Of a DNA stretch of 64,000 nt, positions 1 to 64,000 are shown in pieces. Numbering within the stretch: position 1 is the first letter of the stretch; the number at the start of each line of letters is the position of its first letter. This DNA is from a virus (taxonomy: Duplodnaviria > Heunggongvirae > Uroviricota > Caudoviricetes). The translations under genes were made by a program, and so were the position numbers. The notes below the pieces were generated by a model, which worked only from the letters and a program-made list of their open reading frames with translations, was not told the DNA's origin and searched no databases. Location of the stretch: the IMG/VR virus record IMGVR_UViG_3300031994_000056, one strand, 5' to 3'.

Positions 1-35
1 TAAATTGGACAACTGAAATTAACAGAAATATAACT

Positions 36-1976
36 TTGACACAAGAATATAGTTATATTATAGATTTTGGTAAAGGTAGAGCAAGTAACCAATATCTTAA
101 AGGTTCCATAGACCTCAAAGAAACATACATAAAAGTAAATGATAAGTTATGGTTTTACGGTAAAAACTATACAAGTGAAAACTATGCACCAGTACCTGCA
201 GGGTTGAACTACAACAATACAACAACCCCAAGTATAGGTTACGTAAATACACAAACACAAGAATTTATACCTGCACCAACGGATGGAATAAAATATTCAC
301 AAACTCGTGACATTAAGGTAATACCACCTGAAGATAATACCATTACTTTGTTGTATGGTGTTAAAAGTAATTTTAGTAAATATTCTTTATTCGGTTTAAT
401 AGCAAATGTTTCAAGTGGAACTTATGATATTTATATTGATGATGTATTATATGCAACAACTGCAAGTGAAACACAAACAGATATAGACTTTAGTACATTA
501 GGTGCTGAATATGTAAGTATAGGAACTTGCACAACACCTGAAGAGTTAGTATTACATAAAATTGTGATTAAGCCAACAAACAATGGAGAAACGATAACGA
601 GATTTGCTTGTAGAAGAACAACAGGTGCAACAGGAACACAACAACAAGGAATATTATGGGCAAATTTGCAACTAGAAAACAACTTAACATTAGGTAATTG
701 TTTTGGTACAGAAACAGCATATAACAATAGAATTTTATATGCTGTAACTGCTAAAAATAATAAGATAACAGTAACTAGTACAAGTACAAATACTACTGGT
801 TTATATTCAATATATGCAAGATGTGCTAGTTTAGTATATTCACCAATATTAGAATATAGTACTAAAGATTATATAAATGGAGTATATCTATCTTTTGACC
901 AAACAAAATTAAAAAGAATAACAATAAAAAATAATCCTAGTATAGATATGACAATAATTAGGAATGCTCAACAATTAGAAAAAATAGACATAGAAAATCC
1001 AATAAGTTTAAGAAGTAATACTGCATCAGGAAATAGTGCACAAAATGCTTATAAATTAGAATTATTTCCTAAATATGAAACTGAAACACGAATCTGTGAT
1101 AATATTAATATGTATGACACAACATCTTTATATCCAACAAAAATAAATGACAGTACAAATAAATTAAGAGAATTTTTAAGAATGTACGGTTCTTCAACTT
1201 ATCCAATGCGAGGTCTTCGTGGTTTAAAGGTAAGTAACGAAGCACCATTTAGTGGTACATCTCCACAAATCAACGTTTCCTACACAGGACTTGACAGGGA
1301 TGCACTTGTAGAGTTGTTTAATTTTCTACCTGATGTTTCAGAAGCAACAGATGGAATAACAAGAACATTAAGTTGCGTAGCAGCGACAGGAAACAATTTA
1401 ACTGTAGTAGGTAGTCCGACGATTGATGCTAATGGCGTTGCAAGTGGGTTTAGTAGTAATGATTATTTGAACATAGTAGGAAATATAAATTTATCATCTA
1501 ATTTTAAAATTCAAATAAAAATTACACCATCTTCAGTTACAACTGGTAGTAAGAAATTTTTATCAATATTTTATACTAATTCTATTTATTTAGATTTTTA
1601 TACTTCTGGAACAACCCCAAGAATAGATTGTCAATATAGTGGTGGAGCATATTGGACAGAAATTGCAACAAATTTATCTTATGACATACCTATTGTTATA
1701 ACTATCAAAGGAAATGGAACAAATTTAAACATTGATATAAATCAAAACAATGTTACACAAACAGGCACAAAAACATTGCAGAAATTAGGAATAAGTGATA
1801 TAAATGCTACTGTTTATTTAGGTAGAGGACATACTACATCTTTGCCTATGGTTAATGGCACTATTGACCTTGAAAACACATATATCAAAGTAGATAACAA
1901 CTACCTAATGAAAGGCTACCTTACTGATAACGATAGACTAATAGCAACGAATAAAGGTTGGACAATTACAGGATAA
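36..1976 (+). CDS. tail fibre-like structural protein (probably 5'-truncated by the window edge; TTG at 36)
   Basis: 646-aa ORF, Thr/Asn-rich. N-terminal GSIDLKETYIKVNDKLWFYG recurs near the C-terminus as GTIDLENTYIKVDNNYLMKG. The reading frame stays open upstream to position 3. Confidence 0.5.
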   Translation: MTQEYSYIIDFGKGRASNQYLKGSIDLKETYIKVNDKLWFYGKNYTSENYAPVPAGLNYNNTTTPSIGYVNTQTQEFIPAPTDGIKYSQTRDIKVIPPEDNTITLLYGVKSNFSKYSLFGLIANVSSGTYDIYIDDVLYATTASETQTDIDFSTLGAEYVSIGTCTTPEELVLHKIVIKPTNNGETITRFACRRTTGATGTQQQGILWANLQLENNLTLGNCFGTETAYNNRILYAVTAKNNKITVTSTSTNTTGLYSIYARCASLVYSPILEYSTKDYINGVYLSFDQTKLKRITIKNNPSIDMTIIRNAQQLEKIDIENPISLRSNTASGNSAQNAYKLELFPKYETETRICDNINMYDTTSLYPTKINDSTNKLREFLRMYGSSTYPMRGLRGLKVSNEAPFSGTSPQINVSYTGLDRDALVELFNFLPDVSEATDGITRTLSCVAATGNNLTVVGSPTIDANGVASGFSSNDYLNIVGNINLSSNFKIQIKITPSSVTTGSKKFLSIFYTNSIYLDFYTSGTTPRIDCQYSGGAYWTEIATNLSYDIPIVITIKGNGTNLNIDINQNNVTQTGTKTLQKLGISDINATVYLGRGHTTSLPMVNGTIDLENTYIKVDNNYLMKGYLTDNDRLIATNKGWTITG

Positions 1977-2062
1977 TGAAAGAGCTTGAAGATCGACAAA
2001 GTCATCCTTATTAAAAGAATTGGAATTTGGTTTAACAAAAAATATAAAAATGGAGTAAAATA

Positions 2063-5000
2063 ATGGCTATTAAAACAACTGATAAACAACAAATTCATGT
2101 TGTAACTGATGCGAATTTTAATCATAATAAACTTATCAATGCAAAAATTGATGCTAAGGAAAATGAAATAACCAATTTACCTAGTGGAGGTAATGTTGAT
2201 GATGTTAAGGTTAATAATACATCTGTAGTAGAAAATAAGATTGCAAGTATTAATTTAAAAACTATAAATCGTCAAAGCATTGTAGGTTCTGGTAATATAG
2301 ATGTAGAGGGTGGTGGTTCAAATTTAAACGAGTTTGTTATCACGCAAGAAATATTTGATGAATATAAAAATGAAAACAATTATGCAGATTTAGCAGATAT
2401 TATTGATAGTGAAGAAATTACACAGAAAGTAATAAACTTAAATAATTTTAATTATTTCTTAAATAATTTAATAATTTCTAATAAAGATTTAACATTTAAG
2501 AATGGTAATATTATACTTGACTCTAATGGAGTTGATGGAACATGTGATAAAGCTATTACAGCATCAGGGTGTAATATAGAATTTAAAGATTGTCAAATAA
2601 GTTCTGTTAATTGTATAGGGAATACAAATGCTTTAATAGATATAAATAATACAAATCTAACATTTAATAATGTAATAGCAGATGATATAAATTTTAGTGT
2701 TACTAAAACATTTATACAAACTACTAATGCTTGTAATATAAAAATAAATGATAGTGATATAGAATTAAAAAATAATGATGCTAGTGAAGATGAACCAGAA
2801 AATATAATAACTCTTATAAAAGTATTAAATGATAATAGTAATATAAAAATTAATAATTCAATAATAAAAATAAACAAAACTAATAATCAGTTAAGATATT
2901 TTCAGCACAAAATAGTATCTACTGCAACGAACACAGATGTTGCAATAAAGATAAATAATTCTTATTTAGAAATAGAAGATAATTGGGATTTACCACATAC
3001 TCCTAAAGAATATGAGTTATCTAATATTTTTGATGTTAATTTAGATAATATTAATATAGATATAATTAATAGTTGTATAAATAATCAATCATTATTAAGA
3101 TTAGAATCTAAATATATGTTCCAACAAGGTAATACATATACTACTGATGATCCTTATTGTATTAATATTTATAATGATATAAAAATAAGAGGACATTATA
3201 CCGAAGATGAAGAATATATTTTTGAAGAAATAAATGTTGATAAAGATACTTTTCTTTCAATAGTTGATTATGCAGAAGGAGAATATATTTTTGTATATGA
3301 TGGAACTAACTGGATTTTAAATGATGAAATAGTGAATCTTGAAGATTATGGTATAACTTATATATTAGTAGATGGTGCAGAATTATATGATGGAGTAGAA
3401 ATACAAGTATATTATAATAAAGGTTATGAAGCATATGATATATTAAAAAATTTTACAGCAGATAGTGATGATATAGAAAATTATACTAAAATAATTAAAG
3501 ACACGATAATAGATGACACAGTTCCTGGTATAGAATTTATAAGAGTAGAAAATGAAGAACACTATATTAATACTATAAATGATATTTTAGAAGAAAACGA
3601 TTATCCTACAGATGATACATATTATGAAGAGTATACTTATAATAATGATGAGTGGCATTTAAAACTTTATCGTATTGTAAATGAAACTGAAGATGTTGTT
3701 ATACAAGATGAAGTAGTTGATTTAAACGAATTTGGTGATGCTATACAAATAGGATTAAATGATGAAACACCTGATTTAGTAAATGGAATGAAATTTACTG
3801 TAGTTTCACAAAATCCTTATTTAGAAAAAAGAGAATTACATATAAATAAATGTTATAATTCTGTTCTTGCACAAGATACTTCTGATGGATATAAATTTTT
3901 AGATTATTTTATAAATGTAAATAATGATACTGTTGGCGAAACTAGTGTTTTTGGTATTCATAGAATAGATAGTAAAATTATTAATACTGGTGAAATCAAT
4001 GCAGATAATGTAAATGCCGATATGTTAACTATTAATGAAGAAGAAGGAGATTATTTTTTACCTATACATAATGAAAATTTAGAAAGTAATAATGTTAAAG
4101 ATGCTATTAATGAATTAGCCAATAGAGAAATTTCAACTAATAATTTATTTGACATAAAAACAATGTCAGAGCCAATGACACAAAAAGGTTGGAGTTGTAT
4201 TTCTTATCCGACACAAAATAAATTAGATAAAGCAGGTGTTCCTACAGCTTATAATTTTTTAAAAGATAAATTGGATAATGTTGACGCAAATATTGAGGGT
4301 TGGCAAACTTGGAGTTCTTCTTATCAAGTTGGTTCTTTGCGTGCATATATAATGAACGATACATATTGTTTAGTCTTTTTTCAAGGACATATTTATAAAG
4401 CACCTATCATTAGTATTGGAACTACTTCTACTTGGGAAATAATAACTATTAATGATAATACATCTTTTATTTATGACGAAAAATGTTTGGTTAAAATAGT
4501 AGGTGATTTAGTTTTCTTTAACATAAGAACAGATAAATCATACCTTATTATTCTAAATAAAAATACTTTTGAAGTTGTAAAAATTATTGATACAGGTTTA
4601 ATAGATGATAATTGGTTTTCTTTTGTATCATTAATAAATGGTGTTGTATATTATGGTATTAATAATAGAACTTATAAATTTAATTATACAACTAACGGTA
4701 ATGATATAAATCCCGAATTAATTAGAAGTGATTTGAATATTATGGGTATTTTTAAATATTCAGGTGGCTATTATTATTTTTATATTAATGCTGACAATTG
4801 GTGTTATGTAGCAAAAACAACAGATTTATCCGGAACTTATACACAAATAGCAAGTTTTGGTTTTTCGGGTTGGACTCGTTTTAGCAAAAATGCTATTGCT
4901 AGTAATCCCGTTCAGTTTGATAATAATGGCAATCTTTATTTAATAGACGGAAGTATAAAAGTTGCAAAAAATATTAAAAGTTGGAACGGAACAGCACAAT

Positions 5001-5818
5001 GGGAAACTATATCTAATTTTACCGGTGAATTTCAATATTTTTATCAAAATCCTATCTATTCTTGCTTTGCTTTTAAAACAACCTCTAAATTTATTGGTTT
5101 ATATTCAAGAAATGGAATTAGTTTAAATTATTTATATGAAATAGATATACCAACAGGAATTGTTCCAACTATACAATCAATAGATACTAATGGTGAGTTT
5201 GGTTGTTATGGTTGGTCAGCAAATGCTGTTCCTACTTTTAAATTTTCAGCACCTCACGCTGTTCCTATTATTTACACTGACACAATAAACGGTATTGATA
5301 TAAAATATTACAAAAATGGCGATTGGAAAATATGCACTCCCGATATTGCTGTTGGAAATGATGATAATTTACAAGCTGTTTATGAGTATTTAGGATACTT
5401 AAACTATTGGTGGATAGATACTACTAATGAGCAGATAACTTTACAAAGAAACTCAAATCTATGGACTATGATGTATGTTGGAGATGATTATATTGGTGAT
5501 GAGTTGCCAAGCGGAAATTATTTGCCGAACAAAACAGTTGCCGAAATAATAGAAATTGATACAGCCTCAATAACAATAGCTAATATACAGCCAAACAAAA
5601 ACTATGTGTTTACCAATAATGATATTACGGATATAACAATTACAGCTTGTGAAACTTCTTTTGAAGAAACTACAATACAATTTACAACGGGAAATTCTGC
5701 TCCGACACTTACTGATAATAGTGGTTTGGTTTGGTTTGGTGGAATACCAACATTATTGCCAAATACAACTTATGTGATTGTAATATTTAACAAACAAGCA
5801 TTTTATCAAGAAAATTAA
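2063..5818 (+). CDS. large tail fibre / receptor-binding-like structural protein
   Basis: 1251-aa ORF, Asn/Ile-rich and low complexity. Sits between two other fibre-like genes. GGAG ribosome-binding site upstream of the ATG. Confidence 0.45.
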   Translation: MAIKTTDKQQIHVVTDANFNHNKLINAKIDAKENEITNLPSGGNVDDVKVNNTSVVENKIASINLKTINRQSIVGSGNIDVEGGGSNLNEFVITQEIFDEYKNENNYADLADIIDSEEITQKVINLNNFNYFLNNLIISNKDLTFKNGNIILDSNGVDGTCDKAITASGCNIEFKDCQISSVNCIGNTNALIDINNTNLTFNNVIADDINFSVTKTFIQTTNACNIKINDSDIELKNNDASEDEPENIITLIKVLNDNSNIKINNSIIKINKTNNQLRYFQHKIVSTATNTDVAIKINNSYLEIEDNWDLPHTPKEYELSNIFDVNLDNINIDIINSCINNQSLLRLESKYMFQQGNTYTTDDPYCINIYNDIKIRGHYTEDEEYIFEEINVDKDTFLSIVDYAEGEYIFVYDGTNWILNDEIVNLEDYGITYILVDGAELYDGVEIQVYYNKGYEAYDILKNFTADSDDIENYTKIIKDTIIDDTVPGIEFIRVENEEHYINTINDILEENDYPTDDTYYEEYTYNNDEWHLKLYRIVNETEDVVIQDEVVDLNEFGDAIQIGLNDETPDLVNGMKFTVVSQNPYLEKRELHINKCYNSVLAQDTSDGYKFLDYFINVNNDTVGETSVFGIHRIDSKIINTGEINADNVNADMLTINEEEGDYFLPIHNENLESNNVKDAINELANREISTNNLFDIKTMSEPMTQKGWSCISYPTQNKLDKAGVPTAYNFLKDKLDNVDANIEGWQTWSSSYQVGSLRAYIMNDTYCLVFFQGHIYKAPIISIGTTSTWEIITINDNTSFIYDEKCLVKIVGDLVFFNIRTDKSYLIILNKNTFEVVKIIDTGLIDDNWFSFVSLINGVVYYGINNRTYKFNYTTNGNDINPELIRSDLNIMGIFKYSGGYYYFYINADNWCYVAKTTDLSGTYTQIASFGFSGWTRFSKNAIASNPVQFDNNGNLYLIDGSIKVAKNIKSWNGTAQWETISNFTGEFQYFYQNPIYSCFAFKTTSKFIGLYSRNGISLNYLYEIDIPTGIVPTIQSIDTNGEFGCYGWSANAVPTFKFSAPHAVPIIYTDTINGIDIKYYKNGDWKICTPDIAVGNDDNLQAVYEYLGYLNYWWIDTTNEQITLQRNSNLWTMMYVGDDYIGDELPSGNYLPNKTVAEIIEIDTASITIANIQPNKNYVFTNNDITDITITACETSFEETTIQFTTGNSAPTLTDNSGLVWFGGIPTLLPNTTYVIVIFNKQAFYQEN

Positions 5819-5830
5819 GGAGCTAAAAAT

Positions 5831-6466
5831 ATGAGCAAACTTTTAGCTATGATGATGAATAAAAAACTTAATCCAATTTTTAGTATAGTTGGAAATCCAA
5901 CAATAACAAAAGATTTTATTTATAAAGATGTAGGAGTAAATGATTATATCTATATAAATGAAATATTACCTTTATCAACAGCAAATACTTGGAAAATTCA
6001 AACTAAATTTATTTACAAGAGAAACACAAATAATCCGTATGCAAGTTGCCCAATAATTGCATACTATGGTGATAATTCAAATGATGGTAAATCACCAGTC
6101 TTGAGAATAGAGGGTGATGGAGATGGAGATGGTCAGCTGGATAGATTAAGAGTATTAATATCTTCTGTTGGTAATAGTAATTGGAATATTAATGTTACAA
6201 CATCTAACTATTACTTTATTATTGATAATGAATATTATATAGAATATGGATTTGATGGATATATGTATTATGTAAAAGACCTATATACTAATACTAATAT
6301 ATGGACTACAACTAATTCAAGCAAATGCGAGTGTTCCAATTATATAGCATTATTTCACAATGGATATATTACCAGTTGGGGATATGAATTATGTGGAGGT
6401 GAAATGGATATGAAAAAATTTAAAGTATTTATAAACGATGAATTATATTTAAAAGGTGTAATATAA
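5831..6466 (+). CDS. hypothetical protein with an acidic GDGDGDGQLD (Ca-binding-like) motif, fibre-associated
   Basis: 211-aa ORF; GGAG ribosome-binding site 6 nt upstream; lies directly downstream of the large fibre gene. Confidence 0.5.
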   Translation: MSKLLAMMMNKKLNPIFSIVGNPTITKDFIYKDVGVNDYIYINEILPLSTANTWKIQTKFIYKRNTNNPYASCPIIAYYGDNSNDGKSPVLRIEGDGDGDGQLDRLRVLISSVGNSNWNINVTTSNYYFIIDNEYYIEYGFDGYMYYVKDLYTNTNIWTTTNSSKCECSNYIALFHNGYITSWGYELCGGEMDMKKFKVFINDELYLKGVI

Positions 6467-6480
6467 TTTGAGGAGGAACA

Positions 6481-6873
6481 GTGTACGGAAAAATAATTGA
6501 CGGAAATTTAGTTTTTGCTGGAAACATAATAAAGACTGATAAAGGGTTTATTTCTAATCCTACAACAAAACAGTTAGTTGCTAATGAATATAAAGAAATT
6601 AAATATACTGAGAAACCTGAATATGACAAAGAAGAAGAAAAATTGCAAGAAGTATATACTGACGGAGATAAGATAACAGTTAGCTATGAAAAAGTAGCAC
6701 TTACTGATATAGAAAAATTGGAAATTAAAAAACAAAAAGTAGTTAGTTTGGAACAACAATATAATATGTGTAGGTATCAAAGAGAATTAATACTTTCTGA
6801 AAATAGCGGTGCAAGTCAATATGCTAAAGATAAAGCTCAAGAAATTGAAAATATTGCAAAGGATTTAAGATAA
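6481..6873 (+). CDS. hypothetical protein
   Basis: 130-aa ORF with GTG start after a GAGGAGG ribosome-binding site; Lys/Glu-rich C-terminus. Confidence 0.45.
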   Translation: MYGKIIDGNLVFAGNIIKTDKGFISNPTTKQLVANEYKEIKYTEKPEYDKEEEKLQEVYTDGDKITVSYEKVALTDIEKLEIKKQKVVSLEQQYNMCRYQRELILSENSGASQYAKDKAQEIENIAKDLR

Positions 6874-7013
6874 TAAATAAAAATATAGAAACAGGATATT
6901 ATGATTAATCAAGGTAGGTTAAACATATATGTTATATTTTATAATGATTGGAATAATGATAATAATATGTTGGTATTTGAATAATAAATTAAATAAATTT
7001 TAAGGAGTGAAAT

Positions 7014-7304
7014 ATGGCAATACATATAGGTGATGATACAGATGCTTTTGGATTTAGTTTTCTAACTATAAATTTAGAAAATGCATCTGAATATGTTATT
7101 ACAAAAGCAGAAGTTAGAATAGGACCTGTAAAAAAGATATTTAATAATCCAGTATTTCCTTTGGAAGTTTCTTTGAATCAACAAGAGACAGATAAGCTAA
7201 ATGAGTATAAAAATGATTGTTATATGGCAGTATATGATGAAAATAACAAAAAGTATACTTGTGAAGGAACTTTAACATTTAAAGCAAGTCCAAAGGTGGT
7301 ATAA
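7014..7304 (+). CDS. hypothetical protein
   Basis: 96-aa ORF; AAGGAG ribosome-binding site. Confidence 0.5.
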   Translation: MAIHIGDDTDAFGFSFLTINLENASEYVITKAEVRIGPVKKIFNNPVFPLEVSLNQQETDKLNEYKNDCYMAVYDENNKKYTCEGTLTFKASPKVV

Positions 7305-7306
7305 TT

Positions 7307-7504
7307 ATGTCAAATCATTTTATAGCAGATTTTAATTTAGAGAGACCTAATCAACAAAACGTAAATTTTAAATTACAAGAAAATACTGTTAATGCAGATT
7401 TTAATATTACAGCAACAAATTCAATGAATATTACTTTTGGTATAGCACAAGCCAATAAAGATAAATATTTTGTTTTTGAACATAGAGCATCTAGTAATAT
7501 TTAA
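7307..7504 (+). CDS. hypothetical protein
   Basis: 65-aa ORF, 2 nt after the previous stop; coupled. Confidence 0.45.
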   Translation: MSNHFIADFNLERPNQQNVNFKLQENTVNADFNITATNSMNITFGIAQANKDKYFVFEHRASSNI

Positions 7505-7525
7505 ATTTAAAATGGCGGTAGTAAA

Positions 7526-7753
7526 ATGTTTAAAGAATTATTTAAGAAATTGTTGTTTGAAATTGTAGGAGTAATTTTAGTTGTAGCATTAGCTTATGGT
7601 ATTGTTTTTGTTACAGGTTGGTTAACTAAAACAGAGTATTTAGGTACAGCAGTATTAGCAATAGTATATTTTTATTGCAGCCCTATAATTAATCCATATA
7701 TTAATGAATTAAGAAAAAAGATAGTAAAAAATATTGGTAAAGAGGAAAAATAA
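7526..7753 (+). CDS. small membrane protein (two hydrophobic helices; holin-like topology is possible)
   Basis: 75 aa with two predicted TM segments (VGVILVVALAYGIVFV; AVLAIVYFY) and a charged C-terminus. Confidence 0.4.
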   Translation: MFKELFKKLLFEIVGVILVVALAYGIVFVTGWLTKTEYLGTAVLAIVYFYCSPIINPYINELRKKIVKNIGKEEK

Positions 7754-7755
7754 TT

Positions 7756-8013
7756 ATGTCAAGATGGCTAATAGCTAAAGAGAAACAATTATCTGATATA
7801 GAAACAAAAAAACCTACTCCGAAAGATTTGTTTACAAAACCAGCAAGTACAATTGTTAAAGTTTTATTGCAGATGACAAAAGGTAATGTAGGTAAAGCTA
7901 TACAGAAAATTACTTTCTATATTAATCGTGCAGGTGAAAATTTATCCAATAAAACTGAAGTTTTAAAAGCAAAAGAAATACTAAAGAAAAAATTGGAGAA
8001 AGAAAAAGATTAG
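7756..8013 (+). CDS. hypothetical protein
   Basis: 85-aa ORF, 2 nt after the previous stop. Confidence 0.45.
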   Translation: MSRWLIAKEKQLSDIETKKPTPKDLFTKPASTIVKVLLQMTKGNVGKAIQKITFYINRAGENLSNKTEVLKAKEILKKKLEKEKD

Positions 8014-8020
8014 AGGTATT

Positions 8021-8209
8021 ATGAAATATACTGTTGAGATTTTTAAAGTTAATAATAAATATGTAGCTAAATGTACAGAATTAAATATTGAAGTTCTCGG
8101 AGATACAGAAGCTGGTGTGAAACAGAATTTTGTACAGGAATTAATTTTATATAGTAAAAAGAATAATACTTTCATCGATTTTGTTTGGGAATATAATATT
8201 GACAAATAA
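8021..8209 (+). CDS. HicB-like / UPF0150-family small protein
   Basis: MKYTVEIFKVNNKYVAKCTELNIEVLGDTEAGVKQNF resembles the HicB N-terminal domain; no HicA partner is evident. Confidence 0.35.
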   Translation: MKYTVEIFKVNNKYVAKCTELNIEVLGDTEAGVKQNFVQELILYSKKNNTFIDFVWEYNIDK

Positions 8210-8227
8210 AATAAAAAATATTATAAT
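8199..8227 (+). promoter_or_regulatory. sigma-70/SigA-type promoter (TTGACA-17-TATAAT)
   Basis: ttgaca at 8199-8204, a 17-nt spacer and tataat at 8222-8227; the csp-like gene starts 40 nt downstream. Confidence 0.6.
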
Positions 8228-8266
8228 AATTATGTTGTTAAATTTAAAAAGGAGATAGAAACAAAA

Positions 8267-8467
8267 ATGTATCAAGGAAAAATTAAGTGGTTTAATGGTG
8301 CAAAGGGGTATGGATTTATTACGGGAAATGATAGTAATGATTATTTTCTTCATTTTTCTGAAATTCAAATGGAGGGTTACAAAACGTTGCAAGAGGGAGA
8401 TAACGTAACTTTTGATGTAGAAGATACTGAAAAAGGCAAGAAAGCTATAAAAGTACATAAAATATAA
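8267..8467 (+). CDS. cold-shock protein (CspA family)
   Basis: MYQGKIKWFNGAKGYGFITGNDSNDYFLHFSEI carries the canonical RNP1/RNP2 cold-shock-domain motifs; 66 aa. Confidence 0.9.
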   Translation: MYQGKIKWFNGAKGYGFITGNDSNDYFLHFSEIQMEGYKTLQEGDNVTFDVEDTEKGKKAIKVHKI

Positions 8468-8484
8468 TTTCTTTATTTTTCATA

Positions 8485-8521
8485 GAGACGTCATATTTAT
8501 ATGTGACGCCTCTTTTTTTTT
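8485..8521 (+). terminator. rho-independent terminator
   Basis: gagacgtca / tgacgcctc stem (8 of 9 bp) followed by a run of nine T. Confidence 0.75.
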
Positions 8522-8524
8522 ACT

Positions 8525-9580
8525 ATGAAAACATTAACTAAATATATTAAAAATAATAAATTTAATTATATATTTATTAAGAAAAATTACTTAACTCAAG
8601 AAGTTAATAATGTACTTAATAAATATAATTTAACTTTACAAGAATTGTGTTATAGAATTAAAAACAATATTCCTTTAGATGAGGTATTTAAATGTAATTA
8701 TTGTGGTAAGAAAATAGTATTACGCAAAAAAGATAAATATTATAAAAAATTTTGTAATTGTACTTGTGCCAATTCTTATAGAAACAAATCACAAGAGTTT
8801 AAAAATAAGAGAAAACAGACTTGGTTAAATAAATATGGTGTAGATTTTCCTGTGAAATTACAAACAACACAAGACAAACGTAAACGAACTTGTATGGAAA
8901 AATATGGAGTAAATAGTCCTGTTAAATCTAAAGAAGTACATAATAAAATAGAAGCCACTTGTTTAAAAAAATATGGTGTTAAGCATTATGCGCAAACAAA
9001 AGAGTATCGAAATTTTGTAAAAGCAAATCATAATAAATTAGTAGAGAAAGCTAAAGTTACATGTCTGAAGAAATATGGAGTAGAGCATTATTCTAAAACA
9101 CAAGAATATAAAGATAAAATGAAACATTATAATACTGTTATTCAACAAAAGATTTATGATACTAAAAAAGTAAATAATTCATTTACTAAATCAAAACAAG
9201 AAGAGAAAGTTTATAAGCTTTTACTGACTAAATTTACTAAAGAAGATATCGAACGTCAATATAAGTCAAAATTATACCCTTTCAATTGTGATTTTTATAT
9301 TAAAAGTATAGACTTATATATTGAGTATAATGGAAATTGGACGCATGGTCCTGAATTATTTAATATAGATAATGTAGAGCATCTCAAATTACTGAATTAT
9401 TGGAAAAATAAAATAAACGAATTAAATTTTAAAGGTAAGAAAAAGGATTATTTTAAGATAGCTATTTACGTATGGACAGATTTAGATGTTAGAAAGTTAA
9501 AAGCTTTTAAAGATAATAATTTAAATTACAAGATTTTTTGGAATATTAAAGAAGTTGAAGATTGGATAAGTAAAATATAA
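8525..9580 (+). CDS. putative free-standing homing-endonuclease-like protein (Zn finger, 4x KYGV repeats, Vsr/DUF559-like PD-(D/E)xK C-terminus)
   Basis: CNYCGKK...CNCTC zinc finger; four repeats of about 23 aa (TWLNKYGVDF / TCMEKYGVNS / TCLKKYGVKH / TCLKKYGVEH); C-terminal CDFYI...IEYNGNWTHG resembles Vsr/DUF559 nucleases. Confidence 0.45.
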   Translation: MKTLTKYIKNNKFNYIFIKKNYLTQEVNNVLNKYNLTLQELCYRIKNNIPLDEVFKCNYCGKKIVLRKKDKYYKKFCNCTCANSYRNKSQEFKNKRKQTWLNKYGVDFPVKLQTTQDKRKRTCMEKYGVNSPVKSKEVHNKIEATCLKKYGVKHYAQTKEYRNFVKANHNKLVEKAKVTCLKKYGVEHYSKTQEYKDKMKHYNTVIQQKIYDTKKVNNSFTKSKQEEKVYKLLLTKFTKEDIERQYKSKLYPFNCDFYIKSIDLYIEYNGNWTHGPELFNIDNVEHLKLLNYWKNKINELNFKGKKKDYFKIAIYVWTDLDVRKLKAFKDNNLNYKIFWNIKEVEDWISKI

Positions 9581-9605
9581 TCTCCCATAATATTTGTTTG
9601 CTTTT

Positions 9606-9637
9606 ATCCGTGAGTATCAATACTCACGGATTTTTTT
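9606..9637 (+). terminator. rho-independent terminator
   Basis: atccgtgagta-tcaa-tactcacggat 11-bp stem followed by seven T. Confidence 0.8.
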
Positions 9638-9638
9638 A

Positions 9639-9667
9639 TTGACATTTAATTTTAAATATTATATAAT
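9639..9667 (+). promoter_or_regulatory. consensus promoter (TTGACA-17-TATAAT)
   Basis: ttgaca at 9639-9644 and tataat at 9662-9667; GGAGGT ribosome-binding site and the ATG at 9695 follow. Confidence 0.65.
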
Positions 9668-9694
9668 ACTTCCAAATTATTTTCGGAGGTCGTA

Positions 9695-10054
9695 ATGATA
9701 TCCAAACAAAAGTTCAAACATTATATTGAATTCCTAAAAAATTATGAATCTAAACTTGAAAAAGCAAATAGTGCACTTCAAAGTATTAGTACAGAGTTTA
9801 CAGGTATTTATGGGATAGCTTCTCCGTTAATAGATCAGTATATGAATGTATTAACTGATTTAATAGGACTAACTAAAATAGATCCAGATTTATTATGGTG
9901 GTGGTGTTACGAACAAGATTTTGGTAGAGATACTTGTGAAGCTTGGTTTCAAAAGAAAAAATATTATTTAAATACTCCAGAAAAACTTTACGATTATATA
10001 ATATTATTGTTAGAAAAACCTAAAGGGAAAAAAGGAGAAAAAAATGGAAAATAA
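9695..10054 (+). CDS. hypothetical protein
   Basis: 119-aa ORF, first gene after the promoter. Confidence 0.5.
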   Translation: MISKQKFKHYIEFLKNYESKLEKANSALQSISTEFTGIYGIASPLIDQYMNVLTDLIGLTKIDPDLLWWWCYEQDFGRDTCEAWFQKKKYYLNTPEKLYDYIILLLEKPKGKKGEKNGK

Positions 10055-10835
10055 ATTAGTTAATGCTTATAGAAAAGGATATAATAAAGACTACTTAAGT
10101 TTTGATGCATTAGATAGTAACGAAGAAAGATTAAGTTTTATAAGAGGATTAATTGAGTCCACTGGGATGTATACAGACGGACATTTAGTTTTATCTGGTA
10201 ATTTCACAGATACTTTAGTAGACTATTTAATTGACTTAACATTTAAACCAATGCCTGTAAGACCTACAGACGGTTATTCGTATTTACAATTAAGTGGAGA
10301 CCGTGCAAAAGACTTTTTAGGAATAATATATAATAACTTTGAAGAAAACTATACACTTGCAAAAGACACAAGAGCTTTTATTAAAGGGAATGTTTTTAAT
10401 AACAAACCACCTTTACAATTTTATTTAGAAGATAAAGATGCAGTAATCCCTTCAAAAGCGTATTTATCTGATACAGGTTATGATTTAACGGTTATAAAAA
10501 AAGTAAAAGATATTGGAGATAAAACTGCGTTATATGATACAGGTGTTGTTGTAGTTCCTCCAGATGGATATTATACAAGAGTTGTAGGAAGAAGTTCAAT
10601 ATCAAAAACTGGATATACATTAGCTAATTGTGAAGGTATAATCGATAACGCATATAGAGGAACAATAAAAATTGCTTTACATAAATATGATGATACGAAA
10701 CCAGATATAGAATGCCCGCATAAAATTGCACAGTTAATTATAGAAAAAAGATATGACTTGCCTGTAGAGATAATACAAGAAAAACCATTATCTGTAAGAG
10801 GAGATGGTGGGTTCGGGAGTACGAATAAAAAGTAA
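10044..10835 (+). CDS. dut: dUTP diphosphatase with an N-terminal extension of about 115 aa
   Basis: All five dUTPase motifs in the C-terminal half: TGYDL, GRSSISKTG, GIIDNAYRGTIKIAL, IAQLII and RGDGGFGSTNK. Confidence 0.85.
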   Translation: MENKLVNAYRKGYNKDYLSFDALDSNEERLSFIRGLIESTGMYTDGHLVLSGNFTDTLVDYLIDLTFKPMPVRPTDGYSYLQLSGDRAKDFLGIIYNNFEENYTLAKDTRAFIKGNVFNNKPPLQFYLEDKDAVIPSKAYLSDTGYDLTVIKKVKDIGDKTALYDTGVVVVPPDGYYTRVVGRSSISKTGYTLANCEGIIDNAYRGTIKIALHKYDDTKPDIECPHKIAQLIIEKRYDLPVEIIQEKPLSVRGDGGFGSTNKK

Positions 10836-10846
10836 GGAGAAATAAA

Positions 10847-11593
10847 ATGAAAGTAACTTTAATCGGTAAAACAAACACAGATATATTAAGTTATACTGAA
10901 TTCTTAGCATGTATAGCTAGACGCTGTTACAGTATTAAACCTTTTAGTCATATTAAAGATACTGTAATACCTAATAGTGCTGAACCTAAAAATAACCAAA
11001 TAGATGCAAATAAACTTGTTAAAAAAATAATTGAATCAGGGCATCATTCTATACTAGAACATATCTCATTAACATTTTCTATTGAAGATGTTCCAGTATA
11101 TTTAGTATCACAACTAACAAGACATAGAATGGCTTCGTTTTCCGTTACAAGTTTTAGATATAATAATTTAACAAAGAAGGATGGTTCTATAAGTCCTTTA
11201 TGGGATGTTCCGTTTGAAAGTTTAACTCATGAACAAGAAGCTGAGTTTAATAAAGCTGCACTTAGATCTTTTGCAACTTATGATCAATTAATAGAACAAG
11301 GTGTTAAACCAGAAGTAGCTAGAGGTATATTACCACAAAGTATGATGACAAATTTAATAATGACAATGAATGTTAGAGAGTTATTTCATTTTATTGATTT
11401 AAGAAATTGTTTAAGGGCTGATAAACCTATCAGAGAATTAGCTAAAGAAATTTTAAAAATATGTGAAACTCTAGACTCTTATTTATTTAGTTTTGCAAAA
11501 CATGATTGTATTAGTTGCAGTAAATTTACAACGTGTGATGTAGTAAGAAAAACACCAACTTGTAAATATAATATGGTGGAGGAAAAGAAATGA
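10847..11593 (+). CDS. thyX: flavin-dependent thymidylate synthase ThyX
   Basis: GHHSILEH and the ThyX signature RHRMASFSVTS (RHR-x7-S); 248 aa. Confidence 0.85.
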   Translation: MKVTLIGKTNTDILSYTEFLACIARRCYSIKPFSHIKDTVIPNSAEPKNNQIDANKLVKKIIESGHHSILEHISLTFSIEDVPVYLVSQLTRHRMASFSVTSFRYNNLTKKDGSISPLWDVPFESLTHEQEAEFNKAALRSFATYDQLIEQGVKPEVARGILPQSMMTNLIMTMNVRELFHFIDLRNCLRADKPIRELAKEILKICETLDSYLFSFAKHDCISCSKFTTCDVVRKTPTCKYNMVEEKK

Positions 11594-11856
11594 ATAGATT
11601 CTTTGGAATGATGCCAAGCAAGGAAGTAGAAAAAGAAAAATGGTATGAAGATGATTTAGGACTTTCAATAGGTATTCAAGCAGGTCCACACGGATGGACA
11701 ATTATGTGGGCAGACACTAGTGCAACGTGGAAAGATAACGATGCAACTACGGAAGAAAATTTTGAAGATGCTTTAAAAACATTGAAATCATATCCTGGAT
11801 TTGATACTGTAAAAGAAAAAGGTAGTGAAAAAAGCGAAATAGCAATGGAGGAATAA
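11590..11856 (+). CDS. hypothetical protein
   Basis: 88 aa; ATGA overlap with the thyX stop. Confidence 0.5.
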   Translation: MNRFFGMMPSKEVEKEKWYEDDLGLSIGIQAGPHGWTIMWADTSATWKDNDATTEENFEDALKTLKSYPGFDTVKEKGSEKSEIAMEE

Positions 11857-11857
11857 T

Positions 11858-12106
11858 ATGTGTGACGATTTAAAATGTAATGCAAATAATCTTGATCTTG
11901 TTAAAGGTGAAGATGTTATAATCAAAGAGAACTTAATTTGGAAAATAAAACGTATGGCAGGTATGTATATAAGAGAAGCAAATTATACCACAGAGGATTA
12001 CATCCATAATTTTGATAAAACAAGAGGTATGATATATTTTGTAGATGAAATTGTTAAAACAATTCGTGATTTGAAAATAGATACAACGAAAGGAGAAAGT
12101 AAATGA
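11858..12106 (+). CDS. hypothetical protein
   Basis: 82 aa; coupled. Confidence 0.45.
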   Translation: MCDDLKCNANNLDLVKGEDVIIKENLIWKIKRMAGMYIREANYTTEDYIHNFDKTRGMIYFVDEIVKTIRDLKIDTTKGESK

Positions 12107-12576
12107 GTATAAAAGAACGTTGGCAGAATTTTAAACTATGGTGGAAGTATCCATTCATTAGACCTAGAACACTAGCAAGAGATAAATACTGCAGTAATTT
12201 TTTTAGTTATACATTATTACATTCAATTCCACAAGGTTGGATGAAAACATTCGGTATTCAGTTTTGTGAAGATTTAAAAAAAGTATTAAAAAGTTATACA
12301 AAAGATGTTCGTAAATCTTTCCGTATTTACGATATAAAAGAAAAATGGGGAAAATTACAAATATCTTGTAATTGGTATACTCCAGAAATAGAAAATGTGT
12401 TAGTTAAATATGAAAAACTTTCTCAAAGAACTTGTATATTTTGTGGTCATAAAGCAAAGTGGTTAAGTAAAGGATATATTCTTCCTTACTGTAATGACTG
12501 TATGAAAAAAGAAAAACACACACGTAAATTTATATCTTTATTTAAAAAAGGAAAAAAACATGGAAAAAATAGATAG
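12103..12576 (+). CDS. hypothetical protein with a C-terminal CxxC...CxxC zinc-ribbon
   Basis: CIFCGH...CNDC motif; 157 aa. Confidence 0.5.
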   Translation: MSIKERWQNFKLWWKYPFIRPRTLARDKYCSNFFSYTLLHSIPQGWMKTFGIQFCEDLKKVLKSYTKDVRKSFRIYDIKEKWGKLQISCNWYTPEIENVLVKYEKLSQRTCIFCGHKAKWLSKGYILPYCNDCMKKEKHTRKFISLFKKGKKHGKNR

Positions 12577-12973
12577 TTTAGCAAGATTAACACAGTTATT
12601 AAGTAACAATTTGAAAGATTACAATATTATATTACAAACACTACTAAACACTAATAAAGCCAAAGAACCAAGCGTTATTTTTGATGGTACAGATACTGTA
12701 ACATATATAATACCTGGTTGTGATATAATACAATTTAAAATATTTAAACAAAATAATAATGAACAATATTTTTTATATACTGATAAAGGAAATTTATGTT
12801 ATACTAATGATTATATAAAAGATAAAGGAGTTGCACTTCATAATAGAATAATTTTAGAAAAACCAACTTATGATGAGGTGTATGATTTCTGTTATACTTA
12901 TTATGTGCATCCATTAACATTAAATAAAGATAAATATAAAAGTATAAATAAAATATTTAAAAGGAAAAGATAA
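12560..12973 (+). CDS. hypothetical protein
   Basis: 137-aa ORF. Confidence 0.45.
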   Translation: MEKIDSLARLTQLLSNNLKDYNIILQTLLNTNKAKEPSVIFDGTDTVTYIIPGCDIIQFKIFKQNNNEQYFLYTDKGNLCYTNDYIKDKGVALHNRIILEKPTYDEVYDFCYTYYVHPLTLNKDKYKSINKIFKRKR

Positions 12974-13546
12974 ATGGCAGAAAAAAAAGTTTTTATAATT
13001 AGTGATACACATTTTGCACACACAAGAATTATTCAGTATGAAAATCGCCCATTTAATTCTGTAAAGGAAATGGATAAAGAAATAATTAAAAGATGGAATG
13101 AAAAAGTTACAAATAATGATATAGTATTTCATTTAGGTGATTTTTGTTTTGGGAATAAAGAAATGATTTCAGCAATTATATCTGAACTTAATGGAAAGAA
13201 AATATTGGTAATGGGTAACCATGATAGAGGACATAACATAAAATATTATTTAGATTGTGGTTTTGATGAAGTATATAATTATCCAATATTATATAAAGAA
13301 TTTTTTATATTTAGTCATGAACCAATAACATATTTAAAGGCACCGTTTACAAATTTGTATGGGCATATACATGGTAGTCCTAACTACCCTACATTTACAA
13401 GAAACAGTGTTTGTTGTTGTGTAGAAAGATGGAATTATGCACCAATAAATTTTAATACAATACTTTTAAATTTAGAAAGATTACAAAGGCAAATGGAAAC
13501 AGCATTAAATACATATAAGCCAATAGAAACATTGGAGGATAAATAA
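12974..13546 (+). CDS. metallophosphoesterase (calcineurin-like phosphoesterase)
   Basis: FIISDTHFAH, HLGDF and VMGNHD metal-binding motifs. Confidence 0.7.
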   Translation: MAEKKVFIISDTHFAHTRIIQYENRPFNSVKEMDKEIIKRWNEKVTNNDIVFHLGDFCFGNKEMISAIISELNGKKILVMGNHDRGHNIKYYLDCGFDEVYNYPILYKEFFIFSHEPITYLKAPFTNLYGHIHGSPNYPTFTRNSVCCCVERWNYAPINFNTILLNLERLQRQMETALNTYKPIETLEDK

Positions 13547-13933
13547 ATGACTGGTAAAAATATCATTGATGTTATTTTAGAAAATAAAGAAAAAATAAAA
13601 TATATCGGATACACTTTTCCAGATATAGATACAAGCGGATATTATAAATTTAAATTTTACTTCGATACAAAAAATGTATTTGGTTTTAGAAAATACTTAG
13701 ATATTATTTGTTGGGATGATATTGAACGATATAATATGAAAAACCCTTTGGATATACGTATTGAAATTCCTTCATGGAATATTTTTAAATACAATGATTA
13801 TATTGATGTAAAAGACATAAAACTTTCTACAGAACTAAAAAATATTTATGATAGATACGTTTATAATGATATAAATTCTTCATGGATACATCTAGGAGAA
13901 GTATTAGATAAAAATCTTAATGGGAAAAAATAA
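13547..13933 (+). CDS. hypothetical protein
   Basis: 128 aa; 1-nt gap after the previous gene. Confidence 0.45.
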   Translation: MTGKNIIDVILENKEKIKYIGYTFPDIDTSGYYKFKFYFDTKNVFGFRKYLDIICWDDIERYNMKNPLDIRIEIPSWNIFKYNDYIDVKDIKLSTELKNIYDRYVYNDINSSWIHLGEVLDKNLNGKK

Positions 13934-13935
13934 AT

Positions 13936-13966
13936 TTGACATTTTTAAAAAAATTTGTTTTAATAA
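13936..13966 (+). promoter_or_regulatory. putative promoter (TTGACA with a 17-nt spacer and a TAATAA-like -10)
   Basis: ttgaca at 13936-13941; tgttttaataat -10 region; AAGGGAG ribosome-binding site and the ATG at 13982 follow. Confidence 0.4.
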
Positions 13967-13981
13967 TTCAAAAAGGGAGAA

Positions 13982-14197
13982 ATGAAAATGAAAGAAGAAA
14001 CTTTTATAAATATTATGGAATTAGTAGCAATTGCAATGTTTCTAGTATTCGTTATTGTTGGGACAACGTCTATTGCACAAGTAAATAATAGATTAGATGA
14101 ACAAAATATTATTTTAAAAGAATTAGTTATAGCTTGCCAAAATCAAGCAGATGCAATTCAAGAGCAAAATAAAATATTTAATGCGGAGGAAAAGTAA
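13982..14197 (+). CDS. small membrane protein
   Basis: 71 aa with one TM helix (ELVAIAMFLVFVIVGTT). Confidence 0.45.
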   Translation: MKMKEETFINIMELVAIAMFLVFVIVGTTSIAQVNNRLDEQNIILKELVIACQNQADAIQEQNKIFNAEEK

Positions 14198-14294
14198 TGT
14201 CAATATCTGCATTTATAGTAATAATATCAATTATAGCTGCTGTGGTTTTCATAGCAAACTATAAAAATAAAAGATAGAAAGGAGAAACAAAGAA

Positions 14295-15488
14295 ATGGTA
14301 AGAGAAACAGAAACAAAAAAAGAATGGAGTTTTTTAGGTTTTAACAAGAAAGAATTTTCACTTATTATTTTAAGTGTATTAATTATTCTTGTAGTAGTAT
14401 GTAGTGGATGGATTTTTGAAACAAATACATTCGGTTATTACCAAGTAAAGCAAGCAGCAATAACCGGTAATGTTACAGTAAGAAATGATCCAGGTGTTTA
14501 TTTACAGTGGTTTGGAAATATTTACACATATCAAATATCAGAAGACTTTGACTTTGAAGATGCAGGACTCACAGTTAGATTTAATGATGGTTCTGTTGCA
14601 GCAGTAAAAGGAACTGTTAAGTTTAAATTATCTTTAAAGCCAGAAATACAAAAAGAACTTCATAGAGATTATGCAAGTTTTAAAAATGTTATGGTTGATC
14701 TAATACAAAAGAATGTTCAAGAAAGTTTAAGTAATACTGCTACTCTTATGAAAGCAGAAGACTCATATTCATCAAGACGTGCTGAATTTTCTAATGTTGC
14801 TAAACAGCAACTTGAACAAGGTATATTTAAAACAAAGAGTGAAATTGTAGACTCTGTTGATGAGAAAGGAACAAAGTTCAAAGAAAAATTAATTGAAGTA
14901 GTTTATGATAAAGATGGTAATCCAATAATTCAAAAACCTTCTTTATTAAAACATTATGATATTGAGATACTTCAATTTGTTGTAAATGATTTTGAATATG
15001 ATGCAAAAGTAAAAGAATTAATTGATAAGAAAAAAGAAGCTGAACAGATTAAAGTTGTTGCAGTAGCTAATGCAGAAAAAGCAAAACAAAATGCATTGAC
15101 TGCAGAAGCAGAAGGTTCTGCAAAGATTGCTCAAGCTAAAGCAGAAGCTGAAGTACAAAAAATGACTGAAGTTGTTGAAGCTCAGAAAAGAGCAGAAGTT
15201 GCAAAACTTGAAGCACAAAGAGCAACTTTTGAAGCAGCTAAAATTAAAGCTGAAGGTGAAGCACAAGCTTATGCTGCTAGATTAAAAGTACAAGCTGGAT
15301 TGACTCCTTTAGAAAAAGCTACTATAGAAAAAGAAACTAAGATAGGAATTGCAGCAGAACTTGCTAAAGTAAAATTCCCAGAAAGAATGATAGTAGCTGG
15401 TGGTAGTGGAAATGGTCATTCACCAAATCCATTTGATGCAGTTGGATTAAAAGCATTATATGAACTTTCAAGTCAAATGAGTAAATAA
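14295..15488 (+). CDS. SPFH / band-7 (prohibitin/flotillin-like) membrane protein
   Basis: N-terminal TM, then SPFH-like core, then an Ala/Glu/Lys-rich coiled coil (AEAEGSAKIAQAKAEAEVQK...). Confidence 0.6.
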   Translation: MVRETETKKEWSFLGFNKKEFSLIILSVLIILVVVCSGWIFETNTFGYYQVKQAAITGNVTVRNDPGVYLQWFGNIYTYQISEDFDFEDAGLTVRFNDGSVAAVKGTVKFKLSLKPEIQKELHRDYASFKNVMVDLIQKNVQESLSNTATLMKAEDSYSSRRAEFSNVAKQQLEQGIFKTKSEIVDSVDEKGTKFKEKLIEVVYDKDGNPIIQKPSLLKHYDIEILQFVVNDFEYDAKVKELIDKKKEAEQIKVVAVANAEKAKQNALTAEAEGSAKIAQAKAEAEVQKMTEVVEAQKRAEVAKLEAQRATFEAAKIKAEGEAQAYAARLKVQAGLTPLEKATIEKETKIGIAAELAKVKFPERMIVAGGSGNGHSPNPFDAVGLKALYELSSQMSK

Positions 15489-15923
15489 ATGAGTATAATA
15501 CTTTTAGTAATTGCTTTTATAATATTATGTTATGTAATCTTCCCTCGTATTTATCTACGAGGGAAGAAACTAGTTAAAAAATCTTCTAAGAAAGAAAACG
15601 CAAGTACAGTTACATTTTGTGTCGGTAAAAAAGAAGATAAACCTAAAACTGTTGTAGTAAATACTAAAGAAAAATCTTATAAATTTGAATTAGATAAAAA
15701 TAAAGAATTTACAAAAGAAGCATATGATCGTGCGGTAAAAATTGTTTTGGCTGAAGAAACAAATATACCTTTAGAGGAATTAGTTTATTTAAATAGTTTA
15801 CCAGAATGCACATATTATGTATATAATAAAAGAACACGTGATTATTATAAAATATCTTGGCATCAAGTACAAGTAAGGATTAATCAATTATACTCTTATG
15901 TGAGGCATCAGTATGAAAATTAA
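15489..15923 (+). CDS. hypothetical membrane-anchored protein
   Basis: 144 aa; N-terminal TM helix. Confidence 0.45.
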   Translation: MSIILLVIAFIILCYVIFPRIYLRGKKLVKKSSKKENASTVTFCVGKKEDKPKTVVVNTKEKSYKFELDKNKEFTKEAYDRAVKIVLAEETNIPLEELVYLNSLPECTYYVYNKRTRDYYKISWHQVQVRINQLYSYVRHQYEN

Positions 15924-16188
15924 AATTTATATTAATAATGCTCCATATACAGTAAAAGAAAATGAATTATATTTATATAGACCAGAGTTAAAGAATGAAC
16001 CTGTTACTATTGTTAGAGCAATCTTAGAGCTAATTAATAAAATGGAAATAAGTATTTTTTCTATGAATATAACTTTTGTAAAAGAATTAAAAGAATTATT
16101 AAATAGACATAATATAAAATGTGAGTATTATATAAATGATGATCTAACTACATTTAAACAAGTTGAAAGATTTTTTAGGAGAGACTAA
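15913..16188 (+). CDS. hypothetical protein
   Basis: 91-aa ORF. Confidence 0.45.
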   Translation: MKIKIYINNAPYTVKENELYLYRPELKNEPVTIVRAILELINKMEISIFSMNITFVKELKELLNRHNIKCEYYINDDLTTFKQVERFFRRD

Positions 16189-16337
16189 TGGAAATTAAAG
16201 TAGGACAGGTTTATACATTTAATGATGGTGAAACATATGACGTAATAAATAATATAGATAAAGACGGTAAAATATGGTATCAAATTTGGCAAATAAAGGA
16301 TTTAACATATTGGGATGAAAAAACACCTATTCTTTAG
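16188..16337 (+). CDS. hypothetical small protein (49 aa, absent from the ORF track)
   Basis: ATG overlaps the previous stop (TAATG): MEIKVGQVYTFNDGETYDV... Confidence 0.4.
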   Translation: MEIKVGQVYTFNDGETYDVINNIDKDGKIWYQIWQIKDLTYWDEKTPIL

Positions 16338-16369
16338 AATTTATAAATATTTATATATAGGAGAAATTT

Positions 16370-16711
16370 ATGGCAGAACAAAAAACAATAAATGAAAAAG
16401 AAATATTTGAAAGAAACAAAGAAACATTAAAATTTATGTTACCTGATAAAGGTTTTGTTTTTGCAGATTATACTATGCTTTCTACTGTTCAATGTATAGA
16501 ATATTCAATGAAATATGATGAGTACACAATTACTATTGTCCTACATACAGATAATACTTTAAAACTTATGATATGTAATGATACAACAAAAAATTTAATA
16601 ATTTCAAGAAGGTTAAAACCAACAGATTCTTCTGAAGCAAGTTTTATAGTTGCAATAACAAAACTTTATAATTTTATTATAAGTTTTAAAAATATTTTTA
16701 TAGAAAAATAA
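16370..16711 (+). CDS. hypothetical protein
   Basis: 113 aa; GGAG ribosome-binding site. Confidence 0.45.
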   Translation: MAEQKTINEKEIFERNKETLKFMLPDKGFVFADYTMLSTVQCIEYSMKYDEYTITIVLHTDNTLKLMICNDTTKNLIISRRLKPTDSSEASFIVAITKLYNFIISFKNIFIEK

Positions 16712-16723
16712 AAGGAGAAATTT

Positions 16724-17113
16724 ATGGTAGATGAAAAAATAGAAGAAAAGAATTTTAATTTAGTAGCTTATTGGGCATTAGCATATAATTGTATAGTTTT
16801 AGATAAAATAATGATATATATTTCTATAGCAGGGCTAATATTTTTAGGTTTCTTTACTGAAACAAAAATAACAGCAGAAATGGCAACATGGGCAATGTTT
16901 ATATTGAAAGGTATATCTATTATAGCTTTTACAATTACACTAATTATATCTTTAATATTGTTAAAAATAAATAACAAAGTTATGATAGCAGTTTTAGAAA
17001 ATAACAATATAAAGAATGACCTTGAAACATTAGCAAGAGAAGGTGATGGTATAAGTTTTACATGTTGTTTAATAGGAATAATTACATTAGTATTATTTAT
17101 TTTATTTAAATAA
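16724..17113 (+). CDS. membrane protein (3-4 TM)
   Basis: 129 aa; hydrophobic throughout. Confidence 0.5.
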   Translation: MVDEKIEEKNFNLVAYWALAYNCIVLDKIMIYISIAGLIFLGFFTETKITAEMATWAMFILKGISIIAFTITLIISLILLKINNKVMIAVLENNNIKNDLETLAREGDGISFTCCLIGIITLVLFILFK

Positions 17114-17122
17114 GGAGGATAA

Positions 17123-17296
17123 ATGAGAATATACATAGCAATGCATGAATGGGAAGAAATTAGTTCAAGTAGAAATTATGAAATTTTAGGTGTTTTTAAA
17201 TCAGCTGAAGAAGCTAATGAATGTTTAATACATGTTACGCATAATCGTGGTTTTTTAAGTAAAGATAAATATTTTATAAAAGATTATGTTATATAA
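17123..17296 (+). CDS. hypothetical small protein (57 aa, absent from the ORF track)
   Basis: TAAGGAGGA ribosome-binding site then ATG: MRIYIAMHEWEEISSSRNYEILGVFKSAEEANE... Confidence 0.45.
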   Translation: MRIYIAMHEWEEISSSRNYEILGVFKSAEEANECLIHVTHNRGFLSKDKYFIKDYVI

Positions 17297-17312
17297 TAGG
17301 AGAATTATAAAA

Positions 17313-17717
17313 ATGTTTAAGCTATCTCAAGAAGAAATAGATAAAATGAAAGAAGAAGTAAAAGAACTTAAAAAGAAAATAGATAGATTAGAATGGTTTA
17401 TAAGAATAAATGAATACGACTCAAATGAACATAAAGTTTATGAAGGTGGTAGTGATTTACATTTAAACTACGAAGGCACAAGAGAAAGAAAAAATATTAT
17501 TGGTGTTCAACAAACTGAAACTTCAGATAATATAGAATATAATAAAGTAGATTCATATAGTAAAGTAATAGGTAAAGTTAAAAAACAAAGTCCATTTGAT
17601 ACTTATGAACCACCATTTGAATGTTGTAAAGATTGTCCAAATAATTTTAAAAATAATCCATCAAGTGGTGGAGTATGTAGTTGCGATTTACCTTATCATG
17701 AGATGTTAAGGTGGTAG
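17313..17717 (+). CDS. hypothetical protein with a coiled coil and a Cys-rich C-terminus
   Basis: Start moved to the ATG after the GGAGA ribosome-binding site (MFKLSQEE...); CCKDCPNN...CSC. Confidence 0.45.
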   Translation: MFKLSQEEIDKMKEEVKELKKKIDRLEWFIRINEYDSNEHKVYEGGSDLHLNYEGTRERKNIIGVQQTETSDNIEYNKVDSYSKVIGKVKKQSPFDTYEPPFECCKDCPNNFKNNPSSGGVCSCDLPYHEMLRW

Positions 17718-17719
17718 AT

Positions 17720-17881
17720 ATGATAAATACTAATACAAAAGAAATAACATTTACGATGGATACAAAAAATAATAGATATTATTTTGGATGTGGAATATTT
17801 TATATATTTTATACAAGAGTTAATAGAAATAATTTAAATAATTATTCATGTCATTTTATAGGCAAGGAGTTAAAAAAATGA
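17720..17881 (+). CDS. hypothetical small protein (52 aa)
   Basis: Its stop overlaps the next gene's start (ATGA at 17878). Confidence 0.35.
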   Translation: MINTNTKEITFTMDTKNNRYYFGCGIFYIFYTRVNRNNLNNYSCHFIGKELKK

Positions 17882-19419
17882 GTTTAATTATTGCAGGGTT
17901 TCCCGGTATGGGTAAAGATGTTGATATAAATACACCAGTATTAACTTTAAATGGGTGGACAAAAGCAGGTAATATAAAATTAGGTGATTATTTAATTGGA
18001 CAAAATGGTAGACCAACTAAAGTTGTAGGTGTGTATCCACAAGGTGTTTTAGATAAATATGAAATAACTTTCAATGACAATACAAAAACAAATTGTGGTA
18101 TAGATCATTTATGGCAAGTAGCAAAAACAATAAATAAAAAAACAAATGAACCAAGATGGCAAGTTTTAAGTTTAAGAGAAATAATTAAAGATGGTATTGT
18201 TCGCAAATATGGAAATAAAATAAAGAGCAAATGGAGAATACCACTTACACAACCTGTACAATTTGAAGAACAAAAACATATAATAGATTCTTATATTTTA
18301 GGAACGTTAATAGGTAATGGCTATTTATGTGGCAATGTTGTTGAATATATTGGCTCTAATGAAGATAACTTTATAATAGATAAAATAAAAAAACTAATTA
18401 ACAATAAAAATATTTCTTTTGAAAATTGCACAACAAAAAATCAAACTTGCAACCACTATAAATTTATTAGGAAAAATAAACAAAATGAATATAAAAAAGA
18501 AATTAATAGACTTGGATTAAATGTAAAATCTGGACAAAAGTTTATACCAAAAGAATATTTAGTTGATTCTATAGAAAACAGAATAAAATTGTTAAATGGT
18601 TTAATGGATACTGATGGTTCAAGCAATCCAAGAAATAGAATTACATATTCAACAACTTCTAAACAACTTGTAGAAAATATTATAGAACTAGTACAGTCAT
18701 TAGGTGGAATGGCATGGTGTCATGTTTATAATAGAATTGGGAGAGAAAAGGAATACAAAGGAAAAAAGTATATTACAAAATCACTTGAGTACACAATTAG
18801 AATCACATTAAATAATATTTGTCCTTTTTCATTACCGAGAAAAGCTAAAAATTGGAGAAAAACAAAGTTTAAAAGATATTTGATTGATATTAAAAAAATT
18901 AAACCTGCAGAATCTGTTTGTTTTAGAGTTGATAATAAAGATGGACTGTTTTTAATAGAGAACTATATTGTAACACATAATTCTTCTTTATTTAATGAGA
19001 ATAAAGAATATTATTCTGATAGTGATAGTTCAAAATTTAATAAAAAAGATTTTCCAAATAACTATATAAAACATATTAAAAGTATTATGGGAAAAAAACA
19101 ATTAATACTTGTTTCTTCTCATATAGAAGTAAGAAATGCTTTAGTAAAAGAAAACATACCTTTTATTTATGTATTACCTACGCTTGATAGATTAGAAGAA
19201 TTTTGTAGTAATTATGAGAAGCGTGGATCATCAAAAGAATTTATAGAAAAAGTTAGAAAGAATTGGGAACAATGGTTAATGATTTCTGGATATAATACAG
19301 AGTATCCAGTTTACTTTTGTAAGCATGGTTATTTAAAAGATAATTTAGAAGGTATAGTAAAAGAGTATAATAAATTCTATAATGAACAAGTAAATAGAAT
19401 GATTAATTGGCAGGTATAA
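17878..19419 (+). CDS. P-loop NTPase / kinase-like protein interrupted by an intein in the Walker-A motif
   Basis: N-extein MSLIIAGFPGMGK plus C-extein SSLF... rebuilds GxxGxGKS; AAGGAG ribosome-binding site before the ATG at 17878; extein is about 165 aa. Confidence 0.65.
   Translation: MSLIIAGFPGMGKDVDINTPVLTLNGWTKAGNIKLGDYLIGQNGRPTKVVGVYPQGVLDKYEITFNDNTKTNCGIDHLWQVAKTINKKTNEPRWQVLSLREIIKDGIVRKYGNKIKSKWRIPLTQPVQFEEQKHIIDSYILGTLIGNGYLCGNVVEYIGSNEDNFIIDKIKKLINNKNISFENCTTKNQTCNHYKFIRKNKQNEYKKEINRLGLNVKSGQKFIPKEYLVDSIENRIKLLNGLMDTDGSSNPRNRITYSTTSKQLVENIIELVQSLGGMAWCHVYNRIGREKEYKGKKYITKSLEYTIRITLNNICPFSLPRKAKNWRKTKFKRYLIDIKKIKPAESVCFRVDNKDGLFLIENYIVTHNSSLFNENKEYYSDSDSSKFNKKDFPNNYIKHIKSIMGKKQLILVSSHIEVRNALVKENIPFIYVLPTLDRLEEFCSNYEKRGSSKEFIEKVRKNWEQWLMISGYNTEYPVYFCKHGYLKDNLEGIVKEYNKFYNEQVNRMINWQV
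17917..18981 (+). mobile_element. intein (355 aa) with a LAGLIDADG homing-endonuclease domain; class-3-like features
   Basis: Block A DVDINTPVLTLNG (first residue is Asp, not Cys/Ser); LAGLIDADG motifs ILGTLIGNGY and LLNGLMDTDGS; C-terminal IVTHN followed by Ser +1; Trp in DHLW, Cys in SVCF and Thr in VTHN form a WCT triad. Confidence 0.6.
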
Positions 19420-19781
19420 TTTTGGAAATTCAAAACGAAAGATTACGTGCATTAATAAAAGATCAGGTTACTGTAATGAGAAATTATTACAAAGACCTGT
19501 GTCATTATTTTTATATTGTTAAAGGATATAAAACTCCTTTAGTTGCAACAAAGTTTATGTCTGTTGAATTATTTGAATTATATCATGTAACAATAAATTT
19601 TAATGAAGCACTTAGAAGACTTTATAATTTATTAGAAGTATCGTCTAATCAAACGGTACAGATTGCGGATGAAGAATTAGAAAAATTACTTACACAAAAG
19701 AAAAATTCATTTACATATTATACACATTCAAAAATTTCTGGTAAAGAAGCGCATGTGTATAATTTAGACGGAGGAGTATAA
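19407..19781 (+). CDS. hypothetical protein
   Basis: 124-aa ORF. Confidence 0.45.
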   Translation: MAGIILEIQNERLRALIKDQVTVMRNYYKDLCHYFYIVKGYKTPLVATKFMSVELFELYHVTINFNEALRRLYNLLEVSSNQTVQIADEELEKLLTQKKNSFTYYTHSKISGKEAHVYNLDGGV

Positions 19782-19984
19782 TGGTTATTAAAAACGGAAG
19801 TGCAATGAGTAAGAAAGATATATTTTATGATGAACTGCTACCAAAGCTTCGTCAAAAAATTATAGAAGAAATTATGGCTTTAGGTATGGATAAATTTCTT
19901 GATAGAGATGCACTTGAGTTAAGTTATAAATGTACAGATGGTCTATTCAATTATGCAGAACATATTCTAGAAGACGAAGAATAA
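19781..19984 (+). CDS. hypothetical protein
   Basis: 67 aa; ATGG overlap with the previous stop. Confidence 0.45.
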   Translation: MVIKNGSAMSKKDIFYDELLPKLRQKIIEEIMALGMDKFLDRDALELSYKCTDGLFNYAEHILEDEE

Positions 19985-19987
19985 ACC

Positions 19988-20017
19988 TTGACAAAAGTGT
20001 AATAAATATATTATAAT
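19988..20017 (+). promoter_or_regulatory. consensus promoter (TTGACA-18-TATAAT) at the head of the tRNA cluster
   Basis: ttgaca at 19988-19993 and tataat at 20012-20017. Confidence 0.6.
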
Positions 20018-20124
20018 TATTTCTGTAGTATACTATATGCTCACCACCTCCGCCTCTGCTTATATTAAAAGCTTTGATATAAGTTATGCGAAATAGAGGT
20101 TAGTTCTACATCTGGGGATTAAGA

Positions 20125-20284
20125 TGACAGCCTGGGCAATGATAAGTCCTTAGCAAGATGAATTCATCCCTGAAAGTAATCTAGGCTGGGTGGAAATAGA
20201 TTACTTACATGTGAAGCAGTAGCATTCAAGGTAATGCACCCAGCTGCAGATGGTAATATGTTGGTTCGATCCCAACCCTGTCAC
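20125..20284 (+). ncRNA. atypical tRNA-like element (acceptor halves about 160 nt apart; canonical T-arm at the 3' end)
   Basis: T-arm gttgg-ttcgatc-ccaac at 20260-20276 and 3' acceptor strand cctgtca; the only complementary 5' strand (tgacagc) lies at 20125. The insert holds the 12-nt perfect palindrome GATGAATTCATC. Confidence 0.3.
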
Positions 20285-20295
20285 ATGGAAATTAT

Positions 20296-20389
20296 GGAGG
20301 GATGGCAGAGTTGGTTTATTGCAGAGGTTTGCTAAACCTCCGTGGCAGTTGTAAAACTACCACCACTGGTCCGAATCCAGTTCCCTCCG
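20296..20389 (+). tRNA. tRNA-Ser (anticodon GCU), long variable arm
   Basis: Acceptor ggaggga/tccctcc, anticodon loop ttGCTaa, T-arm actgg-tccgaat-ccagt; 94 nt. Confidence 0.65.
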
Positions 20390-20397
20390 TTTTAATG

Positions 20398-20523
20398 TGA
20401 GGAGTAGTATAAATTTAAATGGCAGTACGTGGGTACCTCGTAAAATGTGGGACGCTTCCCTAGGATAGTAGAGGTAGATAAAAGCTCAGCCAAAATCCAG
20501 GTTCGATCCCTGGCTCTTCACCA
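20398..20523 (+). ncRNA. atypical tRNA-like element with a CCA-like 3' end and an insertion of about 50 nt
   Basis: T-arm ccagg-ttcgatc-cctgg plus ctcttca-cca at 20497-20523; the only complementary 5' acceptor strand (tgaggag) is at 20398; D-arm-like gtat...atac. Confidence 0.3.
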
Positions 20524-20615
20524 AATTTGTTCTTTAAAAATAAAAGAGTGGCGGAATAATATGGAGAGAATGTATGCCAGTATAGAGTGAAATTCTCTAT
20601 CTCTTTTATAATAGA

Positions 20616-20686
20616 TTCTTCCTCGTCCAACGGTAGGACATAGGTTTTTGGAACCTACAATTCTGGTTCGAATCCAGGGGAAGAAA
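20616..20686 (+). tRNA. tRNA-Gln (anticodon UUG)
   Basis: Acceptor ttcttcc/ggaagaa (U1:A72), D-arm gtcc-aacggta-ggac, anticodon loop ttTTGga, T-arm tctgg-ttcgaat-ccagg. Confidence 0.7.
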
Positions 20687-20688
20687 GT

Positions 20689-20760
20689 GCTACTGTGGCT
20701 CAATGGTAGAGCGCCTGCTTTGTAAGCAGGATGTTGGAGGTTCAAGTCCTCTCGGTAGCT
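20689..20760 (+). tRNA. tRNA-Thr (anticodon UGU)
   Basis: Acceptor gctactg/cggtagc, D-arm gctc-aatggta-gagc, anticodon loop ttTGTaa, T-loop ttcaagt. Confidence 0.8.
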
Positions 20761-20763
20761 TGT

Positions 20764-20807
20764 TTGCGATATAGCTCAATGGTGGAGCTTTATAATGTGG
20801 AGGTTAT
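20764..20807 (+). pseudogene. truncated tRNA fragment (5' acceptor and D-arm only)
   Basis: gcgatat-a-gctc-aatggt-ggagc reads as a tRNA 5' half, but no T-arm follows before the next tRNA. Confidence 0.3.
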
Positions 20808-20882
20808 TGGGAAGTAGCTCAATTGGTAGAGCGTTCGGCTGTTAACCGAAAGGTTTTGTGGGTTCGAAACCCACCTTCCCAG
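20808..20882 (+). tRNA. tRNA-Asn (anticodon GUU)
   Basis: D-arm gctc-aattggta-gagc, anticodon stem ttcgg/ccgaa with loop ctGTTaa, T-arm gtggg-ttcgaaa-cccac, acceptor cttccca. Confidence 0.7.
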
Positions 20883-20891
20883 TTTTAAATA

Positions 20892-20973
20892 GCAGGTATA
20901 GAGAAACGGCTCTCTCAGTAGGCTCATAACCTACCCTCGTAAGAGTAAGATGGGTTCAACTCCCACACCTGCA
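20892..20973 (+). tRNA. tRNA with a CAU anticodon (Met or Ile-lysidine), atypical long variable region
   Basis: Anticodon arm gtagg-ctCATaa-cctac, T-arm tggg-ttcaact-ccca, acceptor gcaggt/acctgc; a variable region of about 15 nt is unusual for a CAU tRNA. Confidence 0.45.
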
Positions 20974-20979
20974 ACCATT

Positions 20980-21053
20980 CCAGGAGTAGGATAATTAGCT
21001 ATTCCGCTCGCTTTGGGAGCGAGAGACTCCGTGTGCAAGTCACGGCTCCTGGA
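20980..21053 (+). tRNA. tRNA-Pro (anticodon UGG)
   Basis: Acceptor ccaggag/ctcctgg, anticodon stem ctcgc/gcgag with loop ttTGGga, T-arm ccgtg-tgcaagt-cacgg; a T-run follows. Confidence 0.6.
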
Positions 21054-21080
21054 TATTTTTATTTATACTGGAGTTAAAAA

Positions 21081-21353
21081 ATGACAGAAAAAACAATAGA
21101 ACAACAGTTAAAAGAGATTACAAATCTCACAAATTCGAATACAAAATTTACATATATTGAAGAAGATTCATCAGATTCTGCTATAAAATATAAAATTTTA
21201 ACAGATGATTCTCAAGAAAAGGTATTAAAAAAGTTAAAAAGATTTCAGAAATCTCATAAAATACTAAGTATTTCTTTCTCAACCAACACAAAATATTCAA
21301 AAATGTTTGACAGAGAGTATACGGAATATCATTTTTTTATACAATACTTATAG
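21081..21353 (+). CDS. hypothetical protein
   Basis: 90 aa; GGAG ribosome-binding site; last plus-strand gene before the minus-strand block. Confidence 0.45.
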   Translation: MTEKTIEQQLKEITNLTNSNTKFTYIEEDSSDSAIKYKILTDDSQEKVLKKLKRFQKSHKILSISFSTNTKYSKMFDREYTEYHFFIQYL

Positions 21354-21357
21354 TTTT

Positions 21358-21747
21358 TTAAATTCCGTTACCTAAATCTTGATAAAGTTCATCAAAATCT
21401 GCAAGAGATTGTATTGAATTATCAAGCATTATGTCAATATTATTGATACTTGTTTGTAAATTTTGAAGGTTCATATAAGATAAATCACGTACATTATGAT
21501 ATTTTGTCGTAAATTCTCCTATATATTTATCATAAAACTTACCATAAATAATCCAATCTTTTGGAAAAATATTGTAAATTAGTTGATCTATATTATTATA
21601 TTTTACGCCATATACGATAATATCACTAACATCATGTTTATAATATTGTCCAACTATGTGCATACATTTATTAAATGTATTTACATATTCACTAAACTTT
21701 GCGGTATTAAGGAGCATTATAGTCCCTCTCTTGTATGACATACCCAA
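21358..21747 (-). CDS. hypothetical protein
   Basis: 129 aa; last gene of the minus-strand operon. Confidence 0.5.
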   Translation of the reverse strand: MGMSYKRGTIMLLNTAKFSEYVNTFNKCMHIVGQYYKHDVSDIIVYGVKYNNIDQLIYNIFPKDWIIYGKFYDKYIGEFTTKYHNVRDLSYMNLQNLQTSINNIDIMLDNSIQSLADFDELYQDLGNGI

Positions 21748-22121
21748 GCATTGAGGTAATCTTTAGATACGGTTTTTATGGTGGTGGCATATATTACTTC
21801 ACTGGTAAGTTTTTCCAAATCTTTTAAATCTATATCATTTAAATTATAAAGGTCTCCATGGTAGAACACTTGAAGTTTATAATCAAGTTGTTCTGGTTTA
21901 AAGCTATACGATAATGCAATCTTTGCCAGATCAATCGGAAAGAAGTTTATAATATTACAATGGTACTTTCTTATATGATGACGTAATTTAAGTGTATTAG
22001 CTACTGTTATTTCATCTATAATATAGATATTATTATTCATAGGTGCTGGATCTATATATCTACTCCAATCCCAATGTGTCAATGCCATTATACACCTCTC
22101 CAGTGAAAATATTTTGGGCAT
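21717..22121 (-). CDS. hypothetical protein
   Basis: 134 aa; overlaps its neighbours. Confidence 0.5.
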   Translation of the reverse strand: MPKIFSLERCIMALTHWDWSRYIDPAPMNNNIYIIDEITVANTLKLRHHIRKYHCNIINFFPIDLAKIALSYSFKPEQLDYKLQVFYHGDLYNLNDIDLKDLEKLTSEVIYATTIKTVSKDYLNAWVCHTREGL

Positions 22122-22618
22122 GCATCACTAAGTGTTCTACTAGTATCTTTTGCCTGTGCCTGTATTATTTGGTACATAATAATAAACTCATGAAAGCTTA
22201 AATCTTCCAATCTTTTAATTGAATATGTATTAGTTTCTTCTACCTCAATATAACCGTCATAATAATATTTTTGTGTTGTTTTAAAACCAGCAGCCATAAA
22301 TACAGACATATCTCTAAGATCGCTTTCTTGAATTAGTTGTATGAAATACTGTTGTTCATCATTTTTATCAAAGACGAGATCCTCATTCATTTTATTGATT
22401 TCTTTTAGTTCTACTTGTTCGGTTATATTTTTAAACAGATCCAAGACTTTCCAGCATTCCATATTATTTATGAAATATTTATGTTCATTTAGTTTACATT
22501 GTGTAACACGTACAGGTATAAATTTATACATACTATCCGACAAACTGAACTGTATATCTCCAAATTTAGGTATAGTAACTTCTAGCATTTCATATTCCTC
22601 CGTTGCAAAAGCATACAA
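22088..22618 (-). CDS. hypothetical protein
   Basis: 176 aa; ends in RGV. Confidence 0.5.
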   Translation of the reverse strand: MYAFATEEYEMLEVTIPKFGDIQFSLSDSMYKFIPVRVTQCKLNEHKYFINNMECWKVLDLFKNITEQVELKEINKMNEDLVFDKNDEQQYFIQLIQESDLRDMSVFMAAGFKTTQKYYYDGYIEVEETNTYSIKRLEDLSFHEFIIMYQIIQAQAKDTSRTLSDACPKYFHWRGV

Positions 22619-22634
22619 TATTTAGGAATAAATG

Positions 22635-22958
22635 TCAAGTTTTTGCTCCGAATTCTTTTACAAGCCACAAGGCTTTACTATAACCCCAGATATCTCCCAA
22701 TGGTAAATCAAATCCGCTACATCCGTTCCAGTCTTTAAATTCTTTTAGATATTCTGGGACTGTTTTACTCAGTTCCGGGTACTTATCTTGTAGTGCTTTA
22801 AGTTTCTTGGCGAACTTATCGTACTGATAATCAGATATAATATTTGTATTGAGTCGGTAATATATAATGGAATGTACCAACACACACAGACGGAGTCTTT
22901 TGATTCCCTCCATGATTTTCCTTTCATCCTCGGTATATTTACGAATCTTTTCTTTCAT
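22635..22958 (-). CDS. hypothetical protein
   Basis: 107-aa ORF. Confidence 0.5.
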   Translation of the reverse strand: MKEKIRKYTEDERKIMEGIKRLRLCVLVHSIIYYRLNTNIISDYQYDKFAKKLKALQDKYPELSKTVPEYLKEFKDWNGCSGFDLPLGDIWGYSKALWLVKEFGAKT

Positions 22959-22961
22959 TTT

Positions 22962-23186
22962 TTATAATCCACAGATTGCAAGTATAATAAGGTACACACA
23001 TATAAACTTTACGCTGAGCACATCTTTAAGAAGTACAACTGCGCCTGCAAGTGTAAGTATACAAAGCCATCTATACATATTTATTTCCTCCCTGCCCCGT
23101 ACCATATAATCAGAGCCAAACAAATACATCCAAACATAAACCAAATCATACACCCTCCGTTTCTTCTGTAAGTATTTTAAATTCAT
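22962..23186 (-). CDS. small membrane protein
   Basis: 74 aa, two hydrophobic helices; overlaps the upstream gene by 41 nt. Confidence 0.35.
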   Translation of the reverse strand: MNLKYLQKKRRVYDLVYVWMYLFGSDYMVRGREEINMYRWLCILTLAGAVVLLKDVLSVKFICVYLIILAICGL

Positions 23187-23349
23187 CTAAATTCATGGTA
23201 AATTCTGTACCTTCTCCGATTATATAAAGATGCACTTTTTGTTTTTGCATATCATATTTAATTGGCATACACAATACATCTTCTTTAACCAGAAGCTCGG
23301 CAGTTGGAGTCATGCGAATTTGTATAGGTACTTTAACTTTTACAACCAT
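23146..23349 (-). CDS. small array protein ending in EGV
   Basis: 67 aa; member of the minus-strand small-gene array. Confidence 0.5.
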   Translation of the reverse strand: MVVKVKVPIQIRMTPTAELLVKEDVLCMPIKYDMQKQKVHLYIIGEGTEFTMNLDEFKILTEETEGV

Positions 23350-23380
23350 TAGAGTCCTCTAACCGAATCATATGTAAGTT

Positions 23381-23599
23381 TCATACACCCTCCTTAATTT
23401 CTTCGGTAATAAGTTTAAACACTTCGAGTGGAAGTATGAAGCTTTCTCCACCCCCAACGGGTTCAAGATACATATGATTTTCTGTATTCATATCATAGGA
23501 AACCCTATAGAATGTATTTTCGGGGATCATGGCGGTAGCTGTTCCACTATAACTATAACCAAATCCTTTAAAAATCGACGCTTTAAGTCTTACAATCAT
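23381..23599 (-). CDS. small array protein ending in EGV
   Basis: 72 aa; an 11-codon mini-ORF (MKLTYDSVRGL) bridges to the next gene through ATGA and TAATG overlaps. Confidence 0.5.
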   Translation of the reverse strand: MIVRLKASIFKGFGYSYSGTATAMIPENTFYRVSYDMNTENHMYLEPVGGGESFILPLEVFKLITEEIKEGV

Positions 23600-23600
23600 T

Positions 23601-23777
23601 CTAAACTCCTTTAATTAGTTCTTCGGAAAGTGGTGTGATATCTGCGATATATACAAAAAATTCCCGATTATCCAAACATACTTTGCAGTGCCAGCGACCA
23701 TCTTTTGTGGTCCCAAGAACTTCAAAAATCGTTCCTCTAGGTAATGTATATACATATCCGGTTATAACTCTATACAT
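23601..23777 (-). CDS. small array protein ending in KGV (58 aa, absent from the ORF track)
   Basis: MYRVITGYVYTLPRGTIFEVLGTTKDGRWHCKVCLDNREFFVYIADITPLSEELIKGV; its ATG lies 3 nt after the upstream stop. Confidence 0.5.
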   Translation of the reverse strand: MYRVITGYVYTLPRGTIFEVLGTTKDGRWHCKVCLDNREFFVYIADITPLSEELIKGV

Positions 23778-23780
23778 ATT

Positions 23781-24005
23781 CTAAACTCCGCCCTCAACTT
23801 TCTCTGACAGCCTTATTACTTCATCACCCCATAACCATCCAGACTCCTCTGTCTTTAATGATTTTACTTTTATTTGACATATATTCCTATCCAAAATCTT
23901 AATGGTATCTCCTCTTTTTAACCATCCGATATCTACAGTAACCACTCTTAATTGCCCTTTTATGCGCTTACGTTCTCTTTCTATTGCTTTTAAAAGTTCA
24001 TCCAT
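23781..24005 (-). CDS. small array protein ending in GGV
   Basis: 74 aa; 3-nt spacing to its neighbours. Confidence 0.5.
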   Translation of the reverse strand: MDELLKAIERERKRIKGQLRVVTVDIGWLKRGDTIKILDRNICQIKVKSLKTEESGWLWGDEVIRLSEKVEGGV

Positions 24006-24008
24006 ATA

Positions 24009-24230
24009 TTAAACACCCTCTTCTAATATATCCATATAATCTGTAAAATCTTCTGTAGGTATCCTAAATATATCATGTGAATTCATTATATTCTGTATTT
24101 CTATGAAACTGTCAGATATACTTAAAGTTTCATATAAAGTACCCTTGGGTATCTGTACTACGACGATATCTATACCAGTAGGATCTGTACCAATAGGTCT
24201 AAAATAAATACATTTTGTTATACATAACAT
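24009..24230 (-). CDS. small array protein ending in EGV (start moved to the internal ATG)
   Basis: The ORF track begins at TTG 24266, but TTGTATAAT there is the -10 of an internal promoter. GGAGGT and the ATG at 24230 give MLCITKCIYF... Confidence 0.45.
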   Translation of the reverse strand: MLCITKCIYFRPIGTDPTGIDIVVVQIPKGTLYETLSISDSFIEIQNIMNSHDIFRIPTEDFTDYMDILEEGV

Positions 24231-24257
24231 ATATACCGGTTTACCTCCATAAACCGA

Positions 24258-24287
24258 ATTATACAATACTTCCTATCCAAGTGTCAA
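24258..24287 (-). promoter_or_regulatory. internal consensus promoter on the minus strand (TTGACA-18-TATAAT)
   Basis: Minus-strand ttgacacttggataggaagtattgtataat; GGAGGT ribosome-binding site downstream. Confidence 0.5.
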
Positions 24288-24377
24288 TACTTATACATAA
24301 AGTCGTACGACTAAATGTATAAACAAACCATAAATTCTAATGACTAATTGGTTTTAACCCAAGTATGTTTAGGTTCA

Positions 24378-24584
24378 TTACACACCTTCCCAGATTCTAT
24401 GTACATAACTTGGATCTCTAAACTCTTCATAAGAAAGATGTAGCCGATGGTATTCATTTAGCACACTAACCAGGTTCGCCGAATAATTGTCGGATATGTC
24501 AACTCTCATGACGGTACCTTTCGGTATCATATAGCTATCACGAAAACCTCCCATATATAAATTACGTGTAGTTATACAAAGCAT
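24378..24584 (-). CDS. small array protein ending in EGV
   Basis: 68 aa; a 13-codon mini-ORF (MNLNILGLKPISH) overlaps its stop (TAATG). Confidence 0.5.
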   Translation of the reverse strand: MLCITTRNLYMGGFRDSYMIPKGTVMRVDISDNYSANLVSVLNEYHRLHLSYEEFRDPSYVHRIWEGV

Positions 24585-24587
24585 ATT

Positions 24588-24791
24588 TTACACTCCTTTC
24601 CCATTAACAATTGCTTTTCTTATCCCTTTTATATACCTTAATACCTTCTGATAAGCTTCAATTACTTCCTTATCGGTAGTCTGTAACAGTTCCCTTTCTA
24701 TAAATGCCTTTATATCATCACATACAGCTATCTCATCTGTATAAGTATACGGGCTTTCATTATCAAAAAGATCATCATATAATATACTCAT
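24588..24791 (-). CDS. small array protein ending in KGV
   Basis: 67 aa; AAAGGAGTG at its 3' end serves as the ribosome-binding site of the next gene. Confidence 0.5.
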   Translation of the reverse strand: MSILYDDLFDNESPYTYTDEIAVCDDIKAFIERELLQTTDKEVIEAYQKVLRYIKGIRKAIVNGKGV

Positions 24792-24803
24792 ATTACCTCC
24801 TAA

Positions 24804-24893
24804 TTAATCCAACAGTTTAAGTATAAGTATACAAACTACACCAGCTATACAAACCATACAAATACCACCAAATATAGATTCGGCTATTGTCAT
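24804..24893 (-). CDS. 29-aa hydrophobic peptide, first gene of the minus-strand operon
   Basis: TAAGGAGGGG ribosome-binding site then ATG: MTIAESIFGGICMVCIAGVVCILILKLLD. Confidence 0.35.
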   Translation of the reverse strand: MTIAESIFGGICMVCIAGVVCILILKLLD

Positions 24894-24925
24894 ACCTAGC
24901 CCCTCCTTATATATTAACTATCCGA

Positions 24926-24955
24926 ATTATACAATAATCCAAACTAAAATGTCAA
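24926..24955 (-). promoter_or_regulatory. consensus promoter on the minus strand (TTGACA-18-TATAAT) for the divergent small-gene operon
   Basis: Minus-strand ttgacattttagtttggattattgtataat. Confidence 0.6.
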
Positions 24956-24989
24956 GGGAAATTTATTTTCTCGGGATGTAAAAAAGGCA

Positions 24990-25145
24990 GACGGTTTGGG
25001 AAATTCAAAATCCGTACACGTGCTACATAAGTAAACTATCCAGACAGATTGGAAATTTCGAAATCCGTACATGCGTTCTATATAAACTATATGGTTAAAA
25101 AAGGCGTACGAAAGGGAAAAATCAAAAACCAGACACGCGTTCTTA
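24990..25145. repeat. three imperfect direct repeats of about 60 bp (GGGAAATTCAAAATCCGTACACGYG...TAAACTAT)
   Basis: Copies start near 24999, 25050 and 25113, each preceded by AAAAAAGGC(A/G)(G/T)ACG; they sit in the divergent region between the minus-strand promoter and the gene at 25311. Confidence 0.6.
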
Positions 25146-25310
25146 AAGGGGCAATGACCGCTTAAAGAGGGGGGACCTTCCCCCAAGCGTATCTTACACC
25201 GGAAAAACCCTACCTACCTGGGTCATTTACCTAGTATATACTAAGTAATACCTGGTATAGGCGGGTTATTAATAATGGGGTGGCGCCCCTTACCAGCCAA
25301 GGAGGACATC

Positions 25311-25754
25311 ATGTCCAATACAACAACCTTCCAAGTTCTTAAGAACTTGGTGTTCACTGCTGACATTACAGCAGCATCTTTGGAGACTAAAGTTTCCAGA
25401 AAGACAGGTACTTCGTACCAGCAGTTCAGTACGCCTATTTATTTAGGTGGAGTAAGAGCAGGAGACATTACAGCCTTCGTACCTAAAGCTCCAAAATTGG
25501 TACTCAGAGATGGTGAGTATAAACCCGTATTTATACTTGACTATGAGTATAAAGCATGGGTAAGCTTAAAGGAAGAAGACCTCGGAGACTACAAGATGTT
25601 CTACGAAGGTGACCAGAATCAGCACCACGTAAAAGGCTATTCCAAAGGTGGAATAACCATCTGGGCTTATACGGATATCCAGGATAAGAAAGAAGCTGGA
25701 TTGATAAGAGCTCAGATCGTTCTCAGAACCAGAGGCTTTGCAACCGCAAAGTAA
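25311..25754 (+). CDS. hypothetical protein in the GC-richer island
   Basis: AAGGAGG ribosome-binding site then ATG (MSNTTTFQVL...); about 45% GC against about 28% elsewhere; no motif recognised. Confidence 0.5.
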   Translation: MSNTTTFQVLKNLVFTADITAASLETKVSRKTGTSYQQFSTPIYLGGVRAGDITAFVPKAPKLVLRDGEYKPVFILDYEYKAWVSLKEEDLGDYKMFYEGDQNQHHVKGYSKGGITIWAYTDIQDKKEAGLIRAQIVLRTRGFATAK

Positions 25755-25807
25755 GGTAGGAGCACTGACCAAACCCATCGGCTTCGGTGGGTTTGGATGA
25801 GTGCTTT

Positions 25808-25917
25808 GGAACCTGTAGCTCAGTGGCAGAAGCTTGAAGTGCTCCCTGAAATAACGGGATACAACCGTAACACATGTCCAACGGTGACCCTGGTTCGATT
25901 CCAGGCAGGTTCCACCA
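25808..25917 (+). ncRNA. tRNA-like RNA with an encoded CCA and an extra internal stem-loop (about 110 nt)
   Basis: Acceptor ggaacct/aggttcc then a-CCA; D-arm agct-cagtggcaga-agct; T-arm cctgg-ttcgatt-ccagg; no canonical 7-nt anticodon loop; preceded by the 10-bp hairpin aaacccatcg-gctt-cggtgggttt. Confidence 0.4.
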
Positions 25918-25938
25918 AAATCTCAAAAGGAGGTTATT

Positions 25939-26103
25939 ATGAAAAAATTGATAAACCTATTTTTTATAGTAGGTGCAATAATTATTTATGGCTTAATAGT
26001 TGGAGCGTTCTTTCTGGGAAATGCAAGTGAAATACTATTCCTTATGCTCGGTTTCCTGGGCGGAATCTATATCGCACTTTATTTGACTGTAAAATATTTA
26101 TAG
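25939..26103 (+). CDS. small membrane protein (54 aa, absent from the ORF track)
   Basis: AAGGAGG ribosome-binding site; MKKLINLFFIVGAIIIYGLIVGAFFLGNASEILFLMLGFLGGIYIALYLTVKYL. Confidence 0.45.
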   Translation: MKKLINLFFIVGAIIIYGLIVGAFFLGNASEILFLMLGFLGGIYIALYLTVKYL

Positions 26104-26119
26104 GTAGAAATAATAATCA

Positions 26120-26151
26120 CCCGAGAATATTGACATATCCTTGGGTTTTTT
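26120..26151 (+). terminator. possible intrinsic terminator
   Basis: cccgag ... cttggg stem (G-U wobble) with a 14-nt loop, then tttttt. Confidence 0.3.
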
Positions 26152-26464
26152 GGTAAGCTATTTAGAATGATAAGAATGTTTCCAGAGATTCTTCTGCGGA
26201 ACAATCAAGCGTTTACCGCCTGTCCTATAGCTCGTTACTAGCCTAAGAGTAAGATTGTCAACCCCGACTTACGTGAATACATCTTTCTACATTCACCACT
26301 TATCGTATATGGCTCCACGTCTTTCGATTGATTTTTCAATGTTTTTCTGAGTTTGAAATTATTAACTTATCTCAACTAAGTTCCTTTATCAAAGGTGTGA
26401 AACTTAGAAAAGCACGCTGATACAAAGTGTGCAATTATGATATATTTGTCAAGGGAGGTATGTT

Positions 26465-26617
26465 ATGTTTAAAAGGTATATTATATACGCTCGTAGTGAA
26501 GAACGCACAGATTATGTAACGGAGTTCCGCACTCAGGAAAGTGCAGAGAAGTTCATACAAGATAAAGCTCACGAGTTCCAGGGATGTGAGCTTTATTGCG
26601 TTGTGAAGCATTATTAA
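26465..26617 (+). CDS. hypothetical small protein (50 aa)
   Basis: AAGGGAGG ribosome-binding site; MFKRYIIYARSEERTDYVTEFRTQESAEKF... Confidence 0.35.
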   Translation: MFKRYIIYARSEERTDYVTEFRTQESAEKFIQDKAHEFQGCELYCVVKHY

Positions 26618-26623
26618 AGGAGG

Positions 26624-26758
26624 ATGGAAATGATAATAGTATTAAATGTAGTATTCGGAATTTTATTATTTTGTTACTGTCACTTTATTAACGGTCCAGT
26701 AACAAAAGCTCTAAAGGAGGAACTTAAAGCGTTGGAAGCAAAACGTGTTGAAAAGTAA
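26624..26758 (+). CDS. hypothetical small membrane protein (about 44 aa)
   Basis: AAAGGAGG ribosome-binding site; M(EM)IIVLNVVFGILLFCYCHF... Confidence 0.3.
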   Translation: MEMIIVLNVVFGILLFCYCHFINGPVTKALKEELKALEAKRVEK

Positions 26759-26796
26759 ACGCGTTTTGAAAATTTTGAAATCGACTTGCGATTTCT

Positions 26797-26880
26797 TTCT
26801 TGGGAAGGAGGCAGACCCAAGCGTAGCACTTGAGAGTAGTTCACTCTCATCCAAGCCTTAGTTTGCTTGGTGTGTCTGCT
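26797..26880. repeat. large inverted repeat (15-bp stem, 14/15 matched) enclosing two internal hairpins
   Basis: gggaaggaggcagac ... gtctgcttccttccc; internal pairs gagag/ctctc and ccaagc/gcttgg. Confidence 0.55.
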
Positions 26881-26888
26881 TCCTTCCC

Positions 26889-26949
26889 TGTGTATAAGTA
26901 GGAAAGTTATACACAAGTTATTCACAACCTGTGGATAAGCTGTGTATAA
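26889..26949. promoter_or_regulatory. cluster of five DnaA boxes (TTATNCACA) overlapping a candidate promoter for the plus-strand small-gene array
   Basis: tgtgtataa at 26889-26897 (minus), ttatacaca at 26907-26915 (plus), ttattcaca at 26918-26926 (plus), tgtggataa at 26930-26938 (minus, perfect TTATCCACA), tgtgtataa at 26941-26949 (minus). A ttcaca -35 and tataac -10 lie among them. Confidence 0.6.
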
Positions 26950-26995
26950 CTGGATTACGATAGTAAGACTATAACTTAAGGATAGGAGGGATAAT

Positions 26996-27205
26996 ATGCC
27001 AAACATAAATAGAGTAATTGTAGTATGCAAAACATTGCTTAAGTATAAGCTAAAAGGGTTAATAGATGAACATGATGATACCATAATAACCAGTATGTTC
27101 TATCATATGGATTTAGATAGTTTAACTAGGAATGATTGGGAGTATGTAATAGAACAGTTGGTTGCAGAGTGTGTATATTTGGAATTCTGTACATGTTTAA
27201 AATAA
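26996..27205 (+). CDS. hypothetical protein, first gene of the plus-strand array
   Basis: GGAGGG ribosome-binding site; 69 aa. Confidence 0.5.
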   Translation: MPNINRVIVVCKTLLKYKLKGLIDEHDDTIITSMFYHMDLDSLTRNDWEYVIEQLVAECVYLEFCTCLK

Positions 27206-27217
27206 AGGAGGTAACCT

Positions 27218-27400
27218 ATGAATACCTATATGAAGAAAGATTCGGTGATACATTTAGATGATGCTACGATAGTAGTTAGGGAAGGCAAATGTGAAACCTG
27301 TTGTTTTTTCAATGAGTTTTCAACTGATCACTGTACTATTCGTAATAAGTGTAGAGTATCATTAGGGTTGCATTATGAGAGGCTGGAAGGAGGTGTGTGA
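27218..27400 (+). CDS. small Cys-rich array protein (CxxC), ends LEGGV
   Basis: VREGKCETCCFF motif; its stop overlaps the next ATG (GTGTGATG). Confidence 0.55.
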   Translation: MNTYMKKDSVIHLDDATIVVREGKCETCCFFNEFSTDHCTIRNKCRVSLGLHYERLEGGV

Positions 27401-27663
27401 TGATACAAATTGAAGAATGGTATATGTATGGTAAGAAGTACTACACCATTGAATATAACGGTAAAACATATATAGCTAGGAAATCAAATATGCCCTGTAA
27501 AGCTTGTGCATTCGTAAGTAATATATCACCAAGCGGATATTTTACTGATAGAGTGTATTGTAAGCTTCCTAATACACTCCGAACAAAAGAACTTATGTGT
27601 CCGCTTCACGTAGCATTTCCAAACGAGAATAAAGTATTTGTGGAAGTGATAGGAGGTGTGTGA
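27397..27663 (+). CDS. small Cys-rich array protein, ends IGGV
   Basis: PCKACAF motif; ATGA overlap. Confidence 0.55.
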   Translation: MMIQIEEWYMYGKKYYTIEYNGKTYIARKSNMPCKACAFVSNISPSGYFTDRVYCKLPNTLRTKELMCPLHVAFPNENKVFVEVIGGV

Positions 27664-27968
27664 TGGAGGACTTTAGAGAAGCATTTAAGAAGTATATAGA
27701 AGGTGTTGCTACAGAGAAAATAAATAAGATTGCGAGAAAAAGTGCGAAACGTTTTAAACAGAACCAAATACTAGAGCTTGATGGTGTGAAAGTTATGATA
27801 CAAAAAGGAGCTTGTGGGAATGGAGGATGCTACTTTAGTAGGGAAAGAACCAGTAAGATATCCGGGAAATATATAGGCAGAGTTTGTATGGCACGGTTTC
27901 ATTGTTATAAAATACTTAAGGAGCTTCATGGTAAGTATCATTTTATTTGTGTTGAAGGAGGGGTATGA
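27660..27968 (+). CDS. small Cys-rich array protein, ends EGGV
   Basis: IQKGACGNGGCYFS motif. Confidence 0.55.
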   Translation: MMEDFREAFKKYIEGVATEKINKIARKSAKRFKQNQILELDGVKVMIQKGACGNGGCYFSRERTSKISGKYIGRVCMARFHCYKILKELHGKYHFICVEGGV

Positions 27969-28150
27969 TGGCAAAATATAAGATGGGAGATAAAATAACT
28001 TATGGAAAGGCAAGACTTACAGTGGTGAAAGGAAAATGTGAGGATTGCTACTTCTCGACTCCTTATGGTTGCATGTCAGTATTTATTGAAGGCTGTGCAA
28101 GTACACTTGGGTTTGATTTGATATTCATTCCTACAAGAAAGGGGGTATAA
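27965..28150 (+). CDS. small Cys-rich array protein (family VxKGxCxxCYF), paralog 1
   Basis: MMAKYKMGDKITYGKARLTVVKGKCEDCYFS...; 61 aa, ends KGV. Confidence 0.6.
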   Translation: MMAKYKMGDKITYGKARLTVVKGKCEDCYFSTPYGCMSVFIEGCASTLGFDLIFIPTRKGV

Positions 28151-28335
28151 TGATAACAAAATATAAGATAGGTGATAGATTAACTTATGGAAAGACAAGA
28201 CTTATAGTAGTTAAAGGTAGCTGTAAGAATTGCTACTTCTCAGCCCCTCATGGTTGCATGGCAAAGTTTGCTGGAATCTGTGCAAGTACACTTGGGTTTA
28301 ATCTAAAATTTATACCTGTGGGAAAGGGGGTATGA
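28150..28335 (+). CDS. small Cys-rich array protein, paralog 2 (about 66% identical to the previous gene)
   Basis: MITKYKIGDRLTYGKTRLIVVKGSCKNCYFS...; 40 of 61 positions identical by manual alignment. Confidence 0.6.
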   Translation: MITKYKIGDRLTYGKTRLIVVKGSCKNCYFSAPHGCMAKFAGICASTLGFNLKFIPVGKGV

Positions 28336-28336
28336 T

Positions 28337-28531
28337 ATGCCAAGATATAAAGTAGGTGAAAGAATAGTTGTAGGAGCGGTTGAAGCCGTTGTAGTTCGTG
28401 GAAACTGCGAAAGTTGTTTCTTTAGTAGACATATTTTTCTATATAAAACAGAATGTATGTTGGATGAAGAAAGCTGTATAGAAGAAATCGGTTTTGGTAA
28501 CTGCTATAAAGTATTGAAAAAAGGGCTTTAG
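28337..28531 (+). CDS. small Cys-rich array protein, paralog 3
   Basis: MPRYKVGERIVVGAVEAVVVRGNCESCFFS... Confidence 0.55.
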   Translation: MPRYKVGERIVVGAVEAVVVRGNCESCFFSRHIFLYKTECMLDEESCIEEIGFGNCYKVLKKGL

Positions 28532-28576
28532 GGTTGGTCGCCTAAATGTACCTAATATATAGACCTGGAGGATGTT

Positions 28577-28948
28577 ATGAATAGAAGACTTAAAGATGTG
28601 TTTGCAGGTGCAGTAGTAAAGGTAGTAAGTAGCGGAGTTTATCGAGATAGCGGTAATAAGTACTGCGAAGTCTCAATAAACGGTAAGAAGCTCGGACAAA
28701 GATTTAATTCCTTTATCAATGTAAGATGTAAAGGGGGGTATTCGGACTTTCAAAGACAGAAACTCGTTGTTGCTTCCGATGACTTTATGAAAGATGGAAG
28801 CATACAGGTGTATGGCGTAAAGTTTGATTTGGAAGAAAGGGTTAGCCGTAAGAACGAGAAATATCTTGCCATACTTAAAGATGGTAAGAAAATCGGCTAC
28901 TATGTAAACGAAAAACAGAGGGCTTGCTTTAATAACCTTTGTTTGTAG
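28577..28948 (+). CDS. hypothetical protein
   Basis: 123 aa; GGAGG ribosome-binding site. Confidence 0.5.
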   Translation: MNRRLKDVFAGAVVKVVSSGVYRDSGNKYCEVSINGKKLGQRFNSFINVRCKGGYSDFQRQKLVVASDDFMKDGSIQVYGVKFDLEERVSRKNEKYLAILKDGKKIGYYVNEKQRACFNNLCL

Positions 28949-28957
28949 GGAGGTACC

Positions 28958-29224
28958 ATGTATAAATATATACAAAAGGAATATGATGCGTGGCGTAAAG
29001 CAGATAGAGCATTGAGAAACAAGATTATTTCATATCTGGATGGTTTGCATATGCAAATAGATATGGAACTCGTGCTTGATGGAACGGAAGAAATACTGCT
29101 GTTCGTTGAAATTAAAGAAGGTGTACTTATAACAGATCACGGTGAAAGATATTCATACTCAAGCTTCTCTACAGGAGAACTTCTTGAAGTATATGAAAAA
29201 CTGTATAAACAAGGAGGTATATAA
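28958..29224 (+). CDS. hypothetical protein, ends QGGI
   Basis: 88 aa. Confidence 0.5.
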   Translation: MYKYIQKEYDAWRKADRALRNKIISYLDGLHMQIDMELVLDGTEEILLFVEIKEGVLITDHGERYSYSSFSTGELLEVYEKLYKQGGI

Positions 29225-29490
29225 TGAAACTAACGGTGTTGAAAGCTTTGGAGAACCTACCTGAAGGTCTAGAGCTGGAGTATGAAGCAGTTGAACAAAA
29301 GATTACTATCAGCACAGACTTTGCAGATAGAGAAGGGTTTGAAGTGTTTGATGCACATGTAAATGACCTTATCAGGAAATTTGAAGGTAAGGGATGTAAG
29401 GTTTATTTTGATACTATAACAAATAAAAAGTTTAACGAAGTATTACAGCATAGAAGATATGTTGCAATGAAAAAGGAGGAAAAATGTTAA
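29224..29490 (+). CDS. hypothetical protein
   Basis: 88 aa; overlapping start. Confidence 0.5.
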   Translation: MKLTVLKALENLPEGLELEYEAVEQKITISTDFADREGFEVFDAHVNDLIRKFEGKGCKVYFDTITNKKFNEVLQHRRYVAMKKEEKC

Positions 29491-29837
29491 AATTAGTAAC
29501 AAGTAACAAAGTAATTGAAGGCAGAAAGAATTGGGAAATGCATCCCGAAATAAAAGTAGGGATGAATAAGATTAAGAAATGGTTGGAAAAGAAAGCTCAA
29601 ACTAAAGAAGAAACAACTGTCTTTAGCTATAATCCAATACTGTTTCGCATCGGACTATTACTTAAACTTAAAGGCGAGAAAGTTAGTTTCGCCTATATTG
29701 GAAGTAATAAAGAAGAGGAAGTAATGGTAGATGATTTAGGTTACTTTGTGAATTGTCCAAGTCATTTCTTGGATATGTATGAAGATATTCAAAGGGAAAT
29801 AATAGATATAAGGACTGAAAGAAAAGGAGGTATGTAA
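29484..29837 (+). CDS. hypothetical protein, ends KGGM
   Basis: 117 aa. Confidence 0.5.
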   Translation: MLKLVTSNKVIEGRKNWEMHPEIKVGMNKIKKWLEKKAQTKEETTVFSYNPILFRIGLLLKLKGEKVSFAYIGSNKEEEVMVDDLGYFVNCPSHFLDMYEDIQREIIDIRTERKGGM

Positions 29838-30611
29838 ATGGGTATACAAATAGAACCAAAGTTTTTTCATACCGCAATTGACTATGGTAATTTCGCCTTG
29901 TTTGATAAGTTACTTAATGAAGTTGACCCATCTAACTGGAAGAACCAAAAGAAGATGGAAATACTTTTCAGGTTTCACTATCCAAATAGTAAATATGTAA
30001 GTTATTTTACCGTTGAAAGATATAAGAACCTAATAAACACTCTTAAGATAAATTTAAATAGTACTTGCTATGGATACACACCGTTAACCCATCTCATGGG
30101 TTGGTATGATAGCTGGCGTATAAAAGAAACTGAACACGGTAAAGGACTTATGGATTATTTACTTAGCCGTAATGATGTTGAAATTAACAAACCAGACAGA
30201 AATCGAGGCTTTCCTATACTTCAATGCTATCTTATGAGTGTTAATAGTGATGAGGAGTTTAATAAAGAATTTATTGAAAGACTGAAAGGTCTTGGAGCAA
30301 ATCTTAATTGGTGTGATAAGAGAGGTCAGAATTTATTACATAAGATATGTAATTTCAATTACTATTATGGTAATAGAAATACAAGGTTATTGAAATATTT
30401 GATATTTAGCACAGACATTAACTTTGAAAAGAAGGATAAGGATGGTAATACTCCTTTAGACTTAGCTGAGAAATCCATTTTAGATGAGGAAATAGCATAT
30501 CAAAAAGCTATGGCACAACAATCAAGGTATTACACTCCTACAAGAGAGTCAGTTGAAAAGGCAATTGCAATAAGAGATATACTTAAGAGCAGAATAAAAG
30601 GAGGTATATAA
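29838..30611 (+). CDS. ankyrin-repeat-like protein, ends KGGI
   Basis: Recurring ankyrin-like units: GYTPLTHLMGW, RGFPILQCYLMS, RGQNLLHKICN and DGNTPLDLAEKS. Confidence 0.45.
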   Translation: MGIQIEPKFFHTAIDYGNFALFDKLLNEVDPSNWKNQKKMEILFRFHYPNSKYVSYFTVERYKNLINTLKINLNSTCYGYTPLTHLMGWYDSWRIKETEHGKGLMDYLLSRNDVEINKPDRNRGFPILQCYLMSVNSDEEFNKEFIERLKGLGANLNWCDKRGQNLLHKICNFNYYYGNRNTRLLKYLIFSTDINFEKKDKDGNTPLDLAEKSILDEEIAYQKAMAQQSRYYTPTRESVEKAIAIRDILKSRIKGGI

Positions 30612-30851
30612 ATGAATACAAAGGAGTCTATAGAAGATAGATTAGAGGGATTGGAGAAACAAGTCCTTATGTTAAGCGTTGCAATGGGACTTGTGATGAA
30701 GATTATGCGAGATAAAGGTATGGTAGATTTAGATCAACTCGCAAAAGATGCAGCAGAAGATGTGTTAAAGAAAGAAAATGACTCTGGTAAGGAGGCAGAG
30801 TACGAAGATGTGCTTAAGAAGTTTGAAGTAAAGAAGGAAAATTTAAATTAG
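30612..30851 (+). CDS. hypothetical acidic protein
   Basis: 79 aa. Confidence 0.45.
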   Translation: MNTKESIEDRLEGLEKQVLMLSVAMGLVMKIMRDKGMVDLDQLAKDAAEDVLKKENDSGKEAEYEDVLKKFEVKKENLN

Positions 30852-30867
30852 AAAGGAGAGAAAGTAA

Positions 30868-31218
30868 ATGGAAGTACTAGTAATTATTTTAGCAGTAGTA
30901 GTGTTAATTGAAGTGGTTGTATTCTCTGGTTGGCAAGTTCATCAAATCAATAAAAGGATAGATGGTATCATGAAAATCTTTGATACACAATTCAGGATAC
31001 TTGAAATTATTAAATCCAAAATAAAAGGGATTGATGATGATATCTTGCATGTAGCAGAGGGTTTGGATGCAACTCAAGATGTATTACAAAGTTCAATGGA
31101 TATTCATGATAGGTTCGTTGACTTTGTAAAAGAGAAATGTATAATGAAAAAAGAAAAAATTACTAAAGAAGTAAAGAAGAAAAGTAAAAGAGGAAGACCT
31201 AAAAAAGATACTAAGTAG
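30868..31218 (+). CDS. membrane-anchored protein with a basic AT-hook-like tail
   Basis: N-terminal TM helix; C-terminal KKSKRGRPKKDTK. Confidence 0.45.
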   Translation: MEVLVIILAVVVLIEVVVFSGWQVHQINKRIDGIMKIFDTQFRILEIIKSKIKGIDDDILHVAEGLDATQDVLQSSMDIHDRFVDFVKEKCIMKKEKITKEVKKKSKRGRPKKDTK

Positions 31219-31229
31219 TATTGTATTTT

Positions 31230-31254
31230 GCTCCCTTGCTAAATGTAAGGGAGC
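31230..31254 (+). terminator. hairpin that splits the array (possible terminator/attenuator)
   Basis: gctccctt-gctaaatgt-aagggagc 8-bp stem; no clean U-tract. Confidence 0.3.
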
Positions 31255-31284
31255 TTAATAGAATATTATCTAAGGAGAAAACCT

Positions 31285-31521
31285 ATGACTAAATATGTTG
31301 AAGGTAGTATAATAAAAACTAAGTCAGGTGTATCATTAGTTGTACGCAAAAAAGTATGTAAGAAAACCTGTACACATGATTGTTATTTTGGAAAGTATAT
31401 TGACAGTTCCAACTACTATTGCAAAGTTGTATTATATACACATGAGTTAGGAGAGGATGACCAATGTGGGTTTGTTATTCCTGAGGGTTGTTGCTTCAAA
31501 ATACTTAAAGGAGGAATTTAA
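31285..31521 (+). CDS. small Cys-rich array protein, ends KGGI
   Basis: VRKKVCKKTCTHDCYF...CGFVIPEGCCF. Confidence 0.55.
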   Translation: MTKYVEGSIIKTKSGVSLVVRKKVCKKTCTHDCYFGKYIDSSNYYCKVVLYTHELGEDDQCGFVIPEGCCFKILKGGI

Positions 31522-31523
31522 TT

Positions 31524-31802
31524 ATGATAATAACAAAATTAAATAATACAACCTTCATTTGTGAAAGCTCTGTAAATAATGTTAAGTATTTAATTAGATT
31601 TGTAAAAGGTGTTGATCACTGTCAACATTATTGTTGCTTTGCTTCTTATTGTACTAAACATGGAGCATTTGGTAATACAAAAGCTATGTTAAAATATTTT
31701 GGATTAGAAAATACTTGGTGTGGCGAGTTATTTAATAAACTTAAAACTGATACTAACCAAGGTTTTTTACGCTACTTTGTTAAACTAGAAGGAGGTTTAT
31801 GA
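31524..31802 (+). CDS. small Cys-rich array protein, ends EGGL
   Basis: HCQHYCCFASYC. Confidence 0.5.
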   Translation: MIITKLNNTTFICESSVNNVKYLIRFVKGVDHCQHYCCFASYCTKHGAFGNTKAMLKYFGLENTWCGELFNKLKTDTNQGFLRYFVKLEGGL

Positions 31803-32173
31803 TGAATGATAAAATAGTAGAAGATATTAGAGGTAATAAGTTTAAGGTCATAGATAGTAAAGAGAATATAGAGTATAGTTCTTGTAAGAAATGTGACGCA
31901 AATTATGGTTCTGATTATTGTTCATTATGTAATTATGATTGTAGTAGTACTGTTGGTGAATATCTAAAGTTAATAGAGGAAGATAAGAGATTAAAGTTAG
32001 GAAGTACAATAAATATAAATGATATATCCTACGTAGTTACAAAAGGAAATTGTGAAGACTGTGAGTTTAATGAACCAAAAATATCTGATGAGAGTCCTTA
32101 TCGTTGCAAACTAAAAGGTTATCATTGTAATGGAAAAGGAATATGCTTAAAGCATTTTAATGGAGGTATATAA
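31799..32173 (+). CDS. small Cys-rich array protein with two CxxC modules, ends NGGI
   Basis: SCKKCDANYGSDYCSLCNYDC ... VTKGNCEDCEF ... CKLKGYHCNGKGIC. Confidence 0.55.
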   Translation: MMNDKIVEDIRGNKFKVIDSKENIEYSSCKKCDANYGSDYCSLCNYDCSSTVGEYLKLIEEDKRLKLGSTININDISYVVTKGNCEDCEFNEPKISDESPYRCKLKGYHCNGKGICLKHFNGGI

Positions 32174-32388
32174 TGTATAAGATAAATACCAGAGATAAAG
32201 TTAGAGTGCTTAAGTTAGGTGAGACTGTTTGGCTTGATGGTAAGATAGTTCAAGTTGCAAATGTACCTTGTTTTAAATGTTGTTTCTTTAAACTTGGATT
32301 TTGTACAATGTCATTTCCTTGTGATGAACTTGTAGGTAAATATAACTTATATAGATTTGCATTTATAGAAATTAAAGGAGGTGTTTAA
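32173..32388 (+). CDS. small Cys-rich array protein, ends KGGV
   Basis: VANVPCFKCCFFKLGFC. Confidence 0.55.
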   Translation: MYKINTRDKVRVLKLGETVWLDGKIVQVANVPCFKCCFFKLGFCTMSFPCDELVGKYNLYRFAFIEIKGGV

Positions 32389-32707
32389 TATGAGAACATT
32401 TCCAATAGAATACTTTTTTAAACCAGAGAGTTTAAAGAAAGGTGATAGGATTAAACTAAGTGAAACTGATTTTATTCTGATTGCAGATACAATTCAATTA
32501 GAGTCTGATAAGATAATATCAATGGCTCAAGATTGGTGTGGAAAATATTGTGACTTAAATAACAATGGATGTGTCACAATAATAAAAAACTATATGTCCA
32601 ATGAAGAATATGAAAACAATAAATGGAAAACATGTCATATGTATTTTTATGATGAAAATGATATAGCTTGGGGACATGTATATAAGTTAATTAAAGGAGG
32701 TATTTAA
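32381..32707 (+). CDS. small array protein, ends KGGI
   Basis: 108 aa; CGKYCDLNNNGC. Confidence 0.5.
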   Translation: MFNMRTFPIEYFFKPESLKKGDRIKLSETDFILIADTIQLESDKIISMAQDWCGKYCDLNNNGCVTIIKNYMSNEEYENNKWKTCHMYFYDENDIAWGHVYKLIKGGI

Positions 32708-32708
32708 A

Positions 32709-32960
32709 ATGGCATTTAAAAAAGGTCATGTTATTAAAACAAAAGTAGGTTCGTTTATAGTTGACTATATTGGATATGATACGATAGGTAAATTTATAAA
32801 AGTTTCTAATTGTCGTAAATGTGATGTATTTAAAATTATGTCTAAACAAAAACAACAAAGTTGTAATACAATTTTAAATGTATTACTTAAAATACCATCA
32901 GAATTAGGATGTCCTTTATCAATGGGATATGGGTTTAAAAAAATTAAAGGAGGTATGTAA
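32709..32960 (+). CDS. small Cys-rich array protein, ends KGGM
   Basis: VSNCRKCDVFKI. Confidence 0.5.
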   Translation: MAFKKGHVIKTKVGSFIVDYIGYDTIGKFIKVSNCRKCDVFKIMSKQKQQSCNTILNVLLKIPSELGCPLSMGYGFKKIKGGM

Positions 32961-33208
32961 TGAAAGTTAAAGAAGAAATCCCATCTAAAATATTAAAGGT
33001 TGAAACATTAAAAAACGATAACCGTGTTGCAGTTATAACGCATGATATTAATAAAAATAGATGTAGTGAATTGTGTTACTTTAAAGTATATAAACAACAT
33101 CAAGGAGGTTGGAGATGCCATCATGAAAGAGTACAAAAAGAATTAGGATATTGTTCAACTGGAGCTGGAAGCCACTACATTAAAATAAATCTAAAAGGAG
33201 GTATATAA
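32960..33208 (+). CDS. small Cys-rich array protein, ends KGGI
   Basis: CSELCYFKVY...WRCHH...GYC. Confidence 0.5.
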   Translation: MKVKEEIPSKILKVETLKNDNRVAVITHDINKNRCSELCYFKVYKQHQGGWRCHHERVQKELGYCSTGAGSHYIKINLKGGI

Positions 33209-33211
33209 ATA

Positions 33212-33352
33212 ATGACAGAACAAACAGTAGTTAATACATTAGCAATAATGGGGTTAGTTGGATTTGGTTTAGCATTAGTAACTCTATTTATTTGGATGTG
33301 GGTTTTGGCGTATGACTTTTATAAAACAATAATAAAGGAGGGTGAGAAATGA
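33212..33352 (+). CDS. 46-aa membrane peptide (absent from the ORF track)
   Basis: MTEQTVVNTLAIMGLVGFGLALVTLFIWMWVLAYDFYKTIIKEGEK; its stop overlaps the next ATG (ATGA). Confidence 0.4.
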   Translation: MTEQTVVNTLAIMGLVGFGLALVTLFIWMWVLAYDFYKTIIKEGEK

Positions 33353-33957
33353 AAAACTTAAATGAAGTAATGTTGTACTTGGACTGTCCAAGGAAGTACA
33401 GTTTTGAAAAAGTTGGATTGAAAAAAGGAAAAAGTGACAACGATAAAATGAAACAAAAAGTAAAGGAGGCAATTAGTAAATATCTGGAAACAGAAATGAC
33501 TGACTTGCAATTTGCAGATGAAGTTGGTACAATATCACATGGCAAGACAGTTGTAAAGGTCGATGGTTTATATAATCTAATTAAAGAGAATAAGGATAAG
33601 CTCTTAGATAAAGATTATATATTGACAGTTGTTCTTAAGACACCCACAGATGGATATGAAAAAAGCTTGTATTATAATATCCATCAAGTAATTAATTGTG
33701 AGAATAAAGAGTTAAAGTTCAATGTAATTGTTCTTAATGTTAATCCAAAGTTAGAACAGATTATATTAAAACCAAGAACAGAAGCACAGGTAAAAGAAAT
33801 AAATGAGCTTGTGAAATCTGTTGATAGGTTAATTGATATGGTAGAAAAGGAACAGCTTGTGTACATCAAACGACCTAACAACATAACTTGTAGTAGTTGT
33901 GTTTACAATGCAGAATGTAAACCAATATGTTTTACAAGGGAGGTTAAGGATGAGTAA
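33349..33957 (+). CDS. Cas4/RecB-family PD-(D/E)xK nuclease with an Fe-S cluster cysteine signature
   Basis: N-terminal LYLDCPRKYSF plus C-terminal CSSCVYNAECKPIC gives the Cas4-type C...CxxC...C pattern; internal VKVDGL / VVLKT. Confidence 0.55.
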   Translation: MKNLNEVMLYLDCPRKYSFEKVGLKKGKSDNDKMKQKVKEAISKYLETEMTDLQFADEVGTISHGKTVVKVDGLYNLIKENKDKLLDKDYILTVVLKTPTDGYEKSLYYNIHQVINCENKELKFNVIVLNVNPKLEQIILKPRTEAQVKEINELVKSVDRLIDMVEKEQLVYIKRPNNITCSSCVYNAECKPICFTREVKDE

Positions 33958-34123
33958 TATAAGTGAAACACTCAAGAAAGAATTAAATGAGTTAAAACAA
34001 ACGGAACTTAATATTCAAAAGAAAAAAGATGAACTTGTATCTTTAATTGATAGTCATTTAGAGTCTGTAAAAAAAGAAAGGATGCAAGCTGAAAAGATTT
34101 ACAAATCTTTAATAAGGAGGTAA
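33950..34123 (+). CDS. hypothetical coiled-coil protein (start moved to the ATG after GGAGG)
   Basis: MSNISETLKKELNELKQTELNIQKKKDELV... Confidence 0.4.
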   Translation: MSNISETLKKELNELKQTELNIQKKKDELVSLIDSHLESVKKERMQAEKIYKSLIRR

Positions 34124-34348
34124 GTGATGACAAATGATAATGAAATAGTAAAACAAATGAAGCAATTAAGAAAAGAAGTAGATGGATTGTTACTTAATAT
34201 TGATGCTTGGTTATCAAACGTAAAAATATTAGGTAATCAATGTGCAAGTACAGATAGACATATTGAAGGTATAATTGATATCGGTACAAATAAAGTAGGT
34301 AAGTTAGTTAAAAAGATAAGCCGTCTATATGACGGAAATTTTAAATAA
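34124..34348 (+). CDS. hypothetical protein
   Basis: 74 aa. Confidence 0.45.
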   Translation: MMTNDNEIVKQMKQLRKEVDGLLLNIDAWLSNVKILGNQCASTDRHIEGIIDIGTNKVGKLVKKISRLYDGNFK

Positions 34349-34365
34349 AAAGGAGGATAGTAACA

Positions 34366-35457
34366 ATGTTATTATCAGAAATCAAAAATGTAGTAAAAGA
34401 ATTATGTCAGAATGGTTGCAAAGTAAACTTATGTCTTAAAGGACATCAAGGAATTGGTAAGACTCAAATCTTACAACAGGTAGCAGAAGAACTTGGTTGG
34501 GATTATAAAGCAATATATTGTGCTCAAACTTCTACGGAAGATTTAATTGGTATGCCAAAGATTGTAGAGAATAAAGATGGTACTTTCTCTACGGAGTTTG
34601 CAAAACCAACTCTGTTTCCAACTAAAGAGAATACAATTTTTGTATTGGAAGAAATTAACAGAGCTCCGTTGGAAGTTCAACAATCTGTATTACAGTTACT
34701 TACAGATAAAAAGATTGGTAATTTTGTATTACCAAAGAACACATTGATATGTGCTTGTATCAATCCTACAGACTCAATCTATATGACACAAGAGTTAGAT
34801 TCTGTATTTGTTAATAGAATGGTAACGATTGATGTTGAAACAAATATAGAGGAGTTCTGTAATTATGCAGAAAAGAAAGGAGTTAGTCAAGACATTATTA
34901 ACTTCATAGGTTCTTTGAATAGTTCTCAAGCAGCGATACATTTCATACCAAAACCTTCAGAGAATACAATAGGTAAACCTATGGCGTCACCAAGAACTTG
35001 GATGATAGCAGATAGTATCCTAAAATTGAATGTGAGTGATAATGTATTAGCTCAGATGTTAAGTGGTGCAATTGGTAAAGAAACTGCAACGTTCTTTTTA
35101 ACTACAAGAAGTAAGTTAGATAAGTTAATAAACATTGAAGCAGTTATTAAAAGTTATGATAAATTAAAATCTAAAATAGAAAAGCAAAGTGATGGAACTT
35201 TATTGAAGACAGTGAATGATTTTGCGGATGTATTGAACAACCAAGAGAAAGCGAAAACATATTCAGACGATGAGATAAACAATATGGGTAAGTTTATTGA
35301 ATACTTGTATAACAATAACAAAGCATTGGCTTCAATGTTGTATCAAAAGATAACAGACTTATCTAAGGATAGTTTGTTAAAGAGAATACATAAAACATAT
35401 CAATCAGAGAAAAAGATTATAGCAATGTTGACTGAAGTAGGTACAAGTATAAAATAA
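34366..35457 (+). CDS. MoxR-like AAA+ ATPase
   Basis: Walker A GHQGIGKTQ and Walker B / sensor VLEEINRAP (the MoxR/CbbQ-type DEINRA motif). Confidence 0.7.
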   Translation: MLLSEIKNVVKELCQNGCKVNLCLKGHQGIGKTQILQQVAEELGWDYKAIYCAQTSTEDLIGMPKIVENKDGTFSTEFAKPTLFPTKENTIFVLEEINRAPLEVQQSVLQLLTDKKIGNFVLPKNTLICACINPTDSIYMTQELDSVFVNRMVTIDVETNIEEFCNYAEKKGVSQDIINFIGSLNSSQAAIHFIPKPSENTIGKPMASPRTWMIADSILKLNVSDNVLAQMLSGAIGKETATFFLTTRSKLDKLINIEAVIKSYDKLKSKIEKQSDGTLLKTVNDFADVLNNQEKAKTYSDDEINNMGKFIEYLYNNNKALASMLYQKITDLSKDSLLKRIHKTYQSEKKIIAMLTEVGTSIK

Positions 35458-35469
35458 AGGAGGACAAAG

Positions 35470-36756
35470 ATGGGAATAGAAAGAGTTAATAATTGTATAA
35501 ACAAATTAGCATTTAACTTTGAAACTCTTTGGTTTCTTGACGTCCTTTATAACATTAACATTGAGGTACTGGATGCTGAGAAGTGTCCAGCACCTACAGC
35601 TTGTGTAATGTTTAAAGACTTCAAGATTAATATGTTCTTTAACAAAGAGTTCATTGATAAGTTAAATGATGATGAGTTATTAGGTTTAATACTTCATGAA
35701 ACATTACATTTATCTTTGTATCATAATGTTAGAAATAAAAATAAAAATGGACAGTTATGGAACATAGCTTGTGATTTAGAAGTAAATTCTATAATAAATA
35801 GTTTAGGATTTAAATTACCTGAAGGTGGTTTAATGCCACAGAAAGACTTTAATTTACCTACAAGATTGAGTGCTGAAAATTACTATGACCAAATCTATAA
35901 AGAGTTAGAACAGCAAATGCAAAATGGTAAGGGTAAAGGTAATGGAAGTGGAGTTGGTATTAGTATAGAAGGTAAATGTACATTAGATAGCCATGACCAT
36001 TGGAGCAAAACTGAAAGTGAAAGTGAGTTGGTAAAACAAGTTATAGATAGTGTGGTTAAGTCAGCGATAGAAAAGAATGCACAAGATATTGAGAAGTCTT
36101 CTATAAAAGATAATATTACTTCAGCATTGAAAGATGCAAATGGTATGAAGAAAAGTAGTAGGTATGGTAATAGTCCAGGAGATTTTATATCAAAGGTTAA
36201 AGTTACAGGTAATGGTAAAGTTAAATGGAATTTCATATTGAATAGACTTATAAGAAAAACATTATCTTCAAACTATCTTTCTTCCTTTAAAAGAACTTCA
36301 AGAAGATATGGAGAACTTGTTAAAGGTAAGATTAAAAACCATAAGATAGATAATATTATTGTAGCTGTAGATACTTCAGGAAGTATAGATGAAAAACTTC
36401 ACGAAAGATTTATGGAAGAAATAATATTAATCAGAAGAATGTTTAAGGTAGAGATAAGATATATTCAATGTGATACAGAGATAACACAAGACATTAAGTT
36501 GAAAAGATATACAGACATAGAGAACATTGAAATTAAAGGTGGTGGTGGTACAGACTTTGTTCCTGTGTTTGAGTATATCAAACAGAAACATTATACTCCA
36601 AATGCAATATTATATTTCACAGATGGTCAAGGAAGATATCCAGAGAAATCTAATATAGATACACTTTGGATATTAAGTGATGATGATTGCTTAAGATATG
36701 GAGATGCACCACCGTTTGGATATAAGTTATTCTTAAATGAAAAAAATGAAAAATAA
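35470..36756 (+). CDS. VWA-domain protein with an N-terminal HExxH metallopeptidase-like domain (DUF2201-like partner of the MoxR ATPase)
   Basis: HETLH motif; MIDAS motif VAVDTSGSI; C-terminal GGGGTDFVPVFEY. Confidence 0.6.
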   Translation: MGIERVNNCINKLAFNFETLWFLDVLYNINIEVLDAEKCPAPTACVMFKDFKINMFFNKEFIDKLNDDELLGLILHETLHLSLYHNVRNKNKNGQLWNIACDLEVNSIINSLGFKLPEGGLMPQKDFNLPTRLSAENYYDQIYKELEQQMQNGKGKGNGSGVGISIEGKCTLDSHDHWSKTESESELVKQVIDSVVKSAIEKNAQDIEKSSIKDNITSALKDANGMKKSSRYGNSPGDFISKVKVTGNGKVKWNFILNRLIRKTLSSNYLSSFKRTSRRYGELVKGKIKNHKIDNIIVAVDTSGSIDEKLHERFMEEIILIRRMFKVEIRYIQCDTEITQDIKLKRYTDIENIEIKGGGGTDFVPVFEYIKQKHYTPNAILYFTDGQGRYPEKSNIDTLWILSDDDCLRYGDAPPFGYKLFLNEKNEK

Positions 36757-36771
36757 AAGGAGGAAATTAAA

Positions 36772-37410
36772 ATGGCTAAAAAGAAACAAGAGTCAATTGA
36801 AGTATCAAAAAGTCCAGAGTTAGTTAAAAGGTTAGAGGAGTCTGCAGCAAGACTTCGTGGTAAAAATATTAAAGCAATAATATTTAATCACAAAAACTTG
36901 GTGTATGACAACAGAGGATTGGCAGTGTATAATCCAGTCATAAGAACAGTAGTAACATTAGGTAAAGTAAGAGAAACAGATTTCTCAATTGCTCCAGATA
37001 CAATAATAAATAGTTCAAGGTTAGAAGCAATTGAAAAAGTTTCAAAGTTAGATGACTTGTTAAAAGACCCTGATGTTTATGCAATCATTGATTCAAATAA
37101 CAACTTCAAATGTGTTGATAGTAAGTTTGATAAACAAATGGAGTTTGATAGCGAGAGTGATGATTGTATGACAGTTTATTATAATTCATTTTCAGATACA
37201 AATAACTATCCTAAATATCTTGTAAGAGAAAAACAAGGACAGTATAGATTGTGTCGTGATTGTAATAAACTATTGGTTGATGAGTTAGATTATGCAGAAG
37301 TAAGTGGTGACAATTATTGTTATGATTGTATCGTGAAGAAAGGTAAGGAAGATTATGTTGACCAAAAGAAACTTAAGCTTATGCAATTGCATAAACTGGA
37401 AGCAGAGTAA
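36772..37410 (+). CDS. hypothetical protein with a C-terminal Cys4 zinc finger
   Basis: CRDCNK...CYDC. Confidence 0.5.
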   Translation: MAKKKQESIEVSKSPELVKRLEESAARLRGKNIKAIIFNHKNLVYDNRGLAVYNPVIRTVVTLGKVRETDFSIAPDTIINSSRLEAIEKVSKLDDLLKDPDVYAIIDSNNNFKCVDSKFDKQMEFDSESDDCMTVYYNSFSDTNNYPKYLVREKQGQYRLCRDCNKLLVDELDYAEVSGDNYCYDCIVKKGKEDYVDQKKLKLMQLHKLEAE

Positions 37411-37474
37411 AGTAAAGTTATAAGTTATGGTAAGGTTGTATTACTTACCATAACTTATATTAAGGAGTCCTAAA

Positions 37475-37678
37475 ATGAAAGACCCTAAAAAAGAAATCAT
37501 TGAAGCAGGTGATAAAGTTCTTATAAACAAAGTTTTATATAAAGCAATACCTATAAAGTTTTCAAATGAAGCAATAGTTAGTTGTAGTGGTTATTGCGAT
37601 TTATATAAAATAAAATATACTTGTTCAAAGATAAACTGTAGAGGTATATATTATAAAAAAGATGAAGGAGGTATATGA
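37475..37678 (+). CDS. small Cys-rich array protein, ends EGGI
   Basis: VSCSGYCDLYKIKYTCSKINC. Confidence 0.5.
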   Translation: MKDPKKEIIEAGDKVLINKVLYKAIPIKFSNEAIVSCSGYCDLYKIKYTCSKINCRGIYYKKDEGGI

Positions 37679-38253
37679 TGAGTTTATATCCGCAAGTTCC
37701 ATATGACTTGGAAGATAAATTAGATTTCAAAAGAATTAATTATCGTAAATGTAGATACTTTGAAGATGATAATATGATGGTTCTTAAAAGTTACAATACA
37801 ATAGTTGCGATGTATGATAAAAGAACTGACTTATTATACCTTGATGAAGTTACTTATTCATCGTACACTAGTGTTCATATTGGTGTGTTTATTAGATATT
37901 ATATTAAAGGTATGTCATTTAAATCAGTTTACATACCACAAGAATATCTAATAAGTTTTATAAGATTATCTTTAGAGGATAAGAAACCATATATTAAAAC
38001 AGTCCTATCTTTTAAACTCGGAGAACTTGTAAAGATTTATAGGTTACATAAATTGGCTAACAGTATTGCACAAGTAACTTATTATGGTGATTCCTATTCA
38101 ATGATTAAAGATTGTAGTGTATATGAGTTTGCAAAAGATGGTTGTGCAATTGAACCAAAATATTATTCTATAAAAATTCAAAGTGGTTTATATGTAAACT
38201 CACACATATCTTGTGAACCTAAGAATTTAAAACATTTAGAAGGAGGTTTATAA
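37675..38253 (+). CDS. hypothetical protein, ends EGGL
   Basis: 192 aa; ATGA overlap. Confidence 0.5.
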   Translation: MMSLYPQVPYDLEDKLDFKRINYRKCRYFEDDNMMVLKSYNTIVAMYDKRTDLLYLDEVTYSSYTSVHIGVFIRYYIKGMSFKSVYIPQEYLISFIRLSLEDKKPYIKTVLSFKLGELVKIYRLHKLANSIAQVTYYGDSYSMIKDCSVYEFAKDGCAIEPKYYSIKIQSGLYVNSHISCEPKNLKHLEGGL

Positions 38254-38254
38254 G

Positions 38255-39067
38255 ATGCCAAACTATGTTAGAAATATGTTTATTGAATGTAAGTATCCTA
38301 ATAAATTGAATAAGTTTATATTAAATGATAAGAGTGAAATTGATTTCGGTATATTAATTCCAATGCCAGAAACGTTAGGAGTGATAGGAAGTTTATGTAG
38401 TGACATAGCTAAGTTCTTAAAAGATAATAAGTATAAATCTTTTGCATGTAGAGCAAATACATTCGAAGAATATATACAAGCAATAAATAGTAATTTGAAT
38501 TTAAATGTCAGAGCATTCAATAATCAAAATGAGTTTATGAATAACGTAAAAGATAGAAACTATAGTGAGATTATAGAAAATGTTTATATGACTTGGAATA
38601 TAATAAAATATGGATATCCAACTTGGTATGAATGGAGTTGTGAAAAGTGGGGTACAAAATGGAATGCTTGTAACCAGGGTAAATGGAATGAGTATGATAA
38701 AGGTAATAATATATTTGATACTGCATGGAGTGCTCCTACAGCTTGGCTAAAAGAATTAGCAAAGAAAGTAGAGTTTGTTTTGTTATATGCAGATGAAGAT
38801 ATTGGAGCTAACTGTGGTATAGTTGAAAGTAAAAATGGAATACTCTTTATACATAATAATAACTCAAACCAAGAAAGTGCAATTGTATTTGCTTCCGGTG
38901 TTAACGGTTATGACTTTAGTGATAGAGATTATTACTCAAAGGAAGAAGAAAATGAAGCCAAACAAATGTATAACAATAGATATAAATTAATGGAGACTTT
39001 CTTTTTAAAAAATAATTGTGGAGATATTTATTATAGAAATAAGGATAAGATAAATGGATTGCTTTAG
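38255..39067 (+). CDS. hypothetical protein
   Basis: 270-aa ORF. Confidence 0.5.
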   Translation: MPNYVRNMFIECKYPNKLNKFILNDKSEIDFGILIPMPETLGVIGSLCSDIAKFLKDNKYKSFACRANTFEEYIQAINSNLNLNVRAFNNQNEFMNNVKDRNYSEIIENVYMTWNIIKYGYPTWYEWSCEKWGTKWNACNQGKWNEYDKGNNIFDTAWSAPTAWLKELAKKVEFVLLYADEDIGANCGIVESKNGILFIHNNNSNQESAIVFASGVNGYDFSDRDYYSKEEENEAKQMYNNRYKLMETFFLKNNCGDIYYRNKDKINGLL

Positions 39068-39070
39068 GAG

Positions 39071-39358
39071 GTGACTATGGAAAAAGAAGAATGGAAACAG
39101 TTAATGGGGGATGAAGAACTTACAGTCATAGCCTTTGAAGTTCTGAAACTTAAAGTTGGTGATGTTATTTCTACAAAGTCTGGTGAATTGGTTAAAGTAG
39201 TAAAAGGTAAATGTCAAGAATGTAGGTTTCGTTTGAATAGAGGTATGGTATTTTGTGAATGTTATAAAGATATAGACGAGAAATATTTGTTATACAATAG
39301 TTGTAATTTAGAAGCAGATCAAAAGTTTGTAAGTATAAAATCAAATAAAGGATTATAA
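39071..39358 (+). CDS. small Cys-rich array protein (VxKGxCxxC family)
   Basis: GELVKVVKGKCQECRF...FCECY. Confidence 0.55.
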   Translation: MTMEKEEWKQLMGDEELTVIAFEVLKLKVGDVISTKSGELVKVVKGKCQECRFRLNRGMVFCECYKDIDEKYLLYNSCNLEADQKFVSIKSNKGL

Positions 39359-39370
39359 AGGAGGTATGTC

Positions 39371-39922
39371 ATGGGGCAATATTATCGTCCGGTATTAAAA
39401 CAAAATGGTAAAGTTACTGTTTACAATAGAGATGTAGATGGTGAATACACAATGGCAAAATTAATGGAACACAGTTGGTGGAACAATGATTTACTTAGAG
39501 CAATAGGAGCTAAACTTTATAAAAAGAGAGGGCAGCTAGCTTGGGTTGGTGATTATGCAGATGATGAAGATTTAGTGAAAATGAATATGACTGTTGAAGA
39601 TGTTTGGGGTAGTGAACATAAACAAGTTAGAGGACATGGATTAAAGAGTGTTAAATTTATATTTGATAATAAATATCTTTGCAACCATACTAAGGAACAA
39701 TACATAAATTTAAAAGAATATTATGAACTTGCTGTAGAAGATGGCTGGTGCATAAATCCATTAAGTCTTTTATGTGCAATTGGAAATGGTTTAGGTGGAG
39801 GTGATTACCATAGTGATAGTATATATATAGATGATGTTGGTACATGGGCTTGGGATGAAATAAGTATTGAAGATAATATACCAAAAGATTATAGTAAGAG
39901 TGAAATTATATTTAAAGAATAA
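39371..39922 (+). CDS. hypothetical protein
   Basis: 183 aa; AAGGAGG ribosome-binding site. Confidence 0.5.
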   Translation: MGQYYRPVLKQNGKVTVYNRDVDGEYTMAKLMEHSWWNNDLLRAIGAKLYKKRGQLAWVGDYADDEDLVKMNMTVEDVWGSEHKQVRGHGLKSVKFIFDNKYLCNHTKEQYINLKEYYELAVEDGWCINPLSLLCAIGNGLGGGDYHSDSIYIDDVGTWAWDEISIEDNIPKDYSKSEIIFKE

Positions 39923-39934
39923 AGGAGGCATAGC

Positions 39935-40303
39935 ATGTTTTTACCTACGGATAAAGTAATACTAGTTAACGAGTGTGTAAATAATCATGAAATTAAAGCT
40001 GTGATAATCGAAACTCATATAAATGAAAATTTTGAAGCTACATATATTACAAGTCACGATTGGTCAAAGATAAGAACTGAAAATGAACTTTTACTTATTA
40101 CACAAGGTAATTGGCATTTGAAAAGATTCGTAAAAGAATTTTATCCAGGTGAAAGAGTTTTATGGAACAAAGATGGTATAACAAGAATCAGTGTAATTAA
40201 AGAACGAATATATAATTATAAAACTTCACGTATATTATATAAACTAGACTGTGGTTTAATCTCTTATGCTTCATATTTAAATAGATGTGAAGGAGGAATA
40301 TAG
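39935..40303 (+). CDS. hypothetical protein, ends EGGI
   Basis: 122 aa. Confidence 0.5.
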   Translation: MFLPTDKVILVNECVNNHEIKAVIIETHINENFEATYITSHDWSKIRTENELLLITQGNWHLKRFVKEFYPGERVLWNKDGITRISVIKERIYNYKTSRILYKLDCGLISYASYLNRCEGGI

Positions 40304-40789
40304 ATGATTAATTATGAGAAAATAAAACTAGGTAAAGGTCTTACTAGAAATCAAAAACGATTAAGAGAAATATATCTTGAACATCAATTACATTTAGAAG
40401 GTAATCTAATAAAAGAAAGAGATGAACTTTGCGGACATAAAATATGTAAAGTAACAAGTACTCGTTTAAACGTTTCATGCTCCAGAGCTTTAGGTGATAC
40501 GTTTCTTGTGTATGATGGCAAGCAAAAAGAAAATATAAAACTTCATATTGAAACACGTTGTGTACGAAAATGGGGTCAACACTTTGCAAAATATTTTGAT
40601 GATGTATATGTTATTATTGGAAAAAAGAATATAGTAAGATTTCAACAAGATAATTGTTATAACCATCGTGAAGGTTGTTATGTGTTTTATGATAACAATA
40701 ATATACTTCGCAATATCACACCAGAAATAAACCATAGAAAAAAAGAGGGAGGTATAAGTCTTTATAAAGAGTTTGAAGGAGGTGTTTAA
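40304..40789 (+). CDS. hypothetical protein, ends EGGV
   Basis: 161 aa. Confidence 0.5.
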   Translation: MINYEKIKLGKGLTRNQKRLREIYLEHQLHLEGNLIKERDELCGHKICKVTSTRLNVSCSRALGDTFLVYDGKQKENIKLHIETRCVRKWGQHFAKYFDDVYVIIGKKNIVRFQQDNCYNHREGCYVFYDNNNILRNITPEINHRKKEGGISLYKEFEGGV

Positions 40790-41079
40790 TGTATTATCCT
40801 GTTAAAAGATTTAAGATTAAAGAAGGTAAGATTATAGAAGTGTATCATGCTGGTGATATTATAATAGCAAAAAAAACAAAACAAGTATTCAAAGTTGTAC
40901 CACAACCAAAATATTTAGATTGTACTAAGTGTGCAATAGGAAATCACCCAAGTCAAAAACAATTTGAATCATGTGCACATGTATTAAGTTTTGTATTAGA
41001 TATACCAGTAATACAAGGTGGATGTAATGCAATACTTCCAAACGGATATATGTTTGAAGAACTTAAGGAGGGAGTATGA
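40789..41079 (+). CDS. small Cys-rich array protein, ends KEGV
   Basis: CTKCAIGNHPSQKQFESC...GGC. Confidence 0.5.
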   Translation: MYYPVKRFKIKEGKIIEVYHAGDIIIAKKTKQVFKVVPQPKYLDCTKCAIGNHPSQKQFESCAHVLSFVLDIPVIQGGCNAILPNGYMFEELKEGV

Positions 41080-41351
41080 AAGTTTTCTTTGTTAAAGGGA
41101 GTATAATACAATTAAATAAAACAAAACAATTAGTACAAGTTACTCGTGCAAATATAGATGGTTGTGGTAAATGTATATTCTATCCAAAATCTAATCTTCT
41201 TCCTTCTACTAATTATGCACCTATATATGCAAAGTATCTATGTCATAAATCACTGAATGAGTCTTTAGGATTTAAGTATGAACATAAATGTTCAAACATA
41301 ATTCCTTCTGGTTATATCTTTAAAGAAATAAATAATAAAGGAGGTGTGTAA
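41076..41351 (+). CDS. small Cys-rich array protein, ends KGGV
   Basis: ANIDGCGKCIFYP. Confidence 0.5.
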   Translation: MKVFFVKGSIIQLNKTKQLVQVTRANIDGCGKCIFYPKSNLLPSTNYAPIYAKYLCHKSLNESLGFKYEHKCSNIIPSGYIFKEINNKGGV

Positions 41352-41905
41352 TGAATAAACTTGTAGTTGAATTCTTAAAAAGTTTAGAAGATAATGAAAA
41401 GAAAAAGTTCTTTTGTGAAGAACCATCAGAAAAAACGATAGGTAAACCAATACCTTCGCCGAGGTCTTGGGAAATTGTAAGTAATATTTTGGATTCAAAT
41501 TTAAGTGACATTACATTATTAGAAATGATAAAAGGTGCAATTGGTAAAGATGCTGCAACTAAACTTATTGAATTTAAAAACAGTAGATATGGTATAACTT
41601 TAAATTATTTATTGGCAGATAAACCTATTGTACTTACAGATTTACCAAAAGATAATGTCATGCGTTTGTGTATTGAGATAAGAGAATTAATTAAGAATAA
41701 CTTTGATACATATAATATCAATGATATTTATATGCCGTTAGGTACTTTTATTAATTATATATGTGGCTTTTCTGAATACATTAAAGTTATTTTTAATTTG
41801 CAAAGTTCTGTTCCAGGAACAAAAAAACTTCAGTCTATATTAGATTTATATAAAGAAAAAACAAGTATAGATTTAGAAGATAGAATATTGGAGGGATTAA
41901 AATGA
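41351..41905 (+). CDS. hypothetical protein
   Basis: 184 aa; shares the segment TIGKPIPSPRSWEIVSNILDSNLSDITLLEMIKGAIGKDAATKL with the C-terminal part of the MoxR-like ATPase (TIGKPMASPRTWMIADSILKLNVSDNVLAQMLSGAIGKETATFF), suggesting a partial duplication. Confidence 0.5.
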   Translation: MNKLVVEFLKSLEDNEKKKFFCEEPSEKTIGKPIPSPRSWEIVSNILDSNLSDITLLEMIKGAIGKDAATKLIEFKNSRYGITLNYLLADKPIVLTDLPKDNVMRLCIEIRELIKNNFDTYNINDIYMPLGTFINYICGFSEYIKVIFNLQSSVPGTKKLQSILDLYKEKTSIDLEDRILEGLK

Positions 41906-42519
41906 GATTTTTTGAGAGTGTAAAAAAATGTTTATGGGAAGATACATTTAAACATGTATCTTCTAATATGAAAGATTCAGATATTCCAGAAGAAAAATAT
42001 GGAAAAGATTATGTAGAATTTATAAATGAATTACTTCACTATGTTAAAATAGGTATACAATCTGCTCCTGCAAAATATATAGACCACAGGTATGATGAAT
42101 ATCATTTAGCAGTTCTATTTGAATATCATTCAAGGTTATATATTATTAGATTTTCAAATTGGACTTTGCAATATAATATTTATCTTTGTCCAGACCAACA
42201 ATACTTTTATGAGTATGGTAGTGTATATTTTAATACAAAGTATACGGAACACAACTTAGATAATATTGATAGACCTGAAGGGTTGTTAATGGTTAGCTTT
42301 CCTAACTATAATAAGTTTAAAGAAGGTGATATAGTAAAATTAAATAACTCAGCTCTGAAGAGATATTACTATCGCTCAAGTAAAAGCAAAATCTTTCAAG
42401 TTGAAAAAGTAAGATTTCATAGTCACTATATTGATTATGATACAGTATCATTAGATAATGATAAAACGAGTTATGCTTATTCTGAAAGTAATTTAATAAA
42501 AATTAAAAACGGATTGTAA
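41902..42519 (+). CDS. hypothetical protein
   Basis: 205 aa, ends KNGL. Confidence 0.5.
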   Translation: MRFFESVKKCLWEDTFKHVSSNMKDSDIPEEKYGKDYVEFINELLHYVKIGIQSAPAKYIDHRYDEYHLAVLFEYHSRLYIIRFSNWTLQYNIYLCPDQQYFYEYGSVYFNTKYTEHNLDNIDRPEGLLMVSFPNYNKFKEGDIVKLNNSALKRYYYRSSKSKIFQVEKVRFHSHYIDYDTVSLDNDKTSYAYSESNLIKIKNGL

Positions 42520-42533
42520 AGGAGGAAGGTAAA

Positions 42534-42769
42534 ATGAAATTAAAAGAATATATCAAAAGATTGCAAAATCTGGAAAAGGAATAGGTGATGTAGAATTAAT
42601 TTACGGAACAGACGAAGAATGTAATTGGTTTAACTCTGTTTGTTTTTCACCAAGTATTAAGTACGTACCTAAGGAATGTTTAAACAAGGGTTCTATAGAT
42701 GGAATTAAAGTTTGTGACTATGAAGACAAAAATGAAGGAGCAGATACAATTGTAGTTTGTATAAACTAA
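42534..42769 (+). pseudogene. frameshifted small gene (possible -1 programmed frameshift, or a pseudogene)
   Basis: ATG 42534 gives MKLKEYIKRLQNLEKE then stop at 42582-42584. The -1 frame continues with no start codon as GIGDVELIYGTDEECNWFNSVCFSPSIKYVPKECLNKGSIDGIKVCDYEDKNEGADTIVVCIN to 42769; the junction is at GGAAAAGG. Confidence 0.4.
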
Positions 42770-42781
42770 AGGAGGTATAAA

Positions 42782-43408
42782 ATGGAACAAGAAAAATTAA
42801 ACAAATTATTAAAAGAGATTTGTGAAACAGGTAAGGCACTAGATAACCTTAGTAAAAATAATAAAGGTTCTGTGACTTATCAAAATAACACAGTGATTAA
42901 ATTCATAGGTCAATTTAAAGAGTTAGTAAAAGAATTCTTTAAACAGGTAGGTATAACAAATATTATGTTCAAAAGTATGATTAGTTATAATCAACTTTAT
43001 ATAGGAGGTATGTTTAAGTTTAAAGATAACTACTATAAGATTAGAAGTTCATCTTTATGGCATTGCTTTGAAGATCATATACAAATTGAAATATTACCAA
43101 TGTGTGAAACATATGATTCTGAATCACAAGAGATTAGCTATAAAACAATTTGGAGACGTACAAAGTATTATTTATTTGAAAATGACTTTAAAATATTAGA
43201 TACTTTTAAATTACCTAATCCTGCAAAATGCAAGAGATTTGAAATTGTATCTATAAAAGATAAGTATAGAAACATTAGAAAACTTGCAAAGATAACTAGT
43301 GTAAGTGTCTGGGGACCAGTTTATTATTCAGTAAAATATTTAGATGGAAAGTCTGGAAGTAATCTTATTTCAGAATCAAGAGTAATAAAAATTAAAAATG
43401 GAATATAA
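42782..43408 (+). CDS. hypothetical protein
   Basis: 208 aa, ends KNGI. Confidence 0.5.
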   Translation: MEQEKLNKLLKEICETGKALDNLSKNNKGSVTYQNNTVIKFIGQFKELVKEFFKQVGITNIMFKSMISYNQLYIGGMFKFKDNYYKIRSSSLWHCFEDHIQIEILPMCETYDSESQEISYKTIWRRTKYYLFENDFKILDTFKLPNPAKCKRFEIVSIKDKYRNIRKLAKITSVSVWGPVYYSVKYLDGKSGSNLISESRVIKIKNGI

Positions 43409-43421
43409 ATGAGGTAGTAAA

Positions 43422-44291
43422 ATGAAAGCAAATGTAATTAAAGAAGTAAAAGAAATGATGAAGTTAAATCCAAAGTATACACAATCGGATTTAAAGAAAG
43501 CAGTAGAGAAAGCAACAAATATTATATATCAAATTGAAAATGATATATTTAAAGGTAAGATATTTAAGTATGGTAATCTTAAACTTGAAAAGAACATTGC
43601 AAGATTTACTTTACCAGAAGTTATAACTTGCAAATCAAGATGCCCAGGATGTTATGCAAGTAAAATGTTATGGGAATCTACAAGAGTATACAGGCTAACA
43701 AATCTATTACTTATAATGAACGCTTTAAGAGATGAAGATTTCAATAATCATTTTACAAAACAAATTCAAAAAGAGTTACAGTTGCATGAAAAGAAATGTA
43801 TAAAGATGGATAGATTACCAATGTTCAGATGGCATGACAGCGGTGATATATTTAGTATAGAATATTTTAATTGGATGAGAGAAGTTATGTCAGCTAATTT
43901 GAATATTAAATTCTATACTTATACAAAGAACACACAAGTATATCAAACTTATACCATGTTAAAAAATATAGAATCGTCTATGTTTAATTTTAATATTGTG
44001 AATAGTTTTGTATTGAATCATGTAAATTACTTTGACTTCATACATAACTTTGAAATAGAGTTTGATGCATTCAAAAGGATTATTGAAACTTTAAGAGAGA
44101 GTGGAAAGAAATTATTCTTTTGCAATTATAACTTTGAAAAATTTAAAGAAAGAAATGAAGTGAACTATAATAAGTTAGTTGAATATTTGAAATCAAACAG
44201 CGATGTAATATCTTTCTTTGCTAATCATTTAGCTTGCGGTCAGTGCAGTGCATGTTGTGATTATGAATACACAGTATTCTTAAAACATTAA
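43422..44291 (+). CDS. phage Gp37/Gp68-family (DUF5131-like) protein
   Basis: TCKSRCPGCYA matches the GCxxxSxGCxNCYA signature of that family. Confidence 0.45.
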   Translation: MKANVIKEVKEMMKLNPKYTQSDLKKAVEKATNIIYQIENDIFKGKIFKYGNLKLEKNIARFTLPEVITCKSRCPGCYASKMLWESTRVYRLTNLLLIMNALRDEDFNNHFTKQIQKELQLHEKKCIKMDRLPMFRWHDSGDIFSIEYFNWMREVMSANLNIKFYTYTKNTQVYQTYTMLKNIESSMFNFNIVNSFVLNHVNYFDFIHNFEIEFDAFKRIIETLRESGKKLFFCNYNFEKFKERNEVNYNKLVEYLKSNSDVISFFANHLACGQCSACCDYEYTVFLKH

Positions 44292-44303
44292 AGGAGGAAG
44301 TAA

Positions 44304-44669
44304 ATGAATAAATTTGAAAAACAATTAAAAGAATTATTTCAGAATTTAAAAGGAGCATATAAATATATGACTCGTAAAGCAGGCTCTATATATAATATAT
44401 TCACAAGTAAAAGTGTAAGTTTTAATGATGCACTACGAGTTATGGATGATGAGATTCTCGTAGATATTAGAGATCTGCAAATGGTTAAAAATCAATTTGA
44501 TATAGCATTTGCAATGATAAGAATGATATTCAAATTAAATTTTAATATTGACTATGATTCTATAATGGAAGATTCTGTTATTAAATATTGTAAAGGTCAA
44601 ACAGATTTTATAGAATATTATGTTATGAAGAACGATAAACAGATTTGGAAAAAATATTATATAAAATAG
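44304..44669 (+). CDS. hypothetical protein
   Basis: 121 aa. Confidence 0.5.
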   Translation: MNKFEKQLKELFQNLKGAYKYMTRKAGSIYNIFTSKSVSFNDALRVMDDEILVDIRDLQMVKNQFDIAFAMIRMIFKLNFNIDYDSIMEDSVIKYCKGQTDFIEYYVMKNDKQIWKKYYIK

Positions 44670-44679
44670 GAGGTGCAAT

Positions 44680-45027
44680 ATGAGACAAGCTTATTATGAA
44701 CATAACAAAGAAAATACAATGCGTGTTAAGAAATTTGCGAATAAGTTAAAGAAAACATTGTATGGTATTTATATTCCTCATTCTGTATCTGGATGTCAAA
44801 CATCACCTTCAAGATATTTTCATTTGCTTAGTATGAAATATAAAGATAAGATTATTAGGATAAGTGATCACGAAAGTATCAATCCTTTTTACCATACTGC
44901 AAATGTATATAATGTAATTATAAGGAGTGATGTTACAGATGAATGGGTTGAAAATAAATTAATAGATATTAAAAATTGGTTAGATAAGGAGGAAGATGAT
45001 GAAAACAAAAGTATATCAGATAAATAA
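44680..45027 (+). CDS. hypothetical protein
   Basis: 115 aa. Confidence 0.5.
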   Translation: MRQAYYEHNKENTMRVKKFANKLKKTLYGIYIPHSVSGCQTSPSRYFHLLSMKYKDKIIRISDHESINPFYHTANVYNVIIRSDVTDEWVENKLIDIKNWLDKEEDDENKSISDK

Positions 45028-45736
45028 TAAGTTACAACTTATAATGGCATTATCTGAAATATCTAAAAATCCATATGAATATGCAGACTGTACTGTTGAA
45101 TTAGATAGAATTAAAATAGAATTGCTTGCAAAGATTTTATCTTATAGTAATGACTTTGTAAAATTTCATATTAAACATTCTGAAGAACTTATTAAATATA
45201 AAGCTGGTAAGAATTATGTAAGTAATCATATTAATTTAAATCTATTAGACTCTGGTTCTAATATGATATATAATCCTCCTCAAATAAAACAAGATGAGAT
45301 TAATAGACTTGTAGACTTTCTTGACTGGCAAGCGTCTACAGATAATCAATGGAACACTTTTAAAAGAGAATTTATTTGTGAGAAAGCTATTTATAAATAT
45401 ATAATTGAACCAGCATATGATAGAGATAAATTTAAAAAGTTATTTGCAAATAGAGTAACTACTTTAAGTAAAGCATCAGATTTTCCTTTTACTAATTCTG
45501 ATATATTGACTTGCAAAAATCATATAATATATATTAAATGCAAGAATATGTTTAATGCTTTAGATTTAATTCGAACTATAATTAACGATATATTAGATTA
45601 TGAGATACGTAAATATATATTATTGTTTGAAATTAATAAAGTTTTATATGTTCTATCAGAAGAACCTATTAAATCTATTAGCTACTATGATAATAGTACA
45701 TTGAAAATAAATGAAGATTTATATAAAATAATATAG
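44996..45736 (+). CDS. hypothetical protein
   Basis: 246 aa. Confidence 0.5.
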   Translation: MMKTKVYQINNKLQLIMALSEISKNPYEYADCTVELDRIKIELLAKILSYSNDFVKFHIKHSEELIKYKAGKNYVSNHINLNLLDSGSNMIYNPPQIKQDEINRLVDFLDWQASTDNQWNTFKREFICEKAIYKYIIEPAYDRDKFKKLFANRVTTLSKASDFPFTNSDILTCKNHIIYIKCKNMFNALDLIRTIINDILDYEIRKYILLFEINKVLYVLSEEPIKSISYYDNSTLKINEDLYKII

Positions 45737-45748
45737 GAGGTAAATGAA

Positions 45749-45979
45749 ATGTTTACATTATTTGACTCAACAATGTTTCAAATTTTAAGTCCGTTATTCT
45801 TTCTTGTAGGAGTTATGATTGTAATTTGTTTAATTCTAGTAGTGATATTTTCAGTTCTTATCTTTATTAAGAGATTGATATTTGGATTTGAAGATGAAAA
45901 CAATCAAGATGAAAGCAAGAAAGATAAGGATGCAGTTGTAGGTTTTGCATTAAAAAATAATAATATAAGGAGAGAATAA
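45749..45979 (+). CDS. small membrane protein
   Basis: 76 aa with one long TM helix. Confidence 0.45.
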   Translation: MFTLFDSTMFQILSPLFFLVGVMIVICLILVVIFSVLIFIKRLIFGFEDENNQDESKKDKDAVVGFALKNNNIRRE

Positions 45980-46855
45980 ATGAAAAAAATAATATTAGTA
46001 ATATTAATGTTGTCGTTGTTACCCATATTTACTTTTGCAAAGTTAATAGAAGAAAATATTGACTTTCGTTATAAGTATGATTGGATTTCTTTTTTAGGAA
46101 GAGGTACTCAAGAATATCATAAGAAAGGTAATTGGTCATATGGATATAAAGAATGGGATAACGGTGTAGATGGTCCTGGACACAAACATTTATTCATACC
46201 AAAAACACCAAAAGAATTTAAATGTCCTGCTTATTTAAACAATTATCCGTTAGCTAATCGAGATATAAATGTAAATAATGTTAGAGATAATATGTATAGT
46301 GAAGATGATGCAATAGAATTAATAAGATGTCAAAACGGATATGCGTTTGAAGAAGGTATTTTGTTTGGTGTTACTGCAAATAATAATTGGTTTGTTGTGA
46401 ATAATTGTGGTTATACACATACTAAAATGCCTGGTGATAGGCATGATAAGTTTAGACCTTTTACAGATGCAAAGGTTGGTATTATGAAAACAATTATGAT
46501 GCATTGCGAAAAGGAAAAAAGGAATCCAACATTGTCTGAGAAATATATTATGTTGTACCTTGACATGTGTGGAGACCAATTAAGTAGAGAATTAGACCAA
46601 GACTATCAACAATATTATGCAAAAGATTATAGAGCTACACAAAGAGCAAAAGAAGTTGGTCTTTGGATAGGTGGTCCAATTAAATTAGTTGGCTGGTGTT
46701 TGCTTGCATTGTTTGCATTTGTATTGCCAGGACTTATACTTGTAATGTTAAAATGTATATTTCCGAAAGGTTCTGTAGTTTACAATGCAGTATGTGCACT
46801 TGAAGTGTTGTTAGGTATATTTGTAATATCATATTGGTATGGCAGTAAAAGATAA
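45980..46855 (+). CDS. secreted/membrane protein (signal peptide plus C-terminal TM helices)
   Basis: N-terminal MKKIILVILMLSLLPIFTFA; hydrophobic C-terminus. Confidence 0.5.
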   Translation: MKKIILVILMLSLLPIFTFAKLIEENIDFRYKYDWISFLGRGTQEYHKKGNWSYGYKEWDNGVDGPGHKHLFIPKTPKEFKCPAYLNNYPLANRDINVNNVRDNMYSEDDAIELIRCQNGYAFEEGILFGVTANNNWFVVNNCGYTHTKMPGDRHDKFRPFTDAKVGIMKTIMMHCEKEKRNPTLSEKYIMLYLDMCGDQLSRELDQDYQQYYAKDYRATQRAKEVGLWIGGPIKLVGWCLLALFAFVLPGLILVMLKCIFPKGSVVYNAVCALEVLLGIFVISYWYGSKR

Positions 46856-46870
46856 TTGGGGGTAAATAAA

Positions 46871-47056
46871 ATGAAAGATGAAATCGTAGAATTATTAGAA
46901 GAAATAAAAAGTATCTGTATCGGAGCTGACTCACCAGATGCTTTAGAAAATGGAAAGAAAAATCCTAAAGATGAATTAGCGAAATGTAGAAAAGATATAT
47001 CTACAATATCTGATTTAGCAGAACAAATAGAAAACTTATTGGAGGAGGTGGAATAA
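46871..47056 (+). CDS. hypothetical small acidic protein
   Basis: Start moved to the ATG of MKDEIVELLEE... Confidence 0.4.
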   Translation: MKDEIVELLEEIKSICIGADSPDALENGKKNPKDELAKCRKDISTISDLAEQIENLLEEVE

Positions 47057-47057
47057 A

Positions 47058-47351
47058 ATGTTTGATTATGTATTATATGTAATAAAGTTCTTGACATTTG
47101 TTATTGGTATCGGGACTTACATTTTTCAATGGGCAAGTTTGATGTATGAAATTATAGAAGGAGAAGTTAAAAATAAAAAAGAAATTATATGGAAAGTTAT
47201 ACCTTTTGGTTTTCTAATACTCGTAGTTTGGAAGTGGCAAGAACTTAGCAAAAAAGAGTTTGTTTATGAAGCAGAAGTTGTAAATAAAGAAGAAGTAGGA
47301 GTTGTAAATACAGAAAAAAAGGAGGAAAGAAAATGTTTGAAAAATATATAG
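47058..47351 (+). CDS. small membrane protein
   Basis: 97 aa, two TM helices. Confidence 0.45.
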   Translation: MFDYVLYVIKFLTFVIGIGTYIFQWASLMYEIIEGEVKNKKEIIWKVIPFGFLILVVWKWQELSKKEFVYEAEVVNKEEVGVVNTEKKEERKCLKNI

Positions 47352-49177
47352 GACAAAATCACATTAAAGATTTACTTTCAAAGTTTATTACTTACAGTAA
47401 ATCTTCAACAGAACCTTTGCAACATATGTTAATTACTGGTTCTTCGGGTGCGGGTAAGACGACATTAGCAAATGCAATCGCAAAAGAACTTGGAGTTAAA
47501 TGTGTATCGTTACTTGCAACAAATGCATCTGAAGATGATTTGATAAAAGCAATCTGCAATTTGAGTGATAAAGATATCTTGTTCATAGATGAATGTTTAT
47601 CTGGTGATACAGAAGTTTTAACCGAAAACGGTTATATAAGATTAGATAAATTAACAACTGAAACTCGTGTAGCTCAATGGAATAATGGAGTTATCGAATT
47701 TGTTTATCCAGAAAGAATAGTTAAAAAATATGCAAAGAAAGTTTATGAATTGCCTATAAAAGACAATATGATATTGTATCAAACAGAACATCATAGAAAT
47801 CTTATATATGATAAACAGTCAAAAACAAATAAAGTAAAATACCCTTCACAGTTAACAAGTGCACATAGTGTTATTTGTTCTGGAAAGATAAAAGATAAAC
47901 ATAATAAGTTAACTTTATTAGAAAAATTAATTATTATGACACAAGCTGATGGGTCAGTTAATGATAAAAATGTCGCAGGTATTCCAGTTACATTTTCGAT
48001 TTCATTATCTAAGCAAAGAAAAATAAAGTATTTAAATTCATTAATAAAATTAGATATAAATAACTCTTTTAAAATACGTGAAGTAAAAGGTGCTAAAGCT
48101 CATGAGAATGTAAAATCAATGAAACGTTGGTTGTATAATTTACCTAAAACTTCAAAAGATTATAAACTATTATCTAATTGGTTTACTTTAACTGATTTTG
48201 ATTTATCTAAAGCAAATGAGTTTTTAAAGAATATATTTATTTGGGATTCTGCAGACTATGCTACTGGTAAAGTATATTGTACTACGGAAAAAGCTAATGC
48301 TGAATTTGTATATCAAGTAATGGTTCTCGCAGGTTATACACCATATATAAGTAAGCAAATTGATAAAAGAGGTTACAAAACACATTATAGAGTTTATATG
48401 CCAGATAAAACACGTAAATTATCTTTGCAGCATATACATGAAAAAAGAAAGCTTATTGATTGGAATGATTATATGTATTGTATAACAGTACCTTCTACAT
48501 TTTTTATAGTAAAAAAAGATGGATATACATTTGTAACAGGTAATTGTCATGCATTGAATAAGAAACTTATTGAGATATTGTTTCCAATAATAAGTGAACA
48601 TATATTATACACAAAGTATCAAGGAGTGATGACTAGGTTTAGAGTATCAAACTTTACTATCATTGGAGCAACAACTCATGAAGGTAAGTTACCGACTGCA
48701 TTCTTAAATAGATTTACAGTTACTTTAAATCTTAAACCTTATACTGAAAGTGAATTGTCTACAATGACAAAACTATATCTCGGACAATATAAAGCAGATG
48801 ATACTATGCTTAATGCAATTGTGAATATGTCTAAAGGAGTTCCAAGAATTATAACAAATATAGTTAATAGTGTGAAAGTTTATTTGAAAAGTTTAGGTAA
48901 GGATACATTAGAGCAGAAAGACTTAAAGATGATACAAATGTTTTTAGGTGTTAATGACATTGGTTTAAACAATGTTGACTTCGAAATATTAAAGTATCTC
49001 TGCAAAGTTAAAGCTGCATCGTTAAAAACTCTTGCAAGTGTATTGAGTATTGAAGCAATTAATATCGAGCAGATACATGAACCATACTTAATTAAACTTG
49101 GTTTCATTGAAAGATGTTCTGCAGGAAGAACAATTACAGATGCAGGAAGAAAATATTTAGTTGACAAACAAATTTAA
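47333..49177 (+). CDS. ruvB: RuvB-like Holliday-junction AAA+ ATPase interrupted by an intein
   Basis: Walker A GSSGAGKTTLANAIAKELG; Walker B ILFIDE then intein then CHAL (IHRL equivalent); GATTHEGKLPTAFLNRF and GVPRII sensor regions; C-terminal winged-helix-like tail matching the RuvB layout. Confidence 0.8.
   Translation: MFEKYIGQNHIKDLLSKFITYSKSSTEPLQHMLITGSSGAGKTTLANAIAKELGVKCVSLLATNASEDDLIKAICNLSDKDILFIDECLSGDTEVLTENGYIRLDKLTTETRVAQWNNGVIEFVYPERIVKKYAKKVYELPIKDNMILYQTEHHRNLIYDKQSKTNKVKYPSQLTSAHSVICSGKIKDKHNKLTLLEKLIIMTQADGSVNDKNVAGIPVTFSISLSKQRKIKYLNSLIKLDINNSFKIREVKGAKAHENVKSMKRWLYNLPKTSKDYKLLSNWFTLTDFDLSKANEFLKNIFIWDSADYATGKVYCTTEKANAEFVYQVMVLAGYTPYISKQIDKRGYKTHYRVYMPDKTRKLSLQHIHEKRKLIDWNDYMYCITVPSTFFIVKKDGYTFVTGNCHALNKKLIEILFPIISEHILYTKYQGVMTRFRVSNFTIIGATTHEGKLPTAFLNRFTVTLNLKPYTESELSTMTKLYLGQYKADDTMLNAIVNMSKGVPRIITNIVNSVKVYLKSLGKDTLEQKDLKMIQMFLGVNDIGLNNVDFEILKYLCKVKAASLKTLASVLSIEAINIEQIHEPYLIKLGFIERCSAGRTITDAGRKYLVDKQI
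47594..48544 (+). mobile_element. intein (317 aa) with a degenerate LAGLIDADG-like endonuclease region
   Basis: Block A CLSGDTEVLTENG immediately after Walker B; ends ...FVTGN with Cys at +1; LIIMTQADGS resembles a LAGLIDADG motif. Confidence 0.65.
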
Positions 49178-49194
49178 AATTTATATTATAGGGG

Positions 49195-49488
49195 ATGAAA
49201 ATGAAGAAATCATTAGAAGAACAAGTTAAAGAATTTAAAAATTTTTTAGATGTAAATTATTTCATTTATGATTATTGTACTTTAGATAATGATAAAGTAC
49301 ATAATTTTATAATTTACCCTAAAAATGACAAAACTAAATCATATAAAGTTATATTTGAAAATCAATATTGTATACGAATAATTATGTCATTTGATATGAA
49401 TAATTATGTTACAACTAATATATCACCATTACCTGGTATATATTTTACTTTAGAAAAAACTATAGCATTTTTTAGATTATTTTTATAA
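49195..49488 (+). CDS. hypothetical protein
   Basis: 97 aa. Confidence 0.45.
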   Translation: MKMKKSLEEQVKEFKNFLDVNYFIYDYCTLDNDKVHNFIIYPKNDKTKSYKVIFENQYCIRIIMSFDMNNYVTTNISPLPGIYFTLEKTIAFFRLFL

Positions 49489-49498
49489 GGAGGAGTAA

Positions 49499-49846
49499 AT
49501 GGATAAAATTAAATATAGTAGAGGTCAAAAAGTATTTGTAATAAGTTCAGAACCATATTATGGTACATGTGATATTTGTAAAGGTAAAAGAAAAATTGAA
49601 TTAAAAGGTAGACTATATACTTGTCCTGAATGTGATGGTAGTGGTAAGATGTATATAGACAATAGAAAATGGCGTATATTTGAAGGAACTATTAAAACTA
49701 TATATGTTAATGAAGCTGGTGCTATATTATATACTGTTTGTTCAAAATCAAATGGTAATTATATTGATTCAATAGATGAGGATGATATTTTTATAGATAA
49801 AAAATCAGCATTAGCAGTATGTAGAAAAAGAAAATTGGAGGATTAA
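49499..49846 (+). CDS. DnaJ-type zinc-finger (CxxCxGxG x2) small protein
   Basis: CDICKGKR ... CPECDGSG. Confidence 0.55.
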   Translation: MDKIKYSRGQKVFVISSEPYYGTCDICKGKRKIELKGRLYTCPECDGSGKMYIDNRKWRIFEGTIKTIYVNEAGAILYTVCSKSNGNYIDSIDEDDIFIDKKSALAVCRKRKLED

Positions 49847-49847
49847 T

Positions 49848-50858
49848 ATGTCTTTTTTAAAATCAATAAAAGATTTTTTTCAAGAAAAAAGTAGAGTATC
49901 TGCTTGTGCAAAGCACGATTTTTATAAAGAATTGTTGCTAGAAGCGATAAATGCTATAAATAAAAATGCAAATTTACAAGAAGATGAAATTGAGTTTTAC
50001 AAAAAAGTAGGAGAATATTGTATATCCCATCATCTATCTTTGGATAAAGAACGTGATATTATAGAAGCTATAGTTATGAATAGTTTTAATGTTCCTATAG
50101 TAGGGATATATTATTTAGATGGATGGTTTCAATCAGCAAGATACGACCAAGATAGATTTACAAGTGATTATATAACAATATATCAAAGATTTGCTAATCA
50201 AATATTACATACAAGAAATGCAAGAAAAGGAGAGTATATAGTTGTAATAGAAGAAAAACCTTTAGAATTAAAGAAACAAATTAGAGATTTTCAAGGACGT
50301 ATTCTTAGAGAAGCAGTAATTGCAATAGATTATTATGCAAGATTAATTAAAATAACAGATGACCACGAAGAAGATAATGCTAAAATAAGTCATGATTTTA
50401 ATCAAAGAGCTCATAAATATGCAATAAAAAATTCACCACCTATAATACTAAATAAGCCAAGTCAAGAAGCTATGGAACAATATAACCTTGCAAGACAGAC
50501 TTATATACAACGTTACGGAGATGGAAGAGAATATTTTAATAACGATGTTAAAGGTATAGTTATTGAAAGAAAGTATATAAAAACACTTGAAAATTTAAGT
50601 TTTATTCATTCGAAAATATTGCAACAAGAACAAGTGTATAATGTTGGAGATATTGCATACACAAGTTCAAATCGTAAAGTTAAAGTGTTGGAAAAAACAG
50701 AGAAAGGTTATTTAGTTAAAGATTTATTCAACGGTTTGGTTGGAGATGAAACAAGATTATATGATGTAATCAGTGCATACTTTACAGAATACTTTTCACA
50801 TAACAAAATAACTGCTACTTTAAAATGGAAGAAAGATAAAGAAAGGGGAGTAAAATAA
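49848..50858 (+). CDS. hypothetical protein
   Basis: 336 aa. Confidence 0.5.
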   Translation: MSFLKSIKDFFQEKSRVSACAKHDFYKELLLEAINAINKNANLQEDEIEFYKKVGEYCISHHLSLDKERDIIEAIVMNSFNVPIVGIYYLDGWFQSARYDQDRFTSDYITIYQRFANQILHTRNARKGEYIVVIEEKPLELKKQIRDFQGRILREAVIAIDYYARLIKITDDHEEDNAKISHDFNQRAHKYAIKNSPPIILNKPSQEAMEQYNLARQTYIQRYGDGREYFNNDVKGIVIERKYIKTLENLSFIHSKILQQEQVYNVGDIAYTSSNRKVKVLEKTEKGYLVKDLFNGLVGDETRLYDVISAYFTEYFSHNKITATLKWKKDKERGVK

Positions 50859-50859
50859 A

Positions 50860-51048
50860 ATGAATAAAAAATATTTTGCAGTAATAGTATATAAAATATG
50901 GAGTATGTCATGTTTTGGTAATGATGAAACAATTGAATATATTAAAATATTTGAAAAAGAAAAAGATGCAGAAGAATATAAAAATAAAAAAGAAAAAGAA
51001 GATAAGAATTCTTCAATTAAATGTGAAATTAAAAATGCTTATTTTTAA
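50860..51048 (+). CDS. hypothetical protein
   Basis: 62 aa. Confidence 0.4.
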   Translation: MNKKYFAVIVYKIWSMSCFGNDETIEYIKIFEKEKDAEEYKNKKEKEDKNSSIKCEIKNAYF

Positions 51049-51056
51049 ATAGGAGG

Positions 51057-51251
51057 ATGGCAATGAACGTTAAACAATTAATTAAAGAGTTACAAAAGTA
51101 TGACGGTAATACTAATGTAGAAATAGATATAGGTGAAATAAAAAATGAACCTATAAAATGTGTAAAGAAAACTATATACAATAGTAATACTATCAACGGT
51201 ATAGTAATAGAGCCTAGAAGATTCCGGGCGTTATGTTTAAAGAAACTATAG
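51057..51251 (+). CDS. hypothetical protein
   Basis: 64 aa; GGAGGA ribosome-binding site. Confidence 0.45.
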   Translation: MAMNVKQLIKELQKYDGNTNVEIDIGEIKNEPIKCVKKTIYNSNTINGIVIEPRRFRALCLKKL

Positions 51252-51261
51252 GAGTACACTA

Positions 51262-51552
51262 ATGAAAATTATAAATACTTATAAAGAGTTAATAAAGTGT
51301 ATTAAAAGATTAAACATTAATGCTTTGACAATATGGAATAATGGAAAACTAATTTTACTTGAATTACCTAAACCAAAGGATACAACATTTTGGTATGGTA
51401 AATGGTTAGGGTTTGATGAAGACGGAACGATTAGTTTAATAGAGAGTGATATGTTACATAATAAATCAGAAACTATATTAGCAACAGACAAATCCTATAG
51501 TACTATGTGGACTATGATTAAATGTTTGGCTTTTAACGAGGAGGGGATATAA
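51262..51552 (+). CDS. hypothetical protein
   Basis: 96 aa. Confidence 0.45.
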   Translation: MKIINTYKELIKCIKRLNINALTIWNNGKLILLELPKPKDTTFWYGKWLGFDEDGTISLIESDMLHNKSETILATDKSYSTMWTMIKCLAFNEEGI

Positions 51553-51740
51553 TGGAACCAAAACTACAATTACTATATAAATTTAAAGATCATAATAATA
51601 GTTGGCATGAACCTGGAGAAGTATGGGAAGTAAGTTATGCTGCTGGTGAAGGAACTGGATATATATACATACGTGATATTGGTGCATATAACCCTGCGGT
51701 AATTGCTTTAATTACAAGACGCTTAGACGGAGGAGTATAG
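51552..51740 (+). CDS. hypothetical protein, ends DGGV
   Basis: 62 aa. Confidence 0.45.
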   Translation: MEPKLQLLYKFKDHNNSWHEPGEVWEVSYAAGEGTGYIYIRDIGAYNPAVIALITRRLDGGV

Positions 51741-51970
51741 TGCATAAACTAAATCAAATTGTTGTACTTAAAGATAAAACTAAAGTAAAAGTAGAACCTA
51801 AAGCAGATAGTTTTCCATGCGCATATATTTGTTACTTTGGTAAACAAGAGTATCATTTAGGATTTAATTATACATGTAATGAAAACTTATTGTTTAAACA
51901 ATTAGATGGATGTAAAGCACCAAATGACTGTTGCTATACAGTACTTACAAAATTTAGAAGAGGAGTATAA
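51740..51970 (+). CDS. hypothetical Cys-containing protein, ends RRGV
   Basis: 76 aa; GTG start. Confidence 0.4.
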   Translation: MHKLNQIVVLKDKTKVKVEPKADSFPCAYICYFGKQEYHLGFNYTCNENLLFKQLDGCKAPNDCCYTVLTKFRRGV

Positions 51971-51971
51971 T

Positions 51972-52451
51972 ATGGAACAAGAAAATTTTAATTGGACTAT
52001 TATATTAAAAGATAAAGAATTACCAAAAAACTTTCAAGAGTTAATTGACTATTGCCATTCTAAAAATTGGATGTTTTCATATCCACCAACAGCAAGAACG
52101 TTAACTATTAGAGTTGCAAAAAAACAACAATTATTGTATGATTACACAAAACAAAAGTTAGAGATACAAGACTGTGGATTAGATGAAAACGGAACTGAAG
52201 TAGTAAAGAATCATGTAGAGTTTGAGAATATATCTACAGATCAAGTTTGTATTATTGCAGAAGGTTTTTTAGTACGAAAGTCTTCTATAGTTTTAATAAG
52301 ATTAAAAGAAGAGATAAGCTACTTTAAAAGAACAAAAGATGCATTAATAAACAAATATCATTTTGATACAGACGGAGATATAATTAGAATGTATAATGAA
52401 AATATTGCAGATAGAGAACAAAAATTAAAAGAATTAGGAGGTATACTATGA
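51972..52451 (+). CDS. hypothetical protein (start moved to the ATG after GAGGAG)
   Basis: MEQENFNWTIILKDK...; ends LGGIL. Confidence 0.45.
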   Translation: MEQENFNWTIILKDKELPKNFQELIDYCHSKNWMFSYPPTARTLTIRVAKKQQLLYDYTKQKLEIQDCGLDENGTEVVKNHVEFENISTDQVCIIAEGFLVRKSSIVLIRLKEEISYFKRTKDALINKYHFDTDGDIIRMYNENIADREQKLKELGGIL

Positions 52452-52696
52452 TAGAAATAAAACCTACAAAAAGAAGATATGATGGGTATAAATTAAATGA
52501 AGTTTATTTAAATGAAGAAGTTATCTCTAAAGGGTCTGATGTAATTGAATTAAGGATAAAAGATATACAGATAAAATTAGATATAACTCAAGACGGTTAT
52601 ATTAGAATATGGTCGGATAACGGTAAGTTTATTAATGATGGATATATGAATAGCCTAAGTTGTGATTTTAAATTGAAGGAGGAAAAAAAATGGTAA
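52448..52696 (+). CDS. hypothetical protein
   Basis: 82 aa. Confidence 0.45.
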   Translation: MIEIKPTKRRYDGYKLNEVYLNEEVISKGSDVIELRIKDIQIKLDITQDGYIRIWSDNGKFINDGYMNSLSCDFKLKEEKKW

Positions 52697-53064
52697 CAGG
52701 GATAGGTGGGATGGAAATAAAAACTAAGTATAGTATAAAGGATTTACTTTATATAATTGAAGAAGAAAAGTATGAAACAGAATGTGTATACTGTAATGGT
52801 ACAGGAGTAGTAAAGATTAAAGGAAAGAAATTTGATTGTCCTAATTGTGATGGTAAAGGTGAAACTGAAACTGCAGTTAAATGGATTGTAGGTGACGCAC
52901 AATATCCCGATAGAATTAGTATAGAAGTTGAGGAAGGTGAAAAGCCTAGAATAAGTTATGTATTTAAATGTGGAGATTTCCCACGTTACTATGATGAGAA
53001 CGATTGTTTTCCATCTAGAGCTAAAGCACAAGCTGAATGTAATAGGAGGAACAATGAGAAATAA
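52690..53064 (+). CDS. DnaJ-type zinc-finger (CxxCxGxG x2) small protein, paralog of 49499..49846
   Basis: CVYCNGTG ... CPNCDGKG. Confidence 0.55.
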   Translation: MVTGIGGMEIKTKYSIKDLLYIIEEEKYETECVYCNGTGVVKIKGKKFDCPNCDGKGETETAVKWIVGDAQYPDRISIEVEEGEKPRISYVFKCGDFPRYYDENDCFPSRAKAQAECNRRNNEK

Positions 53065-53239
53065 GATAATAGATGAAATAAATGAAGTAGATAGTAAGAT
53101 AACAGAAATAAGAAAGCAAATGGAAAACATAGCATATTCTTTAAAAATGAAAGAATATTGCATTGAAATTATAAGACTAATAGATATTAGATATTATTTA
53201 GTTGATAAATTAAAGGAGCAGGACAATGGAAAAATATAA
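53054..53239 (+). CDS. hypothetical protein (start moved to the ATG after TAGGAGG)
   Basis: MRNKIIDEINEVDSKITEIRKQ... Confidence 0.4.
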   Translation: MRNKIIDEINEVDSKITEIRKQMENIAYSLKMKEYCIEIIRLIDIRYYLVDKLKEQDNGKI

Positions 53240-53714
53240 TATAAATGATGAAGTTTATATAGTATATTGCGATAAAATAATTAAGTGTAAAGTAACAGAA
53301 ATAACTAAAAATATTAATGATATTAAATATAAATTATTAGGTGAAAATAAAGAAGAATATATAAATTCTGAATCTACTGTATATAAAAATACAGAGGAAG
53401 CAGATCATTATATAAAAGAATGTTTATATAATCGTAAAGTTAATATGATGGAATCTGAAATATCGAATTATCAAAAATGGGTATCTGAGTTAGATTTTGC
53501 TATAAAAAATCATGATAGATGTGAAACGATAATGAAAACTGTTTTATTATCAAATGAAACTAATGGTAATGATAAAGCTACTGTATTTGCTGTAAATAAT
53601 CAAGGTTCTAAAAAATTATTAGATTACATAAGAAGATACTTTAAAGAAGAACTTGATAGAAGAGAAAAAGAATTAGAAGAGTTTAAGGAGGAAAACAATG
53701 GAATTAAAAATTAA
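53226..53714 (+). CDS. hypothetical protein
   Basis: 162 aa. Confidence 0.5.
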   Translation: MEKYNINDEVYIVYCDKIIKCKVTEITKNINDIKYKLLGENKEEYINSESTVYKNTEEADHYIKECLYNRKVNMMESEISNYQKWVSELDFAIKNHDRCETIMKTVLLSNETNGNDKATVFAVNNQGSKKLLDYIRRYFKEELDRREKELEEFKEENNGIKN

Positions 53715-53886
53715 AATAAAACATTGTGAAGAATGTCCTTATGGTTATACATTAGATGATTATATTATAAGTGATAAAGAACCTTATTGTAGAGTAGAAG
53801 ATTTTAAATTAACTCATGTTGAATGTCCGAACATTAAAGACGGTAAAAGAATAAAACTTTTAAAAGAGGAAGATAATGGGAAATAA
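53698..53886 (+). CDS. small Cys-rich protein
   Basis: CEECPYG ... CRVEDFKLTHVECP. Confidence 0.45.
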   Translation: MELKIKIKHCEECPYGYTLDDYIISDKEPYCRVEDFKLTHVECPNIKDGKRIKLLKEEDNGK

Positions 53887-54052
53887 AATAATAGTTGAAT
53901 TTGATATAGAAGATTTGAAAAATATATGTAATAGTAGAGAAGCTAATATTATTAAATGTGATGGTTGTAAGCAGACAGATGAAAATTTAATTAGATGCAA
54001 TTTGTTTTGTAGTGATTATAAGATTAAAGAACAGAACAATGGAAATAATTAA
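53876..54052 (+). CDS. small Cys-rich protein (58 aa, absent from the ORF track)
   Basis: MGNKIIVEFD...CDGCKQTDENLIRCNLFC. Confidence 0.4.
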   Translation: MGNKIIVEFDIEDLKNICNSREANIIKCDGCKQTDENLIRCNLFCSDYKIKEQNNGNN

Positions 54053-54149
54053 ATTTATTTATAATAGTAAAGATAAGTGCAATATCTATATTAATTCTAT
54101 TATTAGCTTGTGTAATAATTAAAATAATAATAGTTTTTAGGAGATTAAA

Positions 54150-54578
54150 ATGATAATAAGTAAATCTAGTTTATATTTGAGTAGTGGACCAAGTAAACGA
54201 GATATTCAAGAACAAAAATTATATAAAAATATTGTTGAAATATTATTAAAAAATAAAGATAAAATTGAATATGTAGAATCTAAATTAATTAATAATACTA
54301 CTTATCATTATTTTAAATACAAAAATAAAGAAATTGATATTTGTAAATACAATTGGAAAGAAAGTGCTGATAAATATAATTTAACAGTTGATGATATTTG
54401 GTTTATTGGTTCTAATAGTTTTTCTTTTGAATATTTAGATTTATGTGAATATTTATGTAAATTAGGTGAAGATAAAGAATTTGATGAAAGATTAAAAAAA
54501 TCTAAAGAAGAATCAATAAAAATATCTAATGAAATAATAAATAAATTAGAAAATACATTAAAAGATTTAGAAAAATAA
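54150..54578 (+). CDS. hypothetical protein
   Basis: 142 aa; GGAG ribosome-binding site. Confidence 0.5.
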   Translation: MIISKSSLYLSSGPSKRDIQEQKLYKNIVEILLKNKDKIEYVESKLINNTTYHYFKYKNKEIDICKYNWKESADKYNLTVDDIWFIGSNSFSFEYLDLCEYLCKLGEDKEFDERLKKSKEESIKISNEIINKLENTLKDLEK

Positions 54579-54632
54579 AATAATAAAATATGAGTTTTAT
54601 TATATGTAAAAATGAAATAAAGGAGAATAAAA

Positions 54633-54827
54633 ATGTTAAGAGCAATATTTAAGGTTATGTTGTATAAAAATAAAGAATTAACTGAAGAAAGTAAAATGAT
54701 AGGTGATGGTGATATAATAGAAGTAATAGAACTAAAAGATAATTATGCTAAAATTTATAGTAAAACTTATAAAGATATGTTTTATATATCAATAGGACAA
54801 CTTACAGGTGGTTTTGAAAGAGGATAA
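54633..54827 (+). CDS. hypothetical protein
   Basis: 64 aa. Confidence 0.45.
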   Translation: MLRAIFKVMLYKNKELTEESKMIGDGDIIEVIELKDNYAKIYSKTYKDMFYISIGQLTGGFERG

Positions 54828-54830
54828 AAG

Positions 54831-55010
54831 ATGGAAACAAAAGAACAGAAAATTGAAAGGTTGAATAAAATAATACAAAGAAATCAATTAAAAATGGGAT
54901 ATTTAATGGCTTTTGGAACTGATAAACAAATAGATAAGTGCTGGAAAGAAATAGAACAAGCAGAACAAGAACTAAAGGAGTTGGAAGATGATAAAAATAT
55001 TAACATCTAA
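54831..55010 (+). CDS. hypothetical small protein (59 aa, absent from the ORF track)
   Basis: METKEQKIERLNKIIQRNQ... Confidence 0.35.
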   Translation: METKEQKIERLNKIIQRNQLKMGYLMAFGTDKQIDKCWKEIEQAEQELKELEDDKNINI

Positions 55011-55320
55011 ACCTGATGAATTAAATTTTTTGTGCAGTAATGAAGATGAAAAAGAATTTATTAAAAATAATAGTGAAAAAATTTTAGATAAGTTTGTACA
55101 AGAAAGAACAAGGAATCATTGGAAAAGTTTTAAAGATTATTTATATAGTATGGTATATACTAATTTAGAAGCAGAAAAATGGGGTACTTCAATACAAAAT
55201 GAAATTGAATGGAATAATTATTGGACTAGAAGAGGTATGGACTGGACAAAAAGTAATATTGAAAGATTGGAAAACTTTATAAATAAATATTATTTAAAGG
55301 AGTTGGAACAATGCAAATAA
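54988..55320 (+). CDS. hypothetical protein
   Basis: 110 aa. Confidence 0.45.
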   Translation: MIKILTSKPDELNFLCSNEDEKEFIKNNSEKILDKFVQERTRNHWKSFKDYLYSMVYTNLEAEKWGTSIQNEIEWNNYWTRRGMDWTKSNIERLENFINKYYLKELEQCK

Positions 55321-55466
55321 TAATGTTTTTTATAGTTGTTATATTTTGTCTTATAGGATTTTTAGCATACGCAACACAGTGCCAAATACAAAAATTAGTA
55401 GAAGAAGTTAATGCTTTAAGATATGATATACAAGAAGTTAGAAAGAAATTAAGAAACAAAAAGTAG
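55311..55466 (+). CDS. small membrane peptide (51 aa, absent from the ORF track)
   Basis: MQIIMFFIVVIFCLIGFLAYATQC... Confidence 0.35.
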   Translation: MQIIMFFIVVIFCLIGFLAYATQCQIQKLVEEVNALRYDIQEVRKKLRNKK

Positions 55467-55474
55467 GAGGTTTA

Positions 55475-55888
55475 ATGATTAAAAAAGCAATTGTCCCTAT
55501 AATTAATGTATGTAAAGATTGTAGAAAGAATGATGATGGAAAGTGTAGAGGTGTAGGAAATGAAGTTATTTGTAGTATTATAGAAGAAGGTAAACAAGAT
55601 TATGTTGAAACTAAAGTTATTGAGCTTCCAGAAACATTTGAAGAATTTAAAAGTCTTTGTAAAGTATTATCTGAAAAACATGAATTATTAAAACACGGGT
55701 CAGACATACAAATATATCTTGATTCCGTTTGGATAAAACCATTAGAATATACTAGAACAGGTGAAATAATGATGCATATAATAGAGGACGATTATGAAGT
55801 AACCTATGAAATAAGTACTGGTAGGACGCCTGCGCAAATGTATTTAAATATATTAACCGCTAAAGATAATATAATAGGAGGGGTTTAA
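55475..55888 (+). CDS. hypothetical protein, ends IGGV
   Basis: 137 aa; GGAGGT ribosome-binding site. Confidence 0.5.
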   Translation: MIKKAIVPIINVCKDCRKNDDGKCRGVGNEVICSIIEEGKQDYVETKVIELPETFEEFKSLCKVLSEKHELLKHGSDIQIYLDSVWIKPLEYTRTGEIMMHIIEDDYEVTYEISTGRTPAQMYLNILTAKDNIIGGV

Positions 55889-55890
55889 AG

Positions 55891-56121
55891 ATGAGTTTAG
55901 AAGAACAAATACAATTAATAGATGACGCAGTAACAAGAATAATGAGTTTAACTGTAAGAGCAGTTATTGAAGCAACGCAAACAGTAAAATCTGAAGATGC
56001 TTTTGATAGAATAGATTCTTTAATGAAAGAAAATAGTAGTTTAGTTGAACGCTTAAATAGCTATAGAAATTATTTATCTGAACAAAGAAAGATGGATGCT
56101 AGATCTTTAAAGGAGTTATAA
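55891..56121 (+). CDS. hypothetical protein
   Basis: 76 aa. Confidence 0.45.
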   Translation: MSLEEQIQLIDDAVTRIMSLTVRAVIEATQTVKSEDAFDRIDSLMKENSSLVERLNSYRNYLSEQRKMDARSLKEL

Positions 56122-56597
56122 TGCGTAAGATAATTTATTTTGATATGGACGGTGTACTTGTAGATTTCTATACAAAAGCGAAGGAAATCACTGCTCCATC
56201 TAAAACTCAATTCTGGAAACAAGTATCTCAAATTGGATTAAGTTTTTGGACTTCAATGAATGAAATAAAAGGAATAAAAGATATAATATTATCTTTAGAC
56301 CTTAACACTATTGAAGTTAATATATTATCTAAGCTTCCTATAACAGATACTGCAAATGCTTTAGCAGGGAAAGCTCTTTGGCTTTCACAACACTACCCTA
56401 ATATATTTACGCATGTTATACTAACAAAAGGAAACAAAAGAGCATTTGCTAAAGATTGTTTACTTATAGATGATAAGGAAGCTAATGTTGAGTCCTGGAA
56501 ATTAAAAGGTGGTGAAGCTTATTTATTTAAAGATAATGTAAAAGAGTTGACAAAAGTAATAAAAAATTATATAAGGAGATGTAATGATGAAAAGTAA
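56121..56597 (+). CDS. 5'(3')-deoxyribonucleotidase (HAD superfamily, NT5C-like)
   Basis: N-terminal IYFDMDGVLVDF (DxDGV HAD motif I); about 158 aa, as in phage and bacterial dNMP nucleotidases. Confidence 0.6.
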   Translation: MRKIIYFDMDGVLVDFYTKAKEITAPSKTQFWKQVSQIGLSFWTSMNEIKGIKDIILSLDLNTIEVNILSKLPITDTANALAGKALWLSQHYPNIFTHVILTKGNKRAFAKDCLLIDDKEANVESWKLKGGEAYLFKDNVKELTKVIKNYIRRCNDEK

Positions 56598-56832
56598 AAT
56601 TCTTAAAGATGTAAAAAAGTATGTAAATAATATAATAGATAATGAGTTTCATAGAATTATTGCTAGTGATATTCTTATGGTAGTTCAAAGAAGAGCATAT
56701 AGTTATCTTTTAAATAATAGTTCAAAATATAATATGACTTATAATAAAATGAAAAACTTAGTTGATGAAATTATTGTTTTATTTAATAGTGAAAAACAAA
56801 AAATAGAAGTTAAAATAAAATGGAATAATTAA
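56584..56832 (+). CDS. hypothetical protein
   Basis: 82 aa. Confidence 0.45.
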   Translation: MMKSKILKDVKKYVNNIIDNEFHRIIASDILMVVQRRAYSYLLNNSSKYNMTYNKMKNLVDEIIVLFNSEKQKIEVKIKWNN

Positions 56833-56848
56833 TTGTATAGGAGGTGTA

Positions 56849-57193
56849 ATGATGAATATAAAAAAGAAAGATGCATTGTATAAGATAAAAGGAACTAAAT
56901 TTCCTAAAAAATTATATGAAGTCTGGACAGATACAGAAGGTGAGTGTTTAGTTGATATATGGATATTGGAAGATAAAGAAGAAAATTTATATGGTTTAGA
57001 CGAAACTATATCTTTAGAACACTTTAATGAAAGTTATAAATTAAATCTTGAAGAAATGAAAACTAAAAGTAAAGTTGTTAATAATTGTTATCTTAAGTTG
57101 TTAGTACCAAAAAAAGAAAAAGACTTAGAGATATTAAAAAAATTAGTTCCACTATATAAAAAAGAAGTTATGGAGATATTAAATGGAAATTAA
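56849..57193 (+). CDS. hypothetical protein
   Basis: 114 aa. Confidence 0.45.
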   Translation: MMNIKKKDALYKIKGTKFPKKLYEVWTDTEGECLVDIWILEDKEENLYGLDETISLEHFNESYKLNLEEMKTKSKVVNNCYLKLLVPKKEKDLEILKKLVPLYKKEVMEILNGN

Positions 57194-57665
57194 AATGGTA
57201 AATACAGATAAAGTAAGTGAAGAAAATAAAAAAGTATTTTTTGAGTATATGGAAAAAACTTCAAAAGAATTCCATGATGAAGCTTATCAATACTTAGATA
57301 AACTTTATAGTATACGGAATGTTTTAACTTATCGTCCAAGTAGTTTATTAACAAAACATTTATGTTATATTTGTGGTTGTCTTATAATGACTCAATTTAC
57401 ATTATGTATTAATGATTATATAAATATGATTTTACATGGTGAAAATCTAATAGTAAGTTGTATCTTTGGGTTTGTTTTAATGTTAGTTCAAATAGGTGCC
57501 TTGTGTGTTATATTATATCAAGCTATGTTACGCGATAAAAACTATAGGCATGCATGTTATTTAAAATTTAAGAAAAGTGATTGTGTAAAGAAATATGAAA
57601 ATAATTTATTAAAAAAAGCAGAAGAATTAAATATAGAATTGGAAATAATTGATGATGAAAATTAA
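57183..57665 (+). CDS. membrane protein
   Basis: 160 aa with central TM helices. Confidence 0.45.
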   Translation: MEIKMVNTDKVSEENKKVFFEYMEKTSKEFHDEAYQYLDKLYSIRNVLTYRPSSLLTKHLCYICGCLIMTQFTLCINDYINMILHGENLIVSCIFGFVLMLVQIGALCVILYQAMLRDKNYRHACYLKFKKSDCVKKYENNLLKKAEELNIELEIIDDEN

Positions 57666-57666
57666 T

Positions 57667-57695
57667 TTGCATTTTATTTTAAAATATGGTATAAT
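57667..57695 (+). promoter_or_regulatory. promoter with an extended -10 (TTGCAT-17-TGgTATAAT)
   Basis: ttgcat at 57667-57672 and tggtataat at 57687-57695; GAGGT ribosome-binding site and the ATG at 57725 follow. Confidence 0.55.
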
Positions 57696-57724
57696 TATTT
57701 TTTATTAAATTTCGCGAGGTAAAA

Positions 57725-59257
57725 TTGATGAAGAAACGTATTACAAAAGAAGATGTAATAAATGATTACATTAAATGTAATGAAAATTACTTTAGCAAAA
57801 CCAAGCGTGCAAACATTCCTAGATCAGTATATAGACTACACTCAACTCTATCAGAACATCAAGTAAGAAAATATTTCGGCGGGTTATCAGCACTAAGAAA
57901 AGCAGCAGATAAAAAACTATTATTACGTTCTAGATTTACATCAGAAATTAACAGTAAGGGTTATAAAAAGCAGCGTTATATTGTAACATCTATTGTAGAA
58001 GGAGCACCTATTAATAATGATTTTTATAGTGCATTAAAGTTATATGCTAATAAGAATAATGCTAAACTTCTTATGCTTTGGATGCGTGGTGTTTTAAAAA
58101 CAGATATGTTTTCTTCAGAAGAAATGCGTGAGTATGAACCTTATTTAATAACAGGATTTAAATTTAATAGTAACTTAGAAGCAAGAGATTTTCTATTGCA
58201 TCCTGCACAGCAATTACCTTTAACAGGACTTGATAGATTTGGTTCCAAAAAAACTTCATTAATTATATCCAGTACAAAGCAAATGATGACATCGGTTCCT
58301 AGACCAAAGAATACATTACCACATGTATTATGGACGACTGGAACTATATCTATTCCAAATTACTCTAATACAAGAGCAGGTGAACTAGCCAAACAAGATA
58401 ATACACTCGGGGCATTAGTTGTAGAAGTTGAGTCAAATAAAAAATTTTATATCAGAAATGTTGAATGGTTAAAAGACTGTTTTGTAGATTTAGGAAAGGC
58501 ATATTATAAAGATAAAATAAAAAATATTACATGTGAAGCTATGGTTCTCGGAGATATACACAGCCAAGAAATAGATATGACTGCATTAAATAATGCTTTG
58601 GAACAAGTAAATTATTTAAAAGCCAAGAAGATATTCTTACATGATTTAAGTAGTTTTAATAGTATATCACACCATAATGAAGGGAAATATTTAACGAAAA
58701 CTTTTATTCCACACGAGGCAAATACACTTAGGAAAGAATTAAATATAGCAAAAGGTATATTAAAATATATACATCAATCAGTTAAAAGTTCTATTATAGT
58801 TGTGCAATCAAATCATGACGACTTTTTATACAGGTATTGTGATGAAGGATATTTCTTAAAGGATGCACACAATGCAATTTTAGGTGCTGAATGCTTTATA
58901 AAATTTACAAAAAACCGTAATCCAATTCAAGACTTTGTAAAGATGAGTTGTGTAAAATTTTTAAAACAAGATGAAAGTTATCAAGTTAATGGTATTGAAG
59001 TTGGTCAACATGGTCACCACGGTTCGAATGGAGCAAAAGGAAGTCCGAATGGTTTTAGGAAGTCATATAATAAAATTATACTTGGGCATTCACATTCACC
59101 TAAAATTTTAGGTGATACTTATTATGTAGGAACTTTATCTAAACTAACTTTATCGTATAATAAAGGATCAAGTTCTTGGCTACCAGCCAATGCAGCAATC
59201 TATTCTAATGGTAGCAGACAGCTTTTAATTTGGATAGAAGATAATTGGAAAATGTAA
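57725..59257 (+). CDS. two-domain protein with a C-terminal metallophosphoesterase domain
   Basis: VLGDIHSQ ... QSNHDDF ... GHHGSNG ... LGHSHSP metal-binding motifs in the C-terminal half. Confidence 0.5.
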   Translation: MMKKRITKEDVINDYIKCNENYFSKTKRANIPRSVYRLHSTLSEHQVRKYFGGLSALRKAADKKLLLRSRFTSEINSKGYKKQRYIVTSIVEGAPINNDFYSALKLYANKNNAKLLMLWMRGVLKTDMFSSEEMREYEPYLITGFKFNSNLEARDFLLHPAQQLPLTGLDRFGSKKTSLIISSTKQMMTSVPRPKNTLPHVLWTTGTISIPNYSNTRAGELAKQDNTLGALVVEVESNKKFYIRNVEWLKDCFVDLGKAYYKDKIKNITCEAMVLGDIHSQEIDMTALNNALEQVNYLKAKKIFLHDLSSFNSISHHNEGKYLTKTFIPHEANTLRKELNIAKGILKYIHQSVKSSIIVVQSNHDDFLYRYCDEGYFLKDAHNAILGAECFIKFTKNRNPIQDFVKMSCVKFLKQDESYQVNGIEVGQHGHHGSNGAKGSPNGFRKSYNKIILGHSHSPKILGDTYYVGTLSKLTLSYNKGSSSWLPANAAIYSNGSRQLLIWIEDNWKM

Positions 59258-59273
59258 CAGGAGAAACAAAGAA

Positions 59274-60725
59274 ATGGTAACAATTCAAGTAGCAAACTTA
59301 ATGAGTAGAATAGTAGAAGTTTATGATTGGAATATACATAAACTACTTGATAGACAATTAAGCTATCAAGTAGAGGGCGTAGAGTTTATTCCGTCAGTTC
59401 AAAATGGATTTTGGGATGGTATTATTCATCTTTATAGTACGAAAACATTTACTTTTTCTACTGGGTTATTATCAAAAGTTTGTGATATACTTACAAAAAA
59501 TAATGTTCAATATACAATTAATGATACAAGAATAAAACCAACATGTGGTTTACCTTTACCTACAAATACAAATTTAAGACAAGATCAAGAGGATGTAGTA
59601 AAAACTTGTATGGAAAAAGCTAGAGGTATTGTAGCTCTTCCTACTGGCTGGGGAAAAAGTTTTTCTCAAATTGATCTCGTATGCAGATTAAATTTACCTA
59701 CGGTAATTGTTGTTCATAAATTAGATATAATGCAACAGTTTATTGATTGGTTTAAAGAAAGAGCAGGAATAGAAGTAGGACAAATTGGAAATGGGATTGT
59801 TAATCCTCAGCATATAACAGTAGTAATGATACAGACTCTTGCAAACTATTTTAATATAAAAAGCAAAGATATAAAGAAGGAAGCAGTTGATATGACGAAA
59901 TATAATGCAGTGATTAATATGTGTAACAATGCTCAAGTATTAATTACTGACGAATTGCATTGTATGTTAACTGGTGATGTATGGAATAAAGTATTTACTC
60001 ATTTCAAAAATACATATTACAGGCTTGGCTTTAGTGCAACTCCTTATAAAAGTTTATCTGGAGAGTTGGAATCTGAAGCTATTTACGGTCCAATAATAGC
60101 TAAAGAAAGTTATATGGAGTGTGTTAAAAAAGGGTACCTAACTCAACCAGAAGTAATTGTTTATGATTATAAACAACAAGGATTGCCTTGGGGTGTTAAA
60201 TTTCAACAAGCATATAAAGAAAGAATAGTTGAAAACGAAGATAGAAATTTTCTTATATGTCAAATTGCTTTAAAGTATTGGAAAGCAGGAAAAAAAGTAT
60301 TTATTGCAGTTACTCATATCAATCACGGTAAATTACTTAAACAAATGTTTGAGACAGTTATTGGTAAAGATAATGTTATTTTTGCAGAAGGTAGTACATC
60401 ATTGCAAAAAAGACAGGCTGGTATCAAAGACTTTGAAAACGGTGGAAAAATTTTGATAGCCACATCTATATATAACGAAGGTATTAATATTAAATCAATG
60501 GATGTATTAATAAATGCACGCTGTTCTTTATCAAAAAATGTATTCTTACAGACAATTGGAAGATGTTTAAGACTTTCTCCAGGTAAAACAAAAGCAGTTA
60601 TTATAGATATTCAAGATAAAAATGTGAAATACTTTGCTTACCATGGGCGTGAAAGATATCAAATATTACAAGATTGTGAATTTAATATAAAAGAAGTTGA
60701 CAATTTAAATCAGATTATAATATAA
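59274..60725 (+). CDS. SF2 DEAD/DEAH-box helicase
   Basis: Motif I LPTGWGKS, motif II ITDELH, motif VI QTIGRCLR. Confidence 0.7.
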   Translation: MVTIQVANLMSRIVEVYDWNIHKLLDRQLSYQVEGVEFIPSVQNGFWDGIIHLYSTKTFTFSTGLLSKVCDILTKNNVQYTINDTRIKPTCGLPLPTNTNLRQDQEDVVKTCMEKARGIVALPTGWGKSFSQIDLVCRLNLPTVIVVHKLDIMQQFIDWFKERAGIEVGQIGNGIVNPQHITVVMIQTLANYFNIKSKDIKKEAVDMTKYNAVINMCNNAQVLITDELHCMLTGDVWNKVFTHFKNTYYRLGFSATPYKSLSGELESEAIYGPIIAKESYMECVKKGYLTQPEVIVYDYKQQGLPWGVKFQQAYKERIVENEDRNFLICQIALKYWKAGKKVFIAVTHINHGKLLKQMFETVIGKDNVIFAEGSTSLQKRQAGIKDFENGGKILIATSIYNEGINIKSMDVLINARCSLSKNVFLQTIGRCLRLSPGKTKAVIIDIQDKNVKYFAYHGRERYQILQDCEFNIKEVDNLNQIII

Positions 60726-60747
60726 TAATTAAAAAGGAGAGATAAAA

Positions 60748-60909
60748 ATGCGTTATACAATTATGGCTATAATAATATTTATGATTGGTGTATTGTTTGT
60801 TATAGCTGCAAGTTATAGTAAATCAAATGCAGATACCAAAATCATAGTTAATTATTCAGATAAGTATGCGGGAACGGAACCGTATATTTTAAATTGGAGG
60901 ATAAGGTAA
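60748..60909 (+). CDS. small membrane protein (53 aa, absent from the ORF track)
   Basis: MRYTIMAIIIFMIGVLFVIAASY... Confidence 0.35.
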   Translation: MRYTIMAIIIFMIGVLFVIAASYSKSNADTKIIVNYSDKYAGTEPYILNWRIR

Positions 60910-61277
60910 TGAAAAATAAAATACCTGATGTAAAAGGAAGAAAAAAAATAATACTTAAATTTAATCTAGATGACTTTAAAAAGATGAAAATGATTGATGA
61001 CTTCTTTACAATAACAGGTATGACTCCTTATTTAAAAAATCTTACAATACACGATGTAAGACAAACTGAAATGAATGAAGAAGATGGTAAAGCAATTCAT
61101 GAATACTGGTTAAAGAACTGGAAGAAAATAAAAGAATGTCGTGGGTACAAAGAACAATATGCTCACAGCAAAATATCGTTTACATGGATGAATTATGCTC
61201 CAGTTTATAATCCTAAATGTCCAAGAGGGGAAGTATGGATATTTCCAAAAAAGAAAACCAAGGAGACTTTAAAATGA
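60894..61277 (+). CDS. hypothetical protein
   Basis: 127 aa. Confidence 0.45.
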   Translation: MEDKVMKNKIPDVKGRKKIILKFNLDDFKKMKMIDDFFTITGMTPYLKNLTIHDVRQTEMNEEDGKAIHEYWLKNWKKIKECRGYKEQYAHSKISFTWMNYAPVYNPKCPRGEVWIFPKKKTKETLK

Positions 61278-62938
61278 AAAAAGCATTAGTTGTTTTATGT
61301 CATAACCATGTTGATGTAACTAAAAAATTTATGCAATCTGTATTATCTGAATTAGATGAAACATATGATGTGTATATATTAGATAATGGTAGCACAGATG
61401 ATACAATGTCTTATTTAATAGACCTCACAAAAAATAATACAGATACTCAACCTGGAATTTATATACAACATTCAGATAAGAATTTAGGCTTTGCTGCCGG
61501 AAATAATCTTTTAATTAGAAGTTTATTATTAAATAATAAAGAGTTAGCGTTGCTACATCATGACGCAGAGAACTTTTATTCCAATGTAATATTTATAAAT
61601 AATGACACTTTAATTACTAAAAAAGCAATAGAGAAACTCATTGAGATAAATAATGCAGACGAATTTATTGGAGCTACAGGACCAATGTCAAATATGGCAG
61701 GAGGTTCTCAAGGAGTTAATATTGAAGGTTTAACTGAGGTAACATATAAAACTTATGCAGATAGGCTTGCTTCTACACAGAAAGTAAATGTAGTTAACAC
61801 ATTCCTACTTATTGGTTTTTGTTTATGTGTAAAGATGAATGTGCTTAAGAAAGTAGGTTTCTTTGATGAACAATTTGGTTTTGGAATGTGGGAAGATAAT
61901 GATTTCTGCTTACGTATAAAAGAAGCTGGGTATAAACTTTATATTGTTAGAGAGTCTTTTATATATCATTTTGGTAATCAAACAATAAAAGATTTTGATA
62001 TGAAAAAATTATTTGAAGAAAATAAAAAGAAGTTTATTAAAAAACATAAGACATTTAAACTATCTGTATCTATGATTGTAAAGAATGAAGAAAGATATTT
62101 ACCACAATGTTTAGAGTCAATAAAAGATTTTGTAGATGAAATTGTTATCACAGATACAGGTTCAGTTGATTCCTCAAAAGAAATATGTAAAAAGTATACA
62201 GATAAAATATTTGATTATAAATGGGATGATAGCTTTGCAAATGCAAGAAACAACTCTTTGCATAAATGTACAGGCGATTGGATTATAAGTTTAGATGCAG
62301 ATGAAGTAATACCAGTAGGAACTTTTCTTTATATTTATGATTTAATATTATGTAATACAGATAAAGCAGATGCTTATATATTTCCTATAAGAAACCTAAT
62401 GCCAGATAATACTTACAGTATAAGTACAACTACAAGATTATTTAGAAATATACCAGGTGTTGAATTTAAAGGTAGAGTACATGAAACAGTTGATAAGAGT
62501 TTACTTAAATTAAATCTTAAATGGTTTAATGCAACTCAACCGTTTTTACATTACGGATATTTAAAAGGTAAAGTTAAGACTCCTTTTTATAGACATTTAT
62601 GTTTAGAAGAATTGAAAGACGATCCTAAAAATTTTGAAGTATATTATAATCTTGGTAAAATATATTTTCATGATGATAAAGACTATCAAAAAGCAGCCGA
62701 CTTTATTTCCAAAGCAGTGGAACTTGGTGGTAATCATTATTTAATATTTCATGAGCTCGCTGTTGCTAAATATTTTGCTTTCATATCTAAACATCAAGAT
62801 GAAATAAAAGATATTTATAATGACTTTATGAAATGTAAAAAAACAATACCAAAAAGTTTTCCAGAATTTACTCAAAAACTTGAAGCAAATATGAAAGCAG
62901 TTGAGAAAATGATTATAAAAAAGGAAGATAAAAAATGA
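61274..62938 (+). CDS. tandem family-2 glycosyltransferase with a C-terminal TPR-like region
   Basis: Start moved to the ATG after GGAGA. Two GT2 cores (VYILDNGSTDDT; VSMIVKNEERYL...ITDTGSVDSS) then helical repeats. Confidence 0.6.
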   Translation: MKKALVVLCHNHVDVTKKFMQSVLSELDETYDVYILDNGSTDDTMSYLIDLTKNNTDTQPGIYIQHSDKNLGFAAGNNLLIRSLLLNNKELALLHHDAENFYSNVIFINNDTLITKKAIEKLIEINNADEFIGATGPMSNMAGGSQGVNIEGLTEVTYKTYADRLASTQKVNVVNTFLLIGFCLCVKMNVLKKVGFFDEQFGFGMWEDNDFCLRIKEAGYKLYIVRESFIYHFGNQTIKDFDMKKLFEENKKKFIKKHKTFKLSVSMIVKNEERYLPQCLESIKDFVDEIVITDTGSVDSSKEICKKYTDKIFDYKWDDSFANARNNSLHKCTGDWIISLDADEVIPVGTFLYIYDLILCNTDKADAYIFPIRNLMPDNTYSISTTTRLFRNIPGVEFKGRVHETVDKSLLKLNLKWFNATQPFLHYGYLKGKVKTPFYRHLCLEELKDDPKNFEVYYNLGKIYFHDDKDYQKAADFISKAVELGGNHYLIFHELAVAKYFAFISKHQDEIKDIYNDFMKCKKTIPKSFPEFTQKLEANMKAVEKMIIKKEDKK

Positions 62939-63618
62939 AAACACTTCTTTTAATTAATGGTGGGTTACGTATTGGAGATACATTTCATATGCTTCCGTGG
63001 TTGTATAAGCATAAGGATTTTAAAATTACTTGGATAACAGGTACATATGAATATGAAGCAGTAAAGTTTTTACAACAACATTATCCAAATATTATAGAAA
63101 TAAAGACAATAGAAGATGGTTTGCCAATGGATATAAAAGATAGATACAACTTTACAAAGAAAGTTAATTTATCGTATGAAGAATATAAAAAATATGATCT
63201 TGTAGAAAGTGATATTAATTTATTTCTTGATGTAAATCCAAATGCTTACCAGAAAGAAATTGAGTATTTACCGAATATAACTCAAGAAAATGTAGCACCT
63301 TATATATGTTATCAAGCAGATAGTGTAAGTTCTTGGAAACATTTAGATATAATAAATCAATATAAACTCCCGAATATAAGAGCAATTAGTATTGGAAAGA
63401 AAGGTGAAAGAATAGTTCCGGGGACTGAAGATTTTACTGGAACAGATTTAAATATAAGTGCACAATTAATTAAGAATAGTATACTATTTATAGGAATACA
63501 CTCAGCTATGAGCTGTCTTAATTTCTATTTAAATCACCCAGGGATTGTATTACATTTTACTTCTGGACTATTAAAGTTTTCGGATTATAATAAAAAAGTA
63601 CTTGACATTTTAAAATAA
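62935..63618 (+). CDS. hypothetical protein (possible glycosylation partner)
   Basis: 227 aa; ATGA overlap with the GT2 gene. Confidence 0.45.
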   Translation: MKTLLLINGGLRIGDTFHMLPWLYKHKDFKITWITGTYEYEAVKFLQQHYPNIIEIKTIEDGLPMDIKDRYNFTKKVNLSYEEYKKYDLVESDINLFLDVNPNAYQKEIEYLPNITQENVAPYICYQADSVSSWKHLDIINQYKLPNIRAISIGKKGERIVPGTEDFTGTDLNISAQLIKNSILFIGIHSAMSCLNFYLNHPGIVLHFTSGLLKFSDYNKKVLDILK

Positions 63619-63686
63619 TTATATTATAATAATTACATTCACTCAGAGAGAGTGTCTAAATTTATTACCCAAGGAGGGTTACCAAC

Positions 63687-64000
63687 ATGAAGAAGAATGC
63701 TGTACTTGTAGTAGATTATCAGTTCGATTTCGCCGATCCAAAAGGTGGACTCTACGTTAAAGACGGAGAGAAGATTCAAAAATCAATTAATGAATTTCTA
63801 GAAAAAGTTAAAGACAAAGTTACTGTCATAGCCTCTAGAGATTGGCATCCCAAAAATCATTGTTCATTTACAGAAAATGGTGGACAATGGAACACTCATT
63901 GCGTTCAAAATACAGACGGCGCAAAGCTATACTTTGATTCAAAGTACGTAAACATTTTTATTGATAAAGGACAAGACGTAAATAAAGAGGAGTACTCCTG
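63687..64000 (+). CDS. isochorismatase/nicotinamidase-family cysteine hydrolase (3'-truncated by the window edge)
   Basis: AAGGAGGG ribosome-binding site then ATG; VLVVDYQFDFADPKGGLYV ... SRDWHPKNHCSF as in the PncA/isochorismatase N-terminal region. Confidence 0.55.
   Translation, partial: MKKNAVLVVDYQFDFADPKGGLYVKDGEKIQKSINEFLEKVKDKVTVIASRDWHPKNHCSFTENGGQWNTHCVQNTDGAKLYFDSKYVNIFIDKGQDVNKEEYS

Follow-up and report, generated by a model that had tools for sequence, protein, structure and literature searches.

How does a phage make use of an ATP-binding protein whose Walker-A loop is split between its lysine and its serine? The question is raised by a single uninterrupted open reading frame (17848..19419, + strand) in a 64,000-nt stretch of DNA, hereafter the window, from an uncultured tailed phage (IMGVR_UViG_3300031994_000056). 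An earlier note had proposed that a LAGLIDADG class 3 intein parts the Walker-A Lys from the Ser, and this is borne out by an empty allele of the gene, by alignments and by conservation of the Trp, Cys and Thr (WCT) that mark class 3. We consider it very probable that the gene encodes a precursor with a 355-aa bifunctional class 3 intein in a P-loop protein, that the precursor splices by the class 3 route, and that the element is or recently was mobile.

No near-identical genome turned up when 50,697 phage records were searched with the locus by megablast, a look-up of the precursor protein found no exact-protein record, and the helicase of the phage shares at most 30 per cent identity with its counterparts in SPO1-like Bacillus phages.

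An empty site and the rebuilt P-loop

The gene starts at the ATG at 17878 and not at 17848, since the former is preceded by a Shine-Dalgarno sequence (Table 1) and the same start is found in intein-less orthologues. The interval 17878-19419, given earlier for the intein, is correct for the whole gene, while the intein proper is confined to 17917..18981. An empty-site allele gives its boundaries: three syntenic contigs (L001-L003), 93-98 per cent identical to the present DNA, have the gene but not the insert, which is a precise in-frame indel of 1065 nt. The empty site reads ...GGAATGGGGAAG/AGCTATTTATTT... (here and below a slash marks the insertion point), the version in L002 is centred on GGAATGGGGAAG/AGCTATTTA, and the junctions of the occupied site read GGTATGGGTAAA...TCTTCTTTA.

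Within the Walker-A loop the insertion parts Lys13 from Ser14 (GFPGMGK/S), and splicing in silico yields GFPGMGK/SS, such that the Walker-A pattern GxxxxGK[ST], here GxxGxGKS, is complete only without the intein. The resulting protein aligns without gaps to all 21 intein-less homologues aligned (~150 aa; drawn from 557 matches), and its match to PHROG 4182 runs unbroken across the splice junction (E 2.6e-42). Within the extein family the conserved Walker-A residues are F18, P19, G20, G22 and K23. The joined sequence GFPGMGK/SS had been predicted beforehand, with the proviso that the junction should rebuild a P-loop in homologues; the empty allele and the gap-free alignment agree with that prediction. 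The computed products are a spliced protein of 158 aa (18.8 kDa) and an intein of 355 aa (41.1 kDa), and Ser+1 would serve both as the Walker-A Ser and as the second splicing nucleophile.

Table 1. Features of the intein-bearing gene, in positions of the window
Feature	Position	Strand	Basis or remark
Shine-Dalgarno AAGGAG	17864..17869	+	8 nt upstream of ATG 17878
N-extein MSLIIAGFPGMGK, 13 aa	17878..17916	+	Last residue is the Walker-A Lys; empty-allele and homologue alignment
Mosaic (putative co-conversion) tract, extein positions -22 to +235 (~260 nt), intein excluded	17895..19216	+	~15% divergent from empty allele
Whole intein, Asp1 to Asn355	17917..18981	+	In-frame indel against L001-L003; AF2 and Foldseek
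N-terminal Hint part, blocks A and B	17917..18231	+	Aligns to class 3 DnaB inteins 6rix, 6bs8 and 6riy, E ~2e-7
Asp1	17917-19	+	Empty allele; aligned to Ala1 of 6rix/6bs8
His64, B:10	18106-08	+	112/112 relatives
Trp66, B:12, two residues past His64	18112-14	+	110/112 relatives; aligned to W of HQW in 6rix/6bs8
LAGLIDADG homing-endonuclease domain, limits approximate	18232..18879	+	Pfam Hom_end, LAGLIDADG_3
Motif 1 ILGTLIGNGY	18295-18324	+	Asn134 (18316-18) in the place of the catalytic Asp
Motif 2 LLNGLMDTDGS	18589-18621	+	Asp233 intact
C-terminal Hint part, blocks F and G	18880..18981	+	Aligned to Cys and THN of 6rix/6bs8
Cys335, F:4	18919-21	+	118/118 relatives
Thr353, G:5 (VTHN)	18973-75	+	118/118 relatives
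His354-Asn355	18976-81	+	Each 118/118 relatives
C-extein, 145 aa and stop; first residue Ser+1	18982..19419	+	Alignment, motif positions

The interrupted phage protein is small, at 158 aa, and has a P-loop and an NMP-kinase-like fold. Its fold is similar to those of NMP or other small-molecule kinases and matches P-loop kinases only in general; nothing in Pfam or NCBIfam exceeded the curated cut-offs, a PDB profile search of the extein returned nothing above threshold, and its sole family match, PHROG 4182, is labelled 'unknown function'. The description 'kinase-like' therefore holds at the level of the fold, and no named kinase or ATPase sequence family stood above its cut-off. Matches of the precursor to PHROGs named 'terminase large subunit', 'DNA primase' and 'DnaC' were set aside because they stem from inteins inside those families and not from the extein. 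Records that match this intein also bear the labels 'terminase' and 'PhoH'. The gene is better annotated as a spliced 158-aa protein plus an intein than as 'terminase' or 'PhoH'. Among 209 cultured-phage matches to the extein, no member of the PHROG 4182 family carries an intein: all are single uninterrupted stretches of at most ~150 codons, in which no gap has the size of an intein.

A splicing domain with class 3 residues

The intein is predicted with very high confidence (AF2, pLDDT 96.3) to combine a Hint splicing fold with a LAGLIDADG domain, and the top Foldseek match of the model is PI-SceI (TM 0.73, E 3e-19), the yeast VMA1 intein, which likewise joins Hint to a two-motif LAGLIDADG domain. 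PI-SceI differs in being a class 1 intein (Cys1, Cys+1) with a separate DNA-recognition region. The best structural matches among mini-inteins are class 3 DnaB inteins, and so are the best PDB sequence matches, namely M. smegmatis DnaBi1 and M. chimaera DnaB1 (6bs8, 6rix, 6riy; PMC6195587, PMC7664689), which have been identified as class 3 (PMC7664689). These share the register of the present intein from residue 1 onwards (Asp1 on Ala1, HLW on HQW, Cys on Cys, THN on THN), including HxW, Cys F:4, THN and insertion in a P-loop; they differ in being mini-inteins without an endonuclease, in beginning with Ala1 instead of Asp1, and in residing in bacterial chromosomes.

Class 3 inteins are defined by the WCT residues, together with a first residue other than Cys, Ser or Thr and a Ser, Thr or, rarely, Cys at +1 (PMC2807308, PMC3196547, PMC5222942), and the present intein shows all of these features. 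The class forms a single clade (PMC3196547), to which the present intein appears to belong, as judged from its best PDB matches and the nearest 223 intein copies. A profile built from 120 relatives matches the intein at E 2e-132 and finds no other copy of the family in the window. Conservation across these 120 relatives is 98-100 per cent at each of the signature positions (H, W, C, T, H, N and S/T), and among the 223 copies from the nearest representative clusters the triad is retained at ~97 per cent (W 197/203, C 198/203, T 198/203). The earlier assignment of Trp to B:12, Cys to F:4 and Thr to G:5 thus agrees with both the solved class 3 inteins and this near-invariance, and the predicted C-terminal VTHN and Ser+1 are found at 18973-18981 and 18982. 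The residue at +1 is Thr in 91 relatives and Ser in 27.

That the intein begins with Asp and not Cys or Ser, as had been noted, is settled by the register of the empty allele and by the alignment to Ala1. Only 19 of the 223 nearest copies have a nucleophile at position 1, where Glu is the second commonest residue; in the 108 relatives scored, position 1 is A in 73, D in 8, E in 7, G in 6, S in 4, Q in 3, P in 3, L in 2, C in 1 and R in 1. By these counts an acidic first residue is unexceptional. Among the experimentally characterised class 3 inteins that our search of the literature found, none has Asp1; the tested ones begin with Pro, Ala, Ser or Cys. The 'RuvB intein' to which block A had been compared is a different, Cys1-type intein.

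These residues suggest how the precursor would be processed. With the intein in place the ATP-binding loop would be broken, and the host protein is therefore expected to be functional only after splicing. Cys335 would attack the Lys13-Asp1 bond, with activation by two block-B residues (His64, Trp66) and by Thr353 in block G, to give an internal thioester branch; transesterification would then move the N-extein onto Ser+1, cyclisation of Asn355 would free the intein, and an O-to-N shift would leave GFPGMGKSS in the 18.8-kDa protein.

A different chemistry, be it a class 2-like direct attack of Ser+1 on the N-terminal junction or the use of some unrecognised nucleophile, is extremely unlikely. 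Class 2 inteins have no WCT, are known only in KlbA genes and use Cys+1 (PMC2807308, PMC3196547), and all class 3 inteins tested depend on Cys F:4, with Ser/Thr+1 unable to initiate (PMC5222942); the present intein, moreover, sits in a family with an essentially invariant WCT. What such a route has in its favour is that the mechanism is read from signature residues, and that Asp1 is without precedent among the tested class 3 inteins found in the literature.

It is also very improbable that the locus is a decaying, non-splicing relic, tolerated by the phage as a dead fusion protein in the manner of the Arthrobacter pseudogene Arth_1007. Class 3-like inteins that do not splice are indeed known, and Arsp-FB24 Arth_1007 is one of them; it is, however, without Cys F:4 and His B:10 (PMC3196547), both of which are present here, and all catalytic residues of the splicing domain are intact. 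A relic would fit an endonuclease that is without one catalytic Asp, and a host gene that has no known function and is dispensable enough to vary among relatives. Against it stand the uninterrupted frame, the very confident model of the intein, and five other clusters, 70-83 per cent identical, that have the same arrangement with all motifs intact. Purifying selection also argues against decay, being evident in the Hint domain (dN/dS 0.14-0.19), the endonuclease domain (0.12-0.19) and the extein (0.14-0.21) alike. Splicing by the class 3 route remains our preferred reading.

Endonuclease and mobility

The endonuclease domain scores above the Pfam cut-offs for Hom_end (30.3 bits; cut-off 21.1) and LAGLIDADG_3 (27.6 bits; cut-off 22.5), as the domain scan proposed in the earlier note anticipated, and its predicted two-motif fold matches PI-SceI, PI-PfuI and I-DmoI. 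That note had described two clean LAGLIDADG motifs. Motif 2 is clean, with its catalytic Asp in place as in 119 of 120 relatives; motif 1 is not, since the Asp found in 109 of 117 relatives is replaced by Asn134, which gives GNG instead of GDG, and only one of the two motifs ends in an acidic residue. By register, as taken from alignment coordinates and not from a displayed alignment, Asn134 corresponds to Asp218 of PI-SceI, an enzyme that retains both of its catalytic Asp residues (218 and 326).

With Asn at one of the two catalytic Asp positions, the endonuclease of this sub-lineage probably cannot break both DNA strands alone, which makes active homing doubtful; it may be either a nickase or inactive. 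When a single D-to-N change is made in one half-site, neither single-chain I-CreI nor single-chain I-MsoI cuts both strands any longer; D22N single-chain I-MsoI still nicks (PMC2655683). A LAGLIDADG domain would normally cut the empty allele, and repair would then copy the intein together with flanking extein DNA; nicks are also able to drive homing (PMC3017599, PMC3035452).

The DNA at the insertion site carries a pattern of the kind that such copying could leave. A mosaic tract of the extein that straddles the site (Table 1) stands out from surrounding DNA that is only 1-3 per cent divergent, and seven differences fall inside the 18 nt that straddle the insertion point (binomial P ~1e-4). 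A donor of the tract was sought among known alleles and no close match was found. Either gain or loss of the intein would be compatible with the event, and the mosaic flanks could equally be explained by ordinary phage-phage recombination or by intein loss in relatives.

Comparisons among relatives also bear on transfer. Intein identity exceeds extein identity, intein dS is lower than extein dS, and the intein and extein trees are incongruent. Within the clade of the GNG sub-lineage (the present intein with P0121, P0122 and P0123) the inteins are 83 and 79 per cent identical where the exteins are 70.5 and 74.5 per cent identical, respectively, which together with the disagreement of the trees suggests that transfers took place after the D-to-N change. 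These data demonstrate in part that the element is mobile, now or recently, at the DNA level among alleles of its host gene in uncultured low-GC large phages.

Whether the endonuclease still contributes to this mobility is a matter of weighing. It is a serious possibility, if somewhat short of the probable one, that the LAGLIDADG domain is catalytically dead and that the intein spreads passively, by vertical descent and by homologous recombination between co-infecting phages: Asn134 occupies the position of a catalytic Asp, the equivalent substitution is the one that ends double-strand cleavage in the single-chain enzymes (PMC2655683), and the mosaic tract by itself needs no endonuclease. A dead domain is harder to reconcile with the purifying selection on it between GNG lineages, with inteins that are closer to one another than their exteins, and with the nicking that D22N I-MsoI retains and the capacity of nicks to drive homing. 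The bolder proposal, that the LAGLIDADG enzyme of the GNG sub-lineage works in nature as a nickase and still powers the homing of the intein in phages, follows from the Asn in place of one catalytic Asp, the purifying selection, the closeness of the inteins and the fresh-looking tract of ~260 nt; we regard it as unlikely.

Relatives and implications

Reports of class 3 inteins in the Walker-A loops of phage ATPases go back to 2010, and GK/S or GK/T is a 'classic' P-loop insertion point (PMC5050341, PMC2807308). The view that the class is uncommon and known mainly from mycobacteriophages and actinobacteria is outdated: the present intein matches 17,329 representative clusters, the nearest of which, where checked, are almost all class 3, as well as 823 cultured-phage records from many hosts, and a 2020 count in nr arrived at 1701 class 3 inteins (PMC7891396). 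With such inteins known since 2010 and relatives in the thousands, neither the existence of this intein nor its likely mechanism is surprising.

The class 3 prototype, the DnaB intein of mycobacteriophage Bethlehem (MP-Be DnaB; PMC2807308), is likewise phage-encoded and inserted in a P-loop ATPase, and shares the lack of a position-1 nucleophile, Trp B:12, Cys F:4, Thr G:5, Thr/Ser at +1 and a LAGLIDADG endonuclease; it differs in its Pro1, in its DnaB-like helicase host as opposed to a 158-aa kinase-fold protein, and in its origin from a high-GC actinobacteriophage. The mycobacteriophage 'classic P-loop' intein TerL1-a and the PhoH, DnaB, TerL and AAA_24 inteins (PMC5050341) also sit between the invariant Walker-A Lys and the Ser/Thr, and belong to the same intein family (30-45 per cent identity over the full length) in other host families. 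ORF58 of Lactococcus phage 949 (YP_004306218), a cultured low-GC phage, has an intein of this family at a GK/...VTHN/T site (~35 per cent identical), with Ala1 instead of Asp1 and Ile instead of Trp at B:12. At 88 per cent coverage ORF58 was considered as the same gene with its intein, and was rejected when its translation showed a different and larger extein, an AAA_24-type ATPase labelled terminase in RefSeq.

Three features of the locus are modestly new. The host belongs to PHROG 4182, a widespread family of small kinase-fold phage proteins that is intein-free in 209/209 cultured-phage matches. The occupied and the empty allele are both seen among phage genomes whose shared DNA is 93-98 per cent identical; together with the clear mosaic tract at the site, they offer a clean view of how an intein is gained or lost in nature. 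The endonuclease of the sub-lineage is still under selection despite the change of one catalytic Asp to Asn. Compact class 3 inteins with Asp1 or Glu1 could also be tried as splicing tools. If the nickase proposal were true, the GNG sub-lineage would be a natural counterpart of the engineered LAGLIDADG nickases and an example of intein mobility that is initiated by a nick.

The interrupted gene and its empty allele

A single open reading frame spans 17848..19419 (+), and the ATG at 17878 is the functional start of the interrupted gene: AAGGAG lies 8 nt upstream, and intein-less orthologues share the same N-terminal sequence, MSLIIAGFPGMGK. The intein follows Lys13, begins DVDINTPVLTLNGW and runs for 355 residues to its terminal ENYIVTHN, after which the C-extein resumes with SSLFNENKEYYSDSDSS. 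Every residue named in the earlier note was found at its position.

Positions of intein residues and of other elements in the window
Feature	Position	Strand	Details
Asp1 of intein	17917	+
His64 / Trp66 of intein	18106 / 18112	+	DHLW
LAGLIDADG motif 1	18295-18324	+	ILGTLIGNGY
LAGLIDADG motif 2	18589-18621	+	LLNGLMDTDGS
Cys335 of intein	18919	+	SVCF
Thr353-His354-Asn355 of intein	18973-18981	+
Ser+1 of C-extein	18982	+
Second intein	47594..48544	+	317 aa; within ORF starting 47333
Six tRNA genes (cluster)	20295..21054		Ser, Gln, Thr, Asn, Met, Pro
Homing-endonuclease-like ORF, free-standing	8507..9577	+	phrog_3339, E 3e-17
Homing-endonuclease-like ORF, free-standing, HNH family	35458..36753	+	phrog_1314, E 5e-72

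The predicted spliced protein, joined in silico, has 158 aa (18.8 kDa) and retrieved 557 homologues, of which the 120 listed are all 119-288 aa long (most ~150) and therefore too short to hold a 355-aa intein. The closest among those listed (P0001) is 91% identical, and is encoded on three metagenomic contigs (L001-L003) that are syntenic with the window over ~11.3-25.2 kb at 93-98% nucleotide identity. Exactly window 17917-18981 is absent from these contigs: the empty allele reads ...GGA ATG GGG AAG / AGC TAT TTA TTT... and the occupied allele ...GGT ATG GGT AAA / GAT...AAT / TCT TCT TTA TTT..., with slashes at the insertion point and the intein boundaries, which are thus fixed at Asp1 and Asn355. 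The claim that joining the exteins rebuilds a P-loop holds, since the junction aligns without a gap to 21 of these intein-less homologues and restores the family motif GFPGxGK[ST]; the match to PHROG 4182 (unknown function) is likewise continuous over positions 9-150 of the spliced protein (E 2.6e-42). The extein family occurs in 209 cultured phage genomes, where every match is uninterrupted and shows no intein-sized gap, and the host family is without an intein in any cultured-phage record searched. The listed cultured-phage matches are annotated as hypothetical protein, save one 'ATPase'.

Class 3 features and the size of the family

Class 3 inteins are marked by a non-nucleophilic residue 1, the Trp B:12/Cys F:4/Thr G:5 (WCT) triad, Ser or Thr at +1 and, as a biochemical trait, an obligate F:4 nucleophile (PMC2807308, PMC3196547, PMC5222942), and all three sequence features, residue 1, triad and Ser/Thr at +1, are present here. 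The best matches among all PDB sequences (E ~2e-7) are 6rix, 6bs8 and 6riy, DnaB class 3 inteins of M. chimaera and M. smegmatis (PMC7664689, PMC6195587). The printed alignments share one register from residue 4 on, which places Asp1 opposite Ala1 of the DnaB inteins, with DHLW on A(H/Q)HQW, Cys335 on the catalytic Cys and THN on THN. The element had been correctly identified as class 3-like, and splicing through Cys335 is predicted. A very confident AF2 model (pLDDT 96.3, pTM 0.93) matches PI-SceI (TM 0.73, E 3e-19) and other intein-endonucleases, and its best matches among mini-inteins are the class 3 DnaB inteins.

An intein search gave 139 proteins, and in an alignment of the best 120 the catalytic columns are nearly invariant: His B:10 in 112/112, Trp B:12 in 110/112, Cys F:4 in 118/118, and Thr G:5, His G:6 and Asn G:7 in 118/118 each. 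The +1 residue is Thr (91) or Ser (27), and Lys precedes the intein in 97/107, the Lys-Thr position having been named the 'classic' P-loop insertion by Kelley et al. (PMC5050341). Host proteins include PhoH, DnaB, terminase, AAA_24 and further P-loop ATPases. At position 1 Ala (73) is followed by Asp (8), Glu (7), Gly (6), Ser (4), Gln (3), Pro (3), Leu (2), Cys (1) and Arg (1), so acidic residues are in the minority there, yet not unusual. When 1.84 billion representative proteins were searched exhaustively, 17,329 matched at E<=1e-3 (4,224 at E<=1e-30). The top 146 of these contain 223 intein copies, in which the triad is ~97% conserved and only one first residue is commoner than Glu. Judged by its sequence, the intein is therefore typical of a class 3 family with very many members. 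The argument that the class is rare fails on these numbers, on the 1701 class 3 inteins (82.5% with LAGLIDADG motifs) counted in nr by a 2020 survey (PMC7891396), and on members in cultured phages of Lactococcus, Bacteroides, Vibrio, Staphylococcus, Klebsiella, Erwinia and others.

Cys60 (block B:6, window 18094..18096) precedes His B:10 by four residues; the query shares it with 78/112 relatives, many of which also have Cys at B:7. A non-catalytic Cys of M. smegmatis DnaBi1 pairs with Cys F:4 in a regulatory disulfide (PMC6195587), and a redox switch through Cys60 is conceivable. Seven PhoH-family proteins (P0154, P0155, P0158, P0165, P0166, P0175, P0177) carry the same intein family at a second, non-Walker-A site, ...(A/G)(Y/F)MRGR / A/S...VTHN / T, with Arg at -1. 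ORF58 of Lactococcus phage 949 (L007 1447..3540 = NC_015263.1 28101..30194) is labeled 'terminase large subunit' in RefSeq; that label was rejected in favor of an ATPase of the AAA_24 type whose P-loop carries an intein (GK/ALDINT...VTHN/T) of the same family as the query intein, from which it differs in having Ile rather than Trp at B:12. Members of this sort, with an intein inside, are the probable source of the 'terminase' label of phrog_19299.

Other elements of the window

The phage is uncultured, large and low in GC (~27%), and contains tRNAs, free-standing homing endonucleases and a second intein. The latter runs from Cys1 (CLSGDTEVLTENG) to ...FVTGN/C and is immediately preceded by the Walker-B LFIDE of an AAA+ protein resembling RuvB or a clamp loader; with Cys1, a penultimate Gly and +1 Cys it looks like class 1, and it was not detected by the class 3 family profile. 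Two inteins and two free-standing homing-endonuclease-like ORFs show that the phage is rich in selfish elements. Window 20290..20977, holding the first five tRNAs, is absent from L001-L003 (93-98% identical), in which the sequences on either side are contiguous (L002 7346/7349); closely related phages thus differ by an indel in the tRNA cluster. Window ~11597..12094 and ~12580..12922, with small ORFs of unknown function adjoining a ThyX-like gene (10847..11593), are absent from L002, elsewhere 95-98% identical.

Signs of mobility and an Asp-to-Asn endonuclease

Five protein clusters (P0121-P0125) from the query's host family have this intein too, inserted at an identical site. They are more similar to the query in the intein (83-70% identity) than in the extein (70.5-64%), synonymous divergence is likewise lower in the intein, and the intein and extein trees disagree: for example, P0123 and P0125 are 83% identical in the extein and 73% in the intein, P0124 and P0125 74% and 88%. 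When the window with its intein removed was compared with the empty relative L002, 38 differences (~15%) fell between -22 and +235 nt of the insertion point, against 1-3% in the surrounding 1.6 kb. Seven lie within the 18 nt straddling the site (P ~1e-4), among them a Ser codon family switch from AGC (empty) to TCT (occupied). This mosaic tract is the pattern expected if homing co-converted the extein DNA on both sides or, more generally, if recombination with a divergent allele took place; it is compatible with either gain in the window's phage or loss in its relatives.

The LAGLIDADG domain is upheld by a Pfam domain scan, Hom_end and LAGLIDADG_3 both passing their cut-offs, and both dodecapeptide helices are present. 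Of the two motifs earlier described as clean, motif 2 retains Asp233, but motif 1 ends GNG, not GDG, leaving Asn134 at the catalytic acidic position (equivalent to PI-SceI Asp218 by alignment coordinates), which is Asp in 109/117 relatives, among them P0124 and P0125, the two less closely related orthologous inteins. The same D-to-N change in one half-site of single-chain I-CreI and I-MsoI abolishes double-strand cleavage, the I-MsoI variant retaining some nicking (PMC2655683); the description of two clean motifs thus needs correction, and the endonuclease probably does not cut double strands in the normal way. The domain is nevertheless not freely decaying, since dN/dS between the GNG-bearing lineages (query and P0121-P0123) is as low in the endonuclease domain (0.12-0.19) as in Hint (0.14-0.19) and extein (0.14-0.21).

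A class 3 P-loop intein is a known kind of element, to which the query adds a further member; two points lend it some interest, namely the pairing of an occupied with an empty allele around a mosaic tract, and an endonuclease that has changed Asp to Asn and remains under selection.

What the first reader, a model, noticed from the sequence alone, without database searches (positions are those of the whole stretch)
20125..20523. Two tRNA-like elements in the tRNA cluster whose acceptor halves are 125-160 nt apart
Two canonical T-arm + 3'-acceptor (+CCA-like) ends, at about 20260-20284 and about 20497-20523, have no complementary 5' acceptor strand at tRNA distance. The matching 7-mers (tgacagc pairing with cctgtca; tgaggag pairing with ctcttca, one G-U) lie 160 and 126 nt upstream. 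Finding two such 7-mer matches by chance in a few hundred nt is unlikely. These may be tRNAs carrying insertions (intron-like or a mobile mini-element), split or pseudo-tRNAs, or other tRNA-like RNAs. One insert contains the perfect 12-nt palindrome GATGAATTCATC (20157-20168). Together with the element at 25808, this genome seems to hold several tRNA-like genes with large internal insertions.
Basis: seen in the sequence. Interest (0 to 1): 0.55.

Follow-up and report, generated by a model that had tools for sequence, protein, structure and literature searches.

The report
Two tRNA-shaped non-coding phage RNAs

Summary
The window is part of a ~161-kb, 27% GC phage contig. Both T-arm/3'-strand ends exist, but the two elements differ.

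It has 6 of 7 pairs, expected by chance (P about 0.8), and fails across 14 homologs (56% paired, no compensatory change). The 3' strand instead pairs locally (20208-16 with 20279-87; 7 of 9 pairs covary). This closes an ~80-nt tRNA-like domain with D arm, T arm and an 8-nt palindromic "anticodon" loop, but no CCA. That domain ends a ~250-nt RNA (20041-20290) that follows a consensus sigma-70 promoter. The "tgacagc" core pairs with 20183-88 inside a pseudoknot.

It has an 8-bp acceptor, and a diverged copy shows compensatory changes. D and T arms are intact. About 49 structured bases replace the anticodon loop.

Neither element matches tRNA, tmRNA, Y RNA, an intron or any other Rfam 15 family. 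The closest analogue is T4 species 1 RNA, without homology.

Most likely both are stable, non-decoding tRNA mimics cut from the tRNA operon transcript by host tRNA-processing enzymes. Their function is unknown.

The parts
19988..20017 (+). Sigma-70-type promoter of the RNA/tRNA operon (TTGACA, 18 nt, TATAAT)
   Evidence: A 12/12 consensus match in the scan. TTGACA plus TATAAT or TATACT is kept upstream of every homolog. Use in vivo is inferred.
20041..20290 (+). Element-1 RNA, full conserved extent (~250 nt): a 5' pseudoknotted domain plus a 3' tRNA-like domain
   Evidence: nhmmer finds it in 20 loci, giving 14 distinct sequences (alignment A4). The structure test gives 98.6% of cells paired, 25 pairs with changes on both sides, and 0 of 500 shuffles as good. 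No ORF of 40 aa or more on either strand. No Rfam family. The exact 5' end is not mapped.
20046..20100 (+). 5' long hairpin. P1 is ACCUC 20046-50 with GAGGU 20096-100. P1b is 20051-53 with 20088-90. P2 is 20057-69 with 20073-86. The apical sequence UAAAAGCUUUG is nearly invariant (one position varies U/C)
   Evidence: P1b and P2 carry 1 and 3 pairs with changes on both sides (helices 1 and 2). P1 was read by eye: ACCUC/GAGGU in the short type against ACUCCC/GGGAGU in the long type.
20109..20126 (+). P3 hairpin (CAUCU / AGAUG)
   Evidence: 2 of 5 pairs have changes on both sides (helix 3).
20128..20133 (+). Its real partner is AGGCUG at 20183-20188
   Evidence: 100% paired in 14 sequences and 3 of 6 pairs covary: CAGCCU/AGGCUG, CAGUCU/AGACUG, CACCCC/GGGGUG (helix 4).
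20134..20170 (+). Internal arm closed by GGG 20134-36 with CCC 20168-70.
   Evidence: GGG/CCC is invariant (helix 5). The hairpin loop varies among relatives. The inner pairing is not well resolved.
20174..20206 (+). Pseudoknot hairpin. AAGUAAUCU 20174-82 pairs with AGAUUACUU 20198-206. Its loop, 20183-97, pairs outward: 20183-88 with 20128-33, and probably GGUG 20189-92 with the 5'-terminal CACC 20042-45
   Evidence: 9 bp, 100% paired, 1 covarying pair (C-G to U-A in 5 sequences) (helix 6). The CACC/GGUG pairing rests on near-invariant bases only (one consistent A-to-G change), so it is inferred.
20208..20287 (+). tRNA-like 3' domain of element 1. Terminal (acceptor-like) stem 20208-16 with 20279-87, then G20219-C20277. 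D arm 20222-37. Anticodon-like arm 20239-54. T arm 20260-76. GGAA follows instead of NCCA
   Evidence: Pairs with changes on both sides: terminal stem 7 of 10, T stem 3 of 5, anticodon-like stem 3 of 4. The D stem is invariant. Rfam tRNA scores 18.7 bits here and 24.8 bits in L010, against a cut-off of 29. ARAGORN calls the homologous domain 'tRNA-???' with a 2-base anticodon in L030 and L031.
20244..20249 (+). Self-complementary hexamer CUGCAG in the 8-nt anticodon-like loop
   Evidence: CUGCAG in 12 sequences and UGGCCA in 2 (L010, L018). Two double changes keep the self-complementarity (helix 10, 87). This is probably a single evolutionary event.
20295..20390 (+). Canonical tRNA-Ser(GCU) between the two elements
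   Evidence: ARAGORN; Rfam tRNA 50.3 bits.
20397..20523 (+). Element-2 RNA, a tRNA-shaped RNA of ~127 nt. Acceptor 20397-404 with 20514-21 (8 bp). D arm 20407-28. Anticodon-stem equivalent UGGGU 20430-34 with GCUCA 20484-88. A 49-nt structured insert at 20435-83. Variable region 20489-96. T arm 20497-513. CCA 20521-23
   Evidence: Three copies only: window, L013 and L024. The consensus fold has changes on both sides at 2 acceptor pairs, 1 T-stem pair and 1 inner-stem pair. D stem GUAU/GUAC against GUGU/ACAC, read by eye. It starts 7 nt after tRNA-Ser ends.

Best explanation
The interval holds two different conserved, non-decoding, tRNA-derived structural RNAs that are genes of the phage's tRNA operon.

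Element 1 is the 3' domain of a ~250-nt RNA (window ~20041-20290).
- It is the first gene after a consensus sigma-70 promoter.
- Its 5' ~165 nt fold into a long hairpin plus a compact pseudoknot.
- That pseudoknot abuts an ~80-nt tRNA-like domain, separated by one base. The domain has an intact D-loop/T-loop elbow, a 9-10-bp bulged acceptor-like stem without CCA, and an 8-nt self-complementary loop in place of an anticodon loop.

Element 2 (20397-20523) is a free-standing tRNA-shaped RNA.
- It has an 8-bp acceptor stem, D arm and T arm.
- A 5-bp anticodon-stem equivalent leads into a 49-nt structured insertion instead of an anticodon loop.

Proposed mechanism; these steps are inferred, not shown.
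- Both RNAs are transcribed with the tRNAs.
- Host tRNA-processing enzymes cut them out: RNase P at the 5' end of element 2 and of the tRNA that follows each element, then 3' trimming.
- This works because they keep the acceptor/T-arm/elbow 'top half' that those enzymes recognise.
- They then accumulate as stable RNAs that act as tRNA mimics, not as decoders. This is the behaviour known for T4 species 1 and 2 RNAs.
- Which tRNA-binding partner they engage is unknown.
For: Shown.
- Conservation of element 1 in 14 distinct sequences from a clade of related phage contigs.
- Covariation-supported helices, including the pseudoknot: 98.6% paired, 25 pairs changed on both sides, 0 of 500 shuffles, slid controls 34-41% paired.
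- Conserved elbow nucleotides in the alignments: GG in the D loop, UUCRAU in the T loop, and an invariant G-C pair closing the T loop.
- A conserved consensus promoter upstream.
- No ORF in the region.
- In 11 of the 14 variants a tRNA starts a few bases after the conserved GGAA tail, 3-5 nt in the ten with an ARAGORN call.
- Element 2 starts 7 nt after tRNA-Ser ends.
- Compensatory changes in the acceptor, T, D and inner stems of element 2.
- No match to any Rfam 15 family.

Analogy. T4 rnaC and rnaD are annotated small stable RNAs next to tRNA-Arg in the T4 tRNA cluster. rnaC ends in a T arm plus a 3' strand.
Against: - There is no expression or end-mapping data, so processing and stability are inferred from anatomy and from the T4 precedent.
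- Element 1's acceptor-like stem is longer than 7 bp, is bulged and lacks CCA, so RNase P or RNase Z may not treat it as a tRNA.
- In L010, L018 and L028 no tRNA follows element 1, so its 3' end there must form another way.
- Element 2 rests on three sequences, two of them nearly identical.
- Folding energies are not better than shuffles (z about -1).
Confidence: 0.7

Rival explanations
1. One reading: both elements are tRNA genes interrupted by large insertions (an intron or a mobile mini-element). The insertions are removed to give functional tRNAs of 75-90 nt.
For: Element 2 has a complete acceptor, D arm, T arm and 5-bp anticodon-stem equivalent around a 49-nt insert. The window-only MFE fold pairs tgacagc with cctgtca in element 1.
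Against: Element 1: the pairing is 56.5% kept, with no compensatory change in 14 homologs. Both strands have other, covarying partners.

Element 2: the insert is itself conserved and structured. No 7-nt anticodon loop remains on removing it. It is far below the size of self-splicing group I introns, and no intron family was hit. From general knowledge, bacteria lack the archaeal/eukaryal splicing endonuclease pathway.
Confidence: 0.05
2. Element 1 is not a trans-acting RNA. It is a cis-acting leader of the operon. The structured 5' region and tRNA-like module would serve only as a processing, stability or transcription-control signal for the downstream tRNAs or genes.
For: It always sits directly after the promoter and before the first downstream gene. 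That gene is a tRNA in 11 of the 14 variants. In L010 and L028 a Shine-Dalgarno sequence and ORF follow; in L018 the next ORF lies about 200 nt on. tRNA-like modules are known to act as RNase P-dependent end-forming signals, as in MALAT1-mascRNA and plant mitochondrial t-elements (general knowledge).
Against: The downstream gene differs among relatives (tRNA-Ser, tRNA-Pro, unrelated ORFs) while the RNA stays the same. That fits an independent gene better than a gene-specific regulator. A 250-nt double-pseudoknot fold is more than an end-forming signal needs.
Confidence: 0.15
3. The elements are decaying pseudo-tRNAs: unexpressed debris of tRNA-cluster rearrangement.
For: The cluster does contain debris, namely a truncated tRNA 5' half at 20764-20806. 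Element 2 occurs in only 3 loci.
Against: Many compensatory changes preserve the helices in element 1 and several do so in element 2. T loops and D-loop GG are invariant or nearly so. Element 1 is present in every locus fetched through the downstream anchor protein or the element-1 pattern that contains this junction.
Confidence: 0.05
4. Element 2 is a miniature tmRNA-like or chargeable RNA. One version has a tag-like mini-ORF (AUG UGG GAC GCU ...). The other has histidine identity through G-1:C73.
For: G20397-C20521 gives an 8-bp acceptor like tRNA-His in all 3 copies. A short ORF (MWDA...) starts in the conserved GUAAAAUGUGGGA.
Against: - ARAGORN finds no tmRNA and Rfam gives no tmRNA hit.
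- G3-U70 is absent in the window copy.
- The mini-ORF differs in length and ending among the three copies (7, 7 and 4 codons) and has no tmRNA-type tag end.
- After C73 comes CAA, not CCA.
- Charging cannot be tested in silico.
Confidence: 0.05

Closest known systems
Bacteriophage T4 species 1 and species 2 RNAs (rnaC, 139 nt; rnaD, 119 nt)
   Same: They are small stable non-tRNA RNAs encoded inside a phage tRNA gene cluster, packed head-to-tail with tRNAs. rnaC ends with a canonical T arm (CCGGG-UUCGAAU-CCCGG) followed by a 3' strand, with its other arms replaced by long hairpins. Sizes are similar to element 2. From my own knowledge, their function is still unknown and they mature through the tRNA-processing pathway.
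   Different: No sequence or profile similarity: nhmmer finds nothing and the element-2 covariance model gives 16 bits, E = 0.4, on rnaC. rnaC has no D arm after its 5' strand. Element 1 has an extra 165-nt pseudoknotted 5' domain with no counterpart in T4.
Canonical and non-canonical tRNAs (RF00005; tRNA-His and tRNA-Sec with 8-bp acceptor stems)
   Same: D arm with GG, T arm with UUCRAU, coaxial acceptor/T stack, and position within a tRNA operon. Element 2 has an 8 + 5 bp acceptor/T branch like tRNA-His (G-1:C73) or bacterial tRNA-Sec.
   Different: Neither element has a 7-nt anticodon loop. Element 1 has a bulged 9-10-bp stem and GGAA instead of NCCA. Both score below the Rfam tRNA cut-off and ARAGORN does not call them in the window.
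tRNA-like modules fused to other RNAs (MALAT1-mascRNA; murine gammaherpesvirus 68 tRNA-miRNA transcripts; plant mitochondrial t-elements)
   Same: A tRNA-like module is covalently joined to a different structured RNA. This suggests use of RNase P or RNase Z as the end-forming machinery (general knowledge).
   Different: Those are eukaryotic or eukaryotic-virus systems. In element 1 the pseudoknot helix abuts the acceptor-like stem with a single base between them. That suggests one rigid unit, not two parts meant to be cut apart.
Bacterial Y RNA YrlA (RF02553) and the tmRNA tRNA-like domain
   Same: Both are non-decoding bacterial or phage RNAs that keep a tRNA elbow and replace the anticodon arm with another module.
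   Different: YrlA is circularly permuted (T arm before D arm, ends in the Ro-binding stem) and travels with Rsr/Ro60. Here the order is normal, and no TROVE protein appeared among the 30 larger ORFs scanned against Pfam. Element 1 lacks tmRNA features altogether; element 2 has only a short, poorly conserved ORF and an 8-bp acceptor. The only Rfam YrlA hit (19 bits, cut-off 69) lies over ordinary tRNAs.
ROOL and GOLLD ornate RNAs of phage tRNA islands
   Same: They are structured, pseudoknotted non-coding RNAs of unknown function, encoded by phages near tRNA islands. ROOL was first found in rumen samples. Both classes build homo-oligomers partly through kissing loops (PMC12286853).
   Different: They are 580-800+ nt with unrelated folds, and no Rfam hit to either was found. 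Oligomerisation of element 1 is only a hypothesis based on its palindromic loop.

Membership tests
Canonical tRNA (Rfam RF00005 / ARAGORN) | Score at or above the family cut-off, or a tRNA-finder call | tested here: not met
   Element 1 scores 18.7 bits in the window and 24.8 bits in L010, against a cut-off of 29. Element 2 has no hit at E up to 10. ARAGORN makes no call in the window. It calls 'tRNA-???' with a 2-base anticodon in L030 and L031.
Canonical tRNA (Rfam RF00005 / ARAGORN) | 7-nt anticodon loop on a 5-bp stem | tested here: not met
   Element 1 has a 4-bp stem with an 8-nt loop (5 bp and 6 nt in L030 and L031). Element 2 has a 5-bp stem opening into a 49-nt structured insert.
Canonical tRNA (Rfam RF00005 / ARAGORN) | 7-bp acceptor stem followed by discriminator and CCA (encoded or addable) | tested here: not met
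   Element 1 has a 9-bp stem, a 2-nt bulge and one G-C pair, followed by GGAA. Element 2 has 8 bp followed by CAA, or read the other way 7 bp followed directly by CCA.
Canonical tRNA (Rfam RF00005 / ARAGORN) | D-loop/T-loop elbow nucleotides (G18 G19, U54 U55 C56, A58, G53-C61) | tested here: met
   GG in the D loop and UUC in the T loop are invariant, the rest of the T loop (RAU) varies at one position, and the closing G-C pair is invariant in 14 element-1 sequences and in the 3 element-2 sequences.
Intron-containing tRNA (bacterial group I intron in the anticodon loop) | A recognisable self-splicing intron, typically 200 nt or more, interrupting an otherwise complete anticodon loop | tested here: not met
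   No intron family was hit at E up to 10. The element-2 insert is 49 nt. Element 1's long-range pairing is refuted.
tmRNA | tRNA-Ala-like acceptor (G3-U70) whose 5' and 3' ends enclose pseudoknots and a tag reading frame | tested here: not met
   ARAGORN finds no tmRNA and Rfam gives no hit. The window element 2 has A3-U70. The mini-ORF is not conserved in length or ending.
Y RNA-like YrlA (RF02553) | Permuted tRNA-like domain on a Ro-binding stem, usually with an rsr gene nearby | tested here: not met
   The only YrlA hit (19.2 bits, cut-off 69) lies on ordinary tRNAs at 20708-20869. Arm order here is the normal tRNA order. No TROVE/Ro60 domain appeared among 30 larger ORFs of the window; the 7 larger ORFs beyond 56 kb had no Pfam scan.
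T4 species 1 / species 2 RNA (rnaC, rnaD) | Sequence or profile homology to the T4 genes | tested here: not met
   nhmmer with the element-1 profile and with element 2 finds nothing in the T4 tRNA region. The element-2 covariance model gives 16.2 bits, E = 0.41, a generic T-arm match.
T4 species 1 / species 2 RNA (rnaC, rnaD) | Non-tRNA gene embedded in a phage tRNA cluster, with a tRNA-like T arm and 3' strand at its end | tested here: met
   for this window; for T4 rnaC.
T4 species 1 / species 2 RNA (rnaC, rnaD) | Accumulates as a stable processed RNA during infection | not testable with these tools
   This needs RNA from infected cells or metatranscriptomes.
ROOL / GOLLD | Match to the Rfam covariance models | tested here: not met
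   No hit at gathering threshold over the whole window, nor at E up to 10 over the cluster.

The most novel reading that the evidence does not exclude
Element 1 defines a new class of phage RNA built on a tRNA scaffold. Two copies would join head-to-head through the self-complementary 6-nt 'anticodon' loop (CUGCAG or UGGCCA), as in the HIV-1 dimerisation site or the kissing loops of ROOL and GOLLD. The symmetric particle would display two tRNA elbows, each on a rigid rod made of the T arm, acceptor-like stem and pseudoknot. It would act in trans as a decoy or inhibitor for a host tRNA-binding factor, such as a tRNA-targeting defence nuclease, RNase P or a T-box leader.
Probability: 0.12. Interest if true: 0.8.

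Novelty: new variant of a known kind. Interest (0 to 1): 0.6.

Why it matters
Phage tRNA clusters are usually annotated as lists of tRNAs, and what lies between the tRNAs is ignored. This case shows a conserved 250-nt pseudoknotted RNA with a tRNA-like tail, a second tRNA-shaped RNA without an anticodon, and at least one further conserved non-coding element. All sit in the tRNA island of a ~160-kb phage clade, and none is in Rfam 15.

Phage tRNAs have recently been shown to counter tRNA-cleaving host defences (titles and abstracts of PMC11555353 and PMC10802454, seen). Non-decoding tRNA mimics in the same operons are therefore obvious candidates for related roles. They also offer a new comparative handle on the 50-year-old question of what T4 species 1 and 2 RNAs do.

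The family has a strong covariation signal and a small size, which make it tractable for structure determination and for testing RNase P/RNase Z substrate rules on extended, bulged acceptor stems.

Tried and rejected
Rejected by chance expectation and by comparative counts.
- **Known RNA families.** Rfam 15 was searched at E up to 10 over the cluster, over L010 and over L024, and at gathering threshold over the whole window. Only ordinary tRNAs were found.
- **tmRNA, YrlA, group I intron, ROOL/GOLLD, RNase P RNA.** No hits. A short resemblance of CCCUGAAAGUAAU to the RNase P CR-I motif (GAGGAAAGUCC) was considered. I dropped it because the order of motifs is wrong and no RNase P model hits.
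- **Close phage relatives in GenBank phages (INPHARED).** Only generic tRNA matches.
- **IMG/VR.** The protein-based scan and three specific DNA patterns found nothing. A looser pattern gave 17 matches there and 92 in GTDB genomes. All are chance matches by nhmmer. The host therefore remains unknown.
- **Identical-protein look-ups.** They returned only 100% identical copies of the cluster, which are useless for covariation. Relatives came from homologs of two neighbouring proteins and from one metagenome pattern scan.
- **AAGCUU motif.** I considered that the recurring AAGCUU in three elements marks kissing loops. In element 1 it is more simply the apex of an ordinary hairpin (A-U pairs around an AGC triloop), so I did not pursue it.
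- **Anticodon reading of the element-1 loop.** CU-GCA-GA fits the Y-U-NNN-R-N pattern, but the UGGCCA variant does not. Rejected.
- **Protein context.** Pfam and PHROG scans of the larger ORFs show DNA-metabolism and unknown genes. No RNA ligase, Ro60, CCA-adding enzyme or other obvious RNA partner was found.
Full report
**Setting**

The window is part of a 161,575-bp contig (ENA ERZ27256871 k141_305185). It has about 27% GC and carries phage-type genes (Pfam):
- dUTPase and ThyX;
- an intein-bearing ATPase that matches phage terminase, primase and helicase-loader families;
- homing endonucleases;
- a DnaB-type helicase.

ARAGORN finds six tRNAs at 20295-21054: Ser, Gln, Thr, Asn, Met and Pro. 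The flagged interval, 20125-20523, lies at the head of this cluster. It follows a perfect sigma-70 consensus promoter at 19988-20017, TTGACA-18-TATAAT. No ORF of 40 aa or more lies on either strand between 19984 and 20447.

**Checking the observation**

No tRNA finder or Rfam model accepts either as a tRNA.

The two proposed long-range pairings are not equally good.
- Element 1: tgacagc with cctgtca has 6 of 7 pairs. A match of that quality appears in 82% of shuffled 300-nt upstream regions.
- Element 2: the 7/7 match, with one G-U, has a chance probability of 0.17. With the additional G20397-C20521 pair (8/8) it is 0.04.

Sequence statistics alone therefore decide nothing, and I turned to relatives.

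**Finding relatives**

- GenBank phages and IMG/VR contain nothing close.
- Look-ups of identical proteins returned only 100% identical copies of the cluster.
- Homologs of the upstream 523-aa protein and of the conserved 119-aa protein just downstream on the opposite strand led to related contigs of 7-161 kb.
- One pattern scan of JGI metagenomes, using an invariant core of element 1, added nine loci.
- A looser pattern gave 92 GTDB genome matches and 17 IMG/VR matches. All are chance matches by nhmmer.

Several record names (XIEF21, TONG22) suggest ruminant gut samples. This is inference from the names only.

**Element 1**

nhmmer finds the element in 20 loci, giving 14 distinct sequences. 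It starts a few bases after the promoter (window 20041) and ends at 20290 (alignments A3 and A4).

I counted a structure derived from RNAalifold and my own helix scan on A4.

| Measure | Result |
|---|---|
| Cells paired | 98.6% |
| Pairs changed on both sides | 25 of 67 |
| Shuffles reaching this covariation | 0 of 500 |
| Cells paired when partners are slid by 1-3 columns | 34-41% |

The helices, in window coordinates:

| Helix | Window coordinates | Support |
|---|---|---|
| 5' long hairpin, P1/P1b/P2 | 20046-20100 | P1b and P2 covary; P1 read by eye |
| P3 hairpin | 20109-20126 | 2 covarying pairs |
| P4, CAGCCU with AGGCUG | 20128-33 with 20183-88 | 3 covarying pairs |
| GGG/CCC-closed arm | 20134-70 | invariant |
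| Pseudoknot helix | 20174-82 with 20198-206 | 9 bp, 1 covarying pair |
| Terminal stem | 20208-16 with 20279-87 | 7 covarying pairs (helix 7, incl. G20219-C20277) |
| D stem | 20222-26 with 20233-37 | invariant |
| Anticodon-like stem | 20239-42 with 20251-54 | 3 covarying pairs |
| T stem | 20260-64 with 20272-76 | 3 covarying pairs |

Its partner lies in the loop of the 20174-206 hairpin, so this is a pseudoknot. The rest of that loop (GGUG, 20189-92) can pair with the 5'-terminal CACC (20042-45). That pairing rests on near-invariant bases only and is inferred.

The UGACAG side stays constant while the 3' strand changes freely: CCUGUCA, CUCUUAU, CUCAUAU, CCUGCAU, CCAACAU.

Its energy is no better than shuffles (z about -1).

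**The 3' domain of element 1**

The last ~80 nt (20208-20287) are clearly derived from a tRNA.
- The D arm has GG in its loop.
- There is a 5-nt variable loop.
- The T arm has the UUCRAU loop and an invariant closing G-C pair.
- Rfam's tRNA model aligns it end to end at 24.8 bits in L010, against a cut-off of 29.
- ARAGORN calls it "tRNA-???" with a 2-base anticodon in L030 and L031.

It departs from a tRNA in three conserved ways.
- The acceptor-like stem is 9 bp, a 2-nt bulge and one G-C pair.
- It is followed by GGAA, not NCCA.
- The anticodon-like arm is 4 bp with an 8-nt loop (5 bp with a 6-nt loop in two sequences).

The six central loop bases are always self-complementary: CUGCAG in 12 sequences and UGGCCA in 2. 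Two double changes keep the palindrome (helix 10, 87). This is probably one evolutionary event, for which the chance of landing on a palindrome is 1 in 64. It is suggestive only.

The pseudoknot helix ends one base before the terminal stem begins. The T arm, acceptor-like stem and pseudoknot helix could therefore stack into one rod; this is inference.

In 11 of the 14 variants a canonical tRNA starts a few bases after the GGAA tail, 3-5 nt in the ten with an ARAGORN call. In L010 and L028 an ORF with a Shine-Dalgarno sequence follows; L018 has no tRNA there, and its next ORF lies about 200 nt on.

**Element 2**

Only three copies exist in the data held: the window, L013 (a near relative) and the diverged L024.

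The consensus fold keeps the following.
- An 8-bp acceptor stem, 20397-404 with 20514-21. Pairs 1-72 (U-A to C-G) and 2-71 (G-C to U-G) change on both sides.
- The T stem, with C-G to U-A at one pair.
- A 5-bp stem in the place of the anticodon stem: UGGGU 20430-34 with GCUCA 20484-88. It is invariant.
- An inner stem, ACCUC 20435-39 with GAGGU 20471-75, with C-G to U-A at one pair.

By eye the D stem also covaries: GUAU/GUAC against GUGU/ACAC.

So element 2 is a complete cloverleaf, except that a 49-nt structured, partly invariant insert (GUAAAAUGUGGGAYGC...) sits where the 7-nt anticodon loop should be.

The 3' end reads CUCUUCA-CCA-A. This can be read two ways.
- Seven pairs followed directly by CCA.
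- Eight pairs with G-1:C73, the tRNA-His-like arrangement, followed by CAA.

I cannot decide between the two. A short ORF (MWDA...) in the insert is not conserved in length or ending. There is no tmRNA signature.

**What these RNAs most likely are and do**

Both RNAs keep exactly the "top half" of a tRNA, meaning the acceptor/T-arm stack and the elbow. From established knowledge, this is what RNase P, RNase Z and the CCA-adding enzyme recognise. Both have lost a decoding anticodon loop. Both are packed into the operon at tRNA-like spacing.

The best-supported reading is as follows.
- They are stable, non-decoding tRNA mimics.
- They are released from the polycistronic transcript by the host tRNA-processing machinery.
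- Element 1 carries an additional pseudoknotted domain.

The structure and conservation are shown. Transcription, processing and stability are inferred. The trans-acting function is unknown.

Possible roles are a decoy for tRNA-binding host factors and dimer formation through the palindromic loop. Both are hypotheses, which I rate at roughly 0.1-0.3.

**Comparison with known systems**

The closest analogue is the pair of T4 small stable RNAs, species 1 (rnaC) and species 2 (rnaD). They lie next to tRNA-Arg in the T4 tRNA cluster, and rnaC ends in a T arm plus a 3' strand. There is no detectable homology.

| Compared with | Outcome |
|---|---|
| YrlA Y RNA | Defining tests fail (no Ro60 among the 30 ORFs scanned) |
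| tmRNA | No hit |
| Group I intron-containing tRNA | No hit; insert too short |
| ROOL / GOLLD | No hit. They are relevant only as other structured RNAs of phage tRNA islands that oligomerise through kissing loops (PMC12286853) |

A large catalogue of candidate phage structured RNAs was built from IMG/VR (PMC10690425). This phage clade appears to be absent from IMG/VR.

**Verdict**

- What is really there is more interesting than two odd tRNAs. It is a previously uncatalogued, covariation-supported 250-nt RNA family with a tRNA-like 3' domain, plus a second anticodon-less tRNA-shaped RNA.
- I class it as a new variant of a known kind, namely tRNA-like stable RNAs of phage tRNA operons. Interest is about 0.6.

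Noticed in passing
window 20546-20612; long forms at L024 3065-3300(-), L030 4460-4725(-), L031 4525-4790(-), L025 7275-7525(-), L028 1610-1860(-): A third conserved non-coding element sits directly upstream of tRNA-Gln(UUG). The window and L013 carry a ~70-nt short form (AAAAGAGUGGCGGAAUAA...GAGUGAAAUUCUCUAUCUCUUUU). Other relatives carry a ~240-nt form with about 170 extra bases inserted after GGAAUAAGACGC. There is no Rfam hit. It ends in a TAnnAT box that could be an internal promoter.
   Followed up: partly
It has an 8-bp acceptor stem (GGAACCUG/CAGGUUCC) followed by ACCA, a D arm, a 4-bp stem with a 9-nt loop (UGAAAUAAC), a long extra arm and a canonical T arm. It is conserved in L013 (nhmmer E = 1e-52). 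The element-2 model matches it only weakly (17.7 and 23.1 bits).
   Followed up: partly
window 20764-20806: A truncated 5' half of a tRNA (acceptor strand, D arm and part of an anticodon arm) lies between tRNA-Thr and tRNA-Asn. It is absent at the same junction in L013. It looks like real debris of cluster rearrangement.
   Followed up: no
window 20891-20977 and 20979-21054: ARAGORN calls an 87-nt tRNA-Met(CAU) with a long extra arm and encoded ACCA, and a tRNA-Pro. Neither reaches Rfam's tRNA gathering score. The long-arm CAU tRNA recurs in relatives at 84-87 nt. It may be a non-canonical tRNA.
   Followed up: no
L016 5925-6419, L028 ~1880-2340, L019 5377-6534: Mobile genes are inserted inside or beside the tRNA/RNA cluster in relatives. 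L016 has an HNH endonuclease ORF between tRNAs, reminiscent of segB in the T4 cluster. L028 has an ORF directly after element 1. L019 has an IS605-type TnpB (OrfB_IS605, Cas12f1-like_TNB).
   Followed up: no
window 17848-19419: The 523-aa protein upstream of the cluster carries intein/homing-endonuclease signatures (Hom_end, LAGLIDADG_3). Most database matches beyond the five closest are to the intein part of unrelated helicases and ATPases.
   Followed up: no
window ~20000-30000: GC content rises from ~0.25 to 0.34-0.37. GC skew turns negative at 22-26 kb, where genes run on the minus strand. A ~330-nt stretch at 26130-26465 follows a TTGACA box. It has only short ORFs on either strand (58 aa at most, from 26435) and no Rfam hit.
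   Followed up: no
alignment A4 (14 loci): The 5' domain type (short or long, differing by a 12-nt hairpin at A4 columns 61-72) and the tRNA-like domain type are combined differently in different contigs. For example, L028 has the short 5' type but the 3' strand of L016 and L024. This suggests recombination between variants of the RNA gene.
   Followed up: no

Follow-up and report, generated by a model that had tools for sequence, protein, structure and literature searches.

The host-takeover module of phage SPO1 is made up of small early genes whose promoters and ribosome-binding sites (RBSs) are typical of highly expressed genes (PMC6873191). In T4-type phages, PeSL cassettes, each a promoter with a stem-loop, mediate shuffling (PMC2839356). 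At the level of translation, termination-reinitiation at stop-start overlaps of the ATGA and TAATG kind is established (PMC6728339). Features recalling all three are found together in the locus described here, a tightly packed accessory operon of ~3.6 kb that runs on the minus strand from 24955 to 21358 of a 64,000-nt stretch of phage DNA (the window). The block studied is the promoter-proximal part of this operon, which converges with a plus-strand gene at 21081–21353. Judged from its sequence, the ~3.6-kb block is rather likely to be an early, "host-takeover-like" accessory operon driven by host RNA polymerase, with RBSs written into codons and with mini-ORFs that are deletion scars, in a phage distantly related to the SPO1-like phages. 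As a region type it is ordinary for a phage: a tightly packed operon of tiny genes that are probably expressed early.

Phage context and gene content

The source phage is best read as a large, low-GC, uncultivated phage with a distant relation to the SPO1-like (Herelleviridae) phages. The helicase encoded in the window has ~30% identity to those of Bacillus SPO1-like phages, SPO1-like helicases being its closest matches; the window also contains a tRNA array, and related genomes assemble at 161–163 kb, with an assembly of 300 kb as well. No DNA near-identical to the window was found in the phage collection, and the IMG/VR scans returned neither the family pattern nor the conserved 24-mer described below. 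Rfam, run on the whole window and permissively on 24900–27000, gave tRNAs only. The locus is of interest in that its phage group is known from metagenomes only and its relatives supply natural presence/absence variants.

As the first-pass annotation had listed, a 29-aa hydrophobic ORF (g0) is followed by seven ORFs of 58–74 aa (g1–g7) that end in KGV, EGV, EGV, GGV, KGV, EGV and EGV; these and the genes that follow are all on the minus strand. The g0 ORF (24804..24893, AAGGAGG 9 nt upstream) has a 93% identical copy in the related locus L015 and is missing from most relatives. The 67-aa g1 (24588..24791, ending KGV) is not SH3-like by sequence; its orthologs occur in L004, L014, L015, L017 and L019–L022, and its pN/pS is 0.39–0.47. 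Two pairs of paralogs are SH3-like, namely g2 (24378..24584, 68 aa, with 19 homolog clusters and pN/pS of 0.25–0.72) with g3 (24009..24230, 73 aa), and g6 (23381..23599, 72 aa) with g7 (23146..23349, 67 aa), the last of which has its own Shine-Dalgarno (SD) sequence, AGAGGA, and is missing from L001 and L006–L011. Between the pairs lie g4 (23781..24005, 74 aa, an N-terminal helix followed by the candidate domain; sub-threshold match to Pfam SH3_3, E 0.029; pN/pS 0.31–0.50) and g5 (23601..23777, 58 aa; SH3_3 at E 0.0047), both of which are probably SH3-like by sequence. The proposal that g5 is a real gene was borne out: orthologs are called in all relatives (cluster P0029, 12 member sequences), and its pN/pS is 0.47 against the diverged copy in L004. 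A plain ORF list has a default minimum of 60 aa, which the gene falls short of.

Downstream of g7 are two further hydrophobic peptides, g8 (23081..23149, 22 aa), which overlaps g7 by ATGA and is 95–100% conserved with a pN/pS of 0.11, and g9 (22962..23078, 38 aa), whose amino acid identity is 100% in L006 and L012. The 107-aa g10 (22635..22958) is a stand-alone domain Ia of NAD+-dependent DNA ligase (phrog_6466, E 8e-28; Pfam Nlig-Ia PF22745, E 4.6e-27, its 94.9 bits being above the gathering cutoff of 27). Three co-oriented genes of 166, 123 and 119 aa (21358..22588), syntenic in all relatives, close the block; Pfam and PHROG searches gave no matches for them. Across the block genes tested, pN/pS ranges from 0.11 to 0.72, which supports the reading of these ORFs as real genes. 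The predicted products are six SH3-like beta-barrel proteins (g2–g7), the unrelated g1, three membrane peptides of 22–38 aa, the ligase Ia domain and three uncharacterised proteins. Its SH3-like mini-proteins, membrane peptides and stand-alone ligase domain make the block a small, well-delimited candidate set for early host interaction.

Promoters, palindrome and mosaic gene content

Two perfect TTGACA-18-TATAAT promoters had been claimed for the minus strand, and each matches at 12/12 positions: P1 at the block head (24955–24926) and its paralog P2 inside the block (24287–24258). The accompanying picture of a divergent minus-strand operon with one consensus promoter at its head and a second internally holds as well, the position, hexamers and 18-nt spacing of both being kept across relatives. 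P1 retains its 18-nt spacer in all 11 of the 11 related loci that span it. P2 is kept in 8 loci, and in none of them does the spacer depart from 18 nt; it is retained after g2 in L012, L001 and L015, and is the head promoter in L006–L009. The two promoters share 26 of 34 bases, ATTGTATAATTCGG included. Seven 12/12 sites occur in the window, against a simulated mean of 0.35 and maximum of 3, and the spacers of the remaining five are unrelated. Two 11/12 promoter-like sites, at 24115 and 21437, both lie within genes. Host sigma-70/sigma-A RNA polymerase would initiate at the paralogous consensus promoters P1 and P2, and such use would make the block genes early; both the timing and the promoter use are predicted from the DNA.

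The first-pass annotation had also re-labelled the annotated TTG start of g3 as the -10 element of P2. This TTG (24266–24264) is indeed not the true start, as it lies upstream of any P2 start site; the gene starts instead at ATG 24230, from which it begins MLCIT..., as do its paralog g2 and all orthologs. The TTG itself, however, abuts the -10 hexamer and is outside it.

An imperfect palindrome with the core ATACATTTAGTCGTACGACTTTATGTAT (24291..24322) ends 3 nt upstream of the P2 -35 element. Its predicted RNA has a dG of -12.4 kcal/mol (z -2.9) and an AT-rich stem, and the L012 copy has perfect 13-bp arms (z -3.2). A role as an intrinsic terminator is doubtful, because no U-tract follows the stem, and was not adopted. 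In L015 the unit of palindrome and promoter is present at both P1 and P2; in the window P1 is without a palindrome. The 64 kb contain a single palindrome and a pair of promoter cores.

Gene content changes at these elements. In L006–L009 the upstream spacer is joined to a P2-type promoter and g0–g2 are missing; L001 and L012 lack g0 and g1 after P1. The promoter contexts are chimeric, with three different upstream contexts joined to promoter cores. By comparison with relatives, both promoters act as recombination junctions, and gene content is mosaic as a result. Recombination at shared promoter/palindrome cassettes and at stereotyped stop-start junctions would drive gene-content evolution, and both mini-ORFs would be scars of such deletions, that is, stumps that keep the start codon and SD of lost genes. 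By the yardstick of PeSLs, a promoter stands beside a stem-loop at P2 and indels are bounded by the cassettes; many repeated copies were not found. A bolder extension, which we regard as unlikely on balance, would have the six SH3-like mini-proteins be fast-diversifying early host-target binders or anti-defence decoys, shuffled by a PeSL-like promoter-plus-palindrome cassette, with the repeats and 24-mer beside P1 serving as a regulatory or recombination hub. To our knowledge, no earlier cassette-driven shuffling system of this sort has been described in a Firmicutes phage lineage; if the extension is true, this cassette would be the first.

SH3-like proteins and the divergent spacer

The proteins ending in EGV and KGV had been proposed to form one distinct family. 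When their five C-terminal residues were trimmed, hhalign gave 95% for g2–g3, 97% for g6–g7, 40–48% for g5 with g2 or g3 and at most 10% for all other pairs, and g1 was unrelated to the other block proteins. What stands of the proposal is therefore the clear relationship within g2–g3 and within g6–g7; by sequence, the six proteins g2–g7 fall into at least four groups. Fold models or weak Pfam matches suggest that g2–g7 share an SH3-like fold. Both of the two fold models, which are of moderate confidence and built on shallow alignments of 12 and 22 sequences, display the small beta-barrel of SH3 topology, and the top structural match of each is the bacterial SH3b domain of a cell-wall hydrolase (2evr_A). 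Among the block proteins and their homologs, no match to Pfam SH3_2, SH3_3 or SH3b_T is above the gathering cutoff; the best score is that of the g4 homolog P0054 (SH3_2, 20.8 bits against a cutoff of 21.8), the others reaching 13–17.5 against 27. The profile search proposed earlier for these proteins recovered only relatives from the same phage group. This is a tiny family: the deep profile search of 1.84 billion proteins yielded 11 representatives. A 401-aa rhodanese-repeat match (P0056, E 2e-4) in that search was set aside as spurious, resting on an IPRG-type motif only. A PDB sequence search with both family profiles returned nothing meaningful. Similar uncharacterised mini-proteins are found in other phages.

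By analogy with the SPO1 module, the small proteins would most likely act early in infection by binding host proteins and redirecting them, and "host takeover" is applied to the block as a label by analogy only. The locus has the SPO1-type cluster of small genes with consensus promoters (two at 12/12) and strong RBSs (an SD before every start). As to homology with SPO1 gp37–gp60, the PHROG scan of g1 and g3–g6 gave no match at E <= 0.01.

The resemblance to 2evr_A in both models, the weak SH3b_T match of the g5-like protein of L004 and the three hydrophobic peptides of 22–38 aa interleaved with the SH3-like genes could also be taken to mean that the block is a cell-envelope module, concerned for instance with lysis timing, superinfection exclusion or the binding of the cell wall, and does not encode cytoplasmic host-takeover factors. 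We consider this quite unlikely: on reading their sequences, the SH3-like proteins have neither an N-terminal hydrophobic signal sequence nor an attached catalytic domain, no Pfam SH3 match reaches its cutoff, and an early cytoplasmic programme accords better with the consensus host-type promoters and with the ligase-Ia gene nearby.

Just upstream of P1 are three direct repeats of ~52 nt (24978..25146), two of them 73% and 65% identical to the reference copy; they are unique in the window and number 1–3 in relatives. They are followed by a conserved GC-rich spacer on the plus strand (25130..25310), a possible leader of the divergent gene at 25311–25754, which includes an invariant 24-mer (25150–25173). 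A structured RNA is not claimed for this spacer: RNAalifold, on both strands and with 8 and 12 sequences, gave a single local hairpin, in which the changes are one-sided (G-C to G-U) and compensatory pairs are almost lacking. A CGTACG-type core of 12 nt, with one mismatch, is common to repeat copy 3 and the palindrome at P2. The direct repeats abutting P1, their uniqueness and variable copy number, this common core, the adjacent 24-mer and the DNA-ligase domain of g10 invite the reading that the spacer serves as an origin of replication or as a hub where regulators bind, to which the operon belongs as a replication or regulation module, the repeats and palindrome being protein-binding sites by which P1 and P2 are switched on or off. 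That reading is very unlikely in our estimation. The repeat copies are just 65–73% alike, Pfam and PHROG revealed neither an initiator nor a DNA-binding protein in the block, the change in GC skew here is the one expected from gene orientation, and the core, for which 0.5 matches are expected, could be a chance match and not a common operator.

Gene junctions, mini-ORFs and comparison with known systems

Nearly all block genes meet in stop-start overlaps of 4 and 1 nt (ATGA, TAATG) or across gaps of 0–3 nt, and SDs of GGAGG, AGGAG or GGTG type precede every start in the block by 4–13 nt. The earlier claim that RBSs lie within the final codons of the preceding gene is supported across the window, where an SD core falls within the last three codons of 42 of the 73 genes with an abutting downstream gene, compared with 4 of the 62 others. 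The xGV endings arise because the SD of the next gene occupies the last codons of the upstream one: an SD written in the last two or three codons would force x-Gly-(Val/Ile/Leu) C-termini, and 31 of the 73 abutting genes in the whole window end in Gly followed by V, I, L or M, with an NTN codon last. EGV/KGV as a family signature thus had to be abandoned, being a nucleotide-level signal and not a sign of homology. In L001, g0 and g1 are lost, yet AAAGGAGTGTAAAATATG is kept as a bare RBS for g2. The 0–3 nt packing and the overlaps would favour coupled, roughly equal translation, as far as layout can indicate.

Two mini-ORFs had been described as overlapping both the upstream stop and the downstream start, an arrangement that holds for mini-ORF1 and not for mini-ORF2, which overlaps the upstream stop only. 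Mini-ORF1 (MKLTYDSVRGL; 23349..23384, minus) shares nucleotides with the g6 stop (ATGA) at one end and with the g7 start (TAATG) at the other. It is composed of the 5' stump of a 98-aa gene (x98) fused to the junction that precedes g7, its tail GGACTCTAATG being that of the g5–g7 junction in L004. The intact 98-aa gene (MKLTYDLVGFKNKR...) begins at this start in L017 and L018, the L018 copy being ATGA-coupled to a g6-like gene; L001 has an internally deleted x98 copy and a 15-codon mini-ORF variant coupled to nothing. Besides the window, the 11-codon form is present only in the near-identical L012; L006–L011, where g6 runs straight into g8, and L004, where g5 runs straight into g7, lack it. 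Its start context, AGGAGG-gtgt-ATGA, is that of the conserved g8, which makes its translation probable, and ribosomes could pass from it to g7. By these comparisons mini-ORF1 is the leftover 5' end of a deleted x98 gene and not an evolved relay. Mini-ORF2 (MNLNILGLKPISH; 24337..24378, minus) is read, by the same kind of comparison, as what a deletion left of the 5' end of an x124-type gene: a 124-aa gene (MDMHILGLHPMNS...) whose start it matches is intact in L004 at the same junction. Its stop, a TAG, lies 50 nt ahead of the P2 -35 element and 106 nt short of the next gene, so it relays to nothing. It is kept in 4 loci, within an intergenic stretch conserved throughout, with 1–2 nonsynonymous and 0–1 synonymous differences from relatives.

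The notion that the mini-ORFs are evolved relay cistrons passing terminating ribosomes between micro-genes whose EGV/KGV products form one family defined by its C-terminus, which gains from the bridge between g6 and g7, the g8-type start that probably allows translation and the established mechanism of reinitiation, can hardly be right and is largely refuted by sequence comparison with relatives, given that mini-ORF1 is confined to the window and L012 (non-conservation in relatives having been named in advance as refuting), that g6 or g5 elsewhere runs directly into g8, g7 or the intact 98-aa gene with the same start, that the L001 variant couples to nothing, that g7 has its own SD, that mini-ORF2 stops short of, and has no, downstream partner, and that xGV tails are a genome-wide, nucleotide-level signal by which homology is not defined.

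Read as scars, the mini-ORFs indicate that a very short ORF between two genes can be what a deletion left behind, its strong start site retained. The xGV endings indicate that, where an AT-rich phage genome is tightly packed, a C-terminal tripeptide common to several proteins can reflect a nucleotide-level signal for ribosome binding instead of a protein motif. Both points should be useful for the annotation of phage micro-genes and the interpretation of ribosome-profiling data.

Set against known systems, the locus resembles T4-type PeSLs (PMC2839356, PMC4122927) in having a sigma-70 consensus promoter beside a stem-loop and indels between related genomes that are bounded by such elements. 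The analogy is loose because the window has a single copy of the palindrome and no U-tract; PeSLs number dozens per genome, against one palindrome and two promoter cores here, and, unlike them, the present stem is AT-rich and upstream of the -35 element; the phage is of another lineage and shows no similarity in sequence. The SH3-like products differ from SH3 and bacterial SH3b domains in being stand-alone proteins of 58–74 aa with Pfam SH3 matches below the cutoffs. The junctions are like those of termination-reinitiation coupling (PMC6728339, PMC10666635), with ATGA/TAATG overlaps or short gaps and an SD inside the upstream gene; apart from the 11-codon ORF that a deletion left between two junctions, nothing about them is unusual, the coupling itself being predicted. 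The SPO1 module (PMC6873191) differs in that most products here appear to share one SH3-like fold. Like the present block, whose phage is presumably also one of Firmicutes, it belongs to a large Firmicutes phage, comprises many small genes with strong host-type promoters and RBSs, and has its genes in several short operons, which we count as a further likeness.

Gene order and promoters of the inverted block

Nearly all genes in the window lie on the + strand, and the sole inverted block of minus-strand genes runs from ~24955 down to 21358. Numbered from promoter P1 (24955-24926) onward, it comprises g0 (29 aa, hydrophobic), g1 (67 aa, C-terminus KGV), g2 (68 aa, EGV), mini-ORF2 (24337-24378; 13 codons, MNLNILGLKPISH), a palindrome with 13-16-nt arms, the internal promoter P2 (24287-24258), g3 (73 aa, EGV), g4 (74 aa, GGV), g5 (58 aa, KGV), g6 (72 aa, EGV), mini-ORF1 (23349-23384; 11 codons, MKLTYDSVRGL), g7 (67 aa, EGV), g8 and g9 (22 and 38 aa, hydrophobic), g10 (22635-22958) and three last genes of 166, 123 and 119 aa. 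The 107-aa g10 product is a stand-alone NAD+-dependent DNA ligase domain Ia (PF22745, E 5e-27), found at the identical position in every related locus extending that far. The micro-gene series ending in KGV/EGV/GGV that the first-pass annotation had described is present as g1-g7 (58-74 aa). The 58-aa gene that it had found missing from the ORF track, g5, is real, as evidenced by its being called in all relatives and by a pN/pS of 0.47 against the diverged copy in locus L004. For g1-g9, pN/pS was 0.11-0.72 wherever changes sufficed; the small genes are under purifying selection.

Both promoters proposed from the sequence, at the block head and internally, proved to be 12/12 matches with 18-nt spacers, and 26/34 positions are identical between them, ATTGTATAATTCGG included. 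Seven 12/12 sites occur in the window, all intergenic, whereas 300 Markov simulations led us to expect 0.35 and never gave more than 3; P1 and P2 are therefore real promoters and not chance matches. P1 stands at the head of the block in 11/11 loci spanning that point, and P2-type promoters lie 3' of g2 in four loci. In L006-L009, the P2-type promoter and the upstream spacer are directly joined, with g0-g2 absent; among the related loci, promoter cores occur joined to three different upstream contexts. The palindrome, with an RNA fold z of ~ -3, terminates 3 nt upstream of the P2 -35; a U-tract was looked for 3' of it and was absent. It moves together with the promoter and is found at both P1 and P2 in L015.

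The spacer (24978-25310) separates P1 from a divergent + strand gene whose true start is 25311 (SD AAGGAGG). Three ~52-nt direct repeats lie within it, of which relatives carry 1-3 copies; beside them are a variable hairpin region and an invariant 24-mer at 25150-25173, which reads CCCCCTCTTTAAGCGGTCATTGCC on the minus strand. Consensus folding yielded little beyond a single hairpin, whose G-C to G-U variation can be read on the + strand alone, and an Rfam search of the spacer returned no match. The spacer could serve as leader RNA, regulator sites or origin.

The longest-ORF TTG start of g3 (24266) had been re-labelled as the P2 -10 element. The annotated start is indeed wrong, but the TTG adjoins the hexamer on its 5' side and is therefore upstream of any P2 transcript. 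Sequence comparison places the real start at ATG 24230; the product then begins MLCITKC..., resembling the paralog g2 (MLCITT...) and every ortholog. A 9-bp hairpin (UCGGUUUAU/GUAAACCGG) at 24236-24257 on the minus strand, kept in L001 and L006-L009, has its loop within the g3 SD (UGGAGG) and pairs the flanking SD bases. Its 5' arm begins immediately after the P2 -10, so it should form fully only in P1 read-through and not in P2 transcripts.

Terminal tripeptides as ribosome-binding sites

The xGV endings had been taken as the mark of a distinct protein family. Each of those in the block, however, is the site of the next gene's SD (AAAGGAGTGTAAAATATG, GAAGAGGGTGTTTAATATATG, AAGGAGGGTGTATGA and others). 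Window-wide, we examined 73 crudely called genes whose stop is followed by another start at -8 to +12 nt: the second-to-last residue was Gly in 31/73, and the last codon carried T at its second base in all 31 of these (V 16, I 9, L 4, M 2). Of the 73 abutting genes, 42 had an SD core within their last three sense codons, versus 4/62 genes without an abutting neighbour. In L001, g0 and g1 are lost, yet AAAGGAGTGTAAAATATG is kept, non-coding, as the g2 RBS. The tripeptide is thus a signal at the nucleotide level and does not mark a protein family. The SD core accounts for the Gly but not entirely for the strict second-base T. A further run of 60-102-aa genes ending in GGV or KGV, with ATGA/TGATG overlaps, follows the same packing rule at 27218-28150 (+), and is probably the CxxC set of the first-pass annotation.

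Origin of the mini-ORFs

Both mini-ORFs had been proposed as translational relays, and were compared across 16 related loci. The 11-codon form of mini-ORF1 occurs elsewhere only in L012 (97-98% identical in g6 and g7), and this lack of conservation argues against a relay. In L018, a g6-like gene enters an intact 98-aa gene (beginning MKLTYDLVGFKNKR), present also in L017, via the identical ATGA overlap. L001-L003 carry an internally deleted copy consisting of its N-terminal 15 codons and C-terminal 24 residues (E 6e-12). In L006-L011, g6 passes straight into g8, and in L004 g5 passes straight into g7 via GGAGGACTCTAATG, the 3' end of the window's mini-ORF1. Mini-ORF1 is therefore a deleted-gene stump joined to the pre-g7 junction. 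Its start context is still a good one, and it could well be translated; g7 carries an SD of its own.

Mini-ORF2 does overlap the g2 stop, but no downstream start, ending 106 nt short of g3. An intact 124-aa gene (MDMHILGLHPMNS...) begins at its position in L004. The 12-residue match between the two (E 7.6) is by itself not significant; from the identical position and DNA similarity beyond the stop, we read mini-ORF2 as the remaining 5' stump of such a gene. Its 13-codon form is retained in four loci; against relatives it differs by 1-2 nonsynonymous and 0-1 synonymous changes, and the whole surrounding intergenic stretch is conserved as well. The earlier observations were largely accurate, then, and their interpretation partly wrong.

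Phage setting and related systems

GC in the window is low (~23-37%). Its DEAD-box helicase shares ~30% identity with the SPO1-like Bacillus phage enzymes, and a search of the phage collection found no near-identical relative. The block proteins were found in metagenome assemblies only, namely the window's own 300,445-bp contig and relatives of 161-181 kb. In our reading the phage is large, uncultivated and distantly Herelleviridae-like. Three related genomes, assembled from different samples, measure 161-163 kb; the 300,445-bp contig represents either a far larger genome or an assembly that is partly concatemeric. Also on the + strand are a 523-aa protein (17848-19419) whose Hom_end, LAGLIDADG and Hint matches make it an intein or homing endonuclease, and a 614-aa RuvB-like protein (47333-49177) in which a ~450-aa insert, which may be an intein, separates RuvB_N (residues 2-88) from RuvB_C (543-609). 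Another 12/12 promoter (19988-20021, +), kept in relatives, lies 5' of a six-tRNA array (20295-21054); a CACCACCTCCGCCTCTGC stretch, also conserved, follows it ahead of the first tRNA.

The block is best read as an accessory operon, driven by host polymerase and translationally coupled, with its gene content shuffled at promoter cassettes and stop-start junctions. The analysis itself establishes the promoters and their conservation, the placing of SDs in terminal codons, purifying selection on the micro-genes, the SH3-like fold predictions and where the mini-ORFs come from; early timing, coupling and a role directed at the host are inferred. In other systems, overlaps of this kind are well known to couple translation (PMC6728339, PMC10666635). 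The P2 cassette is similar in logic to the PeSL cassettes of T4-type phages (PMC2839356), but differs in copy number and stem composition. As an analogue of the block, we suggest the SPO1 host-takeover module, with its small early genes, whose promoters and RBSs are of the kind that strongly expressed genes have (PMC6873191); early timing and a host-directed function would likewise be predicted for the block.
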